NCBI GenBank assembly: GCA_964187785.1
Contig: OZ076409.1
Span: forward strand, 21,764,001-21,828,000
Source: Amphiscolops sp. MND2022
Lineage: Eukaryota
Reading direction: 5' to 3'
Length of the DNA: 64,000 nucleotides
Shown: positions 1 to 64,000 of the stretch, piece by piece
How the letters are laid out: every line of letters begins with the position of its first letter
Position numbering within the stretch: the first letter of the stretch is position 1
Program-made: the position numbers and the translations under genes
Notes under the pieces: model-generated
What the model saw: the letters and a program-made list of their open reading frames with translations, nothing else
What the model was told of the DNA's origin: nothing
The model's database searches: none

Positions 1-3000
1 GGATTCGGCTGTTGAATCGAAAGTTGACGAAATCAAAAGAAAGATAGCTGCTAGTTCTGACTCATTGACGGAGATGTCAGATGCAATCAAATTAACAGAA
101 GGAAATGAAACTAGATTCGATGCGATTCTGTTCTGAAAAAAAAACTGTTTGAGACCCTTGTCAAGCAGAAGGAAATCCCTGGAAATTGAAAGCATCTTGG
201 TCGAAACAACCGAACACCAAACCTAACAATCTGAAACTGCTGATGAAAAAAACAGTGGAGCAACAGGAGAAAGAAAAACTTAAGAACGAGAAACGGTAAG
301 CAAGTTCGGTCCAATTTAGAGTACCTGAAAGTAAGAAAATCATCTCGAAAGAATGACAGTAGCTTGCCTTGGTATTTTTAGCGAATATTGTTGTAATGGA
401 CTCAAATGTGGTGACATCTGTCAGAACTGCAACTATACTGGGAGAACCTGCAGAAAAAAGTAACGACAGCGTGAAGCATAGAAACTTATACTAGAAGACA
501 AGGTTACAAAGGCGAGCATCTTCAGTCTCTTGAAAAATATAGAGAAGCAGATTGTCGTTTCAGAAACGTTAGTGTCTGCTGGCATGACTACTCGGAAGAA
601 TCTCGAGAGATAATGAAAGAAAGCATTAACGCAACGAAAGAGAAAAATAGTAAACATGGAAATGCATGTTTGTTTCGTACGAGGACCGCCGTCCCACTTA
701 GAGTTGCAACGGAAAAAAGCATTCAATACCATCGGAGACTGAAGGAGGGCAAGAACTGATTACGTACTTCATTGAATGCGCTCCTGTACAAGAGTCGAAG
801 CTTGATCAACCGTGAAAAAGTTTGCTGACTTTGTGCAAAAACACAACTATGATTTGATAATACTTACTGAGACTTGGCTTACGAGGAACATCGGAAACTC
901 GGAACATTTCCTGACTCTCTAATCTTATTGGTGCTGATAGACAAATTGCAAATAAAGCGGAGACATCGAAGGACAGTATTTGCCTTTTATCTGTAGAAAC
1001 ATCTTTACCTTACACGGAGGTGAACTTAAATGGATTACCTGGAAGACTTCAGGAAACGCTAGTGATAGATAAACTGGAACAGGAAGCTCCTCTATACACA
1101 GCCTTGCTGTACAACCTTCAAAGAGGAAGCCCATGTCGACTATAAACTACTCAAATAGATGGTCTCTTAGGTTTGCTTAAAACAATAATTAACGGAAATC
1201 TCATATTAGATGGGGCCCATAATAATCCCATATTCTCATATTAATCTGGGATTTCATTGTAGTAGATACCGAAAGGGATACATATAGCTCACTTGACTGC
1301 TAAGAAAATTATTGTGTTTCCAAAGCTGTCTTCCTGCCTGGACATAGTATTCTGCCGGGAGGATTCAAACATCATCGCGATAGAGAAAAAGAGGACAAGC
1401 CTCCGTTTTCAAATCACTTCCCTGTATTAATCGAACTGAGCAGCTGTACTGAAGTAATAAAACCCGCATTCAAATAATTCTATAGCTACTGCAATTGTGA
1501 CTACGAGAACATGAATGCACTGATACGAATGCACCCTCTCGAACCTTATCACTATAACAACGTTGATGTGACTTGTACACTTTGGTATGAATGGATTCAT
1601 AAGTTGCTTGAACCGAACACTCCTGTTAGAACGCGCAAAGGGCAACTGCATCCGCTTGGATTACATCGGAGACATCCCATTGTCCCAATAAACTCGACAC
1701 TTCGAAGAAAGGCGTTTCGAAAAATTGTGCAAAAACCTAAAGCGCGCACTCAGTTGGAAAAGAAATGCAAAGAAATGCAATCAGCTGATTGTGCAGGGCA
1801 TGAGGGCAAACTCTTTGCATCTCGAGACATTTTAAAAAACTACAAGTATTTGTAAAGTTTCTGAAAAGATCCAATACCTACAAAAATAGAATGGCTGGAA
1901 GTGAAAGTGAGTGTTGTCGAGGATTGAAAGCGGGCTGAATTGTTCAATAAATACTTCACGTCAATAGTCACAGAAAATGACTACAGAACGTTCGAACCTA
2001 GTGGATGGCAAGTATCTGGTAACGAGGAGATCGAAATCAGCGAGTGTCTAATCTCGAAAAGTAGAGGCTCCGATAATATTCCCCCATTTTGTTCATTCAC
2101 AGTATCGCAAAGTTGTCGAATTTATTTTTCCAAAATATCAACAGATTAGCTAAATTCCCAAACCTTTGGAAGTATGGCGTGGTGTCTCCTATTACAAAGA
2201 AGGGAGAAAGGGTGAAGTGAACAACTACAGGCCTGTAACACTTCGACCTATTGTCTCCAAAATTTTTAAAAAGCTCATCCCGAGGACGTTGATGAACCAA
2301 GTATCAAAAGTCTTAAGTAGGATCAAAACAGTTTTCTACCTAGATCTGTTGTGATCCAACTATTGCTCAGTCTGTCGGAGATATACCAAAACATCAAAGT
2401 ACTTGACGTAACAAACAAGCTGGTTCTCTATGAATTCCCGAAAGCCCTCCACGAAATTAAACATTCGATTTTTCTGGATGCTGAGCCTAAACCTTAGTAA
2501 AGGATAGTACAACCTAAATAAAGATTATCTAAGTGACAGAACGCAAAGTGTGAGTGTGGATGGCCTTGTTTCGGGAAAACTTACAATTTCCTCCGATATC
2601 CCTCAGGACCCACTCTGTTTTTAGTCGGCGCATTTTATCAAAATGAGCATGACAATTACGGTGACAAGTTTATTTTATTTTTTTTCCGTCAGGCAACAGA
2701 ATGTAAGCGTAGTGGACACTTTTTAGAGAACTATTAAACTGGACCAGCAAGCGGAAACGCATCTAAGTTAGTGCGAAGGGTCTCCCTTTTCGTGTACTAA
2801 ATTTTTAACGAAAGATACAAAACCGGACAGGACTACAGCGTCCCCCCTTTGAATTCGTTTCGGCACTGTGCGACTTTTTTTCGTAGTTTTTTTGTCTCCA
2901 AAGGGTCCCCCCTTCAAGTTTTGTGATATATTGCAGTAAACTGAAGTTTCAAAAATCTCAAAGGGTCTCCTTTTTCTACTTTTCCGACACTATGAGACTG

Positions 3001-3900
3001 TTTCAAAATTCTCATTTTCCGTTTTTTTCCGAAAATTTTCTCAAAATATTTTTCGAAATTTTTTGTATGTCTCTAAAGATCCTTCTTCCTTCAATTTTTT
3101 TGATATTTTGCAACAAGCTGGATTTTCAAAACTTCGGATTCCCGTCTTGTTATTGTCTGTCAACGACTTGCCGCTTGTAGTATTCTCATCAATGGCACTA
3201 CTGTTCGCTGTTGATTTGAAGTTGATCAGTAAAGACGCAACAACGAATGATTTGGCTAGCATACAGAGTGATATCAACAACCTTCAATCCTGTAGTGTGC
3301 AAAACTGACTACTATTCAACTACAAGAAATCTTCCGTAATTTCATTCATTTTGGGACGAAATTATGATCATTAACAGCCTGAAGTGATGCTAGGTTCCAA
3401 TGGAACAAAACATCTGATGATAGCGAGAAACCTTGGACTTGAAGTTGAAAAGCATCCCAGATCGACTGAACATGTCAAAACGCGAAATGGAAAGGCAATG
3501 CGAAGTTGGTACCTGATTAAAAGGAACACTAACTCAAATGTTACTCCACATGCGAAAGTTCACCTCTACCGCGCTATGATTTGTTCATTTCTTATATTTG
3601 CATCAGAATGCTGGCATCTGAATTGGGGTGATTATCAGATGATTGAAACCTTCAACAAGAAGATTCTTCGCTGGATTAGCGGCATGCATGATTACCGAGA
3701 GGCTATGATAGCGTCAAATTTGTTACCTGCCCTCTGCCTGGAAGTGTTAAAATTTTTATTCTGAAAGATCGTCTCTGGAAATTATGATGTTGATTTCTCT
3801 CAGTTTTATGAAATGAATTGGAGTCCCTACAGAACAGCTACCCGAAATACACTACGAAGCTCAGAGACACAACTTCTGGTACCGAACAGGATTCAAAGTG
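1..3900 (+). mobile_element. Degraded APE-type LINE (CR1/L2/Jockey-like): ORF1 remnant, AP endonuclease and reverse transcriptase, with many frameshifts and stops
   Basis: NYDLIILTETWL (APE motif) at ~845; SKSRGSDNIPPF and NNYRPVTLRPIVSKIFKKLI (RT N-terminus) at 2050-2290; DYLSDRTQSV at ~2525; VNDLP...LLFAVDLKL (degenerate FADD) at 3160-3225; C-terminal KVHLYRAMI...ASECW. Ends approximate. Confidence 0.8.
2615..3135. mobile_element. Unclassified non-coding insertion interrupting the LINE RT
   Basis: RT coding stops after the PQ of the GVPQGS-like motif (~2605) and resumes at ~3135 just before the NDLP/FADD region. The intervening sequence is T-rich and non-coding. Boundaries approximate. Confidence 0.5.
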
Positions 3901-4167
3901 AATGTCTTGCTACCAAGAAACAATATTTTTTTTCGAAAACAATGAAGTCAACCCCATTTAGTTGGGTTTGTTCGTGTTTATGTTCAAGTTTTTGTGCCAA
4001 TCCAATGTCATAACCCAGCGACTAAATGCATATATCACGAAGTCCTAATAAAAAAACAACTAAAGCAATGACTTAAAAACAATTCATCAATGGCCAAAAC
4101 TGAATTGAATTATTAATGAATTGTTCAAAAAACGGAAAATGTTACGAAATGTTAAGCACAACTGTTT

Positions 4168-4260
4168 TATGGCTCGGTCGCTTCGCTCCTTTCGCCAAGT
4201 AGCAACTTTGGGTCAAGGCCATATTGCACGTAGCTCCGCTTGGCTTCGGTCCCGCATTTA
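4168..4260. repeat. Dispersed repeat end (TATGGCTCGGTCGCTTCGCTC...), second copy at 63929-64000
   Basis: About 70 bp clearly similar between 4168-4240 and 63929-64000. Confidence 0.7.
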
Positions 4261-4639
4261 GGGCCTCTGGGCCTCGTGAACATAGCTGACACTATATTTT
4301 CGCCGAAATTTGCCACGCGTTTCCAACTTAGTGATTTCAGCCAAAAGGTATTAAGCCCTCTGACCATTCACCCAAAAATTTTGTCTCTAAAAAATTGAGC
4401 CAAGTGACCAAATGCAATAAACCAAATGACTTTGAGCCAAGTGACCATTTACCGAATGGTAGATAGGTGTGGCTCAAAAGTGCTGAACATAGTTGCGTTC
4501 AGAACGGATCTATTTGAAAACGTACATTTGAATTTTTTAAAAGAGTTTTCAGTGACTTCAATGAGACAACCACACAGGAGATCCATATAAAAAAAACAGA
4601 AATGAAGAGAGATTGATAAACCAACTTTCTCGTTGACTA

Positions 4640-5340
4640 GAAGTGGAAAGCAGAATGTTACGTCCTACAACTTTGAAAAATTTAGTGAATTTGACAGTTT
4701 TGGTCTTATCTTGATAATTCTATAAACCTTTCAAGATCTTCAATAGTTTCAGGTCTCCAATCTTACAAACTTTGATAGTCCGAGCCCAGTTGAAGATTAA
4801 AGTCGGGGTTTAGAAGACAGAATGGTACATCTTATGCGGTTTGATGGGTGAACCGAGAGACTATTTGCAATTGAGCAATCATGAAAGGCGTCCAAATCAT
4901 GAAATGGCGTCCAAATCATGAAAGGCGTCCAAAAATAAGAACCATGTTCTATAACGTCGGTCATGTAATTTATGAAAAGAATGAATAAAGGAGCGTCAAG
5001 GACACTTCTTTGCGGCACACCTGAATGGAGTCGCAAGGGTTCAGAACAACGGTTTGAAAATTTTATGTGGAAAGTAGGTTATGATGAGGAACTGTATCGA
5101 AAGCTCTTTGAACGTCAAAGTAGACTGACACAGGGAGTGTTTGAGTCAGAGAACAGCGAACTAGATCAAAGTGAGAAATCATTTGCGTTATGTTCTTTTG
5201 AACCTTCATGAAGGCATGTTGTTCTTTTTTGATCTTTTTGCAAATTTTTGGGTAGATAAAATTGAATAAAACTTTTTCGAGGATGAGTAATACCTTATTG
5301 GTTGGACAGTCCTTTGCAATGTGTGACATTGGTTTGTTTA
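4640..5340 (-). pseudogene. LINE reverse transcriptase fragment (CR1-like)
   Basis: KVLLILEKVLFNFIYPKI, QHAF, SVYFDVQRAFDTVPH, SGVPQRSVLDAPLFILFIN; frameshifted; internal 18-19 bp triplication at 4879-4935. Confidence 0.8.
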
Positions 5341-5548
5341 AACTTATGTACAGGAGTACCCCGGAAATTCAACACCTGGAACTTTCGGTATTGGTATTGT
5401 GAAAATTTGTTATTCGTATTGGTATTGACCAATACCTAGCGTCTGTTATTGGTACTTTAGGTTAAAAAACAGGTTTTCGCAGATTTTGATGAAACCATAT
5501 CGAAGTGAACTTTTCTGACGAAAACGATCTGGGGCCGAAAGTGATAAA

Positions 5549-5785
5549 ATCAAACTATACCTAATTCGTTATGATGAATATTATAGTAATACTGAAAAAT
5601 TGATGAAATGAAACTCTCTTTCTGATTTTTAATGACGAATCTGATGTTAATTTTAAAAAAACTGAAAAAAAATCAAACTATGCCTGATTTTTTATGACGA
5701 ATCTGATGTTAATAATAAAAATTGAAGAAAAATCAAACTATACCTGATTTTTTGAGACGAATTTGATGGAAATAATAAAAGAGAA
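5549..5785. repeat. Minisatellite, about 4 degenerate ~60-bp units
   Basis: Recurring AATCAAACTATACCTGATTTTT..TGACGAATCTGATGTTAAT..AAAAA(T/C)TGA. Confidence 0.7.
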
Positions 5786-5899
5786 GACCACTTGTCGAAA
5801 CTGATGGTGAGAATTTGTTTTTCAGACCGTTCTTTGACTATATTTTGTATCTTCTTGAATATTGAACTGTACTTTTGATGCAACGCGTTGTATTTTTCC

Positions 5900-6780
5900 A
5901 CTATCAGATATCATGGACCTTTGCCATCAATCAAATGCCATGTGTAATCATGTCGGGGGGAAAAGACACTCACCCGTGGTCTGCAACGAAAGGAGGAAAC
6001 CCCAGTAGACCGGCTTTGCATTTGTTTCACTGGCTTAAGCGAAAGTCTAACACTATGCTCGAAATATTGTCGCATGTCACGTTACACACTTTGGAAAGCC
6101 CGTCGCGTACGGTTCTCATACTTTTCCAAGAGAGTTGGATGATTAAAACATGTCCTAATTGTCAAGAAGTACAACAATTTTGGCAGACTGAAGCAATTTT
6201 TCAAACTAAAGAAACCATGATGAGCCTGCACTTTTACAACCTTTTCAATAACTTTTCCAGTTATAAAGTTTTTTCCAATACGTCTGCCTACGATTTTGGG
6301 CCGAGCGGTGTACCGAGAATGATAATTTCATCTTTCGTTGCTGTTTTGAGTTTCAGGGAAATTGCTGACAGTGTCGATAGTCGTTTTTCAGTGATGTCAC
6401 CAAGGAAAGAAATCACATTTATGGGTTTAATTTTGAGTCCCAGCGTTTGTTCTGCTTCAACAGTTTTTTTAAGATCTTGCGGAACGGTTCTGTAATCATC
6501 ACTTAATTTTCCATCGTCGAGGTACCATAAGTTCATTTTGGAATCCAAACTGTGAATCAGATCCTGAATGGAATCCGAAAGCAAAACTGGAGACTCAGGA
6601 TCTCCTTGCTGGGCCCATTCACGAGATTTAATTACAGAATAACAGTAAAAAAGGAAACTTGGTTGACTGTACGCCGAGTGTGAGTACTTAAAAACGTCAG
6701 GGTGTATTTGAAAAGATTTCTCGAGCAAGAATTGTCGGTTTATCGAATTGAAAACGTTTTCCCAGTGAATTTTCGAAATG
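5900..6780 (-). mobile_element. Internally deleted fragment of the CRE-like non-LTR retrotransposon (RT core joined to 3' tail)
   Basis: AQQGDPESPVLL, WYLDDG and LGTPLGP match the copy at 61221-61880; 5900-6010 matches the shared 3' tail at 59046-59150. Confidence 0.8.
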
Positions 6781-7321
6781 TTTAGTACTCAACTGTTTCG
6801 TTTAGTGAATGGCATGAGACTTTACTGGAATTTAAAGATGATAACATAGACTGCAATGCATCATTCTTTGCAACTGTTTTAACTGGAATGTGATCTTGAT
6901 AATTTATCTTGGTTGAAATGTCAACGATTCCGGATGACTGGTCGACAACCAATTCGTCGACCAAACTAATTGGACGACTGTTCGACACATTTGTCGACCA
7001 ATCGTTCAAAACTGAAACTTATGTTAAGCGGCAAATTATAGGCGTGAAACGTCCAAATTCGAAAAGTTAATATTTTTGAGCTTTTTGGGGGGTACCATTC
7101 CCAGCACTAAAAAATTGAAGGTAGTGCGAATCCTAAAAGAACTATTTAAGCTTCGTTCGAGGGAACCATTCCCACCACTAAAAACTAGCTTGAATGCAAC
7201 ACTTGAATTAACAGTATCAGTAGAAATATGGAATTGTTTTATTTCAGCATAACAGAAACTTGACAAAGCATTATCAAGATAGATGTAACCTAGAGTTAAT
7301 TGAAGGGGGAATATAACAAAG

Positions 7322-9439
7322 TGTTACGACTATTTATCGGGGTGATTTTTCGATTAGTCGCAGTGGTTTTATTTTTGATTGGTGTCGAAGTTGCATTTCC
7401 CGGGATATTTTCGGATTCAGAATCTGTTTCTTCAGTAGTAGCTATGACAGTTTGTTTTTTAACAGGAGCAGCTATTAGTTTTAACACCTCCTTTTGATTT
7501 TCAGCTAAGACTTTGGTAAGATCAGACATGATCTCTTTTCTTAGTGAAGACTTGATTTCCTCTAGATTTTCAGTGATTACTCTAGGAGATTTACTCGTCC
7601 CTGCTACGGGATTTAAGTTTTGGTTAGCCTCAGTTATTGGGGTCTCCATTTCGGTTGAAACTAGTTCTTCAACAGCTTTTCTCTTCTGGCTTCTAGTAGT
7701 CATTTTAGATAGAGTGAGAGAGTGATTATTCTTTGGGAAACTTGAATTCTTCAAAGAAATATGATTTTCAAAACGGAGTATTAACGGAGTAGATTAGGAA
7801 AACTGATTAAACAGATTTACAAATCCTTAGGTATATATACTTTCACAGCATCATTTGTTCCTCACCTAAAAATTCCTAGGAATCCTTAAAATCGGTTTTG
7901 TTCAACAAAAATGCTTAATCATCCTTATTATTTCAACCCTTTTATTAATTGTTCATGACTTAAAATTCCTAGTCACGGATCCCTTACGGAGTACTTGTTG
8001 AAATCATTTTTGTTCATTAACATCATTTCCGGTTTGATCGCGGAAAAAGGCGGCAAAACAAATGTCTAGTTGAAACTTCATCGCGGAAAGCACGCGGGCG
8101 TGAACGATGAATCACTTCACGAGCGGTAAACTTTCAGCTTGCGATAAAAGAAATGACAAGCGAAATTTGTTACGGAGATATCTCGGGCGAATTTTGGATT
8201 GATAAACTGTGATATTTGAGAAGGAACAAATGATGCTGGAAAAGTGATGAATACGAACTAAAAAACCTGCTTATTGTAAATCAGAAAACAACCAACAATA
8301 ATCTATCTAACTTTACATGAATTGAGTTAGTTAACACTGACAAATGCAACAATTAAATAGCATATACATGAAAGCAACGTTTCTACAACGTGATTAATAC
8401 ACAGAATATTCTCCTACAGAATAGGAAGAAGCACCCTTTCGTAAGGATTCACTTTTATCCTAATTAACAGCACGAACTTTTTAATCAATCACTAAAACGG
8501 AGAAAATCCGGGTGGAGAAAGTAAAACCTTATGATAATTTAAATAACTCAGAATGATTCTACATGACCTCAGGAACATCCTAATGTATTTGGATAGCTTC
8601 TGTGTTTTAGGATTTTCCACGCTTGTCTTACATGTATTAACATTAGGTATAATTTCATCGATTTACAATTTGCCCCGTAAACGCTCCGTACGTATTAAGA
8701 TTAGGTATAGCTTCTTCGCATTACAATTTGCTCCGTAAGCGCTCCGTACGTATTAAGATTAGGTATAGTTGAGCAGAGCTTGCTTGCGGAGATAGAGCGG
8801 ACAGCGTTAACAAATTCATTCTTATTCTTTCGCTCAATTGGCGTTGCTATGGTAACTAGGGATGGTGAAAGACGACGCTATTGGTCCGTAAAAATAGAAA
8901 CATCTACTTTTCAATCAAGCTTAGTGACGCTGCCATTACGTTGTAAATATTCTCTTAAGTTGTTTAACTGCATTCTTAAGTGGATATTCACAACTAATCA
9001 ATCATTGGAAAACAATTCCACCATTCTCTTTGTATGTTCTTTCATTTTAGATTGTATGCGTTCCGTTGGGATCACGGAATTAAATATTGTTTTAGTGTTT
9101 TCATTTTAGTGTGGAGAAAAGAAAAATTGATCCCAGTGTTAAGGATGTTTCCTTTTTAATATTTAGATTGGCATGGAATTTTCATCAGTCGGAACCGGAA
9201 GTGATGAAACGATTGCATGTGAAATCATTAAACCGGAAATTTTCTTTTTGTCTAAATCATTTTTGAATAATTTACGTTGCGCTTCCGTTAAACTTAATTC
9301 GTGCTGCTGTTTGGATAAAAGGTAAGGCATTAAATAGAGTTTACTTAATGTTGTGTAGCTCTGCCGTATCCTTTTCCTCGCGTGAATTGCGGAATTCCTC
9401 CACAGCAAGTGAAATCCCGACCGGGAGCGGGTCGTGACA
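7322..9439 (-). repeat. 3' LTR of element A
   Basis: Direct repeat of 20854-22971; about 11 substitutions and no indels seen by eye. Confidence 0.97.
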
Positions 9440-10079
9440 GGGCGCCTCTATAGCCTGTTGACCACGGTCTGGGGCAGTGGGGAATCTCTCTGGTGATCAA
9501 TACTGGTTGTTTTCGTGCTCTTGCCAGTTTTGTAGAAGTATAGCGCGTTCCCCGACCGCACAACGGGCTGTTTTCTCGGCTGCTTTGTAGATCTATGCCA
9601 TAGGCGTTTTCGATTTCTTCTACTGCTGGCTCCATCAAGTCGTCGAGTTTGTCGGCTTTTGCAGGCGATCCATTTTACTGAAGCTCTTTGTTAGACACGT
9701 CTCGTAATACTGGGGCGGGCTGCAGCGGCGGTAGTTGACGGGGAGTATCCGGCTCTTCAAAGTAGCTTTCTTCAGACGTTTCAGTACTATGCCCTTCCAC
9801 TATGAAAGCTTCGCCAGGGCTTGTAGTGCCGAGGTTTATTTTTCTCGGTGAACCGATAGTCTCAAATGTAGACGCTGAGATGCCGGATAAATTTAGACTA
9901 TTGATAGAGTCCATCATCTCTTCTGCGCTGCCTTTTGTGGCTTCTAAGGAGGCTTCAGAAAGATCCAGTGTTGTTATCACATTAAGCGGGAGTATTTTGA
10001 TCGGGGTGCTCTGTCTTACGTTGCTACCCCGTTCTTCTTCGTCGGAGGAGATATCGATAACTAAGTCGTAGTTATTCAT
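9345..10079 (-). CDS. Accessory sense ORF3 of element A: acidic, Ser/Thr-rich protein of ~244 codons with one in-frame TAA (9675-9677), ending inside the 3' LTR
   Basis: ORFs 9675-10181 and 9345-9638 share a frame and are separated by a single stop. ATG at 10079 gives MNNYDLVIDISSDEEE. A positional counterpart exists in element B. Confidence 0.55.
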
Positions 10080-10169
10080 TTTAAGTTTTCTGATTATTGC
10101 AAGCTGTCTTATCTTTACGTTTAGAATGCGGCAAGTGAAGAGGTTAACTTTCTTCCGTTCGTGATTTTC

Positions 10170-10400
10170 CTGCATTCTCATTGGCTGTTATTTTCCTTTT
10201 TATATCAATTCGTTTCATCTTCGGAAAGCGTTTCACTTCCATCTGCGTTGTGATTGGCTGAACCATAGGAATAAAAATGTTAAAGTTTGAACTTCGTCGT
10301 GACGTCACTAATTTCTTCCCGGTGATGTTCCGTGTGACGTCACAGACTTGAACTGACTCTTTCTTCCTCTTTATGATCTCAAACTAATTTGGACCATTTT
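10170..10400. promoter_or_regulatory. Putative internal bidirectional promoter with two CRE/ATF palindromes and two CCAAT boxes
   Basis: GTGACGTCAC at 10299-10308 and 10334-10343; ATTGGCTG at 10180 and 10253; lies between the divergent starts of ORF3 (10079, -) and the antisense gene (10516, +). Confidence 0.55.
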
Positions 10401-10515
10401 TCGTCCTTTATGGAAACTATGAGCTTGCAACGATGGTGTATTTGGATTAATTTTGGGTAATGTATTTTCTTTGTTTCAGACTGTTCTGAAGATTCTTTAC
10501 GTGGTAACTTCTCAA

Positions 10516-13500
10516 ATGGATGGAGAAAGTGTGCCTCCTACTGTACCTGCCGGCGGCTTCCTTAGTGGAAACGAGACAGTGTTTAATTACACTGATGATG
10601 ACGTTCATCCTGAACCGGCATTTGTTCGTTCTGTTCCAGGTTGGTAAAAATCTTTTCTGACTTCCATGGGTAATTGGACTATTTGTTTTTGGTGATCAGC
10701 CTTTGGAGTCCTACCCGCAACTCTGACGCGTCGAACCAGATCTTGATTTTTCAGTAACTCAACCTGTCAGTTCATCAGTGGCTGTTATTTCTTCTGGTGC
10801 AGTTTCCGAGGTAGTTCCGTCTGCATCAAGCCTTTTGCCCTCGGTTTCTACCATACTTTCTACTGCGCCAATCTCTTCTCTGCATGAGGCTCTAGTTGGT
10901 CTCTCGAGTACTGTTCCGCCCAATGTGTCTTCAGCTGCTGCTCCTCCTAATTCTCCTGTGGTTCCTTCTGCTGTCGGGGAGGCTTCGGGAGTTCAGGCGT
11001 TACCTGTGCGTTTTCGCGCTGTGCAGGCCGAAGACAGTGACAGTGAGTCTCAAGGAGGTGAGACCGATCCGCCGCCCGGGGAAGAAACGAGTTAGTAGAT
11101 TTGAATTTGTTGTATTAGTAGCGTGTTGGGTTTTGTTTTCGTCGAGTTTTCGGAGTGTGATATGCGTATTTTGTTAGCTCCCAAAACGAGTGGTTCTCGC
11201 AAGAAGGTGGGTTTTGGGACTTTGCCCAAGCGTGCTAAGAAGCCGTTGCCTCCTCCTCCTCCACTGACACCCGCTCCAGGAGGTTGGACTAGTAAGTTCT
11301 TGTTGGTTGTGCTTGTTTCTTTTGTTTCTTCTGTGTTTTTTTTTGTTGACATATAGTACTGTTCAGTTGTACTGTATTTCTTGATTGTGTAGGTCTAGAC
11401 GATCCGGAGGTGGCACATATCCTTGGCACTGGTTTGAGTCCGGACGTTGTTCGTGAAGTTGGTCGTCAGGTCGCCGATCATGTGGAGAGTCATCTACAGA
11501 CTGGTGGGTTATTTGGTGTTTTGTCTGTAGCTAGGTGTTTGTGTTGTATTTCGTATCGGTAGTGGTCCGTGTTCGTTGTAACCATAGTAAACTTTGGTTT
11601 GCGTGTTTTCATAGGTCTTGACGAGTTTGCTGATAGGGTGGGCAGTCGGCTGAGTGCGCGTGGCAAAGGAAAGAAATACAGTAGTCGGAATGTGTTGCAT
11701 CGACGAATGTTGAGCCTCCATCCTGCTTTTCCTCATTTCGTTAGTGGCGCGAAGAATGGCAAAGGCACACATTTTCACTGTCGTGTGTGTAAACGGGACG
11801 TGGGCATGAGAGCACAAGGTTCTGGAGAGTTTGCGCGACATTTTCAATCTGATGGCCACTGGTTTAAAGACGTGACGTATCGCGTGCACATGGGCCTGCC
11901 TGTTCTCAATAGGCTCATGGAGCCTATGGAGTTGTCTGACAGTCAGCTGGCCGAATACCGTTCGAAAGCATTTGAGGATTTGAGTGAAGGCTATCCTTTT
12001 CCTGAGGATTTGCTGCCGAAGCACTCCCGCGTGGAGTCGAAAGTCCCTTTCATGACACTGGTGGGTTGTGTCTGTGAGCTTTTGCGTAGTGGTGGCGATT
12101 TTGTGCTTTTGCGCCATCTTTGGAGCCACTTCTTGTTGACACTACCGAAGGAGAGGGGACCACAGTTTAATCTCAACTGGAGTCGTTCCGAGACTCTGGT
12201 GAGTATGTTTTTGCTTGTTTTATAGTTTTTGGCACTCTGTATAATACTCGTATGTGGCCGTTTTTATTGCTTCCTCTTTTTTTTTGTATTAAGTAGGTAA
12301 AGGTATGGGACGTTTTGAGTGTTATCCGTTTTAGGCGTTTCTGTGCCAAGGCTTGGCTCCGCGGGTGTTGCGCCTTATGCTGAGTAGTGTTTCTGGCTTT
12401 CGTGCGTATGGATTGCAGTACGAGAAAGAGAACGATGTGGAGCGATGCTACGTGTTATACTGGAATGACAAGCATTTGATGAAGATTTGTATCGGGTGTG
12501 AATCGTTGGATCAGGCCATGCCACTTCCAGAGTTAGTGCCCTTGTCCCGCATTGTGTGCAGTTTGGGTTCAACTTTGTTGCCCATTGCGATTCTCGGGGG
12601 GAGTCCGTCATTGCTTCGTGTGTTAGAGAATGACCGTTCTGATGCTCGCCGTTTCGTCATATATGAGAAGTTTGATGAGGAGGTGTTTCTGCGATGTGTG
12701 CAGCAGGCAGATCAGGACATTTTCGGGATGGTGAACGTGATAACGTTAGTGGACTATCTGTTGCAGCGTCTGAAAAGTGCTTTGTATGAGGCCTGGACAG
12801 AGGGCAAGGTGGTACTACGCAAGTGTATCCGGCAAGGGTCCGTTGATTTTATGGATTATCGTCAGCTGTTGACCGAATTTATTGAGCTGTGGTCTTGCAT
12901 ACGTCCTTTCATTCGCTGTACTGGGCACCCGGGGGCGAAAGGAAAAGCTGACAGTGTTAGTCAAATTTATTGTTTTTATGTGTTCTCGATTTGTGTGCTT
13001 TTTCCCCCTTTTTCTCAGTAAATTTGTAACGTATGGATGATGGTTGGTTGTAGATGAAGGGGACAGACTGGCACATAATCGCTGACAATATGACACCTTA
13101 TCGTTTCGGGCTGTTACGATTGGTGTTAGATACATGTGAGTATGGCCTGGTTGATCGGTTTTGTAGTTTGTGGATGCTTGTTTGATTGGTTCTTTCTGTT
13201 GCCGGATTGATGTCGCGAATTGAGCTTAATTTCATTGTTGATCGTTTCCTGTTGTTTCAGTTCACATCAATTTCACGAAGCTTCATCAGGGGCGTGAAGA
13301 CTACGCCTTTCACGGCTATGGTGAGCTGTGTGATTTTATCTACTGCCTTTTGCTGAAAACCCGGGCTACAGAGAGTCTGCCTAGTCTGAACGATTGGGAC
13401 GGGTTCATGGACGAAGAGAAGGTCGCTGCTTTTCCTTCCATTGCTGACGATGTGTTTTTGGCAAATTGCGATTTTGGCCGGGAGTTGCTCGCGGGCAAAA

Positions 13501-14456
13501 CTAGTGAGTTTCCGACTTTCCGTATTCGATGCCGAGAGTTTATGGATCAGCTAGTCAGTATTATCTTGAAAAGTCCAAGTGCCTCATCGCGTGTGTCACG
13601 GGGTATTTATAGCTTTTGTCCTGAGCTATTGCTGGAGGGTGATAGTCAGCTTGTTTTCCAGTTGTTTCCGGACCTATGCCGTGTTCTAGAGTCATGTGGC
13701 TGTCTGTCTTCAGATGATTCTAAGGCTGCAGTTGAAGAATTTAGCAGTTATGTGGTGGAGAAGCGAAATCAGCACGAACGGTCCATGGGAGTGGCCAGTG
13801 AGATTCCCAACATGGTCGATTGGCTGCTACGAGATTTCAGTTTCTTAGCTCGACATCGCGTCTGCCGCGTTTGGAAGCTATGTGTATTGGTGACTGGAAG
13901 ACCTCGCGCAGTTTATCCGGCTGTGAATTTTGACCTTAGCGGTAGCAAGTTGAGTATAGCCAAGTTCCAAGAGTGTCTACATTTAGTTCAGAGCTACGTG
14001 TTGAGTCCGGGGTATGAGCACCAGTCTTTCTTCACTGAGCCTACTATGGAAGCTGTGCAGGATGCTATCAGTAATGCTGGCGTATTCTATGTTGCTCAGA
14101 ATTTTGATTTGTGGGCCGATTTTTGTGGGGGGAGTGTGTCAGATTTCATCTCCCAATATAGTCGTTTGTATGATGCCTTTTTGTTGGCACAGCGGAAATC
14201 ATATGAGATTCAGTATGTGGAAAAGAATAAAGCGAACCGGCTTGCTCGTGCTCAACAGATGTCAACAAGTGCTTTTGCTGTCGGCGCTGATGCTTCGGGT
14301 TCTGGGAAGAACAAGGTGGGAGGTCAGCGGTCTACGTCAGGGTCAACAACGAGCAGCAATAAAGAGGCTAGAAGTGGTTTTGTGGTGTCAAAAACCAAGA
14401 AAAAATTGTCAAAAAATGATGATCCTGATGTTCGGCATAGGATAAAGAAGATTTGA
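10516..14456 (+). CDS. Spliced antisense gene in element A, ~1055 aa, BED-like zinc finger plus hAT-transposase-like body; exons 10516-10639, 10755-11090, 11178-11291, 11393-11503, 11615-12198, 12335-12955, 13054-13135, 13261-14456
   Basis: Seven GT-AG introns of 87-136 nt with T-rich acceptors join the exons into one stop-free 3168-nt frame. Zinc finger HFHCRVCK...FARHFQSDGHW at ~11770-11862. Homologous to the 32354-36510 gene. The first three introns are less certain than the last four. Confidence 0.8.
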
Positions 14457-14615
14457 ACTTTGTTATTGATGTGAACTGGTGAACTTAGTCTTGTTTTTCT
14501 TCTTTTCTTTGCCAAGATCCTTTATTTTATGTTGCTTTAGTTAGTTGATTATTCTAATGAAAAGAAAAATTGACGTTGCCATTCCGGTTCGGTTTGGTTC
14601 TCTGATCGTTTTTAT

Positions 14616-17600
14616 TCAGTTTTGAGGTTGAGAATTCTCTTCCGCAGTGATTGCGTCCAGCATCCGAAAATCAGGATGTGCATTAGGTCTAGGATTAGGT
14701 CGTAGGTTATATCTTCCCGTTTTTCTAGGATTGTATCCGACAACTATAGGCGGCAATGTAGGCGGTATTGGGGGACTTTCTGTAGGCGGCGGGGTCATTA
14801 TGAAAGGGTTATCACTGACGTCTAAGTTGAATGACGTGTTATCTCCGGAGGATGTTTTATCCATCATTGTATTCTCATCTGCAGTTGTTGTAACTGCTTC
14901 GTGGTCCGTTGTATCTCCGTCTTCAGTTTGTACTTCCGTGATAGTAGCTTCTTCATTGTCGTTTTCCGTTGGGGTTCCGAACAGAACTTCTCCGAATTCG
15001 GTTTCCCAAGCTTGCGCGTACCAATCATCGTGGGTTGTTTTAACCTCGGGATCTGGAAGCTGATCTTCCACTTTGACTGTTACGTCAGGTACTCGCTGAT
15101 TGGGCGCGTATAGCCTTAGGCGAATTCTATGGAGGGTTTGCGTATATCTTGTTCCCGTCCGTCTTACGACGTAATTGTTATTGGAAAGGACTTTGACCAC
15201 TATATATGGTCCTGTCCAAATGCAATCTTTGAAAGCGAATTTCATTGACTGGTTATCAGCCTTCGGGTTCAGGACGTAGCAATAGTCATTGATTTTCAAT
15301 GGCGTTGCTGTCGCTTTTTTATCATAATATCGCTTATACTTCAAATATGATTGCATGAGGTTGTCCTTGGCTGACTGGTGGATTTCAGCGATTTGCTTTT
15401 GTAATTCGTCCGTTAGGTCTTCGTTAGCGTCTTTTTTCCATTCTGGCTTGAGTCCCAGCTTGATATCCAGAATGTTGTACGGAATGCGTCCGTGAAATAC
15501 GGTTGTTGGTTCGCATCCTAGGCTTTCGTGGTAACTAGTGTTGTAGTTCATTACTGCAATTTGTACGTATTTGTGCCACATTGAACGGCGTTCTCCCGTT
15601 GATATCTTGAGGGAAGTCTTTAGAGATGCATGCGTTCTTTCGAGTATGCCGATTGTTTGTGCATGCTTTGTTGACGCGTGGCTAATCCGTATGTCCAGTG
15701 TTTGTGCTATTTGGTTCACGACATCTGATCGGAATTGTGATCCTTTATCAGTCAGAATCACTGTAGGCAGATAACAGTGACGTGTCATAACGTCAATTAT
15801 GCATCGTCCGACTGTTCTAGCAGTCATGTCTTGAGTGGGGTATGCGAACAAATAACGGGAGAAAACGTCCATCATGGTTATGATGTGTTTGTAGCCGTTT
15901 GATGAGGGTAGATTGGGTAGAATATCGACTTCTAGACAATCTTCTGGTCCGAATGTGAATTCTGTATTACTCAGCATTTTAGGACGTATTTGGCGCGTGT
16001 CGATTCGTTTGTTGGCTATGCAATCTGGGCAGTTGATTACCCAGGCTCTAATTTTCCGCGCTAGTCCCGGATAGTAATACTTTGCTCGGCTTTCCTGAAT
16101 CATTTTGGTTATTCCTGGGTGTTTGTTCATTTTTCCATGTAGCGTCGATAGGAGTTCTGGTACTATATGTTTCGGTATGAGGATTTGGTGATGTGTTACT
16201 GTGCCATCTTCTCCGTAGTATTTACGCATGAGTACTCCGTCTTTGACTATTATTCTTTCTTCGTGACGTAGTAGGTTTCGTCCTCTGGGTTCGGTCTTGA
16301 GAAGGTGTTTGTCGTATTCTTCGTGAAGCAGCCGTAGTTTCAATGCTTTCAATATCGGGTCCGCATCCTGTTCGTTGCGGATGCGGGCGTTTTCCTTGAT
16401 GGCTCCAAAGGCGTATACTGCTGAGTTGAGAGGTATGTGCACTGTTTCTGTGACTTCCGTTGTCAAGTTTTGTTGTTCCTTTTCGTCTATTGCTCGTTGT
16501 TTGCTAAGGGCTTTCCTGGCGAAAATTTCTTGTTCTGATTCCTCTTCTTCGTCTGGCAGGAAAAAGAGTTGTTCTCCGTCCGCAACATCTGTAGACTGTC
16601 GGTTAACCTCGATAGGTGCCGTTATGATGTCGTCTCGCAATTTGAGCTGGATTCTCTCTTTTGGAGTTAATTCGAGGCGAGACAGGAAGTCGGCTGCTGT
16701 ATTTTGCGAGCCAGCTACGTGCATGATGCGGAATTTGAACTGGAGTACGTAGTCACAGGCATTCCAGAGAGCGGGTGGCGTTGTTTTCGTCTGGAAAAAT
16801 CTCGTTACTGATCTGTTGTCTGTCAGTACTAGTGTAGGTAGTGTTGTTTCCCAGAGAATGTGACTATATTCAAGGAATGCGTGATATATTGCGAGGAATT
16901 CTTTACAGTATATCGACATCTTCAGTTGTGACGGCGAGAATACGCGGGAACCAAAAGCGACCGGTGCGAAAGTTTTCCGTTTGGAGAGTAGCTTTTTGTC
17001 GTCGTTTTCTTCTATCATTAGGGCGTAACCTGATGCCCGGAAGCTTGCGTCCGTCATTAGTACGTATTGTTTTCCCGCAACTGGTTGTCTGAGGGCTAGC
17101 CCACATGCTTCCGCTAGGCTTGCGTTGATGGCTTTGAAGTTGTCGACTAATTCTTCTGATATGGTGATTTTGGCATCTGCTTTTAGGAGTTCGTACATTC
17201 CAATCATTTTTTCGGACAGTCTTGGTATGTAGTTTCTGTAGTAGTTGATGAATCCAATGTATTTCTGGACTTGTTTCTTTGACCGGGGAAATCTGATTTT
17301 TGACAAGAAGCTGGTGATTTTGTGTTCTTGCGGTGCTACTCCGTGGGGTGTGATGGTTCTTCCTAGGAATTCAATTTGGGTGACACCAAAGTGGCATTTT
17401 TCAATTGTGAGTTTTAGTCCTGCCTTGCGGATGCATTTGAAGACTGCTCTGATGTTCTTAATGAGTTGTTCCGTTGTGTTGGCGGCGATTCCGATGTCGT
17501 CCACATATTGGGCACACTGGTCTGCTTTGATGACGGTGTCAAGGTATTCCCGCATGAAGCTCGAAAAGGCTGACAAGGCTCTACTAAGGCCTTGGGCTAG

Positions 17601-19832
17601 CCTACGATAGGCAAACGTTCTACTAGCAAAATTAAATGCAAGGAGTTCTACTGACCTTTGATCTGCCATTTGGAGGCAGTGATAGGCTTGTGAGCAATCT
17701 AGTTTGCAGAACAGTTGCTTCCCCGCTAGGTGTTGTGCGGCATCTGAGAGGGTGCTGATGGGGTGGTTGTTGTTTATGTAGTCATCTGAGATGAGGGCGT
17801 TGATCTTCCGTAAGTCTACTAGGAGCCGTAGTTTTCCGTTGGGTTTGCGTTGCGCGAAGATGGGGCTGGCATATTTCGAGAATGGGAGGGTTGTGATGAT
17901 CCCGTATTTGTGCATCAGTGCCAGTTCTACTGTGAGATCGTCTTTGAGGTTGATGGGTACGGGGAGGCTTTGTGTATATACCGGTTTGTCGTTTTTGGGA
18001 GTTAGGCATACCTTGAACTGGTTGTTCATTCCGATGTCCAGTCGGTGACGTGCAAAAATGTCATTGAATTCGACTAGGGTGGACTCTAAGTTTTCACGGT
18101 CTTCTCCCGTTATTAGTGAATCATTCCATTTGAATAGCGAGAGGAATTGTGTTCTAGATTTTTCGTCTTGTTTGGGGTCCAGTTCTTCTAGTCTTTGTAG
18201 TTCACGTAGTTCTCGTAGAATGCGTTGTTGGATGGGTGTGTGTTCCGATTCATCTCCGGGATTTTCGGGAGTTGGGAACCAGAATTTCTCTTCTGTTTGT
18301 TCTGACGAATCAACTTGCATCAGTGCATTAACGTACGCAACAACATCGTCGTGTTCGGTGAGTAGATTGAGGGCTGCTATGTCTACTGCTCGTATCAATT
18401 TCGTTTCTTCGGGTTTCAGTATTTGTAATTCTGCTAGTTTCGTATGTGGCGTTACTGTATAGGGGAAGTCTGTGGTGTTCGCTATTTTAATCGCGACTCG
18501 TTTGTCTCGGGCTGTTGTTATTGCTGGGGCTACTATGAGTTTTGCATTTTCGTCGAACTGTGGTAAAGGTTGGACTGTCCCAGTTATTGAGTGGTCATTG
18601 CTTGTGGTGATGGAGGCGTGGATGATCCGTGTGGCTTGGGCTGGTATGGTGTGTTTTTCTTCCGTTTTGATAGTGATGGGTTTGGGGTTGCACTTTTGTC
18701 TTTCATCTTTTAGGGCTAGAGTGATTTGTATTTTAGGAAAGTCTATGGTTCCTTGTGCAGTATCTAGGATTGCGGAATGTTTCCGGAGGAATGCCAGGCC
18801 AATGATTGGGTAAGATGTTTTGGTCATGATGATGAAAGTCTCCTCGAACGCGTAATCCCCGATTTTGAATTGCATTGTGTATGTTGCACGGGCTTTTTCG
18901 AGTTCTGTGTTGGCATATTGTATCTTGAAAGGGGGCGGAGGTGCTTTCGCGATTATGGTTGCGTTGGCTTCAGTTTGTATCTTGTCTGCATCTCTTTCAC
19001 TGATGACGTTGATGTAGGCTCCCGAGTCGACTAATGCATCAATTCTAGTGTTTTCAAAGTCGAGAGGAATAGAGAGCATTCTTTTCTTCTTTTTGAGGGT
19101 AATTGCCGACATTAACGGAATGTAGTCGTCGTCTTTATCATGTTGTATGAATTCTTTTATGATGTTGAGATCGTATGGCAGTTGTTGTGGGCATTCCGTT
19201 ACTTCGTCGTCTTCATGATTGTTGTTCTGATTTGGCAATTCAGATGCTGTTGTTGGGGGTGATACTATTTGATCGGCTACTCCGCGTTGTTCTTTTGCTT
19301 GTTGTGACCATATTGTTTTATCCTCAATGCAGATAATATTCTCTGCATCTATTGGTGTGTACGTGGTGGTGACGGGTGTTGGCGAGGATTGTGTTGTCTT
19401 TTTTAGGATTGGTGACGAAGGTGTTGGTAGGGTTGTACTCTCGGTGACTTGAGCTTGAGGATTTGAAACTTGGATCTTAAAAGAGAGTTTGTTTGTGTCA
19501 TAGATGGCTGGTTCATCCCAGGGATCACATCTATAGTCTTTATCATATATGTAAATGCGTTCGGTCTTTGATTCTGGTAAGGGTCTTTTTAGTGTCGCGT
19601 AGTTATCGGGCGATTCTGTTATCCATTGGGGTAGTGGTGTTGGGTCTTCTGGGTGTCGTGCATTGTGTCTAAGTATCATGCCTACGTTCCAACGACGTTG
19701 CCAGTCCTGTGTCGGTTCTTCGTTGCATTCCGTCATGAAGTCTTCTTCGTAGTGATTGGGGGGGTCTTCTATTGTGTACGCCCTCGCGTCTACCGTTTCC
19801 CCGAAGCGGAGGCGCGGCGTTTTCAGTTTTTT
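14616..19832 (-). CDS. pol: Pol polyprotein of element A (protease, dUTPase-like spacer, RT, RNase H, integrase), probably expressed by -1 frameshift from gag
   Basis: 1706-aa ORF, open upstream to the slippery site; ALVDSGA, LPFSKYASPIF, YVDDI, MTDAS, HPGITK...CPDC, DILP...TDKGSQF...LERTH, WTGPY; Gypsy domain order. Confidence 0.97.
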   Translation of the reverse strand, partial: KKLKTPRLRFGETVDARAYTIEDPPNHYEEDFMTECNEEPTQDWQRRWNVGMILRHNARHPEDPTPLPQWITESPDNYATLKRPLPESKTERIYIYDKDYRCDPWDEPAIYDTNKLSFKIQVSNPQAQVTESTTLPTPSSPILKKTTQSSPTPVTTTYTPIDAENIICIEDKTIWSQQAKEQRGVADQIVSPPTTASELPNQNNNHEDDEVTECPQQLPYDLNIIKEFIQHDKDDDYIPLMSAITLKKKKRMLSIPLDFENTRIDALVDSGAYINVISERDADKIQTEANATIIAKAPPPPFKIQYANTELEKARATYTMQFKIGDYAFEETFIIMTKTSYPIIGLAFLRKHSAILDTAQGTIDFPKIQITLALKDERQKCNPKPITIKTEEKHTIPAQATRIIHASITTSNDHSITGTVQPLPQFDENAKLIVAPAITTARDKRVAIKIANTTDFPYTVTPHTKLAELQILKPEETKLIRAVDIAALNLLTEHDDVVAYVNALMQVDSSEQTEEKFWFPTPENPGDESEHTPIQQRILRELRELQRLEELDPKQDEKSRTQFLSLFKWNDSLITGEDRENLESTLVEFNDIFARHRLDIGMNNQFKVCLTPKNDKPVYTQSLPVPINLKDDLTVELALMHKYGIITTLPFSKYASPIFAQRKPNGKLRLLVDLRKINALISDDYINNNHPISTLSDAAQHLAGKQLFCKLDCSQAYHCLQMADQRSVELLAFNFASRTFAYRRLAQGLSRALSAFSSFMREYLDTVIKADQCAQYVDDIGIAANTTEQLIKNIRAVFKCIRKAGLKLTIEKCHFGVTQIEFLGRTITPHGVAPQEHKITSFLSKIRFPRSKKQVQKYIGFINYYRNYIPRLSEKMIGMYELLKADAKITISEELVDNFKAINASLAEACGLALRQPVAGKQYVLMTDASFRASGYALMIEENDDKKLLSKRKTFAPVAFGSRVFSPSQLKMSIYCKEFLAIYHAFLEYSHILWETTLPTLVLTDNRSVTRFFQTKTTPPALWNACDYVLQFKFRIMHVAGSQNTAADFLSRLELTPKERIQLKLRDDIITAPIEVNRQSTDVADGEQLFFLPDEEEESEQEIFARKALSKQRAIDEKEQQNLTTEVTETVHIPLNSAVYAFGAIKENARIRNEQDADPILKALKLRLLHEEYDKHLLKTEPRGRNLLRHEERIIVKDGVLMRKYYGEDGTVTHHQILIPKHIVPELLSTLHGKMNKHPGITKMIQESRAKYYYPGLARKIRAWVINCPDCIANKRIDTRQIRPKMLSNTEFTFGPEDCLEVDILPNLPSSNGYKHIITMMDVFSRYLFAYPTQDMTARTVGRCIIDVMTRHCYLPTVILTDKGSQFRSDVVNQIAQTLDIRISHASTKHAQTIGILERTHASLKTSLKISTGERRSMWHKYVQIAVMNYNTSYHESLGCEPTTVFHGRIPYNILDIKLGLKPEWKKDANEDLTDELQKQIAEIHQSAKDNLMQSYLKYKRYYDKKATATPLKINDYCYVLNPKADNQSMKFAFKDCIWTGPYIVVKVLSNNNYVVRRTGTRYTQTLHRIRLRLYAPNQRVPDVTVKVEDQLPDPEVKTTHDDWYAQAWETEFGEVLFGTPTENDNEEATITEVQTEDGDTTDHEAVTTTADENTMMDKTSSGDNTSFNLDVSDNPFIMTPPPTESPPIPPTLPPIVVGYNPRKTGRYNLRPNPRPNAHPDFRMLDAITAEENSQPQN
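19780..19832 (-). promoter_or_regulatory. Putative -1 ribosomal frameshift signal (A AAA AAC plus downstream stem-loop)
   Basis: gag ends CCA AAA AAC TGA; pol is in the -1 frame; ACGCC...GGCGT and inner CCG/CGG pairing follow a few nt downstream. Confidence 0.75.
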
Positions 19833-21235
19833 GGCTGGATTTCAACAGTGGGGATTGGTTGTTCACTGATTTGGCTGGTAGGGATTGTGAATTCATGACG
19901 TTTCTTCCTGGGGTCATTCGCCGCGTTAGCTCCGTACCAGCAGTTCTCGGTTTTGTGGAGCTTTCCGCAAGTGTCGCACTTTGATTTGGGTGGTTCAATG
20001 GTGTTGGGGGCGGCGTTCCGTGCTTTAGTTTCGTAGTAACGATCTTTTCGTAATTTGCGGCATTGTGCTTTATAATGCCCCTGTTTGCCACAGTGAAAGC
20101 AACTTCCTCGTTGGGTGAGTTCCTTTTTTGGTTCCGGTGGGACGACGTCGACCGTATTTAGTGGTACTAGTGTGGTTTCGTCTGGGGCTCCCAGGCCATT
20201 AAGGCGCATCTCTCGTTCGAGATGTAGGACAATATCATTATAGGGTTTGTCCTCGAGGTAGGCTCGGTTGAGGATCTTTTTGACGTGGTCTGGCACTTTG
20301 GCGTATATGGCCTTGTCTATAAATTTTTGTGCTTCAGAGCCGAACGCTTCTTTAGCCGTTTTTTGTAGTGTATCCAAAAATTCATGTAATTTTTGTTTGG
20401 TTGGGTCAAAATGTAGCGAGTTCCATTCGCATCTCGCTTTGGCAGAAGATTGAAAGTCTCCGAAGCGCCGTTTAAACGCCGTAATTACCTCCTCTAAGTT
20501 ATCTTTTTTGGCATCGTCTAAGTTGCAATATGCTTGTAGTGCATTGCCTCGTAGTAGTGAGTGGAAGTAGTTGATTTTTTGGATTTCTGTTAGATGTGGG
20601 TACATTTTTATGTTGTTCCGGAATAAGTCCTCGAAAAGTTCGAATTTTTCTGACTTACCATCGAATACAGGCAATGATGCAGTGAGTGCTTTGGGCATTG
20701 GGGGTAGGTGGGGCGGCTGGTGTATTTCTGGTTGGGGAGCGAAGAGTAGTCGTGATGTCGAAGGACGTTCGTTGGGTGGCAGGCTTTGTGGACGGTGCGG
20801 TCGTGTTTTCTTCTTTCCGAGGTTCGTTGAGTCATTGAGGACTCCTGTCACCATGTTACGACTATTTATCGGGGTGATTTTTTGATTAGTCGCAGTGGTT
20901 TTCTTTTTGATTGGTGTCGAAGTTGCATTTCCCGGGATATTTTCGGATTCAGAATCTGTTTCTTCAGTAGTAGCTATGACAGTTTGTTTTTTAACAGGAG
21001 CAGCTATTAGTTTTAACACCTCCTTTTGATTTTCAGCTAAGACTTTGGTAAGATCAGACATGATCTCTTTTCTTAGTGAAGACTTGATTTCCTCTAGATT
21101 TTCAGTGATTACTCTAGGAGATTTACTCGTCCCTGCTACGGGATTTAAGTTTTGGTTAGCCTCAGTTATTGGGGTCTCCATTTCGGTTGAAACTAGTTCT
21201 TCAACAGCTTTTCTCTTCTGGCTTCTAGTAGTCAT
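19823..21235 (-). CDS. gag: Gag of element A with zinc knuckles; begins inside the 5' LTR
   Basis: MTTRSQKRK start at 21235; LPVFDGKSEKFELFEDLF capsid-like region; CFHCGKQGHYKAQC and CDTCGKLHKTENC. Confidence 0.92.
   Translation of the reverse strand: MTTRSQKRKAVEELVSTEMETPITEANQNLNPVAGTSKSPRVITENLEEIKSSLRKEIMSDLTKVLAENQKEVLKLIAAPVKKQTVIATTEETDSESENIPGNATSTPIKKKTTATNQKITPINSRNMVTGVLNDSTNLGKKKTRPHRPQSLPPNERPSTSRLLFAPQPEIHQPPHLPPMPKALTASLPVFDGKSEKFELFEDLFRNNIKMYPHLTEIQKINYFHSLLRGNALQAYCNLDDAKKDNLEEVITAFKRRFGDFQSSAKARCEWNSLHFDPTKQKLHEFLDTLQKTAKEAFGSEAQKFIDKAIYAKVPDHVKKILNRAYLEDKPYNDIVLHLEREMRLNGLGAPDETTLVPLNTVDVVPPEPKKELTQRGSCFHCGKQGHYKAQCRKLRKDRYYETKARNAAPNTIEPPKSKCDTCGKLHKTENCWYGANAANDPRKKRHEFTIPTSQISEQPIPTVEIQPKN
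20841..20853 (-). promoter_or_regulatory. Primer binding site TGGTGACAGGAGT (possibly tRNA-Leu-like)
   Basis: Directly follows the CA end of the 5' LTR and begins with TGG. It resembles the complement of tRNA-Leu 3' ends (from memory, TGGTGTCAGGAGT) with one mismatch. Confidence 0.75.
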
Positions 21236-22971
21236 TTTAGATAGAGTGAGAGAGTGATTATTCTTTGGGAATTTTGAATTCTTCAAAGAAATATGATTTT
21301 CAAAACGAAGTATTAACGGAGTAGATTAGGAAAACTGATTAAACAGATTTACAAATCCTTAGGTATATATACTTTCACAGCATCATTTGTTCCTCACCTA
21401 AAAATTCCTAGGAATCCTTAAAATCGGTTTTGTTCAACAAAAATGCTTAATCATCCTTATTATTTCAACCCTTTTATTAATTGTTCATGACTTAAAATTC
21501 CTAGTCACGGATCCCTTACGGAGTACTTGTTGAAATCATTTTTGTTCATTAACATCATTTCCGGTTTGATCGCGGAAAAAGGCGGCAAAACAAATGTCTA
21601 GTTGAAACTTCATCGCGGAAAGCACGCGGGCGTGAACGATGAATCACTTCACGAGCGGTAAACTTTCAGCTTGCGATAAAAGAAATGACAAGCGAAATTT
21701 GTTACGGAGATATCTCGGGCGAATTTTGGATTGATAAACTGTGATATTTGAGAAGGAACAAATGATGCTGGAAAAGTGATGAATACGAACTAAAAAACCT
21801 GATTATTGTAAATCAGAAAACAACCAACAATAATCTATCTAACTTTACATGAATTGAGTTAGTTAACACTGACAAATGCAACAATTAAATAGCATATACA
21901 TGAAAGCAACGTTTCTACAACGTGATTAATACACAGAATATTCTCCTACAGAATAGGAAGAAGCACCCTTTCGTAAGGATTCACTTTTATCCTAATTAAC
22001 AGCACGAACTTTTTAATCAATCACTAAAACGGAGAAAATCCGGGTGGAGAAAGTAAAACCTTATGATAATTTAAATAACTCAGAATGATTCTACATGACC
22101 TCAGGAACATCCTAATGTATTTGGATAGCTTCTGTGTTTTAGGATTTTCCACGCTTGTCTTACATGTATTAACATTAGGTATAACTTCATCGATTTACAA
22201 TTTGCCCCGTAAACGCTCCGTACGTATTAAGATTAGGTATAGCTTCTTCGCATTACAATTTGCTCCGTAAGCGCTCCGTACGTATTAAGATTAGGTATAG
22301 TTGAGCAGAGCTTGCTTGCGGAGATAGAGCGGACAGCGTTAACAAATTCATTCTTATTCTTTCGCTCAATTGGCGTTGCTATGGTAACTAGGGATGGTGA
22401 AAGACGACGCTATTGGTCCGTAAAAATAGAAACATCTACTTTTCAATCAAGCTTAGTGACGCTGCCATTACGTTGTAAATATTCTCTTAAGTTGTTAAAC
22501 TGCATTCTTAAGTGGATATTCACAACTAATCAATCATTGGAAAACAATTCCACCATTCTCTTTGTATGTTCTTTCATTTTAGATTGTATGCGTTCCGTTG
22601 GGATCACGGAATTAAATATTGTTTTAGTGTTTTCATTTTAGTGTGGAGAAAAGAAAAATTGATCCCAGTGTTAAGGATGTTTCCTTTTTAATATTTAGAT
22701 TGGCATGGAATTTTCATCAGTCGGAACCGGAAGTGATGAAACGATTGCATGTGAAATCATTAAACCGGAAATTTTCTTTTTGTCTAAATCATTTTTGAAT
22801 AATTTACGTTGCTCTTTCGTTAAACTTAATTCGTGCTGCTGTTTGGATAAAAGGTAAGGCATTAAATAGAGTTTACTTAATGTTGTGTAGCTCTGCCGTG
22901 TCCTTTTCCTCGCGTGAATTGCGGAATTCCTCCACAGCAAGTGAAATCCCGACCGGGAGCGGGTCGTGACA
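20854..22971 (-). repeat. 5' LTR of element A
   Basis: Direct repeat of 7322-9439, followed by the PBS on the minus strand. Confidence 0.97.
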
Positions 22972-23013
22972 CAAAGGTAACACAAAAGTATCAAAATAAT
23001 AGGACCGAATTCT

Positions 23014-24455
23014 TCATCTTTTTTCCGTGAAATAATCTTCGCGTATTAGCCTTACACAGAGGGACAAGAGTTTATGCGGTTGTACCCTGCCATGAATATT
23101 ATTATCCCAATGTTGAACTAGCTCTTCTTGGGACTTTTCACTTGTTTTTCTTCGATACATCAGAAGCGCGTCGTGAGGTAGGCATTTGCAGTTTATTTTG
23201 AGCATACTGGCTTCAAAACATAGGATTTTCAATAAGCAGAAAGAACGGCAATTTGGCTTAATGTCCAGCTTTTTTATTTTCCGATGCCACTCCTCATCGT
23301 TATTTGTCCGAGTTGCCCGCATGAAAACAGATACGCTGTCAGGACTCCAAATTGTATTTTCTAACCAGTTAGACACTTTATGCTGCAAAGTAGCTCTTGT
23401 ATCACCGGAGAAATATTTGCTATGTTCTTCTAAACACTCCGTCATCATTCCAGGTCGCAATTATACCAATGTTATCGTTTTTTGACATAATTTTCTTGTA
23501 TGAACACAAGTCTCGTAATCAGTCTGTAGACCCGAGCTCTGAACACAGTTACAGTTTGAGTCCAATGGAAACTACAGCCTTTAATTCTCGAATTGGGATA
23601 TACTCGTCGAAAGGCCAACCACATTGCAGCTTCATAATTCTTGATAAACGCATTTGGGTTCAGTTCTGGTACTAAATCTTTTATCTTGTCCAAAACACTG
23701 ATGTAATCCTCCTTAGTTTTCCCAGACAAAAGAACAAATAACAAAGACACCTGTTTTGTGGGGTCGTTGTAATTAATAAAACACTGAAAAGAATACAATT
23801 GGCAGAACGACTTACGTACAGTCCTGTGCTAAAAGAATGGAACCCCTGTTTGGTAATTAAGTTTGGAACGCCTGATGAGTTTGCGAATTTCTCGAAAATA
23901 GTCAAATTTTCCAAAATATGATAGAAACAAAAGTTTCTTGGAATTTTGTCTAGTTTACATTCGTCTAATTTGATTGTACATTATGAAATGTGCCATCGAC
24001 ATATACAACACTTGCTTTGCAGAGAATAAATAGCTGGTGTTTTGTTGCAAACAAAAGGGAGCGACCTCCACTGCGATTTGTTAGTTCACCAAGAAGAGAG
24101 TCCCCCACACAGTCCTTATTATCTTCGAATTGTAAATATTTTGGTTCTTCCGGACGAATATTTGCACGTTTTCTGTTAACAGCTTTTGTAAGAATCTCTA
24201 CGGTTAGAATTTGTAATCAATTAGTAATATGGTTCAAATTTTGAACGAGGGCATTTTCAGCGCTTGCAGATGCAAGTGTAAACATATCTGACTTCGCTAT
24301 CTTTTAAACATCTTCGAATATTCCACGTTTGGCAAAATGGATTGGAGGATTTAGGCCAGTCTCAAAGCTTAAATCAGTCTGGGTTACTGTTGCGCTACAA
24401 TGCCCATGTTTATTGTTACTTCGATGGCTACGCCTCCAAAATTTACGTTGGCCCC
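23014..24455 (-). pseudogene. MULE transposase pseudogene (catalytic and C-terminal part)
   Basis: KQVSLLFVLLSGKTKEDY, NYEAAMWLAFRRVYPNSRIKGCSFHWTQ, RTNNDEEWHRKI; frameshifted. Confidence 0.85.
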
Positions 24456-26898
24456 TGTCGTAAGCACTAGCATTTGTGGTTCCGTCAATTGGACGATCAC
24501 GGAATTGCTCACTTCTTGAGTTTTTCCTAGTTTTCTCAGAGCAGTTTTCTTCGGGATTAATTTCCGGTCTCTCGGACGGAACGTTCCATCTATTTTGTGT
24601 CAAATGGCCCAATCCGGAATATAGGGCAGTTTGAATCTGAGGCAATATTTGACTATCAATTGCATCACTAATTGCCCTTTGGATCTGGGCATTGACACTA
24701 CTCATCATCCCATCTAATTCTCTAGATAACCTCGAGTTCAACTCGCTCAACAATCTGTTAATCTCAGCATTAGATTTAGTACCGACTGAATTCTGGCCGT
24801 AATCGGCATTTATCCCTGTACTGACAACTCGTAGACTTGAGTACATGTTTTCATCGTCATTTCCAAAGATATTGCTAATGGCACTTTCGGGCCTTCTTGC
24901 AAGATTCCTGTCTAAGCTTTCTCCTCTTCCTTTGAATATGCAATGAAGAAAGTCCGAGCGAAAATAGTGAATTATCTTGTTCGGAAATTAGGATTTTGTA
25001 CGTTGTATCGTAAACAGGTATGTCAAACTAGTCTTGGAGAAGCAAAAAACAATTGTGTCCCTGAGGGACACAATTGTTTTTTGCTTCTCCAAGACTAGTT
25101 TGACATACCTGTTTACGATACAACGTACAAAATCCTAATTTCCGAACAAGATAATTCACTATTTTCGCTCGGACTTTCTTCATTGCATATTCAAAGGAAG
25201 AGGAGAAAGCTTAGACAGGAATCTTGCAAGAAGGCTCGAAAGTGCCATTAGCAATATCTTTGGAAATGACGATGAAAACATGTACTCAAGTCTACGAGTT
25301 GTCAGTACAGGGATAAATGCCGATTAGTATTTTTCCCGAGAGGCTCTCGGGAAAAATACTAATATATGTACCCCTGAGAGGGTGACACTCAAATACCTTG
25401 CATAACGATCTATTTACAGATTCCATAAAAGGCACATGACTATGGCGGGTAACCACTAACATTCATTCGTTTTTAGCGGCGTCAACTACATCAAAGCAGT
25501 TTAGGAATTTGTCCCGTTAGGGTCAAAGGGCATTCATACCTAATTCATTCGCAGCAACATTATTTAAAGTGTACATAAAATATGGAATGCACTCAAATGC
25601 ATTTTCTAACTGCAAATACTATCATCAAAGGGGAGCGGAGGAATTTAGCCTTATTATATTAGGCAAACAACACTTTGACCAAACATCAAAACTAATACTT
25701 TCAAATTGTTTACAGTGAGAGGAAAGTACACTATTTAGCGGCACGTGCCTACACACGTGCGTAGAATCAACAAAACAAAGACACAGTTTCATTCAATAGA
25801 AATGAACATAATATAGTAATATGGCCCGATACGGCCATTGGACTTGGAAGCTGGCCAATAGCGAAGGCCGGAATAGGACAGGTGACGGGTATTCGGATTG
25901 CTACTACTGGTCGTTATTATTGCACTAATTGGATTTAAAAAGCTCATTAACATCTTCAAGTATATAAATATAATCTTTAATGACTGTAAAACAAACTCAT
26001 TCATGCTTAAAAGCATCTCTAATGCTATTAGCAAAATGGCCTAATCCGGCCATTTGCCTTTTGTCCTGCATTACCAATCTAATATAATGTCAAGTGGCCA
26101 TATACGGCCAATCAAATAAAAATGTGTACAGCGCTTTACACAATCTGGCCTGAATACGCTAATTGCACCGTACTAAGTAATCATTATTAAATACTGGTCA
26201 AACGGCCTTAACCGTCTGAAAGAGCTAAGTTTGGGTTATAGTTAGGTAATACTGCACTAGAGGGGTTATTTAGCCTAAGAGTACAAGCACATGAATCCTG
26301 GTTGAGTGTGAGAACATTCAGCATCACAATTGCGCTTTATGTGAAATGGCCGGAACCGGCCGTTTGACTGAATGTTTATTAAAAGCAGCGAAGTTATGTC
26401 TACAGGCCTTATTCGGCCATTAATGAATGGAAGTATTAACTGCGTAGCAAATGGAGTCTTTTGATTGGACAAGGCCGCGTGCTCAAGTGACGTTTCTGGT
26501 ACAGGATTTTATCAATAGCAACTATAATTAAAACAATTAGCAATTTTTCTCCTAACACCTTTAATCATTGCATCTGACGTATTAAGACAGCTTCAAGTAC
26601 TTTCCACGAAAATACACAGCACAACTGATTAAATAGTACATATTACTTGATGAAAACTAAATAGGCAGGAACCGGCCATTGGACCAGCGTGTGCGAGCAT
26701 AGTAGTTAGATTAAGGCAAGCGGCCATAACCGGCCAAATAATGTATTTTTGAGAGATAATACTAGCTATACTGCACTGTGATTGGTTAAATTTCAGTTTT
26801 AACATCATAATGTAGGAAGCGTTCCTGGTGCGATGTTTTGTCCGTCTGCTGATGTCTTGATGATTGTTCCATTGCAGGCGGCAGCCCCCATTGCGACA
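24456..26898 (-). mobile_element. Solo LTR of a third Gypsy family related to element B
   Basis: Plus-strand termini TGTCGTAAG...ATTGCGACA, perfect TSD GCCCC (24451-24455 and 26899-26903); encodes a gag N-terminal piece (AEINRLLSELNSRLSRELD...QIQRAISDAI) similar to element B LTRs. Confidence 0.92.
24800..25326. repeat. Near-perfect 527-bp palindrome (263-bp arms, 1-nt centre at 25063), followed by a second ~41-bp palindrome at 25323-25363
   Basis: Centre ...AATTGTGTCCCT G AGGGACACAATT...; one mismatch seen between the arms. Confidence 0.95.
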
Positions 26899-27075
26899 GC
26901 CCCGAGTTCTTGTTTTAGTATAGACAAAATCACCTTTTGAAACTAGGAAACTCATGCCCCTTTCGCTTGCTCCATGCAAAATCTCATAACTAGGATTTCC
27001 AAATTGCATATCATCGACCGTTGAACAATGGGAGTCTGGGATAGACAGGATAGACATATTTTCATCAAGTCCCAT
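26899..27075 (-). pseudogene. MULE transposase N-terminus (FLYWCH-like zinc finger, split by the solo LTR)
   Basis: ASERGMSFLVSKGDFVYTKTRTRG continues across the TSD as QRKFWRRSHRSNNKHGHCSATVTQ below 24455. Confidence 0.7.
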
Positions 27076-28439
27076 GGAATTTTTTCCACCTTCAGTTCTG
27101 GAATCAAGTCCTCGATGTTATTGTTAATTCCGTAAAATCCTTGGAGTGACCTACCTCGACATGGCTGTTTAGATAACTCAACTGGACAAATGGTCGACAA
27201 AACGCTTTATACACATATTTGGACGATTTCGTAAACCAATACCTTGACAGAATGGATTGGACAACTGGTCGACAACAACAAAATTATTTCCAATTTTAGA
27301 TGAAGAAACTATGAAACTTGAATCAAGAAGTTGTAAGCGTGTCGACGAATTGTTCAAGCCTCCAAGAAGTTGTCGATCAACCGCCCGGTTCCTCAATGTC
27401 AAGTTTTTTGTGAAGAGAAAGCTTAGGCATCTTTTCGTACTTTAGGGTTGACTGATCCCTGGTTGGAACTGCTTGATTTTGTTACATGTTTTTGTAGGTT
27501 ACCAAGCTAATTTTCCATGATTTTATAAAACTCTCGAAGAAATGTCCATGCATTAAATCTTCACTGATTCGATTTAATTTTATCAAGCTGCCTATAAAAT
27601 GCATCTTAAATTTGGAGGCAATTCTGCGCCGCAACGTTTTGCAAGTTTCATAAAGACGCCGTTCTAGTTTTGAAAGTAGCTGAGACCTTAATCAATTTTA
27701 CCGCGCTTTCAATGCAAAAAAATTCAGTCACAATATGAGTTTCAAAGTAGCGTCATATCCAGCGTGCTATTTGGCTAACAGTGATTACATAAGGTACTTA
27801 CGTGAGAAACTTACGCGTGCAAACAAAGTGATCGCGGTGGCGAAGAAGTGGAAATGTTTTCAGTTTTAATTCAAATAGTGAAGGCTGCATTGTAATCCTA
27901 CAAAATGTTTCCATGCACTGTCCCGGAATTTTCCATGTTTTATAAAAAAAATTAGCATGTTTCCAAGCAGCATGTAAAAAGTTCAAGCAATCTCGACTAG
28001 GGATCGCTCTCAATCGTTCGTTTCGAAGGCGTTTTAGCAGATGAAACTAAATGCTTGCAAATTTTACTGATACCCATGTTTGGCGCTTTGACAAGAGCGT
28101 TACATTTTATGCACTTTCGCCACTTCACTCCGTTGGGATATTGTTCTTAAACTCGAACAAGAACTTCTTGTTGATTTCAGATTTGGAAGAGCAACTCATT
28201 GAATATTCGACTGAAATCTTCGGTGTACCATCTTTGTTTGAATCCACCGGAAACTGAAAAAAAAACAAAGACAGTAGGAAAAACTTGAAAACATCGGCTC
28301 TATCCTAAAACTGGGATTGAGGTACTGGTCAATTTAGGTATTGGTATTGGTATTGAAGAGCTGTCATGGTAATGCGATTGGTATTGAATTCCCCGCGAGT
28401 ACCATGGGATAATTTCCAGTTTTGAGTCAAAACTAGGTC

Positions 28440-28829
28440 GGAGTGGATACGACTAAAAAGTCGACCAGAAGTGGTGCCAATTCTTTAAATCTTTGAGGGA
28501 GAACAGAAAAGTGTAATTGATCGTATCCCTTGGAGCTGGTATTATCGCATTTCCCAACCATAGCTTCAATGTCGGAGAAATACATGTGAGGTGATCAAGG
28601 ACAACTGTAGGCTTGAATCTTACTTTTTCCAAATTACGAATTGCTTCTTTTCGGTAAAGACAAAACTGAGGAAGGACTCGATAGCATTGAAAATTGCGTC
28701 ATCGTTATTGACTTTGTGGTTGTTATGGCACAATACCGAAGGAAAGAAAGGAGTTTTGAAAACCCAGGTTTCGGAGAAGGGAAGCTTTTGGTCGGCAATG
28801 ACAAATCAGAACTATCTATGAAGGCTTAA
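28440..28829 (-). pseudogene. LINE ORF2 fragment flanking element B
   Basis: Minus-strand translations PSVLCHNNHKVNNDDAIFNAIESFLSFVF and SDIEAMVGKCDNTSSKGYDQL resemble the pre-RT region of CR1-like LINEs. Confidence 0.5.
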
Positions 28830-30654
28830 TGTCATGTACAAAATGACTAGATAAGTCACCATTTTGGTGACCTTCGCCCTGTTCACTTCTCGAATTGTTT
28901 CTAGCATTTTGATTACGCTGTACTTCGGGATTAATTTCCGGTCTCTCAGCCGAAACATCCCATCCTTTTCTAGTCACACGTCCTGAACCGGCGAAAATGA
29001 CGTTTGGATTTGGGGCAATACCTGATTGCTTATAGCGTCATTTATGGCTCTCTGGATCTGAACACTGACAGAATTCATCATCTCATCCATTTCTCTGGAT
29101 ATCCTAGAGTTTAGTTCACTGGACAGTTTATTGATCTCAGCTTGAGAACTCACGTCCGCTGAATTTTGTCCATTAACGATGTTTGCCCTGACATTAGAAT
29201 TCATATGATTAGAGTATGAACTACCACCTTCATTTTCTAGATTATTCCTCATAACACTATCATGTCTTCTGACGGAAGCACTATCTAAGCTCTCATCCCT
29301 TTCAGTTTCATTGAAATGATTCTCACCTACCATGATGTCAAGGTTCTCAATATCTGAAAGGGATTCTAAGCCTTTTGATTTCGTTGGTTTCTTTTGCTTT
29401 CTTGTGGTAGGCATTGAGAAAAGTCCGAAATAAACAATGAATTACCCAACTCCGAAAACAACAGTGGAACCGTTTGTAGAACAACATTTACTAGGTACGT
29501 TAAATATGATTTGTGTCCCACTCAGGCTAAACACCGGTATTTATACCCCTGAGTAGATGACACTCACATTTTCCACATATTTCTAGTCAAGATTGATATC
29601 ATAAGGTTTGTAATGCACATGACATTTTCCCAAGTCTTTACATATCCTGGGAATATCAGACAACATTTTGAAAGGTATTTAACTCATACCGCAACTTCAA
29701 ACAACATATTTAACAAAACATCATTATTAAGGTGTCAACAAATGTTAATATGCAACAATGGAATTTGGCGCACTCAACTTCATAGAACGGTGTCGGCACG
29801 TGCCGCCACATGAGTGGGGTTGAGTTCGCTAGAGAATGAAAACACATGCAAAGTCTTATGGATACTTCAAAACAATACTATTTACTATAATAGCGTAAAA
29901 TACAACGTTTTCATAATAGGGCCGGAATTGGCCAAATCCAAATTATTAGATGAGCATCGGAAGAAAAGGGGTAAAATGCCTTCTTCGTCCATTAATGAAA
30001 TATCAGCCTCATTAAGTCATCAGAACAGCACAAGGGCGATTATTTGGTACTAAGATCACAGCTAAAGTAGCGCCGGTTGATTGCAGTCACAATTAGAATA
30101 GCAACATCGTGTTTATTTGAAATGGCCGTAATCGGCAATTTGACCAAAGCGTAGAATAAAATATTTACCTTGAGTCAATTGGCCTTACTCGGCCACTACT
30201 ATATTGAAGCCGCGCTAGTACACCAAAATGAAGCAACATGATTGGTTGGAATGTTGAGCTCAAGTGACGTTTCCGGAATTAGAGTTGGGGTCACTTGAAC
30301 TCGTTTCCCAATTGCCTTGCAGTTAATTCTTTTCAGCTTTACCTTGACTTTATCGTTACAGCACAATGAATAGCAAAATCACGTTAACAGACTAATGCGA
30401 AACAATTAAACTAAAATCTAAACAAACCAGGATTTACTTGATTGAAACGTCTGTCGTAATATTGAAATGTGGGATTAGTTCCCAATAAGCCCATCTCTCC
30501 GTTTAATTTACAAAAGCATTGTATCTAAAGATAAAGCAACATAAAAGTTCATGGAGTTTTAATTCCTTGTATATGGGTAACGTACCGGGTGCTACTTTTT
30601 ATCCGCTTGCCGTTGTAGTTATTTTAGTACCGTCACAGGCGGCAGCCTGCGACA
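28830..30654 (-). repeat. 3' LTR of element B
   Basis: Direct repeat of 43188-44985 with many substitutions and several indels. Confidence 0.93.
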
Positions 30655-31340
30655 CAGCGGTTGCTATAAAAAGTAGACTGCCTGCATTAAGTCCGTTTGT
30701 GTACGCTTCCTTTCTGAGTGCAGAGATATACGCCGGCTCACTCCATGGCGTTGATAGTTCCATATGCCTCTCTATCTTCTGAGCCTTGATCTCGTCAACT
30801 GATTTCCCACACACCATGCAACTGGTGCACCTTTGAGTGCTAATATCCGCATAGTGTAGTGAGCCTTGTATATGGTAAGACGCATGAAATCCACTACTCT
30901 CGACTTGCAATAAGGGTGTGTCTTGAGAAGGTCCCCTCTCATGAGAAGGGGGTGACATAGGTGATTCTGCAACTGGTAGAATTGTCTTGCTTAATTCGAT
31001 CCTCCTTTTCACATTGCCTCTTGGTGGCGCGTAACAGAGTTTTTCATCAAAGTAGGCTTTGTCCAATTTAGGCGTAATCTGCATTTCAGAGGACGAAGTA
31101 CTAGTGCCCGGTTCGTCAGTTGCGGTTGTCATTCTCCTTCCCGCTATTGGTTTAGGGCAGGCCTTCACTTGTGTATCCACCCTCTCTATCATTTCCTCAG
31201 TGTCCGTTGACCAGTCTGAATCCCATCCATCGAAGCTTCTTCGTCACTACTTATGTAGATCACTGAATCGGCTGAAGATTCTGAGCTGAAGTCTATGGAA
31301 CCAAAAAGTTTCCTCACTCTGTTGAATTTATTCATGATGA
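30599..31340 (-). pseudogene. Accessory sense ORF3 of element B (acidic, frameshifted), ending inside the 3' LTR
   Basis: 197-aa ORF 30599-31192 crosses the LTR boundary at 30654; upstream frameshifted part reads DSVIYISSDEEAS; contains CMVC. Confidence 0.55.
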
Positions 31341-32353
31341 GTTTCTTAGCAATTTTGCGAGTTTTATTGAGTAACTTGTCTCTAATTTTGTTTCCAATAT
31401 GGCGGTTAAAATTTTAGTTGATTATCCTGATCCGTCGTAAACTTTTCTGAATGGAATTTCGCTGACGTTCTATCGTCTTTGATAACTTGATGTTTCCCCT
31501 CATCAGCACTAACATCAGAAGAGGCGTGAATAGCACTTAAGGTGCAAATATCAAATACACTCGTCTCGAAAGGGGTAATTAACGAGCCGCTTGAAGGTAA
31601 TTAACGGCTCGCGACACCAAACCTTCTCAAAATGGCTCCAGCCAATCAGAATCGTCCATCGATAAAATGAAAAAAGAATGAATAAAATGGCGAGAATAAT
31701 AATTCTAAGTAACTCAAAATGGCGAAAATTCTAACTAAGGGTAATTGGGATAACGGAACAAAGCAGTAAAACAAAACGACGCAAATGGCCATAATCGGCC
31801 ACTAACTAAATAAGCTGTAAGTAATGGAGAAATCTTTGTACATTTCGCTGGCAGACTCCATGTACAATTTTAAATATTTAGATAATCGCATAATATTAGT
31901 CTGATACTTTTCTTCAGCCACGAACTCCAACTCTCTATCTTTTCAATTGTTACCTTTTCAATTCCTTTTGTAATTTTCCATTGTTATAATTGTATTTTCT
32001 TCACTTCTACGCCTTCAAATACACTGCCTAATTATCACCATCTCGTCGTCACCCTCACTATCACTGTTGGCCTTCTCCACTTCGGGGTTTTCCTGGTCTT
32101 TTCCCCACTACTTCCAGTCTTGGTCAGGTTGCCTCTAGCAACTGTTTTAACTTGGATCAACACTCTGCAGTCCAATTGCCTAGCAGCATGTCTTCTGACT
32201 CTGGTTGGTTTGGTTTTCCATTTTAGAACTAATTCAACTTGATCAAGGTTAAATTCGTTCAGTAGACACTTCCTGTTTCCATCACTAAACGCGTGATAAC
32301 ACGTTTCATTTAAATTTGTCAGACATTTCCGGAAGGTTTCTAATCGCGGCAAA

Positions 32354-35300
32354 ATGAATACGTATCAAGGAAGTACACCGCTAAATTTCATTCCCTTTCG
32401 TATAGAGAACCCACCAAAAGACAATGCTCTTGCTCTAACCCCCTCCCAAGTCAGCAATAGAGCCGTCGTCGAAAACTTGGCCACAACATTAGAGGGACGA
32501 CCTCAAGATGAAATAAGTATCCAAGTTCCTCAGCCTGAAGCGAAGCGTGTCAGCCCAGCACTCAGCCAAGACAGTGACGCTGACGTTACTGCTTATGCTG
32601 AATCTGTAATCCAACGGATGCAGCATGCACAAACTCACACGGTACAAGACAGTAGACTTTCAGAATCTGACCCACCTAAGGGTCAAGAATCGGCCAATGT
32701 CCCACCAGAATTGATACCAAACACACTAGAAAATCGCAGATCAAGTACTCCCATCCAGTCTGAAGAAGAAGAGAGGCAGGAGGCAGATTTATCAGCTTTG
32801 GAACCTGCCCTAAAGTCATCATAACCTCCGAATCTCAACTGCCTGAACTGAGGGACGGACAATTCGGGCCAAGTGGATATAAGTGGCGCCCAATCAAGGA
32901 CCAACGAAGACAATGCCTCGTCAGTCTGTGATGTGCCGTCGCTACCAGGAGGTGACCTCAAGGTACGTTTCACAGTGGGTCAGAATGAGGAGGAAGAATC
33001 CACCGAGGAGTCAAGCAGACGTGTCCCGGTGGAACTGTACGGGTATCCCCCTTTTGCCCCTGAGACTGGAACTGAATGTGAAGAAGATACCAGTTTAGAA
33101 ATGCAGCCCTTAGGGTCTGGTAAAAAACGTGCGGCGAGTGGGAATCTAAATCTGGACAAACTCCGAGATCTTTCCGGTCGCAGTAGGGCCATTTTGAAGG
33201 AGTATTTCGAGAAAACCTCTCCGATCAGACTCCCTGTTGGGCACACTACCGTCGTTTTTACTGAGCCTCAGGTGTATCATCTTCTACGCACCCTCACAAA
33301 TGAGACCCTTCGAAGATCTTTCACCACTATGGAAAGGATGGTGCTTGATGCTGTTCGCGGAAGTCCAACTGCCCTCCCATCTCGCACAGCTCACTTTCAA
33401 CTCAGGGGGCGATCACAAACTCCCGGACCTTGATCCCGCAGTGGATCAGAAACTGATAGTGATAGACCAGGATCAGCTACGGACCAATTTGGTTCAAGCA
33501 CTGATGATACCGGTGGGTCATTTTCTTACGAAGAGACCGACAGTGCAACTGAGATGACCTTAATATCAAAGTCCTTCAAACGAACTCCTGCAATCCCCCT
33601 GGGCAGTGGGACTCAAGCGGATGAAACCAGCAATCAGCAACAGACAGGACTTGAGGCGGAAGGATTCAGCAGCCAAGACACTACTCTGCTCGAAATGCGA
33701 GAACATGCCCGGAAAGGCTCGGGAGAAGGACCATCTACATCCAAAAAGAAGAAAGCCAACAAGAGAATTTCTCGGAGAGGTGTGCCCATGAAAGAAGTGT
33801 TTTTCTCTAAAGTAGGGTGAACAAGATCGTTTATCTCCGTCCCAGCAGATCCGTTACACAACCCTCATAAGATCTGCTGCCATATAGGCAAGAAGAATTT
33901 TTATATAAAGTCAAAAGGGCCTTACGAAATCCTCAGGCACCACTGGACAGACCGCCATTTGAGACGCGATCAAAGATGGCGTTATGAACATCTGCGCAGC
34001 ATAGATCCTGTTAGTGGTAAGGTGCAACATCGTGTCAGAGGCGCCAACGTTAAGATTTTGACAAAAATTGAGCTGGCCAACCAACTGCCTAAGTTCATCA
34101 ACGTTGAATAGGTGGACATAAGGGAAAGGTTCCCCTTTTACGAAGACTTTAAACGAGGAACCACCACAGTTTTAGTCACCCAAGAAACACGGGTCAAGAC
34201 TCAACTTTGCCTGGTAGGCGATTTAATAAAGACGATTGGAGACCTGTCTGTCCTAAGGAACTTCTGGTCCAGGATGGGGGCCTACACCAATCATCAAGCG
34301 ACAGTTTGTGATTTCGACTGGGGCGAAGAGCAAATAAGATTAAGTGTCCATTCGATGGCTCGATCTCAAACTTGAGTAATTCCTGTTCTAAATAGTCTTG
34401 TTTCCATTTCAGGCCATATTCCAACATTTTTTCATAAGTGCCCTGAGCGACATCGCTGAACAAATCACAACTCAGCAATGTTTCGCCATAGAGTTTGAGA
34501 CTGCCGGGGTTTACCGTTACATGAACGCCAAATTCTGGAAGGGTCATGAGCTTTGCCGAGTCCTCATTTGCCGAAGCTCGGCATCTGACGTGACGGGTGA
34601 ACTTGGATCTCTGGCCCGGTTTCTGTCGGCAGCATCGACCCAACCAGACGTGGTGGCTTGTTCTGGCTGCCATGTTGACCTGGTCAAAACGATCGACCAA
34701 TCGGAATACTTCCCGCAAGCTGTTTCTGCTTCGAACAGCTATCATTGCCTACACTGATGAACAAGTCCAAATACTCCGTCTTGGGCCAAATAGACTTTTT
34801 CTTTGTGCTCCAGGCCCTGATGATTTCTCTAGGAGGGTCTCTAACTGAAGAATGGGCGATGCGGACCCCAGAACTCACTAAAGTAAGTATTTCACTTTGC
34901 CTTTCCTCCTAATGGCCATGGGCCGGGTAATTTAGGTACGGTGAGGAATAGTTTGCAATAATGAAATTGGATTTTACAGGCAGTGACCAATTGCAAGCTT
35001 GACATCCAGACCCTCCCGGCTCTATGTACAGAGCGTGCCAAGGAATGGAAATCATGGAAATGTATCTGACCGAACATGCCCCCATACAAGGAGGTCAAGA
35101 AGTCCACAGCAGGGTTAGGCTTTATTTCATTTCTCTAATGATATAGTTAAGTGATTCCAGTAAGAGATTCTTGGTTCCCTTATTTGCTGAAAAGCTGAAG
35201 AACACTGGCATGTGTATTCTGTTTAAGGTACAGTGCTTCGAATGGTCTCTGATCTGTGACGAATTCTTCGTCGTCAAGTTGGAGTTCTTCAACAGGCTCG

Positions 35301-36510
35301 TGAGCGAATGTAAGTACTACACTTTAGGTAACAGCCCATTGTTTTATTCCACTTCAGGCATTGATTTGCGTTTTCACACGTGGCCAGTTTTCCTGTGAAA
35401 CTCCAGCACAGACGTGATGCCTCCATTTACCTTTGTGGAGACGTCTGCCAGTTCATAAGCCTGCTCTGTTCCCGTATTTACACTCCTGATACGGCTCCTC
35501 TGGCTAACGCCTGGTTCTTGCTATTACGTTTTCAGACTAGTGAGGCCAGTTTACTGGGCGAAGAGGAGTATTTGGTGCGCCTGGAGCTCACCAACAAAGT
35601 GTCGTCGGCAAGCAAAGCAAAGGCGGAAGGAATGCACTTTGGTAAGAAGTCAGAGCGCCCAGCGATCCTGGCAACCACTGAGACTGTGAAGTCTGGCTTC
35701 ATCAAAGACAGCCAGCAGTATGTCCAGTATCTGATCAATGAAGTCCTCCGACAGACTGGAGTCACTACAAACATCGTGAAAGGGATAGCTAATTTCGATC
35801 CTTTCATCTTGTTCAAGCGCCCTATGGACGTGGCCCTACGCCACTTTACCATTTTGTACAGCACCTTCTCCCTCCGTTCTTGGGTTTCTATGCCAATGAA
35901 TCCTTGTGCCGGGATCAATACATGCAACTACTTGACCACCTGCGTACAGCCTATGGCCTTAGTTTTGATATAACCAGTGTCTCTGGTGATTTAATTGAGT
36001 TTTTGTCCGAGCTGGAGTTCCTCCGAGACCGAAGTTGTTTCGTTTACCTCTTCAAATTGTGCTGCCTGTGTGCTACTTCCGTTAATCCAACATACCCTGA
36101 TGTCACTTTTGGGACAGTTTCCACCGCCGGGCGTCAGAGTAGATTGACTGACGTCATTCTTCCCTGTCAGAGTTACATAGCCAACGTGCGAGACTCAGTG
36201 GCTTTCTGTAGTGATGATGGCAACCTTGCTGAGTTCATCGACCTCGCTTCTTCTTTTGGGCGATCTGCATTTGCTCCTGATTATGATCCCTGGACCTACA
36301 TGGACATTTTCGGCTGTTCAAAAATCTATAAGTCGTTGTTGGCTTCCTATCTGGTAGCTCTTTCCACCCCTCAAAAGACTCCAATCCGAACTGTACCTGG
36401 AGATACAAGTTCTGTGGCCGATATGTCTGCCGTGGAAGCACCGTAGTGCTTCTCGTTCATCCTCGTCGTCTGCCATTGAGGTTACTGACCCTGGTTCATC
36501 TTAAGACTAA
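32354..36510 (+). pseudogene. Decayed antisense spliced gene of element B, homologous to 10516-14456
   Basis: Low-complexity N-terminus; zinc finger remnant CHI(G)KKNFYIKSKGPYEILRHHWTDRH at ~33878-33958; introns at about 34340-34412, 34883-34979, 35114-35227 and 35310-35377; IVKGIANFDPF and YLFKLCCLC match VSRGIYSFCPE and RVWKLCVLV in A. Confidence 0.8.
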
Positions 36511-36725
36511 CTGTACATATGTAATTATGTACTTGCAAACTGTAAACTTTTGTTGATTTCTTGTTGTAATTTTTTTCTTTTGTTTTTAACCCCCGTAGTT
36601 ATTCATCTTGGAAGGGGTTATTCAGCCGTCCCACTATTATTCAAAGATACCATTTGGCCTGGGACTAAAAAGAAAAGGTAAAAAATGAAAAACAACGCTC
36701 ATTTCTGGGCGAAATTCACTTCCTT

Positions 36726-39700
36726 TTAGTATCTGAAGTCTTTTGAGTAGTTTGGATTAGGGTTAGGTCTGAGATTATATCTCCTACCTCTAGAACTCAG
36801 ATTTTCTTTTCTAGCATCCTTTTCCAATATTTCGGGCACAATATTATCATCCCCCTTGTTTGGATAGTTTTGTGCATCATTTTCATTCGTTGAATTTCTT
36901 TCTGAAGAATTTTCATCGTTTTTCAGTCTTCCATCCGTATTCGGCAAAGATTGTTGTTGATTTTTTGGGAGCACGGCCGGATTCGGCCAATCAGATTCTT
37001 CATTCCTAGTCGCTTTACTAGCTTCAATTTTTTTAGTGACGTCATCAGTTAATCGTTCATTCCGGCTATGCGCCGCACGGTCCGCGTGATTTGATTCTTC
37101 TGTCGTGATTATGTAATCCGCTTCATTCTCGTGTGCGTTACTTGAATTCGTTTCTGCGGCGCTCGGCCATTCGCCATTCGGCAAGCTAGTCGGAATAGGT
37201 TCGGTGCCTCGTGTAACTAGCTGTTGACCAAAGTCTGATTCCCACGTTATGGTAAATAAGTCGTCTTGCGGAATGACAATTTCTTCGTCGGGCTGTAATC
37301 GTTGTTCTAGGAAATTGTCCTCAAGCGGTTGATTGGGAACAAACTTTTTATGGCGGCCCAAATGCAATCTTTGAGTTTTGTTTGTTATGATCCGTTGCAC
37401 GATGTAATTTTCATTAGGTAGCACTTTTTGGACTATGAATGGTCCAACCTAACGATGATCTCAAAATGGAATTTTTGATCCTTGATGATCCGCTTTCAGC
37501 TGTAATACGAAACAGTCTTCAATCTCCTTTAATGAAGCAGCTTTTGCTTTGCGGTCGTAATATTCTTTGTATTTGATATACGACTGCATGATGTTATGTT
37601 TCGCTTTGTCAATTAGGATCTTTGTCCGGTTTCGGATTTCTTCAGCGAATTCGGTTGTTGGATTGATCTGCTCGTTTGGATTTTTTCCAAGCTTGTGATC
37701 CAAGACGTTGTATGGAATTCTTCCATGGAACACTCCCGTCGGTTCACAACCGATGCTGGCATGATAGCTGGTAATATGATTCAGGACTGCTAATGGCCAG
37801 TATTTGTGCCATTGTCGGCGGCATTCTCCACATGCCATTTTGAGATTTGTTTTCAATGAGGCATGAGTCCGCTCCAATTTCCCAATTGTTTGCGGATGCT
37901 TTGTCGTGGCGCATTTGAGTGTGATTCTCAAAATTTGTGTAATTTCCGCAATATTTGTGGAAATGAATGCAGTGCGCCTTTATCAGTTTTAAGCGTCGTC
38001 GGTAAGTATGAAGGTTTAGTCATAATATCAAAGAGTGCTTTTGCTACATTGATTAATGATGCGTCCGTAGGGGAATAGGCGAACAGGTATCTAGAGAATA
38101 CATCAATTGCCGTTAGGACATTTTCATACCCTCCACTTGGGGGAAGATTCGGCAATAAGTTGATCTGCATGGCATCCTCGGGTCCAAGGTCCCATTCTAT
38201 CAAGTTGCGCAGTTCCGGCGTAGTTGTTGCCTTAGGGACTCGTTTGTCGCTCGCGCATTGTTCACACCCTTCTACCCACTTTTCAACAAGTTTGGCCATG
38301 CTAGGGTAGTTACTTTTGTCGGATCTCTTGCAATTTGCAACGTTTTTGAGATTCCAGGGTGTTTATGAGCTGTCCCATGTAGGGATTGAAGCAAGTCCTG
38401 GAGTAAGTGTTGCGGGAGTAGAATTTGATGGTGTTTTACATTCCCTGTTTCATCAAAGTATTGCTTGGTCAGGATTTCGTCCTTGACTGTATTTCGTTCC
38501 AAGATGTTGGCGTACTGTCTATATCGGGCATCCTGTTGCAGTAGAATCTCTGAGTAATCTTCATGAAGGAGTTTTGCCTTCACTTGTTGTAGTACTGCAT
38601 CTTTGGATTGCTCAATGATGATCTGGTTTGTCTTCCTTAATCGGACTTATATATCATGTTGTTGTTTGACCAAATTGGTGGACAAAGTCTGTATTGTTAC
38701 AGTGGGCTCGTCTATTGCGGGATTTTTCCTGATTGCTTCTTTCCTTGCCCAATATTGTTCCTCTGTTTCATCGTCGTCATTGGTGTAGAAGATTCGTTCA
38801 TTATGCGACACCCCTGGGATTGGAAATTTATTTCGATGGGTAGGGTTTGTTCATCTTTTCGGACTTTCATGACCAATTTGTCTTTCGGGTCTTTTTCCAG
38901 ACAGGACAAATAGTCTGCTGCTGTATTTTGTGCTCCTGGGATATGTGCTATGACAAAATTGAACTGAATCACATAGTCACATGCATTCCACAGAGCCGGG
39001 GGTACAATTTTTGTTTGAAAAAATCTGGTTACAGCTTTGTTGTCTAAGAGGATAATGACCGGTCTGGGTGCACCCCTGAAAATATGGCCAAATTCTTTGA
39101 ATGCAAAATAAATTGCAAGAAATTCCTTGGCATAAATAGACATCTTGATTTGTGCTGGGGTGAAGGTTTTTGAACCATAAGCGACCGGTGCATACGACTT
39201 TCTGAGTGACGTAAATTTCTGATTCGGGTCGTACTCAATTAAGACTGCATATCGGGCTGCGTCAGTCATTAGCGCATTTAGCTTGTTTGGAATGGGTTGT
39301 TGTAGGGCCAAATCACAACATCTGTCAAGTGCTTTGTTGATTTCCTCAAATTGTTGGCCCAATTTTTTTGATACCAGGACCTTTTTGTGACTTTTCAGCA
39401 TCTTGTAGATTGGAGCAAGGCGTTCCGACAGTCTTGGGACGTAATTTCGGTAGTAGTTCAGGAAGCCCAAAAATCCCTAAAAAGCCTTTTTCGACTTTGG
39501 GAATTTGGTTTTTTCAAGGAAGTTTTGAACACTTTGCCTTTGGGGTTTGACGTCTTGTGAGGTGATTGTTCTGCCGAGGAAGTCAATTTCCGTGGCACGG
39601 AAATGACATTTATGCATTTTTAATTTAAGGCCTGCCTCTTGAATGCACTTGAATGTTGCTCTCAGGTTGGCAATGAGATGATCAGCATCGTTGGCTGCGA

Positions 39701-41925
39701 TGCCGATATCGTCCACGTACTGGGCACACTGATCCGCTTTTATGACTTTGTCAAGGTATTCCCTCATGAAACTTGAAAATGCGGACAAAGAAAGACTAAG
39801 GCATTGTGCCAAACGTAAGTAGGCAAATGTGCGGCCTGCAATCTTGAAGGCTAACATTTCGATTGAACGTTGGTCAGCCATCTGAAGGCAATGATACGCT
39901 TGTGAACAGTCCAATTTGCAAAAGAGTTTCTGGCCTGCCATATGCTGGGAAGCGTCGACTAGGGTACTGACTGGATGGGTATTATTGATATAATCGTCGG
40001 AGATTAGATTGTTGATTTGTCTCAAGTCAACTAGGAGTCAGAGTTTCCCATTTGGTTTCTTTTGTGCGAATATTGGGCTGGCGTATTTCGAAAATGGTAG
40101 AGTCGTTGCAATTCCATATTTATGGAGCATTGCTAGTTCGACTGAATTATGTCCTCCTTCAAGTTTATTGGGGCTGGGAGGCTTTGGCTATAGGCTGGGG
40201 AATCGTCTTTAGGTGTAAATTTTACCTTAAATTCCTCATTCATGCCTATATCGAGTCTCTGTCGAGCAAAGATGTCATGGAATTCCACTAATAAGTCTTC
40301 GATTTTTTCCTTGTCTTCAGGAGTCAGAGTGGAGTCTTTCCAGTCGAAGTTTTCTAGGAACTTTGCCCGAGTTTCTGCATTTTTTGTAGAATCAAGGGCC
40401 CCCAGATACTGTAAAGCCTGTAATTCTCGTGAGATCCTTTTCTGTATTGGTGTATGTTCTTCTGCGTTGCCTGGGTTCTCCGGAGTTGGAAACCAGTATC
40501 TTTCTTGATTTTGCCGGTTTTTATTCGCCTTGATGAGACTGCTGACATAGTGAGTCGCTTGCTCTTGGTCTTGTTGTAAGAGATGCCAGGTTGATGCCGG
40601 GTCTATCGGTTTGACGTATTTCATTTGTTCGTCGTCATGACAGAAAAATTGGCAATATGGAGTCCTTTTTTAAGTTTGTAAGGGTGGTCCGTGAAATTGT
40701 TCACTTGTATCCGTATGCTGCCGTCATTCAGAGTGACCAAGGCTGGGCAAAATGTGATGTCCCCTTCTTCATATAGAAGGTCGCTCGGTTGTAAAATGCC
40801 AGTAACAGCATTCTCAGGATACAGCAAGGAGTTGGTCTAATTAGGACTCTGTCATTTGGCGGAATGGTTATCTCAGTGGGGTTGAGAATCAGCTCTAGTA
40901 CAATGGAGTATTCGTGGTCGGCTGTTTTCAGCTGCATCGAAAAGAACGGGAAATTCAGTATTCTTTGCCTCATGTCCGGTGCTGTATGATTTCTCTGAAG
41001 GAACATTAGTCCAATAATCGGTCCTGTCAAATGTTCCATTATTATGAAAATTTCGTGAAACTCAATGTCACCAACTTCAAATTTAAGCTTTATCGTACTC
41101 TTAGGAGTCTCTAGTTGCCCGTTTGCGACCAGGATTAGGAAATTCGGAGGTGGACCTTCCCGGATAACGGATTGTGGAGATAGGAGTAGGATTTTCCGGA
41201 GGTCCTTTTTTGGGATTGCACTAAATAATGCTCCAGTGTCTATTAGGCCGTTTATGGTCAATTCCGCAAAGTCCATCGGAAAGTTTAGCATGCGTTTTTT
41301 ACATTTGAGATTGATACTGGTCGAAAGTGGTATACAGTCTGGTTCACCCTCTTTGGTGATAAGGATATTTTGAAATTGTTTTTCATCCAATAATGGTTGC
41401 CAGATTGGTTCAGCACAAGTTTCGGTATTCTCAGTTCCCAAGGGGTTTGGGAACACCGGATGGGTGGTACCATCATTCATCTGCCAATTTTCTATTAGTG
41501 CTCTGGTTTTCTTATTATGTGTTATTGGAGGATTTTCGTGGACTGTGGTTTGGTAATGGGCGATGTCATCCAGAACGTATTGAAACTGCAGTAGGTCCTG
41601 GTTGTAAATCTCGGTGTTCCAATAGGGATCTCTGCCGTAATCAGGGTCAATATACGTCGGGTTGTAGTTATCTATGAAGGGAACGGGCCTGAATCGGGTA
41701 GTAAATGTGGTTGTGTAGTCAAGATCCCAAACAGGAAGTGGTTTTTGGAGCAAATGGGTATTGTTATAAGTAGTAATGATAGCCGTTTCCAACTGTTGCT
41801 GCCAGACAACAGGAGATAGCCCATCAATTGTTGTTGATATTCATGGAAGGTTTTTGTTGGAGGATCCGACATGATGTATTGTCGGACTGATACTAGGTGG
41901 TTGTATTGGAGCTGTGGCGAAGCTA
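36726..41925 (-). pseudogene. pol: pol of element B (PR-RT-RH-IN), multiple frameshifts and stops
   Basis: GLIDTGA, KLDCSQAYHCLQMADQRS, YVDDIG, LMTDA, HPGISK, CEQC, TDKG, KLERTHASLK. Confidence 0.95.
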
Positions 41926-43773
41926 GTTTATTGACTCATCATTGGAAGATGAGGATTGAGAATTGGACGATGTTGGCTTATTCTGAGGTTTTTGAGCCTT
42001 GGAATTCGGTTTTTTATTGTTTGAATCCTCAAATCTGGTGCGCTTGGGTTTAAGGTGTGCACCTGCGCCTTGCCAACATCTTTCTTCCGGATGGTTCTTC
42101 TTGCCACAAGTCCCACACTCAGGATAAGTTTTCTTCTGAGTCGATTTGCCTTGTTGGGCATCTTTCTCTTTTTTCTTTTTCAACTTTTCGCAGTCCTTGA
42201 CCATATGGCTTTTTTCCGTGCAATACTTGCAAGTTATGTCCGACATTTGCCCTGTGGAAAGAGGGGTTTTAGGCTTAAAAGTTGAGGAAGTCATTGTTGC
42301 CATGGGTAGGTCATCTGACTCCTCGAGGGCATTAAGCTCTAGCTCTCTCTCCAAATGAGCAACTATTTCATTGTATGAGCCGTTTTCTAATCTGGATCTG
42401 GCAATGTTGACTGATCTTTTGAGTTTGGGAGGCAGTTTTGCGTACAAGAAACTGTCAGTCAATTTTTGTGCGTGGTCTTCGAACGCTTCTTCTGCGCCTT
42501 GATTGAGTTCTTCAAGGAAGTCCGGTAATTTCATTGTGTTTGGGTCAATGACCAAACGGTGCCATTTATGTTTGGCGGTCGCCTGAGACTCAGGCTTGAC
42601 GTATTTACGTCGGAAAATGACTAATACGTCCTCAAGAGTTTGTCTATTGGTTGAGCTCATGTTTCTGAATGTCTGGAGAGCATTTTTCCTCAAGAGTGAG
42701 TGAAAGTGGTTGATTTTCATCTGTTCTGTCTTTTCTAACTGCATCTTGATTATGGTATGGAAAAGGTCTTCGAACAACTCAAATTTGTAAGTTTTGCCGT
42801 CAAAGGTCATGGCATAAGAGTTGACCGGGCGTATGGTGAATTGTTGGGCTGTTGGTCGATTTTGCATATTCGTCAAGACGTCTGCCAATCTGCTTATTGG
42901 ATGCAAATTGGATTCTGCTTCAATGTATGTCGAAGAAATACATGTGAGGTGATCAAGGACAACTGTAGGCTTGAATCTTACTTTTTCCAAATTACGAATT
43001 GCTTCTTTTCGGTAAAGACAAAACTGAGGAAGGACTCGATAGCATTGAAAATTGCGTCATCGTTATTGACTTTGTGGTTGTTATGGCACAATACCGAAGG
43101 AAAGAAAGGAGTTTTGAAAACCCAGGTTTCGGAGAAGGGAAGATTTTGGTCGGCAATGACAAATCAGAACTATCTATGAAGGCTTATTGTCATGTACAAT
43201 ATGACTAGATAAGTCTACATTTTGGTGACCTTCGTCCTGTTCACTTCTCGAATTGTTTCTAGCATTTAGATTACGCTGTACTTCGGGATTAATTTCCGGT
43301 CTCTCAGCCGAAACGTCCCATCCTTTTCTAGTCACACGTCCTGATCCGGCCAAAATGACGTTTTGGATTTGGGGCAATACCTGATTGATTATAGCGTCAT
43401 TTATGGCTCTCTGGATCTGAACACTGACTGAATTCATCATCTCATCCACTTCTCTGGATATCCTAGAGTTTAGTTCACTGGACAGTTTATTTATCTCAGC
43501 TTGAGAACTCACGTCCGCTGAATTTTGTCCATTGACGATGTTAGCTCTGACATTAGAATTCATATGATTAGAGTATGAACTACCACCTTCATTTTCTAGA
43601 ATATTGCTCATAACACTATCATGTCTTCTGACGGAAGCACTATCTAAGCTCTCATCCCTTTCAGTTTCATTGAAATTATTCTCACCTAGCATGATGTCAA
43701 GGTTCTCAATATCTGAGAGGGTTTCTAAGCCTCTTGAATTCGTTGCTTTCTTTTGCTTTCTTGTGGTAGGCAT
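41923..43773 (-). pseudogene. gag: gag of element B, disrupted at the LTR/PBS junction
   Basis: MPTTRKQKK N-terminus inside the LTR (43773-43188); MTFDGKTYKFELFEDLF, CKYCTEKSHMVKDC and CGTCGKKNHPEERC in 41923-42916; 42917-43187 is foreign sequence. Confidence 0.9.
42917..43187. repeat. Copy of the 3' flank of element B (28563-28829) sitting in place of the PBS
   Basis: Near-identical ~270 bp; the ORF track shows the same peptide at 28591-28821 and in 42757-43179. Confidence 0.92.
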
Positions 43774-44985
43774 TGAGAAAAGGCCGAAATAAACAATGAA
43801 TTACACAACTCGGGAAATAACAGCGTAACCGTTTGTAGAACAATCTTTACTAGGTACGTTGAATATGATTTGTGTCCCACTCAGGCTAAACACCGGTATT
43901 TATACCCCTGAGTGGATGACACTCACATTTTCCACATATTTCTAGTCAAGATTGATATCATAAGGTATGTAATTCACATGACATTTCCCCAATATTTTAC
44001 ATATCCTGGGAATTTAGCAGACAACATTTTGAAAGGTATATAACTCATATCGCAACTTCAAACAACATATTTAACAAAACATCATTATTAGGGTGTCAAC
44101 AAATGTTAATATGCAACAATGGAATTTGACGCACTCAACTTCATAGAACGGTGTCGGCACGTGCCGCCACGTGAGTGGGGTTGAGTTCGCTAAAGAATGA
44201 AAACACATGCAAAGTCTTATAGATACTTCAAAACAATACTATTTACTATAATAGCGAAAAATACAACGTTTTCATAATAGGGCCGGAAAAGGCCAAATCC
44301 AAATTATTAGATGAGCATCGGAAGAAAAAGTGTAAAATGCCTTATTCGTCCATTAATGAAATATCAGCCTCATTAAGTCATCAGAGCAGCACAAGGGCAA
44401 TTATTAGGTACTAAGTTCACAGCTAAAGTAGCACCGGTTGATTGCAGTCACAATTAGAATAGCAACATCGTGTTTATTTGAAATGGCCGTAATCGGCCAT
44501 TTGACCAAAGCGTAGATTAAAATAATTACCTTGAGTCAATTGGCCTTACTCGGCCACTACTATATTGAAGCCGCGCTAGTACAACAAAATGAAGCAAAAT
44601 GATTGGTTGGAATGTTGAGCTCAAGTGACGTTTCCGGAATTAGAGTTGGGTTCACTTGACCTCGTTTCCTTATTGCCTTGCAGTTAATTCTATTCAGCTT
44701 TACATTGACTTTATCGTTACAGCACATTGAATAGCAAATTCACGTTAACAGACTAATGCGGAACAATTAAACTAAAATCTAAACAAACCAGGATTTACTT
44801 GATTGAAACGTCTGTCGTAATATTGAAATGTGGGAATTTAATTTACAAAAGCATTGTATCTAAAGATAAAAGCAACATAAAAGTTCATGGAGTTTTAATT
44901 CCTAGTATATGGGTACCGGGTGCTACTTCTTGTCCGCTTGCCGTTGTAGTTATTTTAGTACCGTCACAGGCGGCAGCCTGCGACA
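43188..44985 (-). repeat. 5' LTR of element B
   Basis: Direct repeat of 28830-30654; flanked on both sides by CTTAT (43183-43187 and 44986-44990). Confidence 0.93.
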
Positions 44986-46139
44986 CTTATTTTTCCAGCT
45001 CAATTGTTTAGGAGATTCACCCTTTGTTTTGACTCTTTACCAAGCAGCGGAAGTCGTCATAGATTGTGCACAGGTAATAATTGTGTCAAAATCCTCACGT
45101 TTTTGATCCGTCTCTTCTGTTCGCGCGTCATTGTTTGTTTCACTTTCGTTTGTCGTAACTGCTTTTCTTCACTGGCACATCAAAAAGTGAACGGTTCTTC
45201 CATGAACTAATTAAACTTGTTGTGACAAACCTAGACAGTCGATACAATAACCTGATCATCGGGGTCCATGAATCCTTTTTGGCAATCATTGCATATTCAT
45301 TACTCACCTTAATGGCTATACTTCTGTTTTTCTTGTCTACTCCTGCCTTTTACCTTTATGCGTTCGTGACCGCTTCAATAGTATTGCAATCTCAAAAAGA
45401 TACCTGAATAAACTGGGTAAGATAGTTAGAGGACACTAACTTTTATTCATTCCTCCTTCGACTTCCTGGGTTCTTTTCAAAGGGTTGTCTGTGGGATTGG
45501 GATCTTTTCTTCAACGTTTTTCGTCTCAGGTTCTTTCGATGATTACATACGATCGTTAGTTAGTAAGTTACACTCTACTTTACGAGCAACCGTTGTTTAT
45601 AATAGTTGTCCTTCTGCTTTTGTCTGAAAAGTAAATTGGTACCAACGTCGATGATGAGGATAACAGTTGATCTCCGAATGTTTCGGAGCAATTCTTTTGT
45701 AGCAAACTTGCTAGTGTACACAATTGCCTTCATCATGTGCTTTAAGACAATCAGCTTCGCTCCTAGGTTCCACTTGGCTCAGATCAATAGCTCTGGTGTC
45801 AAGGGCTTGTTGTTGGTAGAGTGATCGCGAGTAAGAATTGCCCAAAAATTCTATCCAGATGACTATATTTGCCATGTTCCGGGGTTTTCTCTTCAGTAGT
45901 TAGAGGATTACCTCCCTGGATCAGGCCAAAATTAAAAACAACAAAAATTGGCAAAATTTGGTGTTTCACCCAAAATAACCCTTTTGATATTTTTAATTGT
46001 ATCTAATCCAAAGAATGAAACCTCTAACTACTCTGTGGTCATCAAAATGAGGTATCAAAAACACACAACTTGCAAAAGAACCAGGTTTGATAATTAAATA
46101 AATGTTCATCTCATTCAAATAATTTGTTAATAAATATGG

Positions 46140-46475
46140 GCTAAAAAACGAAGCAACTTCTCATACAAGAAATCTTACAAACCCTAAACGCTCCGTGTGA
46201 AACATATATGAGAGATGATAAGTTCTATACAAAATCAGGTATAGTCAATTTACACCCAACTAAAGGAATACATTGGGTCATGTTTATCAACGAGTATTAC
46301 TTTGATTCACATGGCTGTTCTCCACCACTGAGTGTAATGAATCACAAAAAAGGGTATCTATTCAGAATATCAAAGTCAGGAGAATGAAAGTTATTGGACA
46401 GCATTATGTTTATATGTTTTACGTCTTACAAATATGATAGGTTTCAAAAAAGCAGTACTAAAATTTTATTACTAA
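46140..46475 (+). pseudogene. Adenoviral-type cysteine protease remnant (Polinton PRO)
   Basis: GIVNLHPTKGIHWVMFINEYYFDSHGCSPP followed by YSEYQSQENESY(W)TALCLYVL; H..FDS..Q..C pattern with the catalytic Cys mutated. Confidence 0.7.
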
Positions 46476-46899
46476 TGATTTTCATCATGAATCGATGAAT
46501 ATGTCTATGTCTGAAAAATTTTAATACATGTTCACGATTATTAAATGAAGAAAATTAATAATTTTTCAGTTCAATTCAAAATCATCTCAGAACATCAAAA
46601 TCATCCGAAGGAGTATTCAAATAGAAATCATTCGAATCATGAAAATCAAAATCCAAAAAGTGAGAAAAAATTAACAAAAGATAGGCAAGAATTTATAAAC
46701 AACATAGTCGCCAGTGGATTTAAACAAATTCATGTAAAATAAATGGATCTATCAAACCTTGTAACTTATGCTAAAAAATATCTTTTGCCGAATATTGCTA
46801 AATCTATTCAAGGATAGTTGAAAACACTCATTATGTCTTCCTCTAGTAAGCAATTGATCTAATAATGTCTGATTAAATTCCAGCATATCATCTCCTTAC

Positions 46900-47750
46900 A
46901 GGACGACTCCCACCAACAAAAAACTTGAAACTCTTCTAACAAAACAAAAACTATAAGAACTTGGAATAGATACTGAATTAGTACCGAATGTTGCAAATTT
47001 ATTTGAAACCTCCGATGATAAGTTTGTGGAAAAAAACTAATACACTGATAATAAAAAGTTATTCTACTGATTCTAAACATACCAGAAAAGACTCTAATGA
47101 GTTAGAAGAATTAACCGATGTCTTTGATTATCCTGATCAACAAGTAAAATTTCCTGACTTTCAAATTGAACTAGACTATTTTGGAATAGAACTACCACCA
47201 GGAGCATATGAATTAGTTGAAATCAAGGCTCTCATAAAACAAAAATTTGTTGTTTTAATTTATAAAGTAGATGATATAAATAAAACTGTAAAACCAAAAT
47301 TCACTTTTTGAAATTGAAATCAATATAGAAGCAGATAAAAACTCAATGAAATTAGTTCTAATAATCTCAAACCTGATTAAGTTTAACTCTGAATTGAATA
47401 AACTTCTAGCTTTCACATCTAAAACCTACCCAAACGGAACTCATAGATCAGAAAAACCAGTTATGATCTCGAGCGTAGACAAAGTTGATCTGAAGTGTGA
47501 TATTGTAGATGGCTCAAGTGTTAATGGAGTTCAAGAACGAATACAATATTCCTTCAACCTGAGTGCTCCTTCAGGATATGAAATTTAAAAAATCCCACTA
47601 GTGTTTTATACAAAAAGATAAACAAAATAAGACTAACCCATATACAATTTTCCTGTTGGACTGCAACCATAACCCAGTGTATGTCAACAACGAAACACTC
47701 ACATTCACAATTCAAGTCATCAAGATTTAATTCAAACAAATGAGCTTCAA
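46900..47750 (+). pseudogene. Polinton minor-capsid-like remnant
   Basis: IELPPGAYELVEI and SEKPVMISSVDKVDLKCDIVDGSSVNG...YSFNLSAPSGYEI. Confidence 0.6.
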
Positions 47751-49299
47751 AAAAACGTAAATCTATTTGTGTTGCTCCCAAACACTATTCTGCTACTGCG
47801 AGTACTCGTGGAGTTGTAACTCAAAAGGAAAAAACTGGTACATACGTAAAAATATTAACTGGCAAGTGTGTAACGTTTAAAAAATGAATCACTTATAGTA
47901 TCTGATCAAACTATTGCAGCCGAAGGATCGGGTAACTTTTTCATTAGGCAAAGCCGCAAAGAATGTTGGAAAGAAAAATTTAAACAATTCTGGTAGAGCA
48001 CTAGAGATTGCAGCTAATATAGGAACTGCAGCAGCAAGTAAAAACCCAAAACTTATTGCAGCAACTGCTCCCGATGTTATTAAACTTGTTCATCAAAAGA
48101 AGGGTTTAGATCTGGAAAAAATTCATTGATCCATTATGAATAATCGCTGAATGTGTCCATAAGTTGTATTTTAGGTTTATTTTATATTCAAAAATAAATA
48201 ATGAAAAATGTTTTTATTTCAGAATGATTTAGAAAAGCTCAAAAGTTTGCGAAAAACAAGATTCTTACACCGTCCGCAAAAAAATTCTAGAAGAAACGCT
48301 TGGGAAAAAGACTTTCAATACCATATGAAAGAAGTTTTCGGACCCTTTACTGAAAACCGGAAACAAAATCAAATCCAAACGAAGCTAGAAGCTGAAAAGC
48401 AAATACAAGCGCTACGCGATTCTACCCAAACAACAAAACAAGCGATAAAAGATCAAACTAGAGCAAAATACCAAAGTAGTAACGCTTCGACTAACACATT
48501 ACAAAAATCAATTGAAGACGGAATACAAGAATTTGATGAAATTACAAATCGCAATAATTAACCTATTACAGGTCTTTTTAATTCTAAACAAGTTGATTCT
48601 ACAATTAATAAGAACGCTTTCTTTTCAGTTAAGAACTTACGAACAGTTTCTAAACTCCTCAACGACAAAAACAAAAGTCAATTCAGTTTACAACCTGTTG
48701 AATTTAATCCGAATTTACACACAATTAACTATACTAATCCTCAACAAGTACTAATCAAAAACACTTCATTGATTTTCTTGAGTAGTGGTAACAATACAAT
48801 ATAAATGATCCCTGTCTTTCATATTTAATAACTAATACATAATTTGATAGAGAAATACAAATCCTGAGCATAATACATCCCTTTTCAAATGATATGAAGT
48901 ATGATCTAAATTATGGAGAGGAAAATCAAATGGGTATAATTTATTAAATCTTTATTTCAACCCCAAATAGGAAGAGAAATGTATGTCTTTCTTCCATCTT
49001 CCTTCTGATCCAGATAAGCTTGTGGATCAATTAAAACTAATCGTGTTAGAGAAGGTAAGAGGAAAAGGTAAATCTATGCTTAGTGAACAAAAATCAAGAT
49101 TTGTGATAAACTACGTGATTATGAAGGTTTTACAAAAAATCAACACCAAAACTTTGTCTCAGCTTTTAATTCATGATTATGTCTGAAAAGAATCTGTTTG
49201 CGGATAGACATTTCATATTCTGGCTTAGATTCTTTACATGTTTTATAGTTACATCAGTTTTTATCTTCATGCCTGTTTATTATTAAATGGTTATTATTT

Positions 49300-50580
49300 T
49301 CTTTTCATGCCTCCCTGCACAGTTGCTTAAACTCGTCTTAAAACATATCAAAACCAGCTATGTCTCTATAAATGTGTTCTACATCTTTCAATGTTTGCTG
49401 AAACAAAACTATAACATTCGATTTTTTCCGTATGGTTCGCTTAGGGAAATCGAAGTGGGATTGTGATAAATAGTAAACATCATAATCATTATGTCTTCCT
49501 CTAGTAAGCAATTGATCTAATAATTTCTGACTAATTTCCAGCATATCATCTCCTTACAAGACGACTCCCACCACAATAAATTTGAAACTCTTTTAACAAA
49601 ACAAAAACTATAAGAACTTGGAATAGATACTGAATTAGTACCGAATGTTGCAAATTTATTTGAAACCTCCGATAATAAATTTGTAGAAAAAACTATTACA
49701 CTGATAATAAAAAGTTATTTTAATGATTCTAAACATACCAGAAAAGACTCTAAAGAGTTAGAGGAATTAATTGAAGTCTTTGATTATCCTGATCAACAAG
49801 TAAAATTTCCTGACTTTCAAATTGAACTAGACTATTTTGGAATAGAACTACCACCAGGAGCATATGAATTAGTTGAAATCAAGGCTCTCATAAAACAAAA
49901 ATTTGTTGTTTTAATTTATAAAGTAGATGATATAAATAAGACTGTAAAACCAAAATTCACTGATTTTGAAAGTGAAATCAATATAGAAGCAGATAAAAAC
50001 TCAATGAAATTAGTTCTAATAATCTCAAACCTGATTAAGTTTAACTCTGAATTGAATAAACTTCTAGCTTTCACATCTAAAACCTACCCAAACGGAACTC
50101 ATAGATCAGAAAAACCAGTTATGATCTCGAGCGTAGACAAATATTTTTGTGATCTTGTATCCAGTTCAACGATTCCGTAATCTAACTGATCACGGTTTTG
50201 TTTCTTTTATTGAATATGTGTTTGTTATAGATTCGAAGCAACACTCTGGGTTGTTGATTGTAATGTATAATAATACAACTGGGAGAGCTTCTTTGGCATA
50301 ATGTGCGAGGTAAATTACTTGAATAGTTTGGTGACGGCCGTATCTGAACAAATCTTCTACTTTTGTATTTAGTTTTTTGAACGCACCAGCATCTTCCAAT
50401 TTTACTTTTTTTCAAGTTTCTAAATCTTGTATGTACTTGTTTTCTAATTATGAAAAATTGACAAAGTTTTGTTCGTGGAACTTGGTCGAGTCCCTGCTAA
50501 ACTCTATAAAGTCTGCTTTAGTCTCATTCAGGTAGTTTTTTTAAAAAATGTGTTTTCCTATTTCCACTACTACCATACAC
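49300..50580 (-). pseudogene. A32-like packaging ATPase remnants (two different copies) separated by a duplicated capsid-like segment
   Basis: LLTRGRHNDYDVYYLSQSHFDFPKRTIR (49338-49544) and EDLFRYGRHQTIQVIYLAHY (50190-50399). Confidence 0.7.
49487..50141 (+). repeat. ~650-bp direct duplication of 46828-47482
   Basis: Both copies run from TCATTATGTCTTCCTCTAGTAAGC to GAGCGTAGACAAA with few differences. Confidence 0.9.
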
Positions 50581-51214
50581 TAACAAGTGAAAATTTGTAT
50601 TACTGATTGGAGCACAAGTTGTCTGAGTTCTTCTTGATTAGTCAAATGGGAATATTCAAATCCTTTAAATTGTTTTAGATGGTTGTATAATCTCCTATGA
50701 TGCCTAGGGCGATTATATGACCAGTATATCCAAAATATTATCCAAAATATAATCCCAAATGAACCAATATAGTAGAAATATTTAGATATAAATGCATAAT
50801 CATCTGCCATTAATTGATAAACAAATTCCCAATTTGTGAAAATAGATAAATCCCAAAATTGGAAATATTTAATAATTTTTATTTTACATTAGAAATGAAT
50901 ATCAGGAATTTTGTTCCCTGTGCAATTCTGAATATAAATCCAAATCTGATCATCTCAAGTCAATAAAACATGTCTAAAATTGGGACAAGGTTTTTGATAA
51001 AAAAGTAATTCATATATGCAACTGTCGGATAAGATTTCCCATGTATGTTCGGATGAACATAGAAACAAACAACAATGTGATAAGTCAGAAAATTTAATTA
51101 TGACAAATCTAGTTATTAACACAACAACAAACGTCAAGTACAAACTCGACCCAAATAAAACATAAAACAAAAACCTAACCAGATATTATCACAAAAAGCA
51201 TTTCCCATGTTCAA

Positions 51215-51720
51215 ATGCCAAGTGGGGTATTTAGCCTATTAAACCTAAAGTTTGATAAACGTATTAACAGAAAAGATGAAGTGTTCAGAAGTGGAATAAA
51301 ATCAAATTTGATGTATAACTATGATGTTCATGATATTCACCAGCAGATATTAGAGTGTGTAGACGACGAACAACTAGAAGGGTCTGGTTTCCAATTTGAT
51401 TTTATCAGTACGGTAACAATCGAATTCTACAGAATACGCGACGTAATGGCATATTCTTGGGTTGAAATGCCAAAAAAATATAAGAACAGTTTATCAATTA
51501 TGAACATACAAAATGATGATGATTTTTGTTTTCAGTGTTCCATTTTGTCTCGGTTATATCCAGTTGCCCAAACAGAGCTTCAAACTATTCTGAGTATTTG
51601 CACACACACAAGGTGGAAGGTTTAGAGTTTCCTATGCGCATCAAGGACTTTCCTAAATTCGAACGACTGAACAATTTGAATAAAAAATGTCTTTGAGCTC
51701 AATAGATCCGTTTAGGTCAC
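51215..51720 (+). pseudogene. Polinton protein-primed PolB N-terminal fragment
   Basis: LEGSGFQFD, SWVEMPKKY...IMNIQNDDDFCF, GLEFPMRIKDFPKFERLNNL. Confidence 0.7.
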
Positions 51721-51759
51721 AAATCGACCCAATGTTGTAAGAACATCACCATTGCCCAA

Positions 51760-53900
51760 TAACCAAATGTCGACCGTACTGTTTTGGTGTGGATTTCATT
51801 CCGCTAAAAAGCCCGATGGAGGTCTTCTTTCGATCATTGTAGGCAAAACTTTCCACTGGTTGTCCGCAAAGTGTGCCGGATACCAAATCCAAGGTACATA
51901 GGGAATTCGAGAAGGTGGTGTTGCCACCAAAAGTGGCGTTTATTTGACCTCACGTGTTTGCCGTTGTCTGATAGAAAAGTCCAATCCCAAAGAAAAATAA
52001 GTTTTGAAAAAAATGAAAACGTTTTCAATCCAATAAACCGACAACTAATAGTCGAGAAAACTTTCGACAAATACCCAGATGTCTATAAAAACTCACACAA
52101 TGCGTACAGTCAGCCCAGTTTCTTTTTTACCGTGATCCAGTAGTCAAACCAGAGTCTCCAGTTCCAATTGCGATTTCCCTTCAGGATTTGATTGACAGTT
52201 AGGAACGGGAAACAATTTCATGGAACCTCGATGATGAAAATTTAAGCGAAGATTACCGAACAGTTTTGAAAGTTCTCTAAAAATTTAGTAAAGCAGAGAA
52301 CACGCTGGGATAAAAAGTTAAACCCACGAAAAGGGAAAATTTTCATTTGGTGACATCCGTGAAAAACGGCGATCGCAAGTTTTAGCAACTTTTCAAAATT
52401 TTTGCCCGTTGTCAAAACACCAACAAAAGATGCACTTATCTTGCTTGGTTCACCACTGGGCCCAAAATTGTCGGCAAACTTATTGGAAAAAAAAGAGCTG
52501 GAACATGTTAATGGAATCGTTGACAAACTTAGATGCGCATTATGGATTTTTTCAATGTTGACATTTACTTCAGTCTGTGAAAGTTGTTAAACTTCTTGAG
52601 AACCAGTACATGTTTAAATCATCCAATCGTCTTGAAAAGTATGACAAAATCGTACGCGACGGACTGTTCAAAGTGTGTAACGCGAATTTTGACGGAATTT
52701 TGAGTACTCAGCTGGCTTTGCTCGCTGAAAAGTGTAGTTTGGGGTTTCATCCGCGTTCTTAATTGCACTTGCCTCCTTTTTAGCTCAGTTTCTGGTGTAA
52801 TTCAACCGTGAACCTTGGAAGATGTTTCGCAAGAAGAAAAATGGTAGAATTTGACAAATGAACAAGTAAGTGTTCTCGACGGAACCCAGAGAAACCGGAC
52901 ATATCTTTTGTACGTCGGTACCCCCCAAAAATTTGATTTATTGAATGCATGACAAACGTTTAAAAGTTTTCAACGCACATCAAGGCAAGTTAGAGTCCCA
53001 AACAATGAACATTGTTCCTTGCAAAAACGTAGACCTGAAACATGATCAACAGCTTCTGAATTCAATTGGTTTACGTCTCGTAGCCAACATCTGCCATACG
53101 TGGCACTGTGGTAAAAGAGTTTAACGGGACGTTTTACCTGGTCTTCTTTGCACCAAGAGTGCTGGTCGCTTCTCACGTCATGCTACTCTCAATTCTCTCA
53201 TAACAGACGTTGGGATCTCTCAACTTGCCTTAAATGGTTGAGGCGCGATGACTGTACCAAATTGATGACAAACGCCCAGACGGTGTTACATGAATTCATT
53301 GGAAAAAAGGTAAGCAGCTGGTGTGGAATATCAACTTTGTGGATGCTCTTGCCCCCGTTCGCCCGAATCAAGGCTCCTTATGCAACCCGGGAACCATTGC
53401 CACCAAGGCTAAAGCACGTAACATTGTGAAGCATCGTGAATTGATAGACAATGGAAACTATTTTCAACCATCGTGGCCATGGAAGTACAGGGTTCTTCAA
53501 GTAAGTGGAAAGAAATTTCCATTACGCATATCTGTGGAGTCGTTCTGACAACGATCATCGTGCTGGTTGCTTTTTGAAGCATGCATCTCAATGGTTCTTC
53601 AAATCAACAAAGCGACCTGTGTCCTAGGAAATGTGAGCGACAGAGATGGGTTGGAAGAAATTTGTCGTATGTAGTTGTTTTTTTAACATGTATATCATTG
53701 CAGTTTTTGGGAACTTATTTCTACCTGTCAAGTGGGAAAGTGGCAGGTACTTGTAGTTCGTTGGTTGTTTTGCGTTGCCTCTATTCCACACGGATAGTGG
53801 GTGGTATGTGGTTTCTTCCTCTCGTAGCAGACCATGGGTGTGTGTCCTTTTCCCTCAGCATGACAACACACATGGCATTTGATTGACGACGGAAATCCAT
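51760..53900 (+). mobile_element. Older, 5'-truncated copy of the CRE-like non-LTR retrotransposon
   Basis: KKPDGGL, AYSQPSF, LGSPLGP, CTKSAGRFSRHA and 3' tail all match the 60250-63830 copy; heavily mutated. Confidence 0.8.
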
Positions 53901-56900
53901 AATAATTTTAGGCCAAGTGAAATGTAGCAAAAAAGCACATGTCATCAGGTCTGTGTCAAAAAGTCAGACAAAAGTTCAGGGGGATACCAGAAGACTCAAC
54001 ATACGCCTTGTCCCTCAAATGTGACATTAACCCAAACATGTTCTGTAAACACGGTCGAACGTATTTCTCGATCGCGGCNNNNNNNNNNNNNNNNNNNNNN
54101 NNNNNNNNNNNNNNNNNNNNNNNNNNNNNNNNNNNNNNNNNNNNNNNNNNNNNNNNNNNNNNNNNNNNNNNNNNNNNNNNNNNNNNNNNNNNNNNNNNNN
54201 NNNNNNNNNNNNNNNNNNNNNNNNNNNNNNNNNNNNNNNNNNNNNNNNNNNNNNNNNNNNNNNNNNNNNNNNNNNNNNAGATAGCGAGCGAAAGATTCGG
54301 TGTCATTTCTGCACTCGCAGTGTGGAGACTCAGCTCTCCAGTTGCTATAGGTATGTTCTGCCAGGTCAACGTTACAAAAAATCGTTTATTGTTAGATCCA
54401 GTCTCCTGTTTGCATCTTTGGGGAAAATATCCTGTCCAACTTGATTTCATTTCAGAAGGAGTGCTTGTAAGAAGGCTTGTGAAGATGTTGTTCCATCTTT
54501 TCTTAGTGTACGAGAGACATGTGGACGTGCTAAATGTTGTGCCTCTATTTTTTGCAAAACGGATCCACCAAATTTCTGTCGGCGCGTTTCTCAGGCAGTT
54601 AGCTATTATGGTATTTTCGATGCAAAGAGTTGCTACACATGAAGCGTTTAGTTCCGAACTTGATACTGATGACATCTGTTTGCATCAGCATTGGTGGTAT
54701 TCCGCAAAAAAAATTCCGTGACCAGTTGGTTGAACTTCGTGTTTGTTCTCAGAATCAGGTTGACAACTTTGTCGGCAGATGTTTTCTTGCCCACACTGGG
54801 ACAGCATATAGAATTTGATGTAGATACGTTTTGTAGAATGTTATGAGCGTCGCGTGCTTCAGGACCGGTGTTCGAGCCGCAGTATTTTTTAGGCAACTTC
54901 ATCTTTTTCGCAGTTTTGCCATCTTTTTCTTGAAAGTGATCATTAAACGTCAGTTCGCTGTCTATCGTCAGTCCAAGAATTTTGTTGTGTCATGTTCTTT
55001 TGCTAACTTTACCAAAAAATGTCAGGTTGGGAGCTTTCTCACAATTCAGGTAAAATAATGAAGTCTTTTTGGTGTTCACTGCAATACGCCACTTCCTACA
55101 CCAGTTATCGACTTGATTCAGGATGCTCTGGCAATTGAGAGCAAGTTGAGGTTTAGTATCTGCTATCACAGCCAGGTTTACATCATCCGCGAACTTGATT
55201 TTTCCGCAGTTAAGCCCGTAGAACAAGTGAGAGACAAAAATGATAAGAATAGGGGAAACCACACTTCCCTGCGACAGTCCTGTTTTTGTTCAGAAGATTT
55301 TGCTGTTCTCGTTTCCAGTTTGTATGATCAGGAATCGGTTTTTAAGAATGTCGTTTAGGAGTTGACCCCCGACTAGTGGAGCTTTCTCAGATGACCGTTT
55401 ATCCAAAATGAGTTGAAAGCCATCTCGAAGTCGATCTTGCTTGGCGTCCATCTTTTTTGTTTTTCAGTAGAAACCGCGTAATCTGGCATCACGTAATCGT
55501 TCAACGATTGTTTTCGCAAGAAGATGACTTTTGGAAACTTCCAGGGCCGCAATTCTCCATCCAAAGATCTGCTAACGATGAGAAGAAGGCAATCTTTGAA
55601 ACGAGGTCCGACGAATTTTATCATTTTAGGATGTATATGGTCGTTGTCTGCGGACTTCCCAGATGTACTCACATTTCTCAGTGTATGCTCTGGTTCTTCC
55701 AGAGTGAAGTCGGATTAGTAGCGATATTCACGTGTGTCAAACGTTCGGGTTGCAGTAGTTCCGGTACGCGGTTTCCGACAAGTATTTTGTGGTCTTCAAT
55801 GATAGCAATCACTTCAAGGTGTTTACATGTTAAGAAAGTTTCCCGCAGGATGCCGGCTTAATGTTCAGTCTGAAGGTGAAACTTGTCGTTCTTGAACAGT
55901 GGTGCCACTCCAGAGTATGTTTTGTCCTACATCAGTTCCTTGATACGGTTTCGGAAATCTTTCGAGCGAGTGTCGTTTGTTGTGTCGACAGCGTTTTTGA
56001 AGTACTCATGGATTTATTCCGCATGAGATTTCGGAATAATTTTCGTGCATCTCAAAACAATAAAATTGTAAGCTGAACTTCAAAAACTGTTGTTTTTGCG
56101 GGCAGTTCGTAGTTCCTGGCTTTTGATTGATAGTGAAAAAGTTCCGAGAAACACCATGTCTTTTTTGGAATTTGATCCTCCGATTTCAATTTTTGTTTCA
56201 GTGCAACACGTGATTCTTCAGCGTTCATCTTCCGTAAGTTAAACGCTCCGCTGGATACTTCTCTCTCAACGCGTGTGTTGAACTTATTCCAGTTAGCTTT
56301 TTAGAGATCTTCGACAACCTGGACTTCTTCATTGACTTACCCTTTTATTATGTGTAACTATGTTCGTAGATTTCCCCTGGCTGGGGCTCTCGTGAATAGC
56401 TCCACGACATGGTGTGCAGTAGTGAACCTTCAGTTCGCACTATGAGTTTTTCTGAAACGAAGTAAAGATCAATGGTTCTGTTTCCATCCACTGATACTAA
56501 TGTTGGCTGCTATGGTTGAATACATCTAGATTACTACCTGAAGGAACCGTGTAAATCATCAACCAAGATTCGGCCAAGACCATTTGCAACTTTTCCGCCC
56601 CACATTGATTTTGTCTCCGGCTCTCATTGTCACCCCTCACTTTTGCCCCCCAAAAGCCCAACAAGATTCGTATGTGGAGCTGAGTTTTTGAGGTACCTGT
56701 GTCATATCTTTTCGAATAAGAAGAGCGAAGCCGCCATGTCCCGAGGTTTAACAACGACTGATGGAAGAGTAGTTACCTATTTCAAATGGTGATAGTTACT
56801 GGTGCGTTTCAGTTAGGATGACTGCATGAGGCTTCTCTCGTGTCACATAAAAAAGAAAAGGCTGTTGCACTGCGAGCACTTAGTCCAGCTATGTTTACTT

Positions 56901-58500
56901 CCATTATTCGGTTTTCATTTCGTTTTCAATGGTTTGTTTTCAATGATTAGCTTGTCAATTTTGTCTTGCAGCTGTTTCGGTAGAGGTATCTTTCGACTAC
57001 GTACAGTTTTTCTGTTGTCTGTGGGTAAGCTGTACTTTCGTGCGATGCAGAAACAATGTTTTCTTGGAAATTCGCAGATTCATAGCCAGCTGTTCGCATT
57101 AGTTTTTGGACTTTGGTTATCGTACATTTTGTTTTCTGTGCTTTTGCCACATTTCAGCGGCATTCTGCACGATGATATCCAATTTTCTGGCAATTGAAAC
57201 ACCTCTTTTTTTGTTTATGCTTATTTTGTATCAACTTTATCCGAAAGACAGATGGTTTCTGAACACACCATTATCAAGTGCACGTTCTATTATGGGTTTT
57301 TCGGAGAGGTCCTCTTTTATTGTTATCTATTTCACATCCGATTCTTTGATGAAGCGTCTGATTTTGATGTTTTTCGTTTCAGTACCAAGATGCTCGGCAA
57401 GTGGTTCAGCTATGGTGTTCTATGCTATTCAAGTATCCACGCCATTGATGGTTATTGCATTTTTTGTGTTTGCCTTGAGGATTAGATACGCTCGTGTCTG
57501 ACACCAAAGCAGAGGTGCTCTAGTTTTGTTTGATGTTGTCAGATTTTGCAATCGAATCAATTTCTAGATGAATATTCTCCATAATGTTTCGGAAAACATG
57601 TCTGAGTTTTCGGTTCGAAAATGTTTGGCAATCGCTTTTTTGATCTTCGTACTATTTGAAAGGTTTTTTTCTAACCTGTAAACAAAGAGTATTTGTTCAG
57701 TCGATCGGGGATATTCAGGTGCATTCTAGTGAGTGGGAGTTGTTGCAGGACATTTTTTCAATTTGAATGCCTTCGACTTGCTCCAGTGTTTCTGCGGTAA
57801 AGATTCACTTTTACTGATTCCTTACATTGTCTCCCACCGACTCAACGCTTCTTTCGATCTCGAGTCGCATATTTTTTGTGGGCCAGATGGTATTGCTGAT
57901 TTCACAGTACAGTTGGTTGTCAGTTATTAAGAACCACATTGCTCCTTCAGATTCATTGATAAATTCAATACATACTTTATTGAGTCCAACGCAGTTGTCG
58001 TCAGACGATTTTCCGCATGAATCGCAAATTATCGCCTGTTCATTCGCAAGTATTTCAGGACAACAGTTGCAGATTCAACTTTTGTTGCTTTTACTTTTGT
58101 TCCGCTCACCCATAGACAGAATTTCAATCGAGTTTCCTACTGAGACCCTCGAGACCCTGCGGCGCTTAGGAGAAAGGGTTGAGTCACTGTTTGAAATTCG
58201 ACTACTTCCCTCAAAGTCTTTTTCTTCCCTCGCTGAGATGGTCCAATTTAGGATAGTGAGCGCTTTTACCGAGCAAGACTTCCGAGGTTGTAACGGTTCT
58301 TCAAATTGGTATTAGGTAGTTTTATCCCAGTCCAATTTTTTGGGTGAACTTTCGCGAGCTCTGCTGAGAAGGTCAGATAATTTCCTTTCCGAGCTGATTT
58401 CAACCGCTTTCTCGCGTCAATTATGAGGATCCCCGTTGTTTTGAGTTGTTCAAAAAAAATTAGGAGAATTAGCACGCTGCACGTGCTTTTTTGCTGTTTT
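53900..58500 (-). mobile_element. Degraded LINE (ORF1 remnant, APE, RT; I/Jockey-like), spanning an assembly gap
   Basis: AVILTETH near 56800, GKSADNDHIHPKMIK (55373-55672), GLSQGSVVSPILIIFV...IKFADDV (55280-55180). Outer limits approximate. Confidence 0.7.
54079..54278. other. Assembly gap (200 N)
   Basis: Run of N. Confidence 1.
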
Positions 58501-58819
58501 TTTCGTTCTTGAGAGATTCGAGGATGTCCAACAAGTTTCCATCCGACTGTACAGGGATGGATCCCGTAGCCGGGATTTTTTCAAATCGAGTTCCTGATTA
58601 CGTCGTGAAAATGAAAATTTTCTTCATTTTCAGTCTGTTGCGCAACGACAAGTTTTGCAGTTTCTTTTTGCGGTTGATGTTTGGATCGAATCAGTTTGCG
58701 CGAATATGCAATCTGTCACTGAGATCGAAACAAAATGGTCGAAGAAAATGAAATCGAATCAATGTTTTCTAATACTTAGTGGTTCCAAACAACGAAGTTT
58801 TTGGCCCTCAGTTATGCAC

Positions 58820-58995
58820 CCGTTTCATCTAGTGCCCTGCGTCCCATTGGGGCCGCTTATGTTCCCATTCTGCTAAGCGAGGTCGATTAGGAGCAAAGCA
58901 TTGAGAACGGAGATCGCGAAACGATTGTAGTGGAAGCTGGTGTTTGCGACGGTTGAGGCGAACGTGCATACACCGTATATGTTCCCATATTAGTT
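58820..58995 (-). repeat. Partial inverted copy of the core of the insertion at 62897-63422
   Basis: Reverse complement of ~63040-63205 (e.g. GGAGATCGCGAA / TTCGCGATCTCC). Confidence 0.8.
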
Positions 58996-59045
58996 GGGGA
59001 AAAGTAACTAAATTAATTTAATTGCTTTGTAGGAACAAAAGTCTC

Positions 59046-59730
59046 TATCAGATATCATGGATCTTCGTCATCAATCAAATGCCATGTGTATCATCATGAT
59101 TGAGGGAGAAGGCACTCACCCGTGGTCTGCAACAAACGTAGGGAGCCCCACACTAGCCACTATTCCAGTACACCATTAACAAAAATAACAACTAACAAAC
59201 TACTCATACCAGCCACTATCCCAATCGACTGGTAGAAATTATTAAAGCTTCAATGCTATTGAGGTTTCAAAAAAACTACATGTAATTAATTTCTTCGAAC
59301 GCAACTCTGTCGCTCACAGTTCCTAGAACACAGGCCGCATTGCCGATCTGAAGTGCCATTGAAATCTGCTGCTTCAATGAGCTGCCAGCTCGTTGATCGT
59401 CGTGCGAACGACGGAGCATTTCACAGAGACGCGTGATGAAAAGTTCACTGCTCTCGCCTAAAGAACCCTGTACTTCCAAGGCCACTGACTGAAAAATGTA
59501 TCCATTGTCTAATAATTCGCGATACTTCTCAATTTTACGCGCTTCAGCTGGTGGCGGTGGTTCCCGGGTGCATAAAGAGCCTTGATTCAGGCGACTGTGT
59601 GCAAGAGCATCCGCAACCGTGACATCCCACTCCAGCTGTTTACCCATTTCCCAAGGAATCGTGGTAGCACCGTCTGGGCGTTTGCCATCGGTTCGGTACA
59701 GTCCACGCGGTTCGAGCATTGAAGGCAAGG
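59046..59730 (-). mobile_element. 3' end of CRE-like retrotransposon (restriction-like endonuclease domain plus 3' tail)
   Basis: LEPRGLYRTDGKRPDG...WDVTVAD...KIEKYREL...ALEVQG...ISMALQIGNA. Confidence 0.88.
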
Positions 59731-60249
59731 AGCAAAAACGAAACAACTCGATCTCAAAATTTTTTGTCCATTTTCATCCACACAAAAATTCGATCTCAAA
59801 AGACCCCACCTCATTTGGGAATCAAAAGCGTTTGGGTTGAAAGAAACTCATCTGGTTGATCGAGAATTTTTTCAGACGTTTTCGAATAATGGGGTTTAAT
59901 GCTTTGAAGATGTTGTATAAACAGCCTGCACCCACTAAGGAGACCATGCATCACTGAGAAGATTTAGCATAATTGTTGTGATGGACTTGTTGAATAGCTT
60001 CAGTGATGGCAATGATTTGAATTTTAGACAACTGGGCAACATCTCTGACGCTGTTTTGTTGGTTTGCGCTGCACTTGGGCAGAAAAAACCATCACAACCC
60101 TGTGAGATAATTCCATTTTTATTTCATTTTAACAATTCAAGGTTTTGTTCTATATACGGATTGCTTCACTGTTGTGATTGTATTTTTTGGGAGATTGGCA
60201 CACACCCAAATGTGGTATTCCTGCAATTGGTTAGGTTTCGAGGTTGGGT

Positions 60250-63200
60250 TGTGATGAAAAACAACGAAACCTGCAACGCTCCGAAACGTCTGAAGCCCTC
60301 AGGGTTGATAGACTGGATAAATTGTAGGCTTTGCAACGGATGGGTTCACATAAAATGCGCCAATTTATCAAAAACTGAAGCCCGGAGTCTTGCTGAATTT
60401 AAATGTAGAAGGTGCTCTTTAGTGAACACAATCCCTCAGTGTCAGGATGATAACTTTAGACCAGACACCCTTTTTAATTCAGGCGTTGTTCACTTGAAAA
60501 GAGTTCCTAAAATTTCACGGATCCCCCTAGCTGAAAACTTCATACGCAAAATTAATGATTATTGTGAATCCCCGTCAAATTTTGCCTTGTGGTGCTTACT
60601 GCTATCATCTCTAAGCTATATTTTGGAAAAACCATCTCGAGGGAGTAAACGTCAGCGGTCATCACTTAGTGCATTTATCAACAAGCGAGTTCGAGATGGT
60701 GTCATTGAGAAAAAACCGAAACGCGACAGAAAACTGCAGCAGAAAAGCGAGTTAGATCGACGACTGCGTTCCATTTGCACTAAATTAAACGAAGGTAGTG
60801 TTAAGGCCGGAATCAGAATGGCAGTAGGCGACGACAAGATTGCAGATTTCACGGTCGACAACTACGCTGCCCTCAAGCTGAAGCATACGCAGAGGGAAAC
60901 TTGCTCAGTTCCGGACCCCACCGATATCGATTGTTTTTCAACCTCGGATATTTTCGTCCACAAGGCTCTCATGTCCTTCCCCAATGGCCCTAGTTCAGGA
61001 ATTGATGGCATTTCGCACCAAATGTTGAAAGGTTTGACTGTCAAGTCGAATGGGCAAACTGGACTGAATTTTCTCAGAGACTTAACAAGTCTTGTTAATG
61101 TGATTCTCGAAGGATAAGTACCTTTCGAACTTCGGCCGTACTTCTTTGGTTCGAAACTAATTGCGCTAAAAGCCCGATGGAGGACTTCGTCCTATCGCTA
61201 TAGGCAATACTTTCCGCCGATTGTCCGAAAAATGTGCCGGATACCATGTCTTCGAATCACGTCAAGCAAGATATGGAAATCGACAAGTAGGTGTAGGCAC
61301 CAAAAGGGGCGCTGAATTGGCCTCACATAATTTCCGTTGTTTGATAGAAAGCCCTCAGACCAAAGAAAACGTAATTTTGAAAATTGACTTTGAAAACGCT
61401 TTCAATTCGATGATCCGGCAGTTCATGCTAGAGAAAGTTTTTGAATTACAACCGGAAGTTTATAAGTATTCACACTCGGCGTACAGTCAACCAAGTTTTC
61501 TTTTTTTTTACGGTGATTCAGTAATCAAATCTTGTGAAGGGACCCAGCAAGGAGATCCTGAGTCTCCAGCTTTGTTTTCGGATTCCATTCAGGATCTGAT
61601 TGACAGTTTGGAGTCGAAAAAAAACATATGGTACCTAGATGATGGAAATTGAAGTGATGATTGCCGAACCGTTTTGAAAGATTTCAAAAAATTGTTGAAG
61701 CTGAAAGAACACTGGGACTCAAAATTAAACCCACGAAATGTGAAATTTTTTTCCTCTGGTGGCATCACTGAAAAACGACGATCGACAATTTTAGCATCTT
61801 TCCGAAAACTTTGCCCCGGGATCAAAAGACAAAAGAAAGATGAACTTATCATTCTTGGTTCACCGCTCGGCCCGAAATCATAAGCAGACTTATTGGAACA
61901 AAAATAATGAACTGGAAAAAGTTAACGGGATTGTTGAAAAACTAGATGCGCACTATGGTTTTTTTATGTTGAAAAATTGCTTCAGTTTGCCAAAGTTGTT
62001 GTACTCCCTGAGAACCAGAACATGTTTTAATCATCAAACTCTCTTGGAGAAATATGACAAAACCGTGCGCGACTGGCTTTCCAAAGTGTGTAACGTGAAC
62101 TTCGACAATATTTCGAGTACTCAGTTGGCTCTGGGGTTTCATCCGCATCAATATTAGCACTTCCCACCTTTTTGGCCTCAGCTTTTGGTGCGAGTGATTT
62201 TCTCACGACGATATCCTCGGAAACTTTCGAAGATGTTTCATTTACAAAAGCGCTTGAGAAATGGTTGAGTTTGACGAATGAACAGGAAAGTCCTCTCGAT
62301 AGGAACCAAGAAAAATTGAACACAACCTGTCTTTGTCAAAACCGCCCCAGATTTGATTTCTAGAATGGATGACATACGTTCGAAAATTTTCAACGCTCAT
62401 CAAGGCAAATTCGGGTCTCAATGGCTGAACCTCGTTCCTTGCAAGAACCTAGGCCTGAAACACGATGATCAGCAACTTCGAATTTCAATTGGTTTGCGTC
62501 TCGGTCCCAACACTTGTGTTACGCATACGTGCCACTGTGGTAAAAGAGTTGAACTGGACGGTTTACACGGTCTTTCTTGCACCAAGAGTGCTGGTCGCTT
62601 TTCACGTCATGCTACTCTCAAATATCTCGTAAAGCAGACGTTGGGATTTCTGGACTTGCCTTAAATGCTCGAACCGCCTGGACTGTACCGAACTGACGGT
62701 GTTACCATGATTCCTTGGGAATTGGGTAAACAACTGGTGTGGGATGTCACGGTTGTAAATGCTCTTGCACCCAGTCGCCTGAATCAAGGCTCTTTATGCA
62801 CCCGGAAACCACCGCCACCGAGGCTGAAGCGCGTAAAATTGAGAAGTATCGCGAATTAATAGACAATGGATACATTTTTCAGCCGGTGGCCTTGGAGGAG
62901 TGTACGCCTTTGATCTAATTGCTTGGGTCTAATGGAATTAGGTCTAACTGTTAGGTCTAACTTTCAATTCTAATTTTATCTAAAAGACTAAGGACTAACC
63001 CCTTTATGATCTAATATGTGTTCTGAAAGCGAAATTAAAATGTGGGGCATATGCGATGTATGCACGCTCGCCCTCACCGTCGCAAAGACCAGCTCCCACT
63101 ACGATCGCTTCGCGATCTCCGTTCCCGCTAGGTCTTTGCTCCTGTTCGACCTCACTTAGCAAGATGGGAATATAGGCGGCCCCAAGGGTCTGCGGGGCAT

Positions 63201-63830
63201 TAGAGGAACTGCGGACATATCCGAGAAACTACGTGGAATCAGGTCTAATGAATAAGATCTAAGAGAGGGGGCAAAACTTTCTCGCCACTTTCTGTTATTT
63301 TTGTTCTCAAATTAAATCAAATTAGAAGAGATTTTTAAACCTGGATATTTAGATCTATTTATTTAGATCTCAGTTTGCCCCCTATCTCAGATCTATTTCA
63401 TTAGACCTGATTCTACGTAGCCGCCTTGGAAGTACAGGGTTCCTTAGACGAAAGCAGTGAAATTTTCATCACGCGTCTCTGTAAAATGCTCTGTCGTTCG
63501 CACGACGATCAACGAGCCGGCAGCTTTTTGAAGCAACTGATTTCAATGGCTCTTCAGATCGGCAATGTGGCCTGTGTTCCAGGAACTGTGAACGACAGAG
63601 ATGCGTTCGAAGAAGTTTATTACATATAGCCTAATTTTTGTGACCTTCATATCATAGCAGCTTTAGAAAAATTTCTACCGGTCGACTGCATAGTGGCTGG
63701 TTTGAGTAGTCTGTTTGATGTTTTTTTTGTTACTGGTTTACCGGTATAGTGGCTGGTATGGGGTCCCCTACTTTCGTTGCAGACCACGGGTGTGTGTCTT
63801 CTCCCCCCAACATGATGAGGGTGGCAGTAA
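60250..63830 (+). mobile_element. Near-complete but frameshifted CRE-clade-like non-LTR retrotransposon: PHD-like finger, RT (YLDD), CCHC, restriction-like endonuclease
   Basis: WINCRLCNGWVHIKC...FKCRRC; PDGGLRPIAIG; LKIDFENAFNS; GTQQGDP; WYLDDG; CHCG...HGLSC; RHA; WDVTV; stop at 63629. Confidence 0.88.
62897..63422. mobile_element. 526-bp non-autonomous DNA element inserted in the endonuclease domain with 8-bp TSD GCCTTGGA
   Basis: TSD at 62889-62896 and 63423-63430; the empty site GTGGCCTTGGAAGTACAGGG is seen in the 59276-59746 copy; many G(G/A)TCTAA subrepeats; inner inverted pair ~63228-63275 and 63372-63420. Confidence 0.88.
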
Positions 63831-64000
63831 ATAGGTCGAATTTTTCTGGTCGAAAGGACAGAGGTTGAACCTTTTGATCGAATTGCGGGGATCGAATGGA
63901 ATGCGGTCGATTTTTATCGTATTTGTTGTATGGCTCGGTCGCTTCGCTCTCTTCGCCAAGTAGGAACATTGAGGCATGGCCATATGGCACGTCGCTCCGC

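Follow-up and report, generated by a model that had tools for sequence, protein, structure and literature searches.

The window analysed here is a 64,000-nt stretch of the genome of Amphiscolops sp. MND2022 (assembly GCA_964187785.1, contig OZ076409.1, positions 21,764,001 to 21,828,000), and all positions below are counted within it. A complete Ty3/Gypsy-type element occupied 7322-22971 on the minus strand, and a gene of eight exons lay antisense to its pol (Table 1). The two LTRs of the element differed at 11 of 2118 positions, had TG..CA termini and were bounded by a short target duplication; the element is young. Pfam analysis of the pol product placed an aspartic protease at residues 254-360, RVT_1 at 665-830, RT_RNaseH at 924-1030, Integrase_H2C2 at 1222-1278 and rve at 1299-1391, so that the integrase followed the reverse transcriptase, as is characteristic of Ty3/Gypsy elements. 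The neighbours of pol in the language-model atlas were Gypsy-type polyproteins. DUF1759, found in the gag product, is common in BEL/Pao elements. Judging from the reading frames, gag and pol would be joined by a -1 frameshift. The order PR-RT-RNaseH-IN with RT_RNaseH and Integrase_H2C2, the gag ORF, the TG..CA LTR ends and the 5-bp duplication indicate an element of the Ty3/Gypsy type, in agreement with the preliminary description, which had called it a Gypsy retrotransposon.

Table 1. Positions of the element, the antisense gene and associated features in the window
Feature	Position	Strand	Remarks
Target-site duplication CAAAG	7317..7321 (left), again 22972-22976		both element ends flanked by identical 5 bases
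3' LTR (element orientation)	7322..9439	-	2118 bp, TG..CA ends
ORFx, second accessory ORF	9678..10187	-	sense to pol, head-to-head with antisense gene; 170 aa stop to stop
Promoter-like region between ORFx and antisense gene	10180..10345	.	sequence motifs
Exon 1	10516..10639	+	ATG at 10516
Conserved non-coding element	10637..10767	.	intron 1 and first 13 nt of exon 2; cross-type identity
Exon 2	10755..11090	+
Exon 3	11178..11291	+
Exon 4	11393..11503	+
Exon 5	11615..12198	+	holds CCHH zinc finger
Exon 6	12335..12955	+	36 database homologues
Exon 7	13054..13135	+
Exon 8	13261..14456	+	397 codons plus stop
Introns 1 to 7	10640-10754, 11091-11177, 11292-11392, 11504-11614, 12199-12334, 12956-13053, 13136-13260	+	GT start and AG end in 7/7
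Spacer between antisense-gene stop and pol stop	14457..14615		159 bp; AATGAA at 14556; right border of exchanged cassette
pol ORF	14616..19841	-	1741 aa; protease, RT, RNase H, integrase
gag ORF	19823..20851	-	DUF1759, Retrotrans_gag; overlaps pol-frame start, -1 frame
Primer-binding site	20836..20853	-	adjoins 5' LTR; TGG at start in element orientation; read from sequence
5' LTR (element orientation)	20854..22971	-	TG..CA ends
Degenerate distant homologue of antisense gene, in second LTR element	33878..36443	+	between pol and 3' LTR, antisense to pol

When joined, the eight exons gave 3168 nt, corresponding to 1055 codons and a TGA with no internal stop, and a pyrimidine-rich tract preceded the AG of every predicted intron. 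The start codon, in the context tcaaATGG, was the first in-frame ATG past an in-frame stop at 10420 and was present in 19 of 20 other loci; the presumed 5' UTR contained several out-of-frame ATGs. Within about 950 nt downstream of the stop codon, neither AATAAA nor ATTAAA was present, and the only related signal was the AATGAA in the spacer. The preliminary description had proposed an intact gene with seven GT-AG introns, eight exons and an open frame of 1055 codons, tail-to-tail with pol and 159 bp from it between stops, and each of these details was reproduced exactly.

Conservation of the antisense gene among copies

When the introns were projected by pairwise alignment onto 20 other genomic copies, GT..AG was retained at 114 of 140 instances; the 12 copies with an exon identity of only 45-78% retained it at 60 of their 84. 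Exon lengths were near constant among the copies and conserved modulo 3, and intron lengths drifted. In the 36 database ORFs homologous to exon 6, similarity stopped precisely at both splice sites. This agreement indicates that the seven-intron model exceeds a chance fit, and the comparison of copies suggests that the gene is transcribed and spliced.

Each of the 24 further genomic copies that were examined carried the gene at the same position and in the same orientation. Among loci picked by the DNA similarity of exon 8 (65-99%), it stood beside a tail-to-tail pol in 20/20; all four loci picked for a pol 3' end with 98-99% identity had, at the same place and with equal exon blocks, a gene of a fourth type whose amino acid identity was 48-65%. 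The window also held a second LTR element (LTRs at 28569-30655 and 42927-44986), the pol of which was merely 37-64% identical at the amino acid level, and its degenerate homologue of the antisense gene was recovered by colinear tblastn matches (E = 2e-7, 3e-4 and 0.009). The exon-8 family profile matched the ORFs 35793-36443 (7e-10) and 35365-35970 (5e-8) of this second element. The gene is thus antisense, lies in the interval from pol to the 3' LTR and is carried by most or all copies of the family, as is expected of an antisense accessory gene. With its intron positions conserved, it is an integral and long-standing part of the element family; its long residence is also supported by the strand bias that its silent sites share with pol.

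For residues 229-1055, dN/dS was 0.08-0.25 in 11 pairs (NG86, reference-frame codons) and 0.46 in one near-identical pair (L028); in 8 further pairs dS was saturated and dN was 0.22-0.25. For the most divergent pairs, codons were aligned by way of MAFFT DNA alignments with an identity of about 64%, on which these values depend. The values for residues 1-228 were 0.23-0.70, and those for pol were 0.05-0.10 in 19 of 20 pairs. Identity was higher in exons than in introns in 20/20 comparisons. Most individual copies contained frameshifts or stops, as expected of dead insertions, so that the signal of selection stems from the lineages that generate copies. These comparisons indicate that the antisense gene is conserved as a coding sequence under purifying selection, and we hold it to be, with high confidence, a genuine and selected gene of the element. 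Since it was present in all 24 copies and in the distant element and evolves under constraint, neither a nested transposon nor neutral evolution of the exons describes it. The stable, selected accessory gene of the preliminary description, which had asked for the location of homologues and for a comparison of exons with introns, was therefore borne out on both counts.

The overall explanation that we favour, at a probability of roughly three in four, is an accessory gene of an animal Ty3/Gypsy-type element, read opposite to gag-pol and placed between pol and the 3' LTR. Nuclear-receptor zinc fingers, a family specific to animals, gave 43 matches and WRKY none, in keeping with an animal host.

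Gene types and the encoded protein

At least four deeply divergent types of the gene coexisted within this one genome. On either side of the gene, element backbones were 94-100% identical, whereas the cassettes, bordered near 10250-10400 and near 14560-14640, had a DNA identity of about 50%. The pattern indicates that divergent gene types are exchanged as a cassette between near-identical elements. In the same pairs, the dN of the antisense gene was about sevenfold that of pol (0.22 vs 0.03). Both observations would be seen if the gene were a conflict module, acting in counter-defence against host silencing or as a type-specific determinant of self and non-self among elements, with balancing or frequency-dependent selection maintaining its types and recombination reshuffling them. 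However, overall dN/dS was well below 1, and ordinary template switching between co-packaged related RNAs also predicts cassette exchange without any special selection; we regard a conflict module as unlikely, though as the strongest of the alternatives.

The predicted protein contained one conserved CCHH zinc finger (C284, C287, H304 and H310, in exon 5). Of nine other intact copies, eight retained all four ligands; the distant second element retained C284 and H310. The N-terminal third was acidic, Ser/Pro-rich and weakly constrained, with a KRAKK-type basic cluster; the body of the protein was large, mostly helical and without a recognisable family, and it ended in a basic tail. Structure prediction, made exon by exon and poor for exon 6 (pLDDT 60), gave for the exon-8 part an all-alpha domain, a single long helix and a basic disordered tail.

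Database searches showed that the protein family comprised 444 clusters at E<=1e-3 in a 50%-identity library, all of them short, nameless, single-exon fragments. Compared with loci of this genome, 15 of 235 database fragments were at least 95% identical (6 exactly so) and 120 of 235 were less than 50% identical to any compared locus. The protein search returned no longer relatives, the near relatives being only nameless ENA fragments; a scan of metagenome contigs gave no relative, and sequence and profile searches of the PDB and of fold libraries gave nothing usable. Pfam had no match for the window pieces of the gene or for 55 and 36 family members. Because no relative with a known function was detected, a functional guess rests on one zinc finger, the basic clusters and analogy, and we only tentatively suggest that the product may be a nuclear regulator that binds nucleic acid. 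The many nameless fragment clusters suggest that gene-callers and repeat-maskers overlook such genes.

An origin from a hAT-type DNA transposase captured by an ancestral retrotransposon was also considered, in which the finger would be BED-like and would be followed by a dead RNase H-like core, a helical insertion domain and a C-terminal dimerisation helix. The order of finger, three strands with helices and long helical region does resemble the hAT architecture, and the language-model neighbours of exon 8 (scores 0.90-0.91) included FAM200-GTF2IRD2-like clusters and clusters with Dimer_Tnp_hAT (53% of members). However, the atlas recognition value was low (1787), with 128-143 of 256 features shared, and the Pfam searches just described were negative. 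DUF4371 had no match in the genome, and of the 150 Dimer_Tnp_hAT matches scored, the best candidates, none fell on an examined gene copy. Four full-length hAT transposases taken from this genome gave no BLASTP match, hhalign comparisons with an alignment of these transposases reached probabilities of 0.4%, 0.1% and 1.4%, and Foldseek and VIA-align with the exon-by-exon models, that of exon 6 being the poor one, found no Hermes-like match above noise. Descent from a hAT transposase is considered improbable.

Candidate control regions and proposed role

Conserved CCAAT/CRE promoter-like motifs were found within the element, some 750 bp away from the LTR. The region between ORFx and the antisense gene contained two CCAAT boxes (ATTGG on the plus strand, at 10180 and 10253), a minus-strand TATAAAA and two palindromic TGACGTCA sites at 10300 and 10335. 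Of 20 other loci, 18 had a full TGACGTCA at 176-288 bp 5' of the ATG and most had a pair of ATTGG boxes spaced by about 73 bp; these counts are not independent, because the copies share kinship. These motifs make it fairly probable that the antisense gene is driven by its own internal promoter.

ORFx, the conserved core of which began near Met36, had protein-level matches in 20 other loci and a dN/dS of 0.08-0.28 (10 diverged pairs with finite dS). It had no Pfam family, and it followed the lineage of the backbone rather than that of the cassette.

The most conserved segment of the antisense unit was intron 1. The element formed by this intron and the start of exon 2 was 80-95% identical across gene types, compared with 31-75% for the other introns and 47-77% for the flanking exons. 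No Rfam family was found at E<=1 across 7300-23000, this element included, and it had no tRNA match; covariation was weak on both strands (RNAalifold terms -0.78 and +0.29 kcal/mol), and its motifs were absent from the second element of the window. A resemblance to the primer-binding site of the element was present, and a relationship between the two was dropped because the matching bases vary by gene type and the backbone does not. Two concrete candidates for cis control emerge, the element in intron 1 and the shared CCAAT/CRE region.

The non-coding nature of the unit's most conserved piece would agree with a unit working mainly as RNA, in which the antisense transcript would form dsRNA or small-RNA precursors with the genomic RNA and the reading frame would be secondary; regulatory antisense transcripts are discussed for LTR elements in the accessible text of PMC7264820. 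Such a role is nevertheless very improbable, given that a frame of 1055 codons is kept at dN/dS 0.08-0.25 with synonymous change saturated, that the zinc ligands are conserved, that exon lengths hold modulo 3 against drifting introns, and that no part of the transcription unit overlaps gag-pol. For a nested insertion, or for the recent transduction into one copy of a foreign transposon or host gene, only the general frequency of nested insertions speaks, and either can practically be dismissed: both are contradicted by the 24/24 copies and the distant element, by the lack of terminal inverted repeats bracketing the unit, and by silent sites that match the element and not the host flanks (third-codon positions of the antisense gene on the element sense strand, A.37, C.30, G.18, T.15; of pol, A.39, C.31, G.15, T.16; flanking host DNA symmetric).

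For the accessory gene of a Ty3/Gypsy-type element, the following course is proposed. RNA polymerase II would transcribe the antisense gene from the internal CCAAT/CRE-type promoter, a region that may equally drive the sense-strand ORFx in the opposite direction. The transcript would be spliced at the seven GT-AG introns and would probably end in the 159-bp spacer. The introns would survive retrotransposition because the genomic (sense) RNA presents their reverse complement, which is not a splice substrate; being antisense-oriented, they would allow an intron-rich gene to ride a retroelement indefinitely. The 1055-aa product would enter the nucleus, where its finger may bind nucleic acid, and would act in trans on the life cycle of the element, at the level of transcription, RNA fate or silencing. 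A role of this sort has been proposed for HBZ and for the antisense accessory proteins of plants.

A broader and speculative picture, to which we give a low probability, is that of a clade of "complex" animal Gypsy elements with two accessory genes and an internal Pol II promoter that may work in both directions. In it, the antisense zinc-finger gene would be a swappable, type-polymorphic module kept divergent by host or inter-element conflict, and intron 1 would hold a cis signal common to all types.

Comparison with known systems

Plant Tat/Retand/Grande elements and fungal Boty are described as having antisense accessory genes in the interval from pol to the 3' LTR (PMC7264820, PMC4408406, PMC11963269); the preliminary description had named antisense extra ORFs of some plant Gypsy lineages. 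Its further suggestion of an undescribed system held in part: the kind is known from these plant and fungal cases, but in the literature found no antisense accessory gene of an animal, and none with as many introns, was described. The plant examples (aORF-3R, Tat lineage) include maize Grande gene23, rice RIRE2, Silene Retand and Phaseolus PvRetro13, and Grande gene23 is reported in the text available to use its own promoter (PMC7264820, PMC11963269, PMC4408406). As far as that text goes, they share with the Amphiscolops gene the antisense orientation, the position between pol and the 3' LTR, occurrence in most copies of a family and a suspected role as nuclear or DNA-binding regulators. They differ in carrying PMD, Transposase_28 or SMC-like domains, none of which occurred in the Amphiscolops protein family by Pfam (PMD and Transposase_28 were absent from the scans of the window pieces and of the 55 and 36 family members). 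The word "intron" is absent from two of the plant papers, whereas the Amphiscolops gene has seven introns, 1055 residues and an animal host.

Outside plants, the accessible text of PMC7264820 cites brtn (Zhao et al. 2011), an antisense gene of Boty-like Gypsy elements in Botrytis and Sclerotinia, which is likewise an extra antisense gene with pol on one side and the 3' LTR on the other. The Amphiscolops protein differs from it in its size of about 1000 aa, its single CCHH finger and its animal host.

In HTLV-1 and related deltaretroviruses, HBZ is a spliced, protein-coding antisense gene at the 3' end that regulates the element; it encodes a small bZIP protein, has one intron and is transcribed from the 3' LTR. 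PMC7264820 likewise places the antisense promoter of HTLV in the 3' LTR. By comparison, the Amphiscolops gene has seven introns and promoter-like motifs within the element at a distance of about 750 bp from the LTR, and no bZIP family appeared in the Pfam scans of the window pieces or of the 55 and 36 family members.

In foamy viruses, an internal promoter drives accessory genes near the 3' end, in one direction only and in the sense orientation. The Amphiscolops element resembles them in its putative second Pol II promoter for accessory frames at the 3' end, which would fit ORFx running into the 3' LTR; it differs in that its promoter-like motifs lie between two divergent reading frames. With a large orphan protein under purifying selection, coexisting gene types and sharp cassette borders, this animal family of many young copies offers a second, independent system, beside those already described, for asking what antisense accessory genes do.

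Structure and conservation of the antisense gene

In the window, the minus strand contained a complete element of Ty3/Gypsy type, 15,650 bp long, recognized by the pol domain order (protease, RVT_1, RT_RNaseH, Integrase_H2C2, rve), a gag-side ORF that lay upstream of pol, overlapped it in the -1 frame and matched DUF1759 and Retrotrans_gag, a pair of LTRs, CAAAG on both flanks, and a primer-binding site beginning with TGG that adjoined the right LTR. Every reading frame of this copy was open, and the antisense gene was located in the interval separating pol from the 3' LTR. The domains, LTRs and open frames upheld the preliminary description of a Gypsy retrotransposon carrying an intact antisense gene.

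In silico splicing of the eight exons gave 3168 nt, consisting of 1055 codons and TGA with no internal stop. All seven introns started with GT and ended with AG, with a pyrimidine-rich tract before the AG. The ATG at 10516 (A at -3, G at +4) was the earliest in-frame ATG downstream of a stop at 10420, and the gene was tail-to-tail with pol, with 159 bp between the two stops. The exon and intron coordinates, the stop-free frame and the arrangement with pol proposed earlier were exactly reproduced. A perfect 14-nt inverted repeat (13258-13271 and 14465-14478) flanked exon 8, with one arm at the intron-7 acceptor and the other shortly past the stop codon; by a rough estimate, about 0.05 such pairs were expected by chance in the stretch.

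Features of the two elements in the window
Feature	Position	Strand	Remarks
Ty3/Gypsy-type element	7322-22971	-	complete
LTRs of this element	7322-9439; 20854-22971		direct repeats, 2118 bp, 11 differing positions, TG..CA ends
ORFx	9678-10187	-	sense to pol, head-to-head with the antisense gene
Two TGACGTCA sites	10300; 10335		upstream of the antisense-gene ATG
Cassette borders	about 10250-10400; 14560-14640		identity drop against an element on another chromosome
Antisense gene	10516-14456	+	eight exons
Conserved non-coding element	10637-10767		intron 1 and initial 13 nt of exon 2; highest conservation within the unit
pol frame	14616-19841	-	1741 codons
gag-side ORF	19823-20851		
Second LTR element (LTRs)	28569-30655; 42927-44986		LTR identity 94.5%; pol split among several frames, 37-64% protein identity
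Distant, degenerate antisense-gene homologue	33878-36443	+	in the second element

Pairwise-alignment projection onto 20 other copies showed that GT..AG was retained at 114 of 140 intron instances, part of the misses being alignment slips or deletions. Exon identity was higher than intron identity in all 20 comparisons (for example, 0.64 vs 0.50 and 0.93 vs 0.84), and the similarity of database ORFs homologous to exon 6 stopped exactly at the acceptor and donor. Most individual copies of the gene contained frameshifts or stops, as expected of dead insertions.

The 1.07-Gb assembly yielded 43 matches to the nuclear-receptor zinc finger, an animal-specific family, and no WRKY match, in keeping with an animal host. 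A search of this assembly with exon-8 DNA gave at least 40 scored places among 190 candidates, at 65-100% identity. Twenty of these loci were fetched (12 at 65-80%, 7 at 90-95% and 1 at 99% identity), and pol stood tail-to-tail beside the antisense gene in every one. The pol 3' end had 2608 genomic candidates, far more than exon 8, and many near-identical pol copies were missing from the exon-8 match list. All four loci fetched by pol carried a further antisense-gene type (48-65% protein identity) in the same place and with the same exon blocks. In the older second element of the window, plus-strand colinear matches to the zinc-finger region and exon 8 were found between its pol and 3' LTR. 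This presence at the same place in the fetched copies and the second element, together with the finding of no inverted repeats bracketing the antisense unit, excluded a one-off or nested insertion.

Selection analysis, with codons set by the reference frame, gave dN/dS of 0.08-0.25 for residues 229-1055 in 11 pairs and 0.46 in a near-identical pair; in eight pairs dS was saturated, with dN of 0.22-0.25. Residues 1-228 were under weaker constraint (dN/dS 0.23-0.70), and pol had dN/dS of 0.05-0.10 in 19 of 20 pairs. The exons thus did not evolve neutrally, and the low ratios, the greater conservation of exons than introns and the same-place copies supported the proposal of a stable, selected accessory gene.

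On the sense strand of the element, the antisense gene had third-codon frequencies of A.37, C.30, G.18 and T.15, a skew shared by pol, with A.39, C.31, G.15 and T.16. The introns had A.47, and the host flanks were symmetric. Over window positions 10001-20000, the sense strand was A- and C-rich throughout the element regardless of coding direction, and the antisense silent sites conformed. Because it shares the element's skew, the antisense gene has long been exposed to the element's mutational regime.

Several other features were observed in the window. A minus-strand ORF (30602-31243) on the inner margin of the 3' LTR of the second element had a weak Spin-doc zinc-finger match below the cut-off (E = 8e-4). 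A 658-bp direct repeat (46828-47483 and 49486-50141, 96% identical) lay in the window's most AT-rich part (GC 0.30), and 200 N at 54079-54278 represent an assembly gap or a withheld stretch. An open frame of 392 aa containing a PHD finger (59939-61114, plus strand) lay amid dispersed repeats, several segments with 73-93% identity being shared within 51770-63818.

The predicted protein

Residues 1-228 were acidic and Ser/Pro/Val-rich, with RKK and KRAKK clusters, and the tail was basic; no convincing membrane segment was found. A single Cx2Cx16Hx5H finger (C284, C287, H304, H310) was kept across gene types. The exon-8 model showed a confident all-alpha domain, with pLDDT >87 over residues about 668-868, and then a single long helix; exon 6 folded alone gave a poor model. 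The protein had no match in Pfam, PDB sequences, Foldseek, VIA-align or BFVD. Its family numbered 444 clusters (E<=1e-3), made up entirely of nameless single-exon ENA fragments, some being exact translations of the Amphiscolops sp. MND2022 genome. Atlas neighbours pointed weakly to hAT-related clusters, but direct comparisons with this genome's own hAT transposases gave negative results. This genome was hAT-rich, with 2215 first-look candidates for the hAT dimerisation domain on many contigs, several of them with open frames of 600-700 aa.

Upstream region and exchange of the coding unit

The intron-1 element showed 80-95% identity across gene types, compared with 31-75% for other introns and 47-77% for flanking exons. 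It had no Rfam or tRNA match and little covariation on both strands; an invariant 8-bp helix possibly pairs the 5' splice site with the start of exon 2. Two ATTGG boxes likewise preceded the antisense-gene ATG, and at 18 of 20 other loci a full TGACGTCA was located 176-288 bp 5' of the ATG, which was itself retained at 19 of the 20. On the opposite strand of this region, two AGCCAAT boxes and TATAAAA preceded ORFx. A putative bidirectional promoter common to ORFx and the antisense gene is a reasonable reading of these motifs. ORFx had no Pfam family match; protein-level matches were found at 20 other loci, with dN/dS of 0.08-0.28 in 10 diverged pairs with finite dS (HSP-based values, hence biased low). 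It was linked to the backbone of LTR and pol, not to the antisense coding unit.

The histories of the element's parts disagreed. Against one copy (L021), dS was 0.10 for the antisense gene and 0.40 for pol; against L012-L016, the antisense gene was saturated and pol had dS of 0.38-0.51. The elements on contigs C5 and C8 had the LTRs and pol 3' ends closest to those of the window (97% and 98-99%, respectively), and the C5 element bore a fourth antisense-gene type. Alignment with it showed 94-100% identity from the LTR to about 10250, 62-76% to about 10400, about 50% over the entire antisense transcription unit, 72-82% at 14560-14640, and 93-100% from 14640 onward. Outside the borders, LTR, ORFx and pol were 94-100% identical to this element on another chromosome. 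The discordant histories and the sharp identity drop indicate that element lineages have swapped the antisense coding unit as one block, or cassette; template switching between co-packaged RNAs would be the obvious route. At least four antisense-gene types coexist, plus a very distant type in the second element.

Comparison with known antisense genes

Taken together, the sequence comparisons show that the antisense gene is real, selected and element-borne. The closest known animal analogue is HBZ of HTLV-1. Antisense accessory ORFs are reportedly treated by Zhao 2011 and Gomez-Orte 2013. In plant Grande, RIRE2, Retand and PvRetro13, as in fungal Boty, such ORFs occupy the interval from pol to the 3' LTR and are suspected of acting as nuclear regulators (PMC7264820, PMC4408406, PMC11963269). 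The gene described here resembles them in orientation and position, so genes of this kind are already described, contrary to the earlier suggestion of an undescribed system. A literature search found no report of one in an LTR retrotransposon of an animal, this being a limit of the search and not proof of absence. Compared with the known cases, the new points are the animal host, the seven introns and the large orphan zinc-finger protein, together with the cassette exchange between types, the conserved intron-1 element, and the companion sense-strand ORFx across a common promoter-like region.

Follow-up and report, generated by a model that had tools for sequence, protein, structure and literature searches.

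The 64,000-nucleotide stretch of Amphiscolops sp. MND2022 DNA analyzed here (the window) contains an LTR retrotransposon, element A, which carries an additional gene on its opposite strand, between pol and the 3' LTR. Where did this antisense gene come from, and what might it do for the element that carries it? The initial annotation had placed the gene at 11615 to 14200 and tentatively described its product as a catalytically dead derivative of a hAT transposase that had been co-opted by the retroelement. The location was right, but the predicted gene is larger and extends from 10516 to 14456 on the plus strand (Table 1).

Table 1. Features of the antisense gene and its surroundings. Positions are those of the window; retention of the start codon and splice sites is given as a fraction of A-type rows.
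Feature	Position	Strand	Remarks
3' LTR of element A	7322..9439	-	2118 bp, TG...CA
Sense accessory ORF	9345..10187	-	Head-to-head with antisense gene; acidic, likely disordered
Region between divergent genes	10188..10515		Shared promoter inferred from gene layout
Exon 1	10516..10639	+	ATG at 10516; ATG 13/14, donor GT 14/14
Intron 1	10640..10754	+	Unusually conserved
Exon 2	10755..11090	+	S/P-rich low complexity; acceptor 13/14, donor 14/14
Exon 3	11178..11291	+	Basic/Pro-rich; acceptor 12/14, donor 12/14
Exon 4	11393..11503	+	Acceptor 12/14, donor 13/14
Exon 5	11615..12198	+	Zinc finger (11779-11859) and helical region; splice sites 16/17 each
Exon 6	12335..12955	+	Predicted RNase H-like core, then start of helical insertion; splice sites 17/17
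Exon 7	13054..13135	+	82 nt; size and phases as in lineage B; splice sites 17/17
Exon 8	13261..14456	+	Helical C-terminal part, then S/K-rich tail; stop 14454-14456
pol	14616..19841	-	Intact, 1741 aa: protease, RT, RNase H, integrase (Pfam)
gag ORF	19823..21325	-	Open; starts within 5' LTR
5' LTR of element A	20854..22971	-	TGG primer-binding-site start directly after
Element B	28569-44986		Older and broken; LTRs 28569-30655 and 42927-44986
Lineage-B antisense gene in element B	32300..36500	+	Broken by stops and a frameshift

Element A (7322-22971, minus strand) is young and intact. Its assignment to Ty3/gypsy is based on LTRs bounded by TG and CA, a target duplication of 5 bp (CAAAG) flanking both outer LTR ends, the presence of gag, and the order protease, reverse transcriptase (RT), RNase H, and integrase. 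Both LTRs are 99.5% identical (11 differences). Since the gag frame opens inside the LTR, gag encloses the primer-binding site, and its first codons recur in the 3' LTR (7322-7793). No clear polypurine tract was found before the 3' LTR. A 58-bp tandem repeat is present in both LTRs (8634-8768 and 22166-22300) and represents a candidate binding array for the finger of the antisense protein. Further features of the window comprise a perfect 263-bp inverted repeat with a 1-nt spacer (24800-25326), which is either a fold-back element or an assembly artefact, and a PHD-finger ORF (59939-61117, plus strand) that continues into the apparent start of a non-LTR RT. Repeats related to this ORF, with several copies decayed, were found at 51770-53904, 58824-59729, 61132-63818, and 5900-6780.

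The spliced model encodes 1055 aa in eight exons without a stop, and all introns are GT-AG. Splicing is predicted from comparison of gene copies: the seven core splice sites were retained in 16 or 17 of 17 A-type rows, and the start codon and the seven upstream splice sites in 12 to 14 of 14. A natural uninterrupted relative of 890 aa (P0069) contained the modules of exons 5, 6, and 8 in this order, with a gap between them that corresponded in size to exon 7. Aligned with this intronless protein, the spliced model matched without a break (26% identity over 723 columns; E, 6e-63). The existence of a lineage with the core in a single exon lends independent support to the splice model. An 879-aa frame in another copy (L071), considered as a processed copy, instead consists of a long first exon and a stop-free in-frame intron. 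All motifs on which the initial annotation had relied belong to a single predicted reading frame and fall within exons 5, 6, and 8 (CRVC, 11779; HFQSDGH, 11839; YGLQYEK, 12407; YVLYW, 12449; SFCPE, 13611; and RVWKLCVL, 13866), and the motifs quoted for element B were likewise present, within 34392-34757, 35365-35973, and 35793-36446.

Searches of the 1.07-Gb genome with exon 8 and exon 5 yielded 6632 and 6909 candidates, respectively; 106 of 134 (exon 8) and 141 of 150 (exon 5) scored matches were free of stops. Together with the selection described below, these counts show that the reading frame did not arise by chance. A profile search for relatives resulted in 1264 clusters at 50% identity. 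Three lineages, A (the window gene), B (the element B type), and C, are 18 to 28% identical to each other. Lineages A and B have three intron positions and phases in common, located around the 82-nt exon, and B has one extra intron, whereas C lacks the three A/B introns and has its core in a single frame of 857 to 918 aa. In loci that had been chosen by the antisense protein alone, an integrase on the opposite strand adjoined the gene at 19 of 20 loci of lineage A, 17 of 18 of lineage B, and 12 of 12 of lineage C (48 of 50 in total). The two exceptions were a locus with RT only (L081) and a tandem of fragments (L049; G000:C5:67567600-67577599), in which three partial copies of the antisense gene follow each other with no pol nearby. 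B-type matches with a spacing of 4.8 kb were observed at 33.77 and 33.87 Mb of G000:C6, and in two loci (L112, 8500-10000; L129, 2830-7880) a long tandem satellite with units of ∼45 bp flanks a C-type element.

Trees of the integrase and of the antisense protein (33 rows, with rows shorter than 180 aa dropped) both resolved clades A, B, and C. At the level of codon comparisons, purifying selection on the antisense gene was clear, with dN/dS ratios of 0.12 and 0.16 for two close pairs; distant A-type copies had dN values of 0.17 to 0.5 and dS values of at least about 2, which is near or past saturation. Co-option by the retroelement, as claimed in the initial annotation, is supported by both the adjoining integrase and the selection on the gene. 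Branches were much longer in the antisense-protein tree than in the integrase tree. Within lineage A, the integrase DNA of L039 and the RT DNA of L041 were 96% and 98% identical to those of element A, while exon 5 DNA of the same two loci was only 68 to 69% identical over the alignable part; a further locus (L050) showed the opposite pattern (88% and 92%). This discordance is likely due to exchange of the cassette by recombination. In L039, an LTR stretch was 95% identical to element A and the antisense protein 54 to 64%, indicating that the protein does not follow the LTR sequence closely, which we count against the explanation favored below. None of the listed rows of this genome exceeded 37% identity to one of the relatives, P0096, which we take only as a lead that the system may reach other species. 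A 675-aa frame with 28% identity to P0096 (L151; G000:C8:59340338-59344384) had no integrase match within 1.5 kb; it may represent a fourth lineage or a copy that stands alone. A search for longer relatives with a C-terminal profile found none, but this is a weak test which also missed P0069.

The protein contains a C2H2 finger with the spacing C-x2-C-x16-H-x5-H (x15 in the initial annotation), whose Cys and His residues were 91 to 97% conserved. Its assignment to the BED subtype is weak, with a Pfam zf-BED match in 1 of 150 relatives (E, 0.0099) and Atlas scores of 0.85 to 0.87. In the model of the N-terminal half, the finger is followed by helices, three strands, a helix, and a strand, and the VIA search returned RNase H-like folds over residues 220 to 309. 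This model predicts an RNase H-like core behind the finger and helices; the helical region of exon 5 would occupy the place of the DNA-binding/intertwined domain of hAT transposases. The column of the first catalytic Asp, which at the end of strand 1 coincides with or adjoins the first Asp of the hAT references, was devoid of Asp: among 87 rows, Glu occurred in 52, Arg in 25, Lys and Val in 3 each, and other residues in 4, as far as columns assigned from predicted strands and non-significant alignments can be equated. Replacement of this Asp by Glu had been suggested before; this holds for A and B, but Arg or Lys occupies the position in lineage C, so that it is no conserved carboxylate. At the place of the second Asp, S, R, or L precedes a 91% conserved Gly. 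Neither ERxFS, noted as not obvious in the initial annotation, nor an RW motif ([TS]RW) occurs in the 1055-aa model, and CxxH is absent from the expected place, with the sole CxxH (aa 618) far from there. Equating a C-terminal PxVxF-x-L-x-G stretch with ERxFS by eye was not supported by profile alignment. In view of these residues, DDE-type catalysis by the antisense protein is very unlikely, in agreement with its earlier description as catalytically dead. An intact DDE triad together with terminal inverted repeats (TIRs), which would have spoken against that description, was not found; the repeat search, limited to this length, detected no inverted repeat of at least 40 nt around the gene. 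The unit is bounded by LTRs and a 5-bp duplication, not by the TIRs and 8-bp target duplication of hAT elements.

As to ancestry, structural comparison pointed to hAT transposases. Among 350,542 chains, the first-ranked Foldseek match was Hermes (8edg; E, 0.013 over 403 columns), and six Hermes rows were within the top 23 ranks. This match is weak, as it misses an E value of 0.001 and has a TM score of 0.18 and an rmsd of 24 on a model with a pLDDT of 54; both structure models are of low confidence (pLDDT, 54 and 59). Hermes was missing from the best 50 rows of either VIA list obtained with the N-half model. The match to Hermes/ZBED folds with missing DDE residues, named as supportive in the initial annotation, was seen for Hermes at this low confidence. 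Neighbors with a family assignment in the language-model-based Atlas were mostly of the hAT clan, which 8 of the best 10 share, and further neighbors were zf-C2H2_12/zf-BED; all Atlas scores were below 0.9. Finger-helix-core spacing set the first strand in register with three of three hAT references, in alignments that were mostly not significant.

Sequence profiles, on the other hand, did not reach significance. Comparisons by hmmsearch and hhalign with hAT sets assembled from the genome (Ac-like, CGGBP1-like, and C-terminal) gave probabilities of ≤1.5%, with shallow reference profiles (the homologue search for the CGGBP1-like reference yielded 3 proteins). In a separate profile test, CGGBP1-like hATs scored a z of 3.1 compared to 2.9 for an integrase decoy, and the C-terminal half gave nothing. 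Under permissive settings, a full-length profile alignment scored no more than marginally above its shuffles. No informative Pfam match was obtained for sets of 15, 35, 22, and 150 proteins (window exons, alignment members, and relatives), two profiles had no match in a PDB sequence search at an E value of 10, and a viral fold library gave nothing below 0.16. A search of the genome for DUF4371 was silent everywhere, as were its controls. The layout claimed for the protein was recovered for the finger, the helices, and the predicted RNase H-like core, but not for the C-terminal dimerization domain: PF05699 had no Pfam match in 22 members, C-terminal hhalign windows were not above reversed controls, the pLDDT was below 50 in this region, and the C-terminal model had no Foldseek match with an E value below 0.6 and only generic helical VIA matches. 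Taken together, the fold-based evidence suggests that the antisense protein likely descends from a hAT transposase, with profile comparisons that were not significant. The best candidate donor group are CGGBP1-like (DUF659) hATs, a family present in this genome (L110, L142, L143, L144, and L148) with an H-x5-H finger resembling that of the antisense protein.

The window copy of the sense accessory ORF is interrupted by a stop at 9675-9677, and open ORFs of 210 to 300 aa were present at the equivalent place in lineages A, B, and C (L033, L034, L039, L071, L087, and L119). Near their start they contain LVIDISSDEE (A) or VIYISSSEE (B), which we take to resemble SUMO-interaction motifs (SIM); the B type also has CxxC. 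At the DNA level, intron 1 of the antisense gene was 83 to 92% identical in all 14 other A-type loci, although coding third positions are saturated across A subfamilies; introns 5 and 7, unlike intron 1, were alignable to the nearest copy only. Intron 1 contains TGACGCGTC, and the bases immediately following its acceptor are complementary to its donor. In the consensus fold, a stem bridges both splice junctions, but this stem is invariant and hence uninformative, whereas an inner stem had both bases of one pair altered in 7 of 18 rows. Single-sequence z-scores of the intron were not significant, and Rfam had no match in 7300-15000. Intron 1 is possibly a structured or protein-bound element.

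The explanation that we favor, with a probability of roughly 0.55, is that a hAT-derived, non-catalytic zinc-finger protein binds DNA on behalf of the element, as its own activator or anti-silencing factor. An internal promoter between the antisense gene and the head-to-head sense ORF would produce its mRNA. Introns could outlast retrotransposition because the packaged and reverse-transcribed RNA would be the other strand, which is never spliced at them; lineage C would have lost, or never gained, the core introns, between which the unrooted three-clade tree cannot tell. The finger and helical domain would bind element DNA, as hAT and CGGBP proteins do, the dead RNase H and helical body would act as a scaffold, the S/P-rich and acidic N terminus would recruit host factors, and the S/K-rich tail, which appears NLS-like, would serve nuclear import. 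Divergence faster than that of the integrase, together with cassette swapping, would be more in line with a factor that is in conflict with silencing by the host than with an invariable component of the integration machinery. More speculative, and in our view doubtful, is an extended version, in which an LTR lineage domesticated a hAT and a swappable two-gene cassette, consisting of the spliced dead-transposase binder and the head-to-head SIM-bearing acidic protein, locates the DNA of its own element and undoes SUMO-dependent silencing, with structured intron 1 as a switch.

That the same dead, selected gene came from another DDE family (Mutator/IS256, Kolobok, or P) or from an uncatalogued RNase H-fold protein seems unlikely, given that the top-ranked Hermes match runs across finger, helices, and core, that the Atlas neighbors are hAT families, and that the spacing of these parts, despite mostly non-significant alignments, is that of the hAT references. 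Alternatively, the protein might tether integration, with the finger binding host DNA or chromatin and the dead transposase body binding integrase or cDNA ends. Transposases natively bind element ends, and conservation of a whole transposase-sized body beyond the finger, which a simple transcription factor would not need, speaks for such a role; we nevertheless consider it quite improbable, since near-identical integrases are found with different, swapped cassettes, whose divergence far outpaces theirs. A role in RNA biology, in which the finger would bind genomic RNA or the conserved first intron and control splicing, export, or packaging, appears very improbable to us; the best structural neighbors of the finger in the VIA search were U1/matrin-type RNA-binding fingers, a finding that counts against the favored activator or anti-silencing function. 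Finally, genuine hAT elements abound in the genome, with 150 scored matches to PF05699, and a decaying DNA transposon might have been inserted by chance and passively carried, or the gene might encode a still active transposase. Purifying selection, conserved introns, co-inheritance with three gypsy clades, and the lack of catalytic motifs and of inverted repeats of the length searched speak against this reading, which is largely refuted and has a negligible probability.

If the favored explanation is true, one transposon class has been domesticated by another, and the gene would be a natural example of a retroelement sheltering introns on its antisense strand, with intron content that differs among lineages. 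A gypsy antisense ORF with a traceable, likely transposase origin, selection, thousands of copies, and natural variants also makes its role testable. In titles and abstracts covered by our literature search, no transposase-derived spliced antisense gene in an LTR element was found. Extra conserved domains are described as rarely fixed in LTR elements (PMC9289625), and planarian Burro elements carry other extra domains (PMC6431247).

The closest counterparts in position are the aORF-3R of plant Ty3/gypsy elements, i.e., TRP28/PF04195 of Retand, gene23 of maize Grande, and the rice RIRE2 ORF, for which both papers give the origin as unknown and the function as open (PMC11963269, PMC7264820). With 48 of 50 sampled loci beside an integrase, the gene described here is likewise an antisense ORF between pol and the 3' LTR, and it shares with them orientation, a probable presence in most copies, a proposed DNA-binding regulatory role, and, as far as the gene layout suggests, the upstream promoter of its own known from Grande gene23. 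Unlike them, it has multiple introns, encodes about 1000 aa, and combines a C2H2 finger with an RNase H-like core; the word "intron" does not occur in the main text of either paper (PMC11963269, PMC7264820). The antisense proteins had no Pfam match to TRP28 (PF04195). Retroviruses, too, have accessory genes on the antisense strand of their 3' part, among them HBZ of HTLV-1, which encodes a bZIP protein. Its role is a nuclear regulatory one and its promoter is in the 3' LTR (PMC7264820, PMC11963269), whereas the start of the antisense gene described here lies ∼1 kb into the element, where it faces a second ORF head-to-head. With Hermes and other hAT transposases the protein has in common its size and the order of finger, helical domain, RNase H-like core, and helical insertion, but it lacks DDE, CxxH, RW, ERxFS, and TIRs, is borne by an LTR element, and has no significant profile match. 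VANC proteins of VANDAL DNA transposons are element-encoded, fast-evolving, sequence-specific anti-silencing factors; here, the likeness would be a functional analogy only, that of an element-encoded and rapidly evolving factor proposed to bind DNA sequence specifically and to counter silencing. Domesticated proteins with a hAT finger and DNA-binding domain bind DNA sequence specifically and can escape Pfam, and, like CGGBP1 and ZBED proteins, the antisense protein is likely hAT derived, intron bearing, non-catalytic, and missed by Pfam (PMC8097297). It differs from them in that the whole transposase body has been kept and that the "host" is another mobile element.
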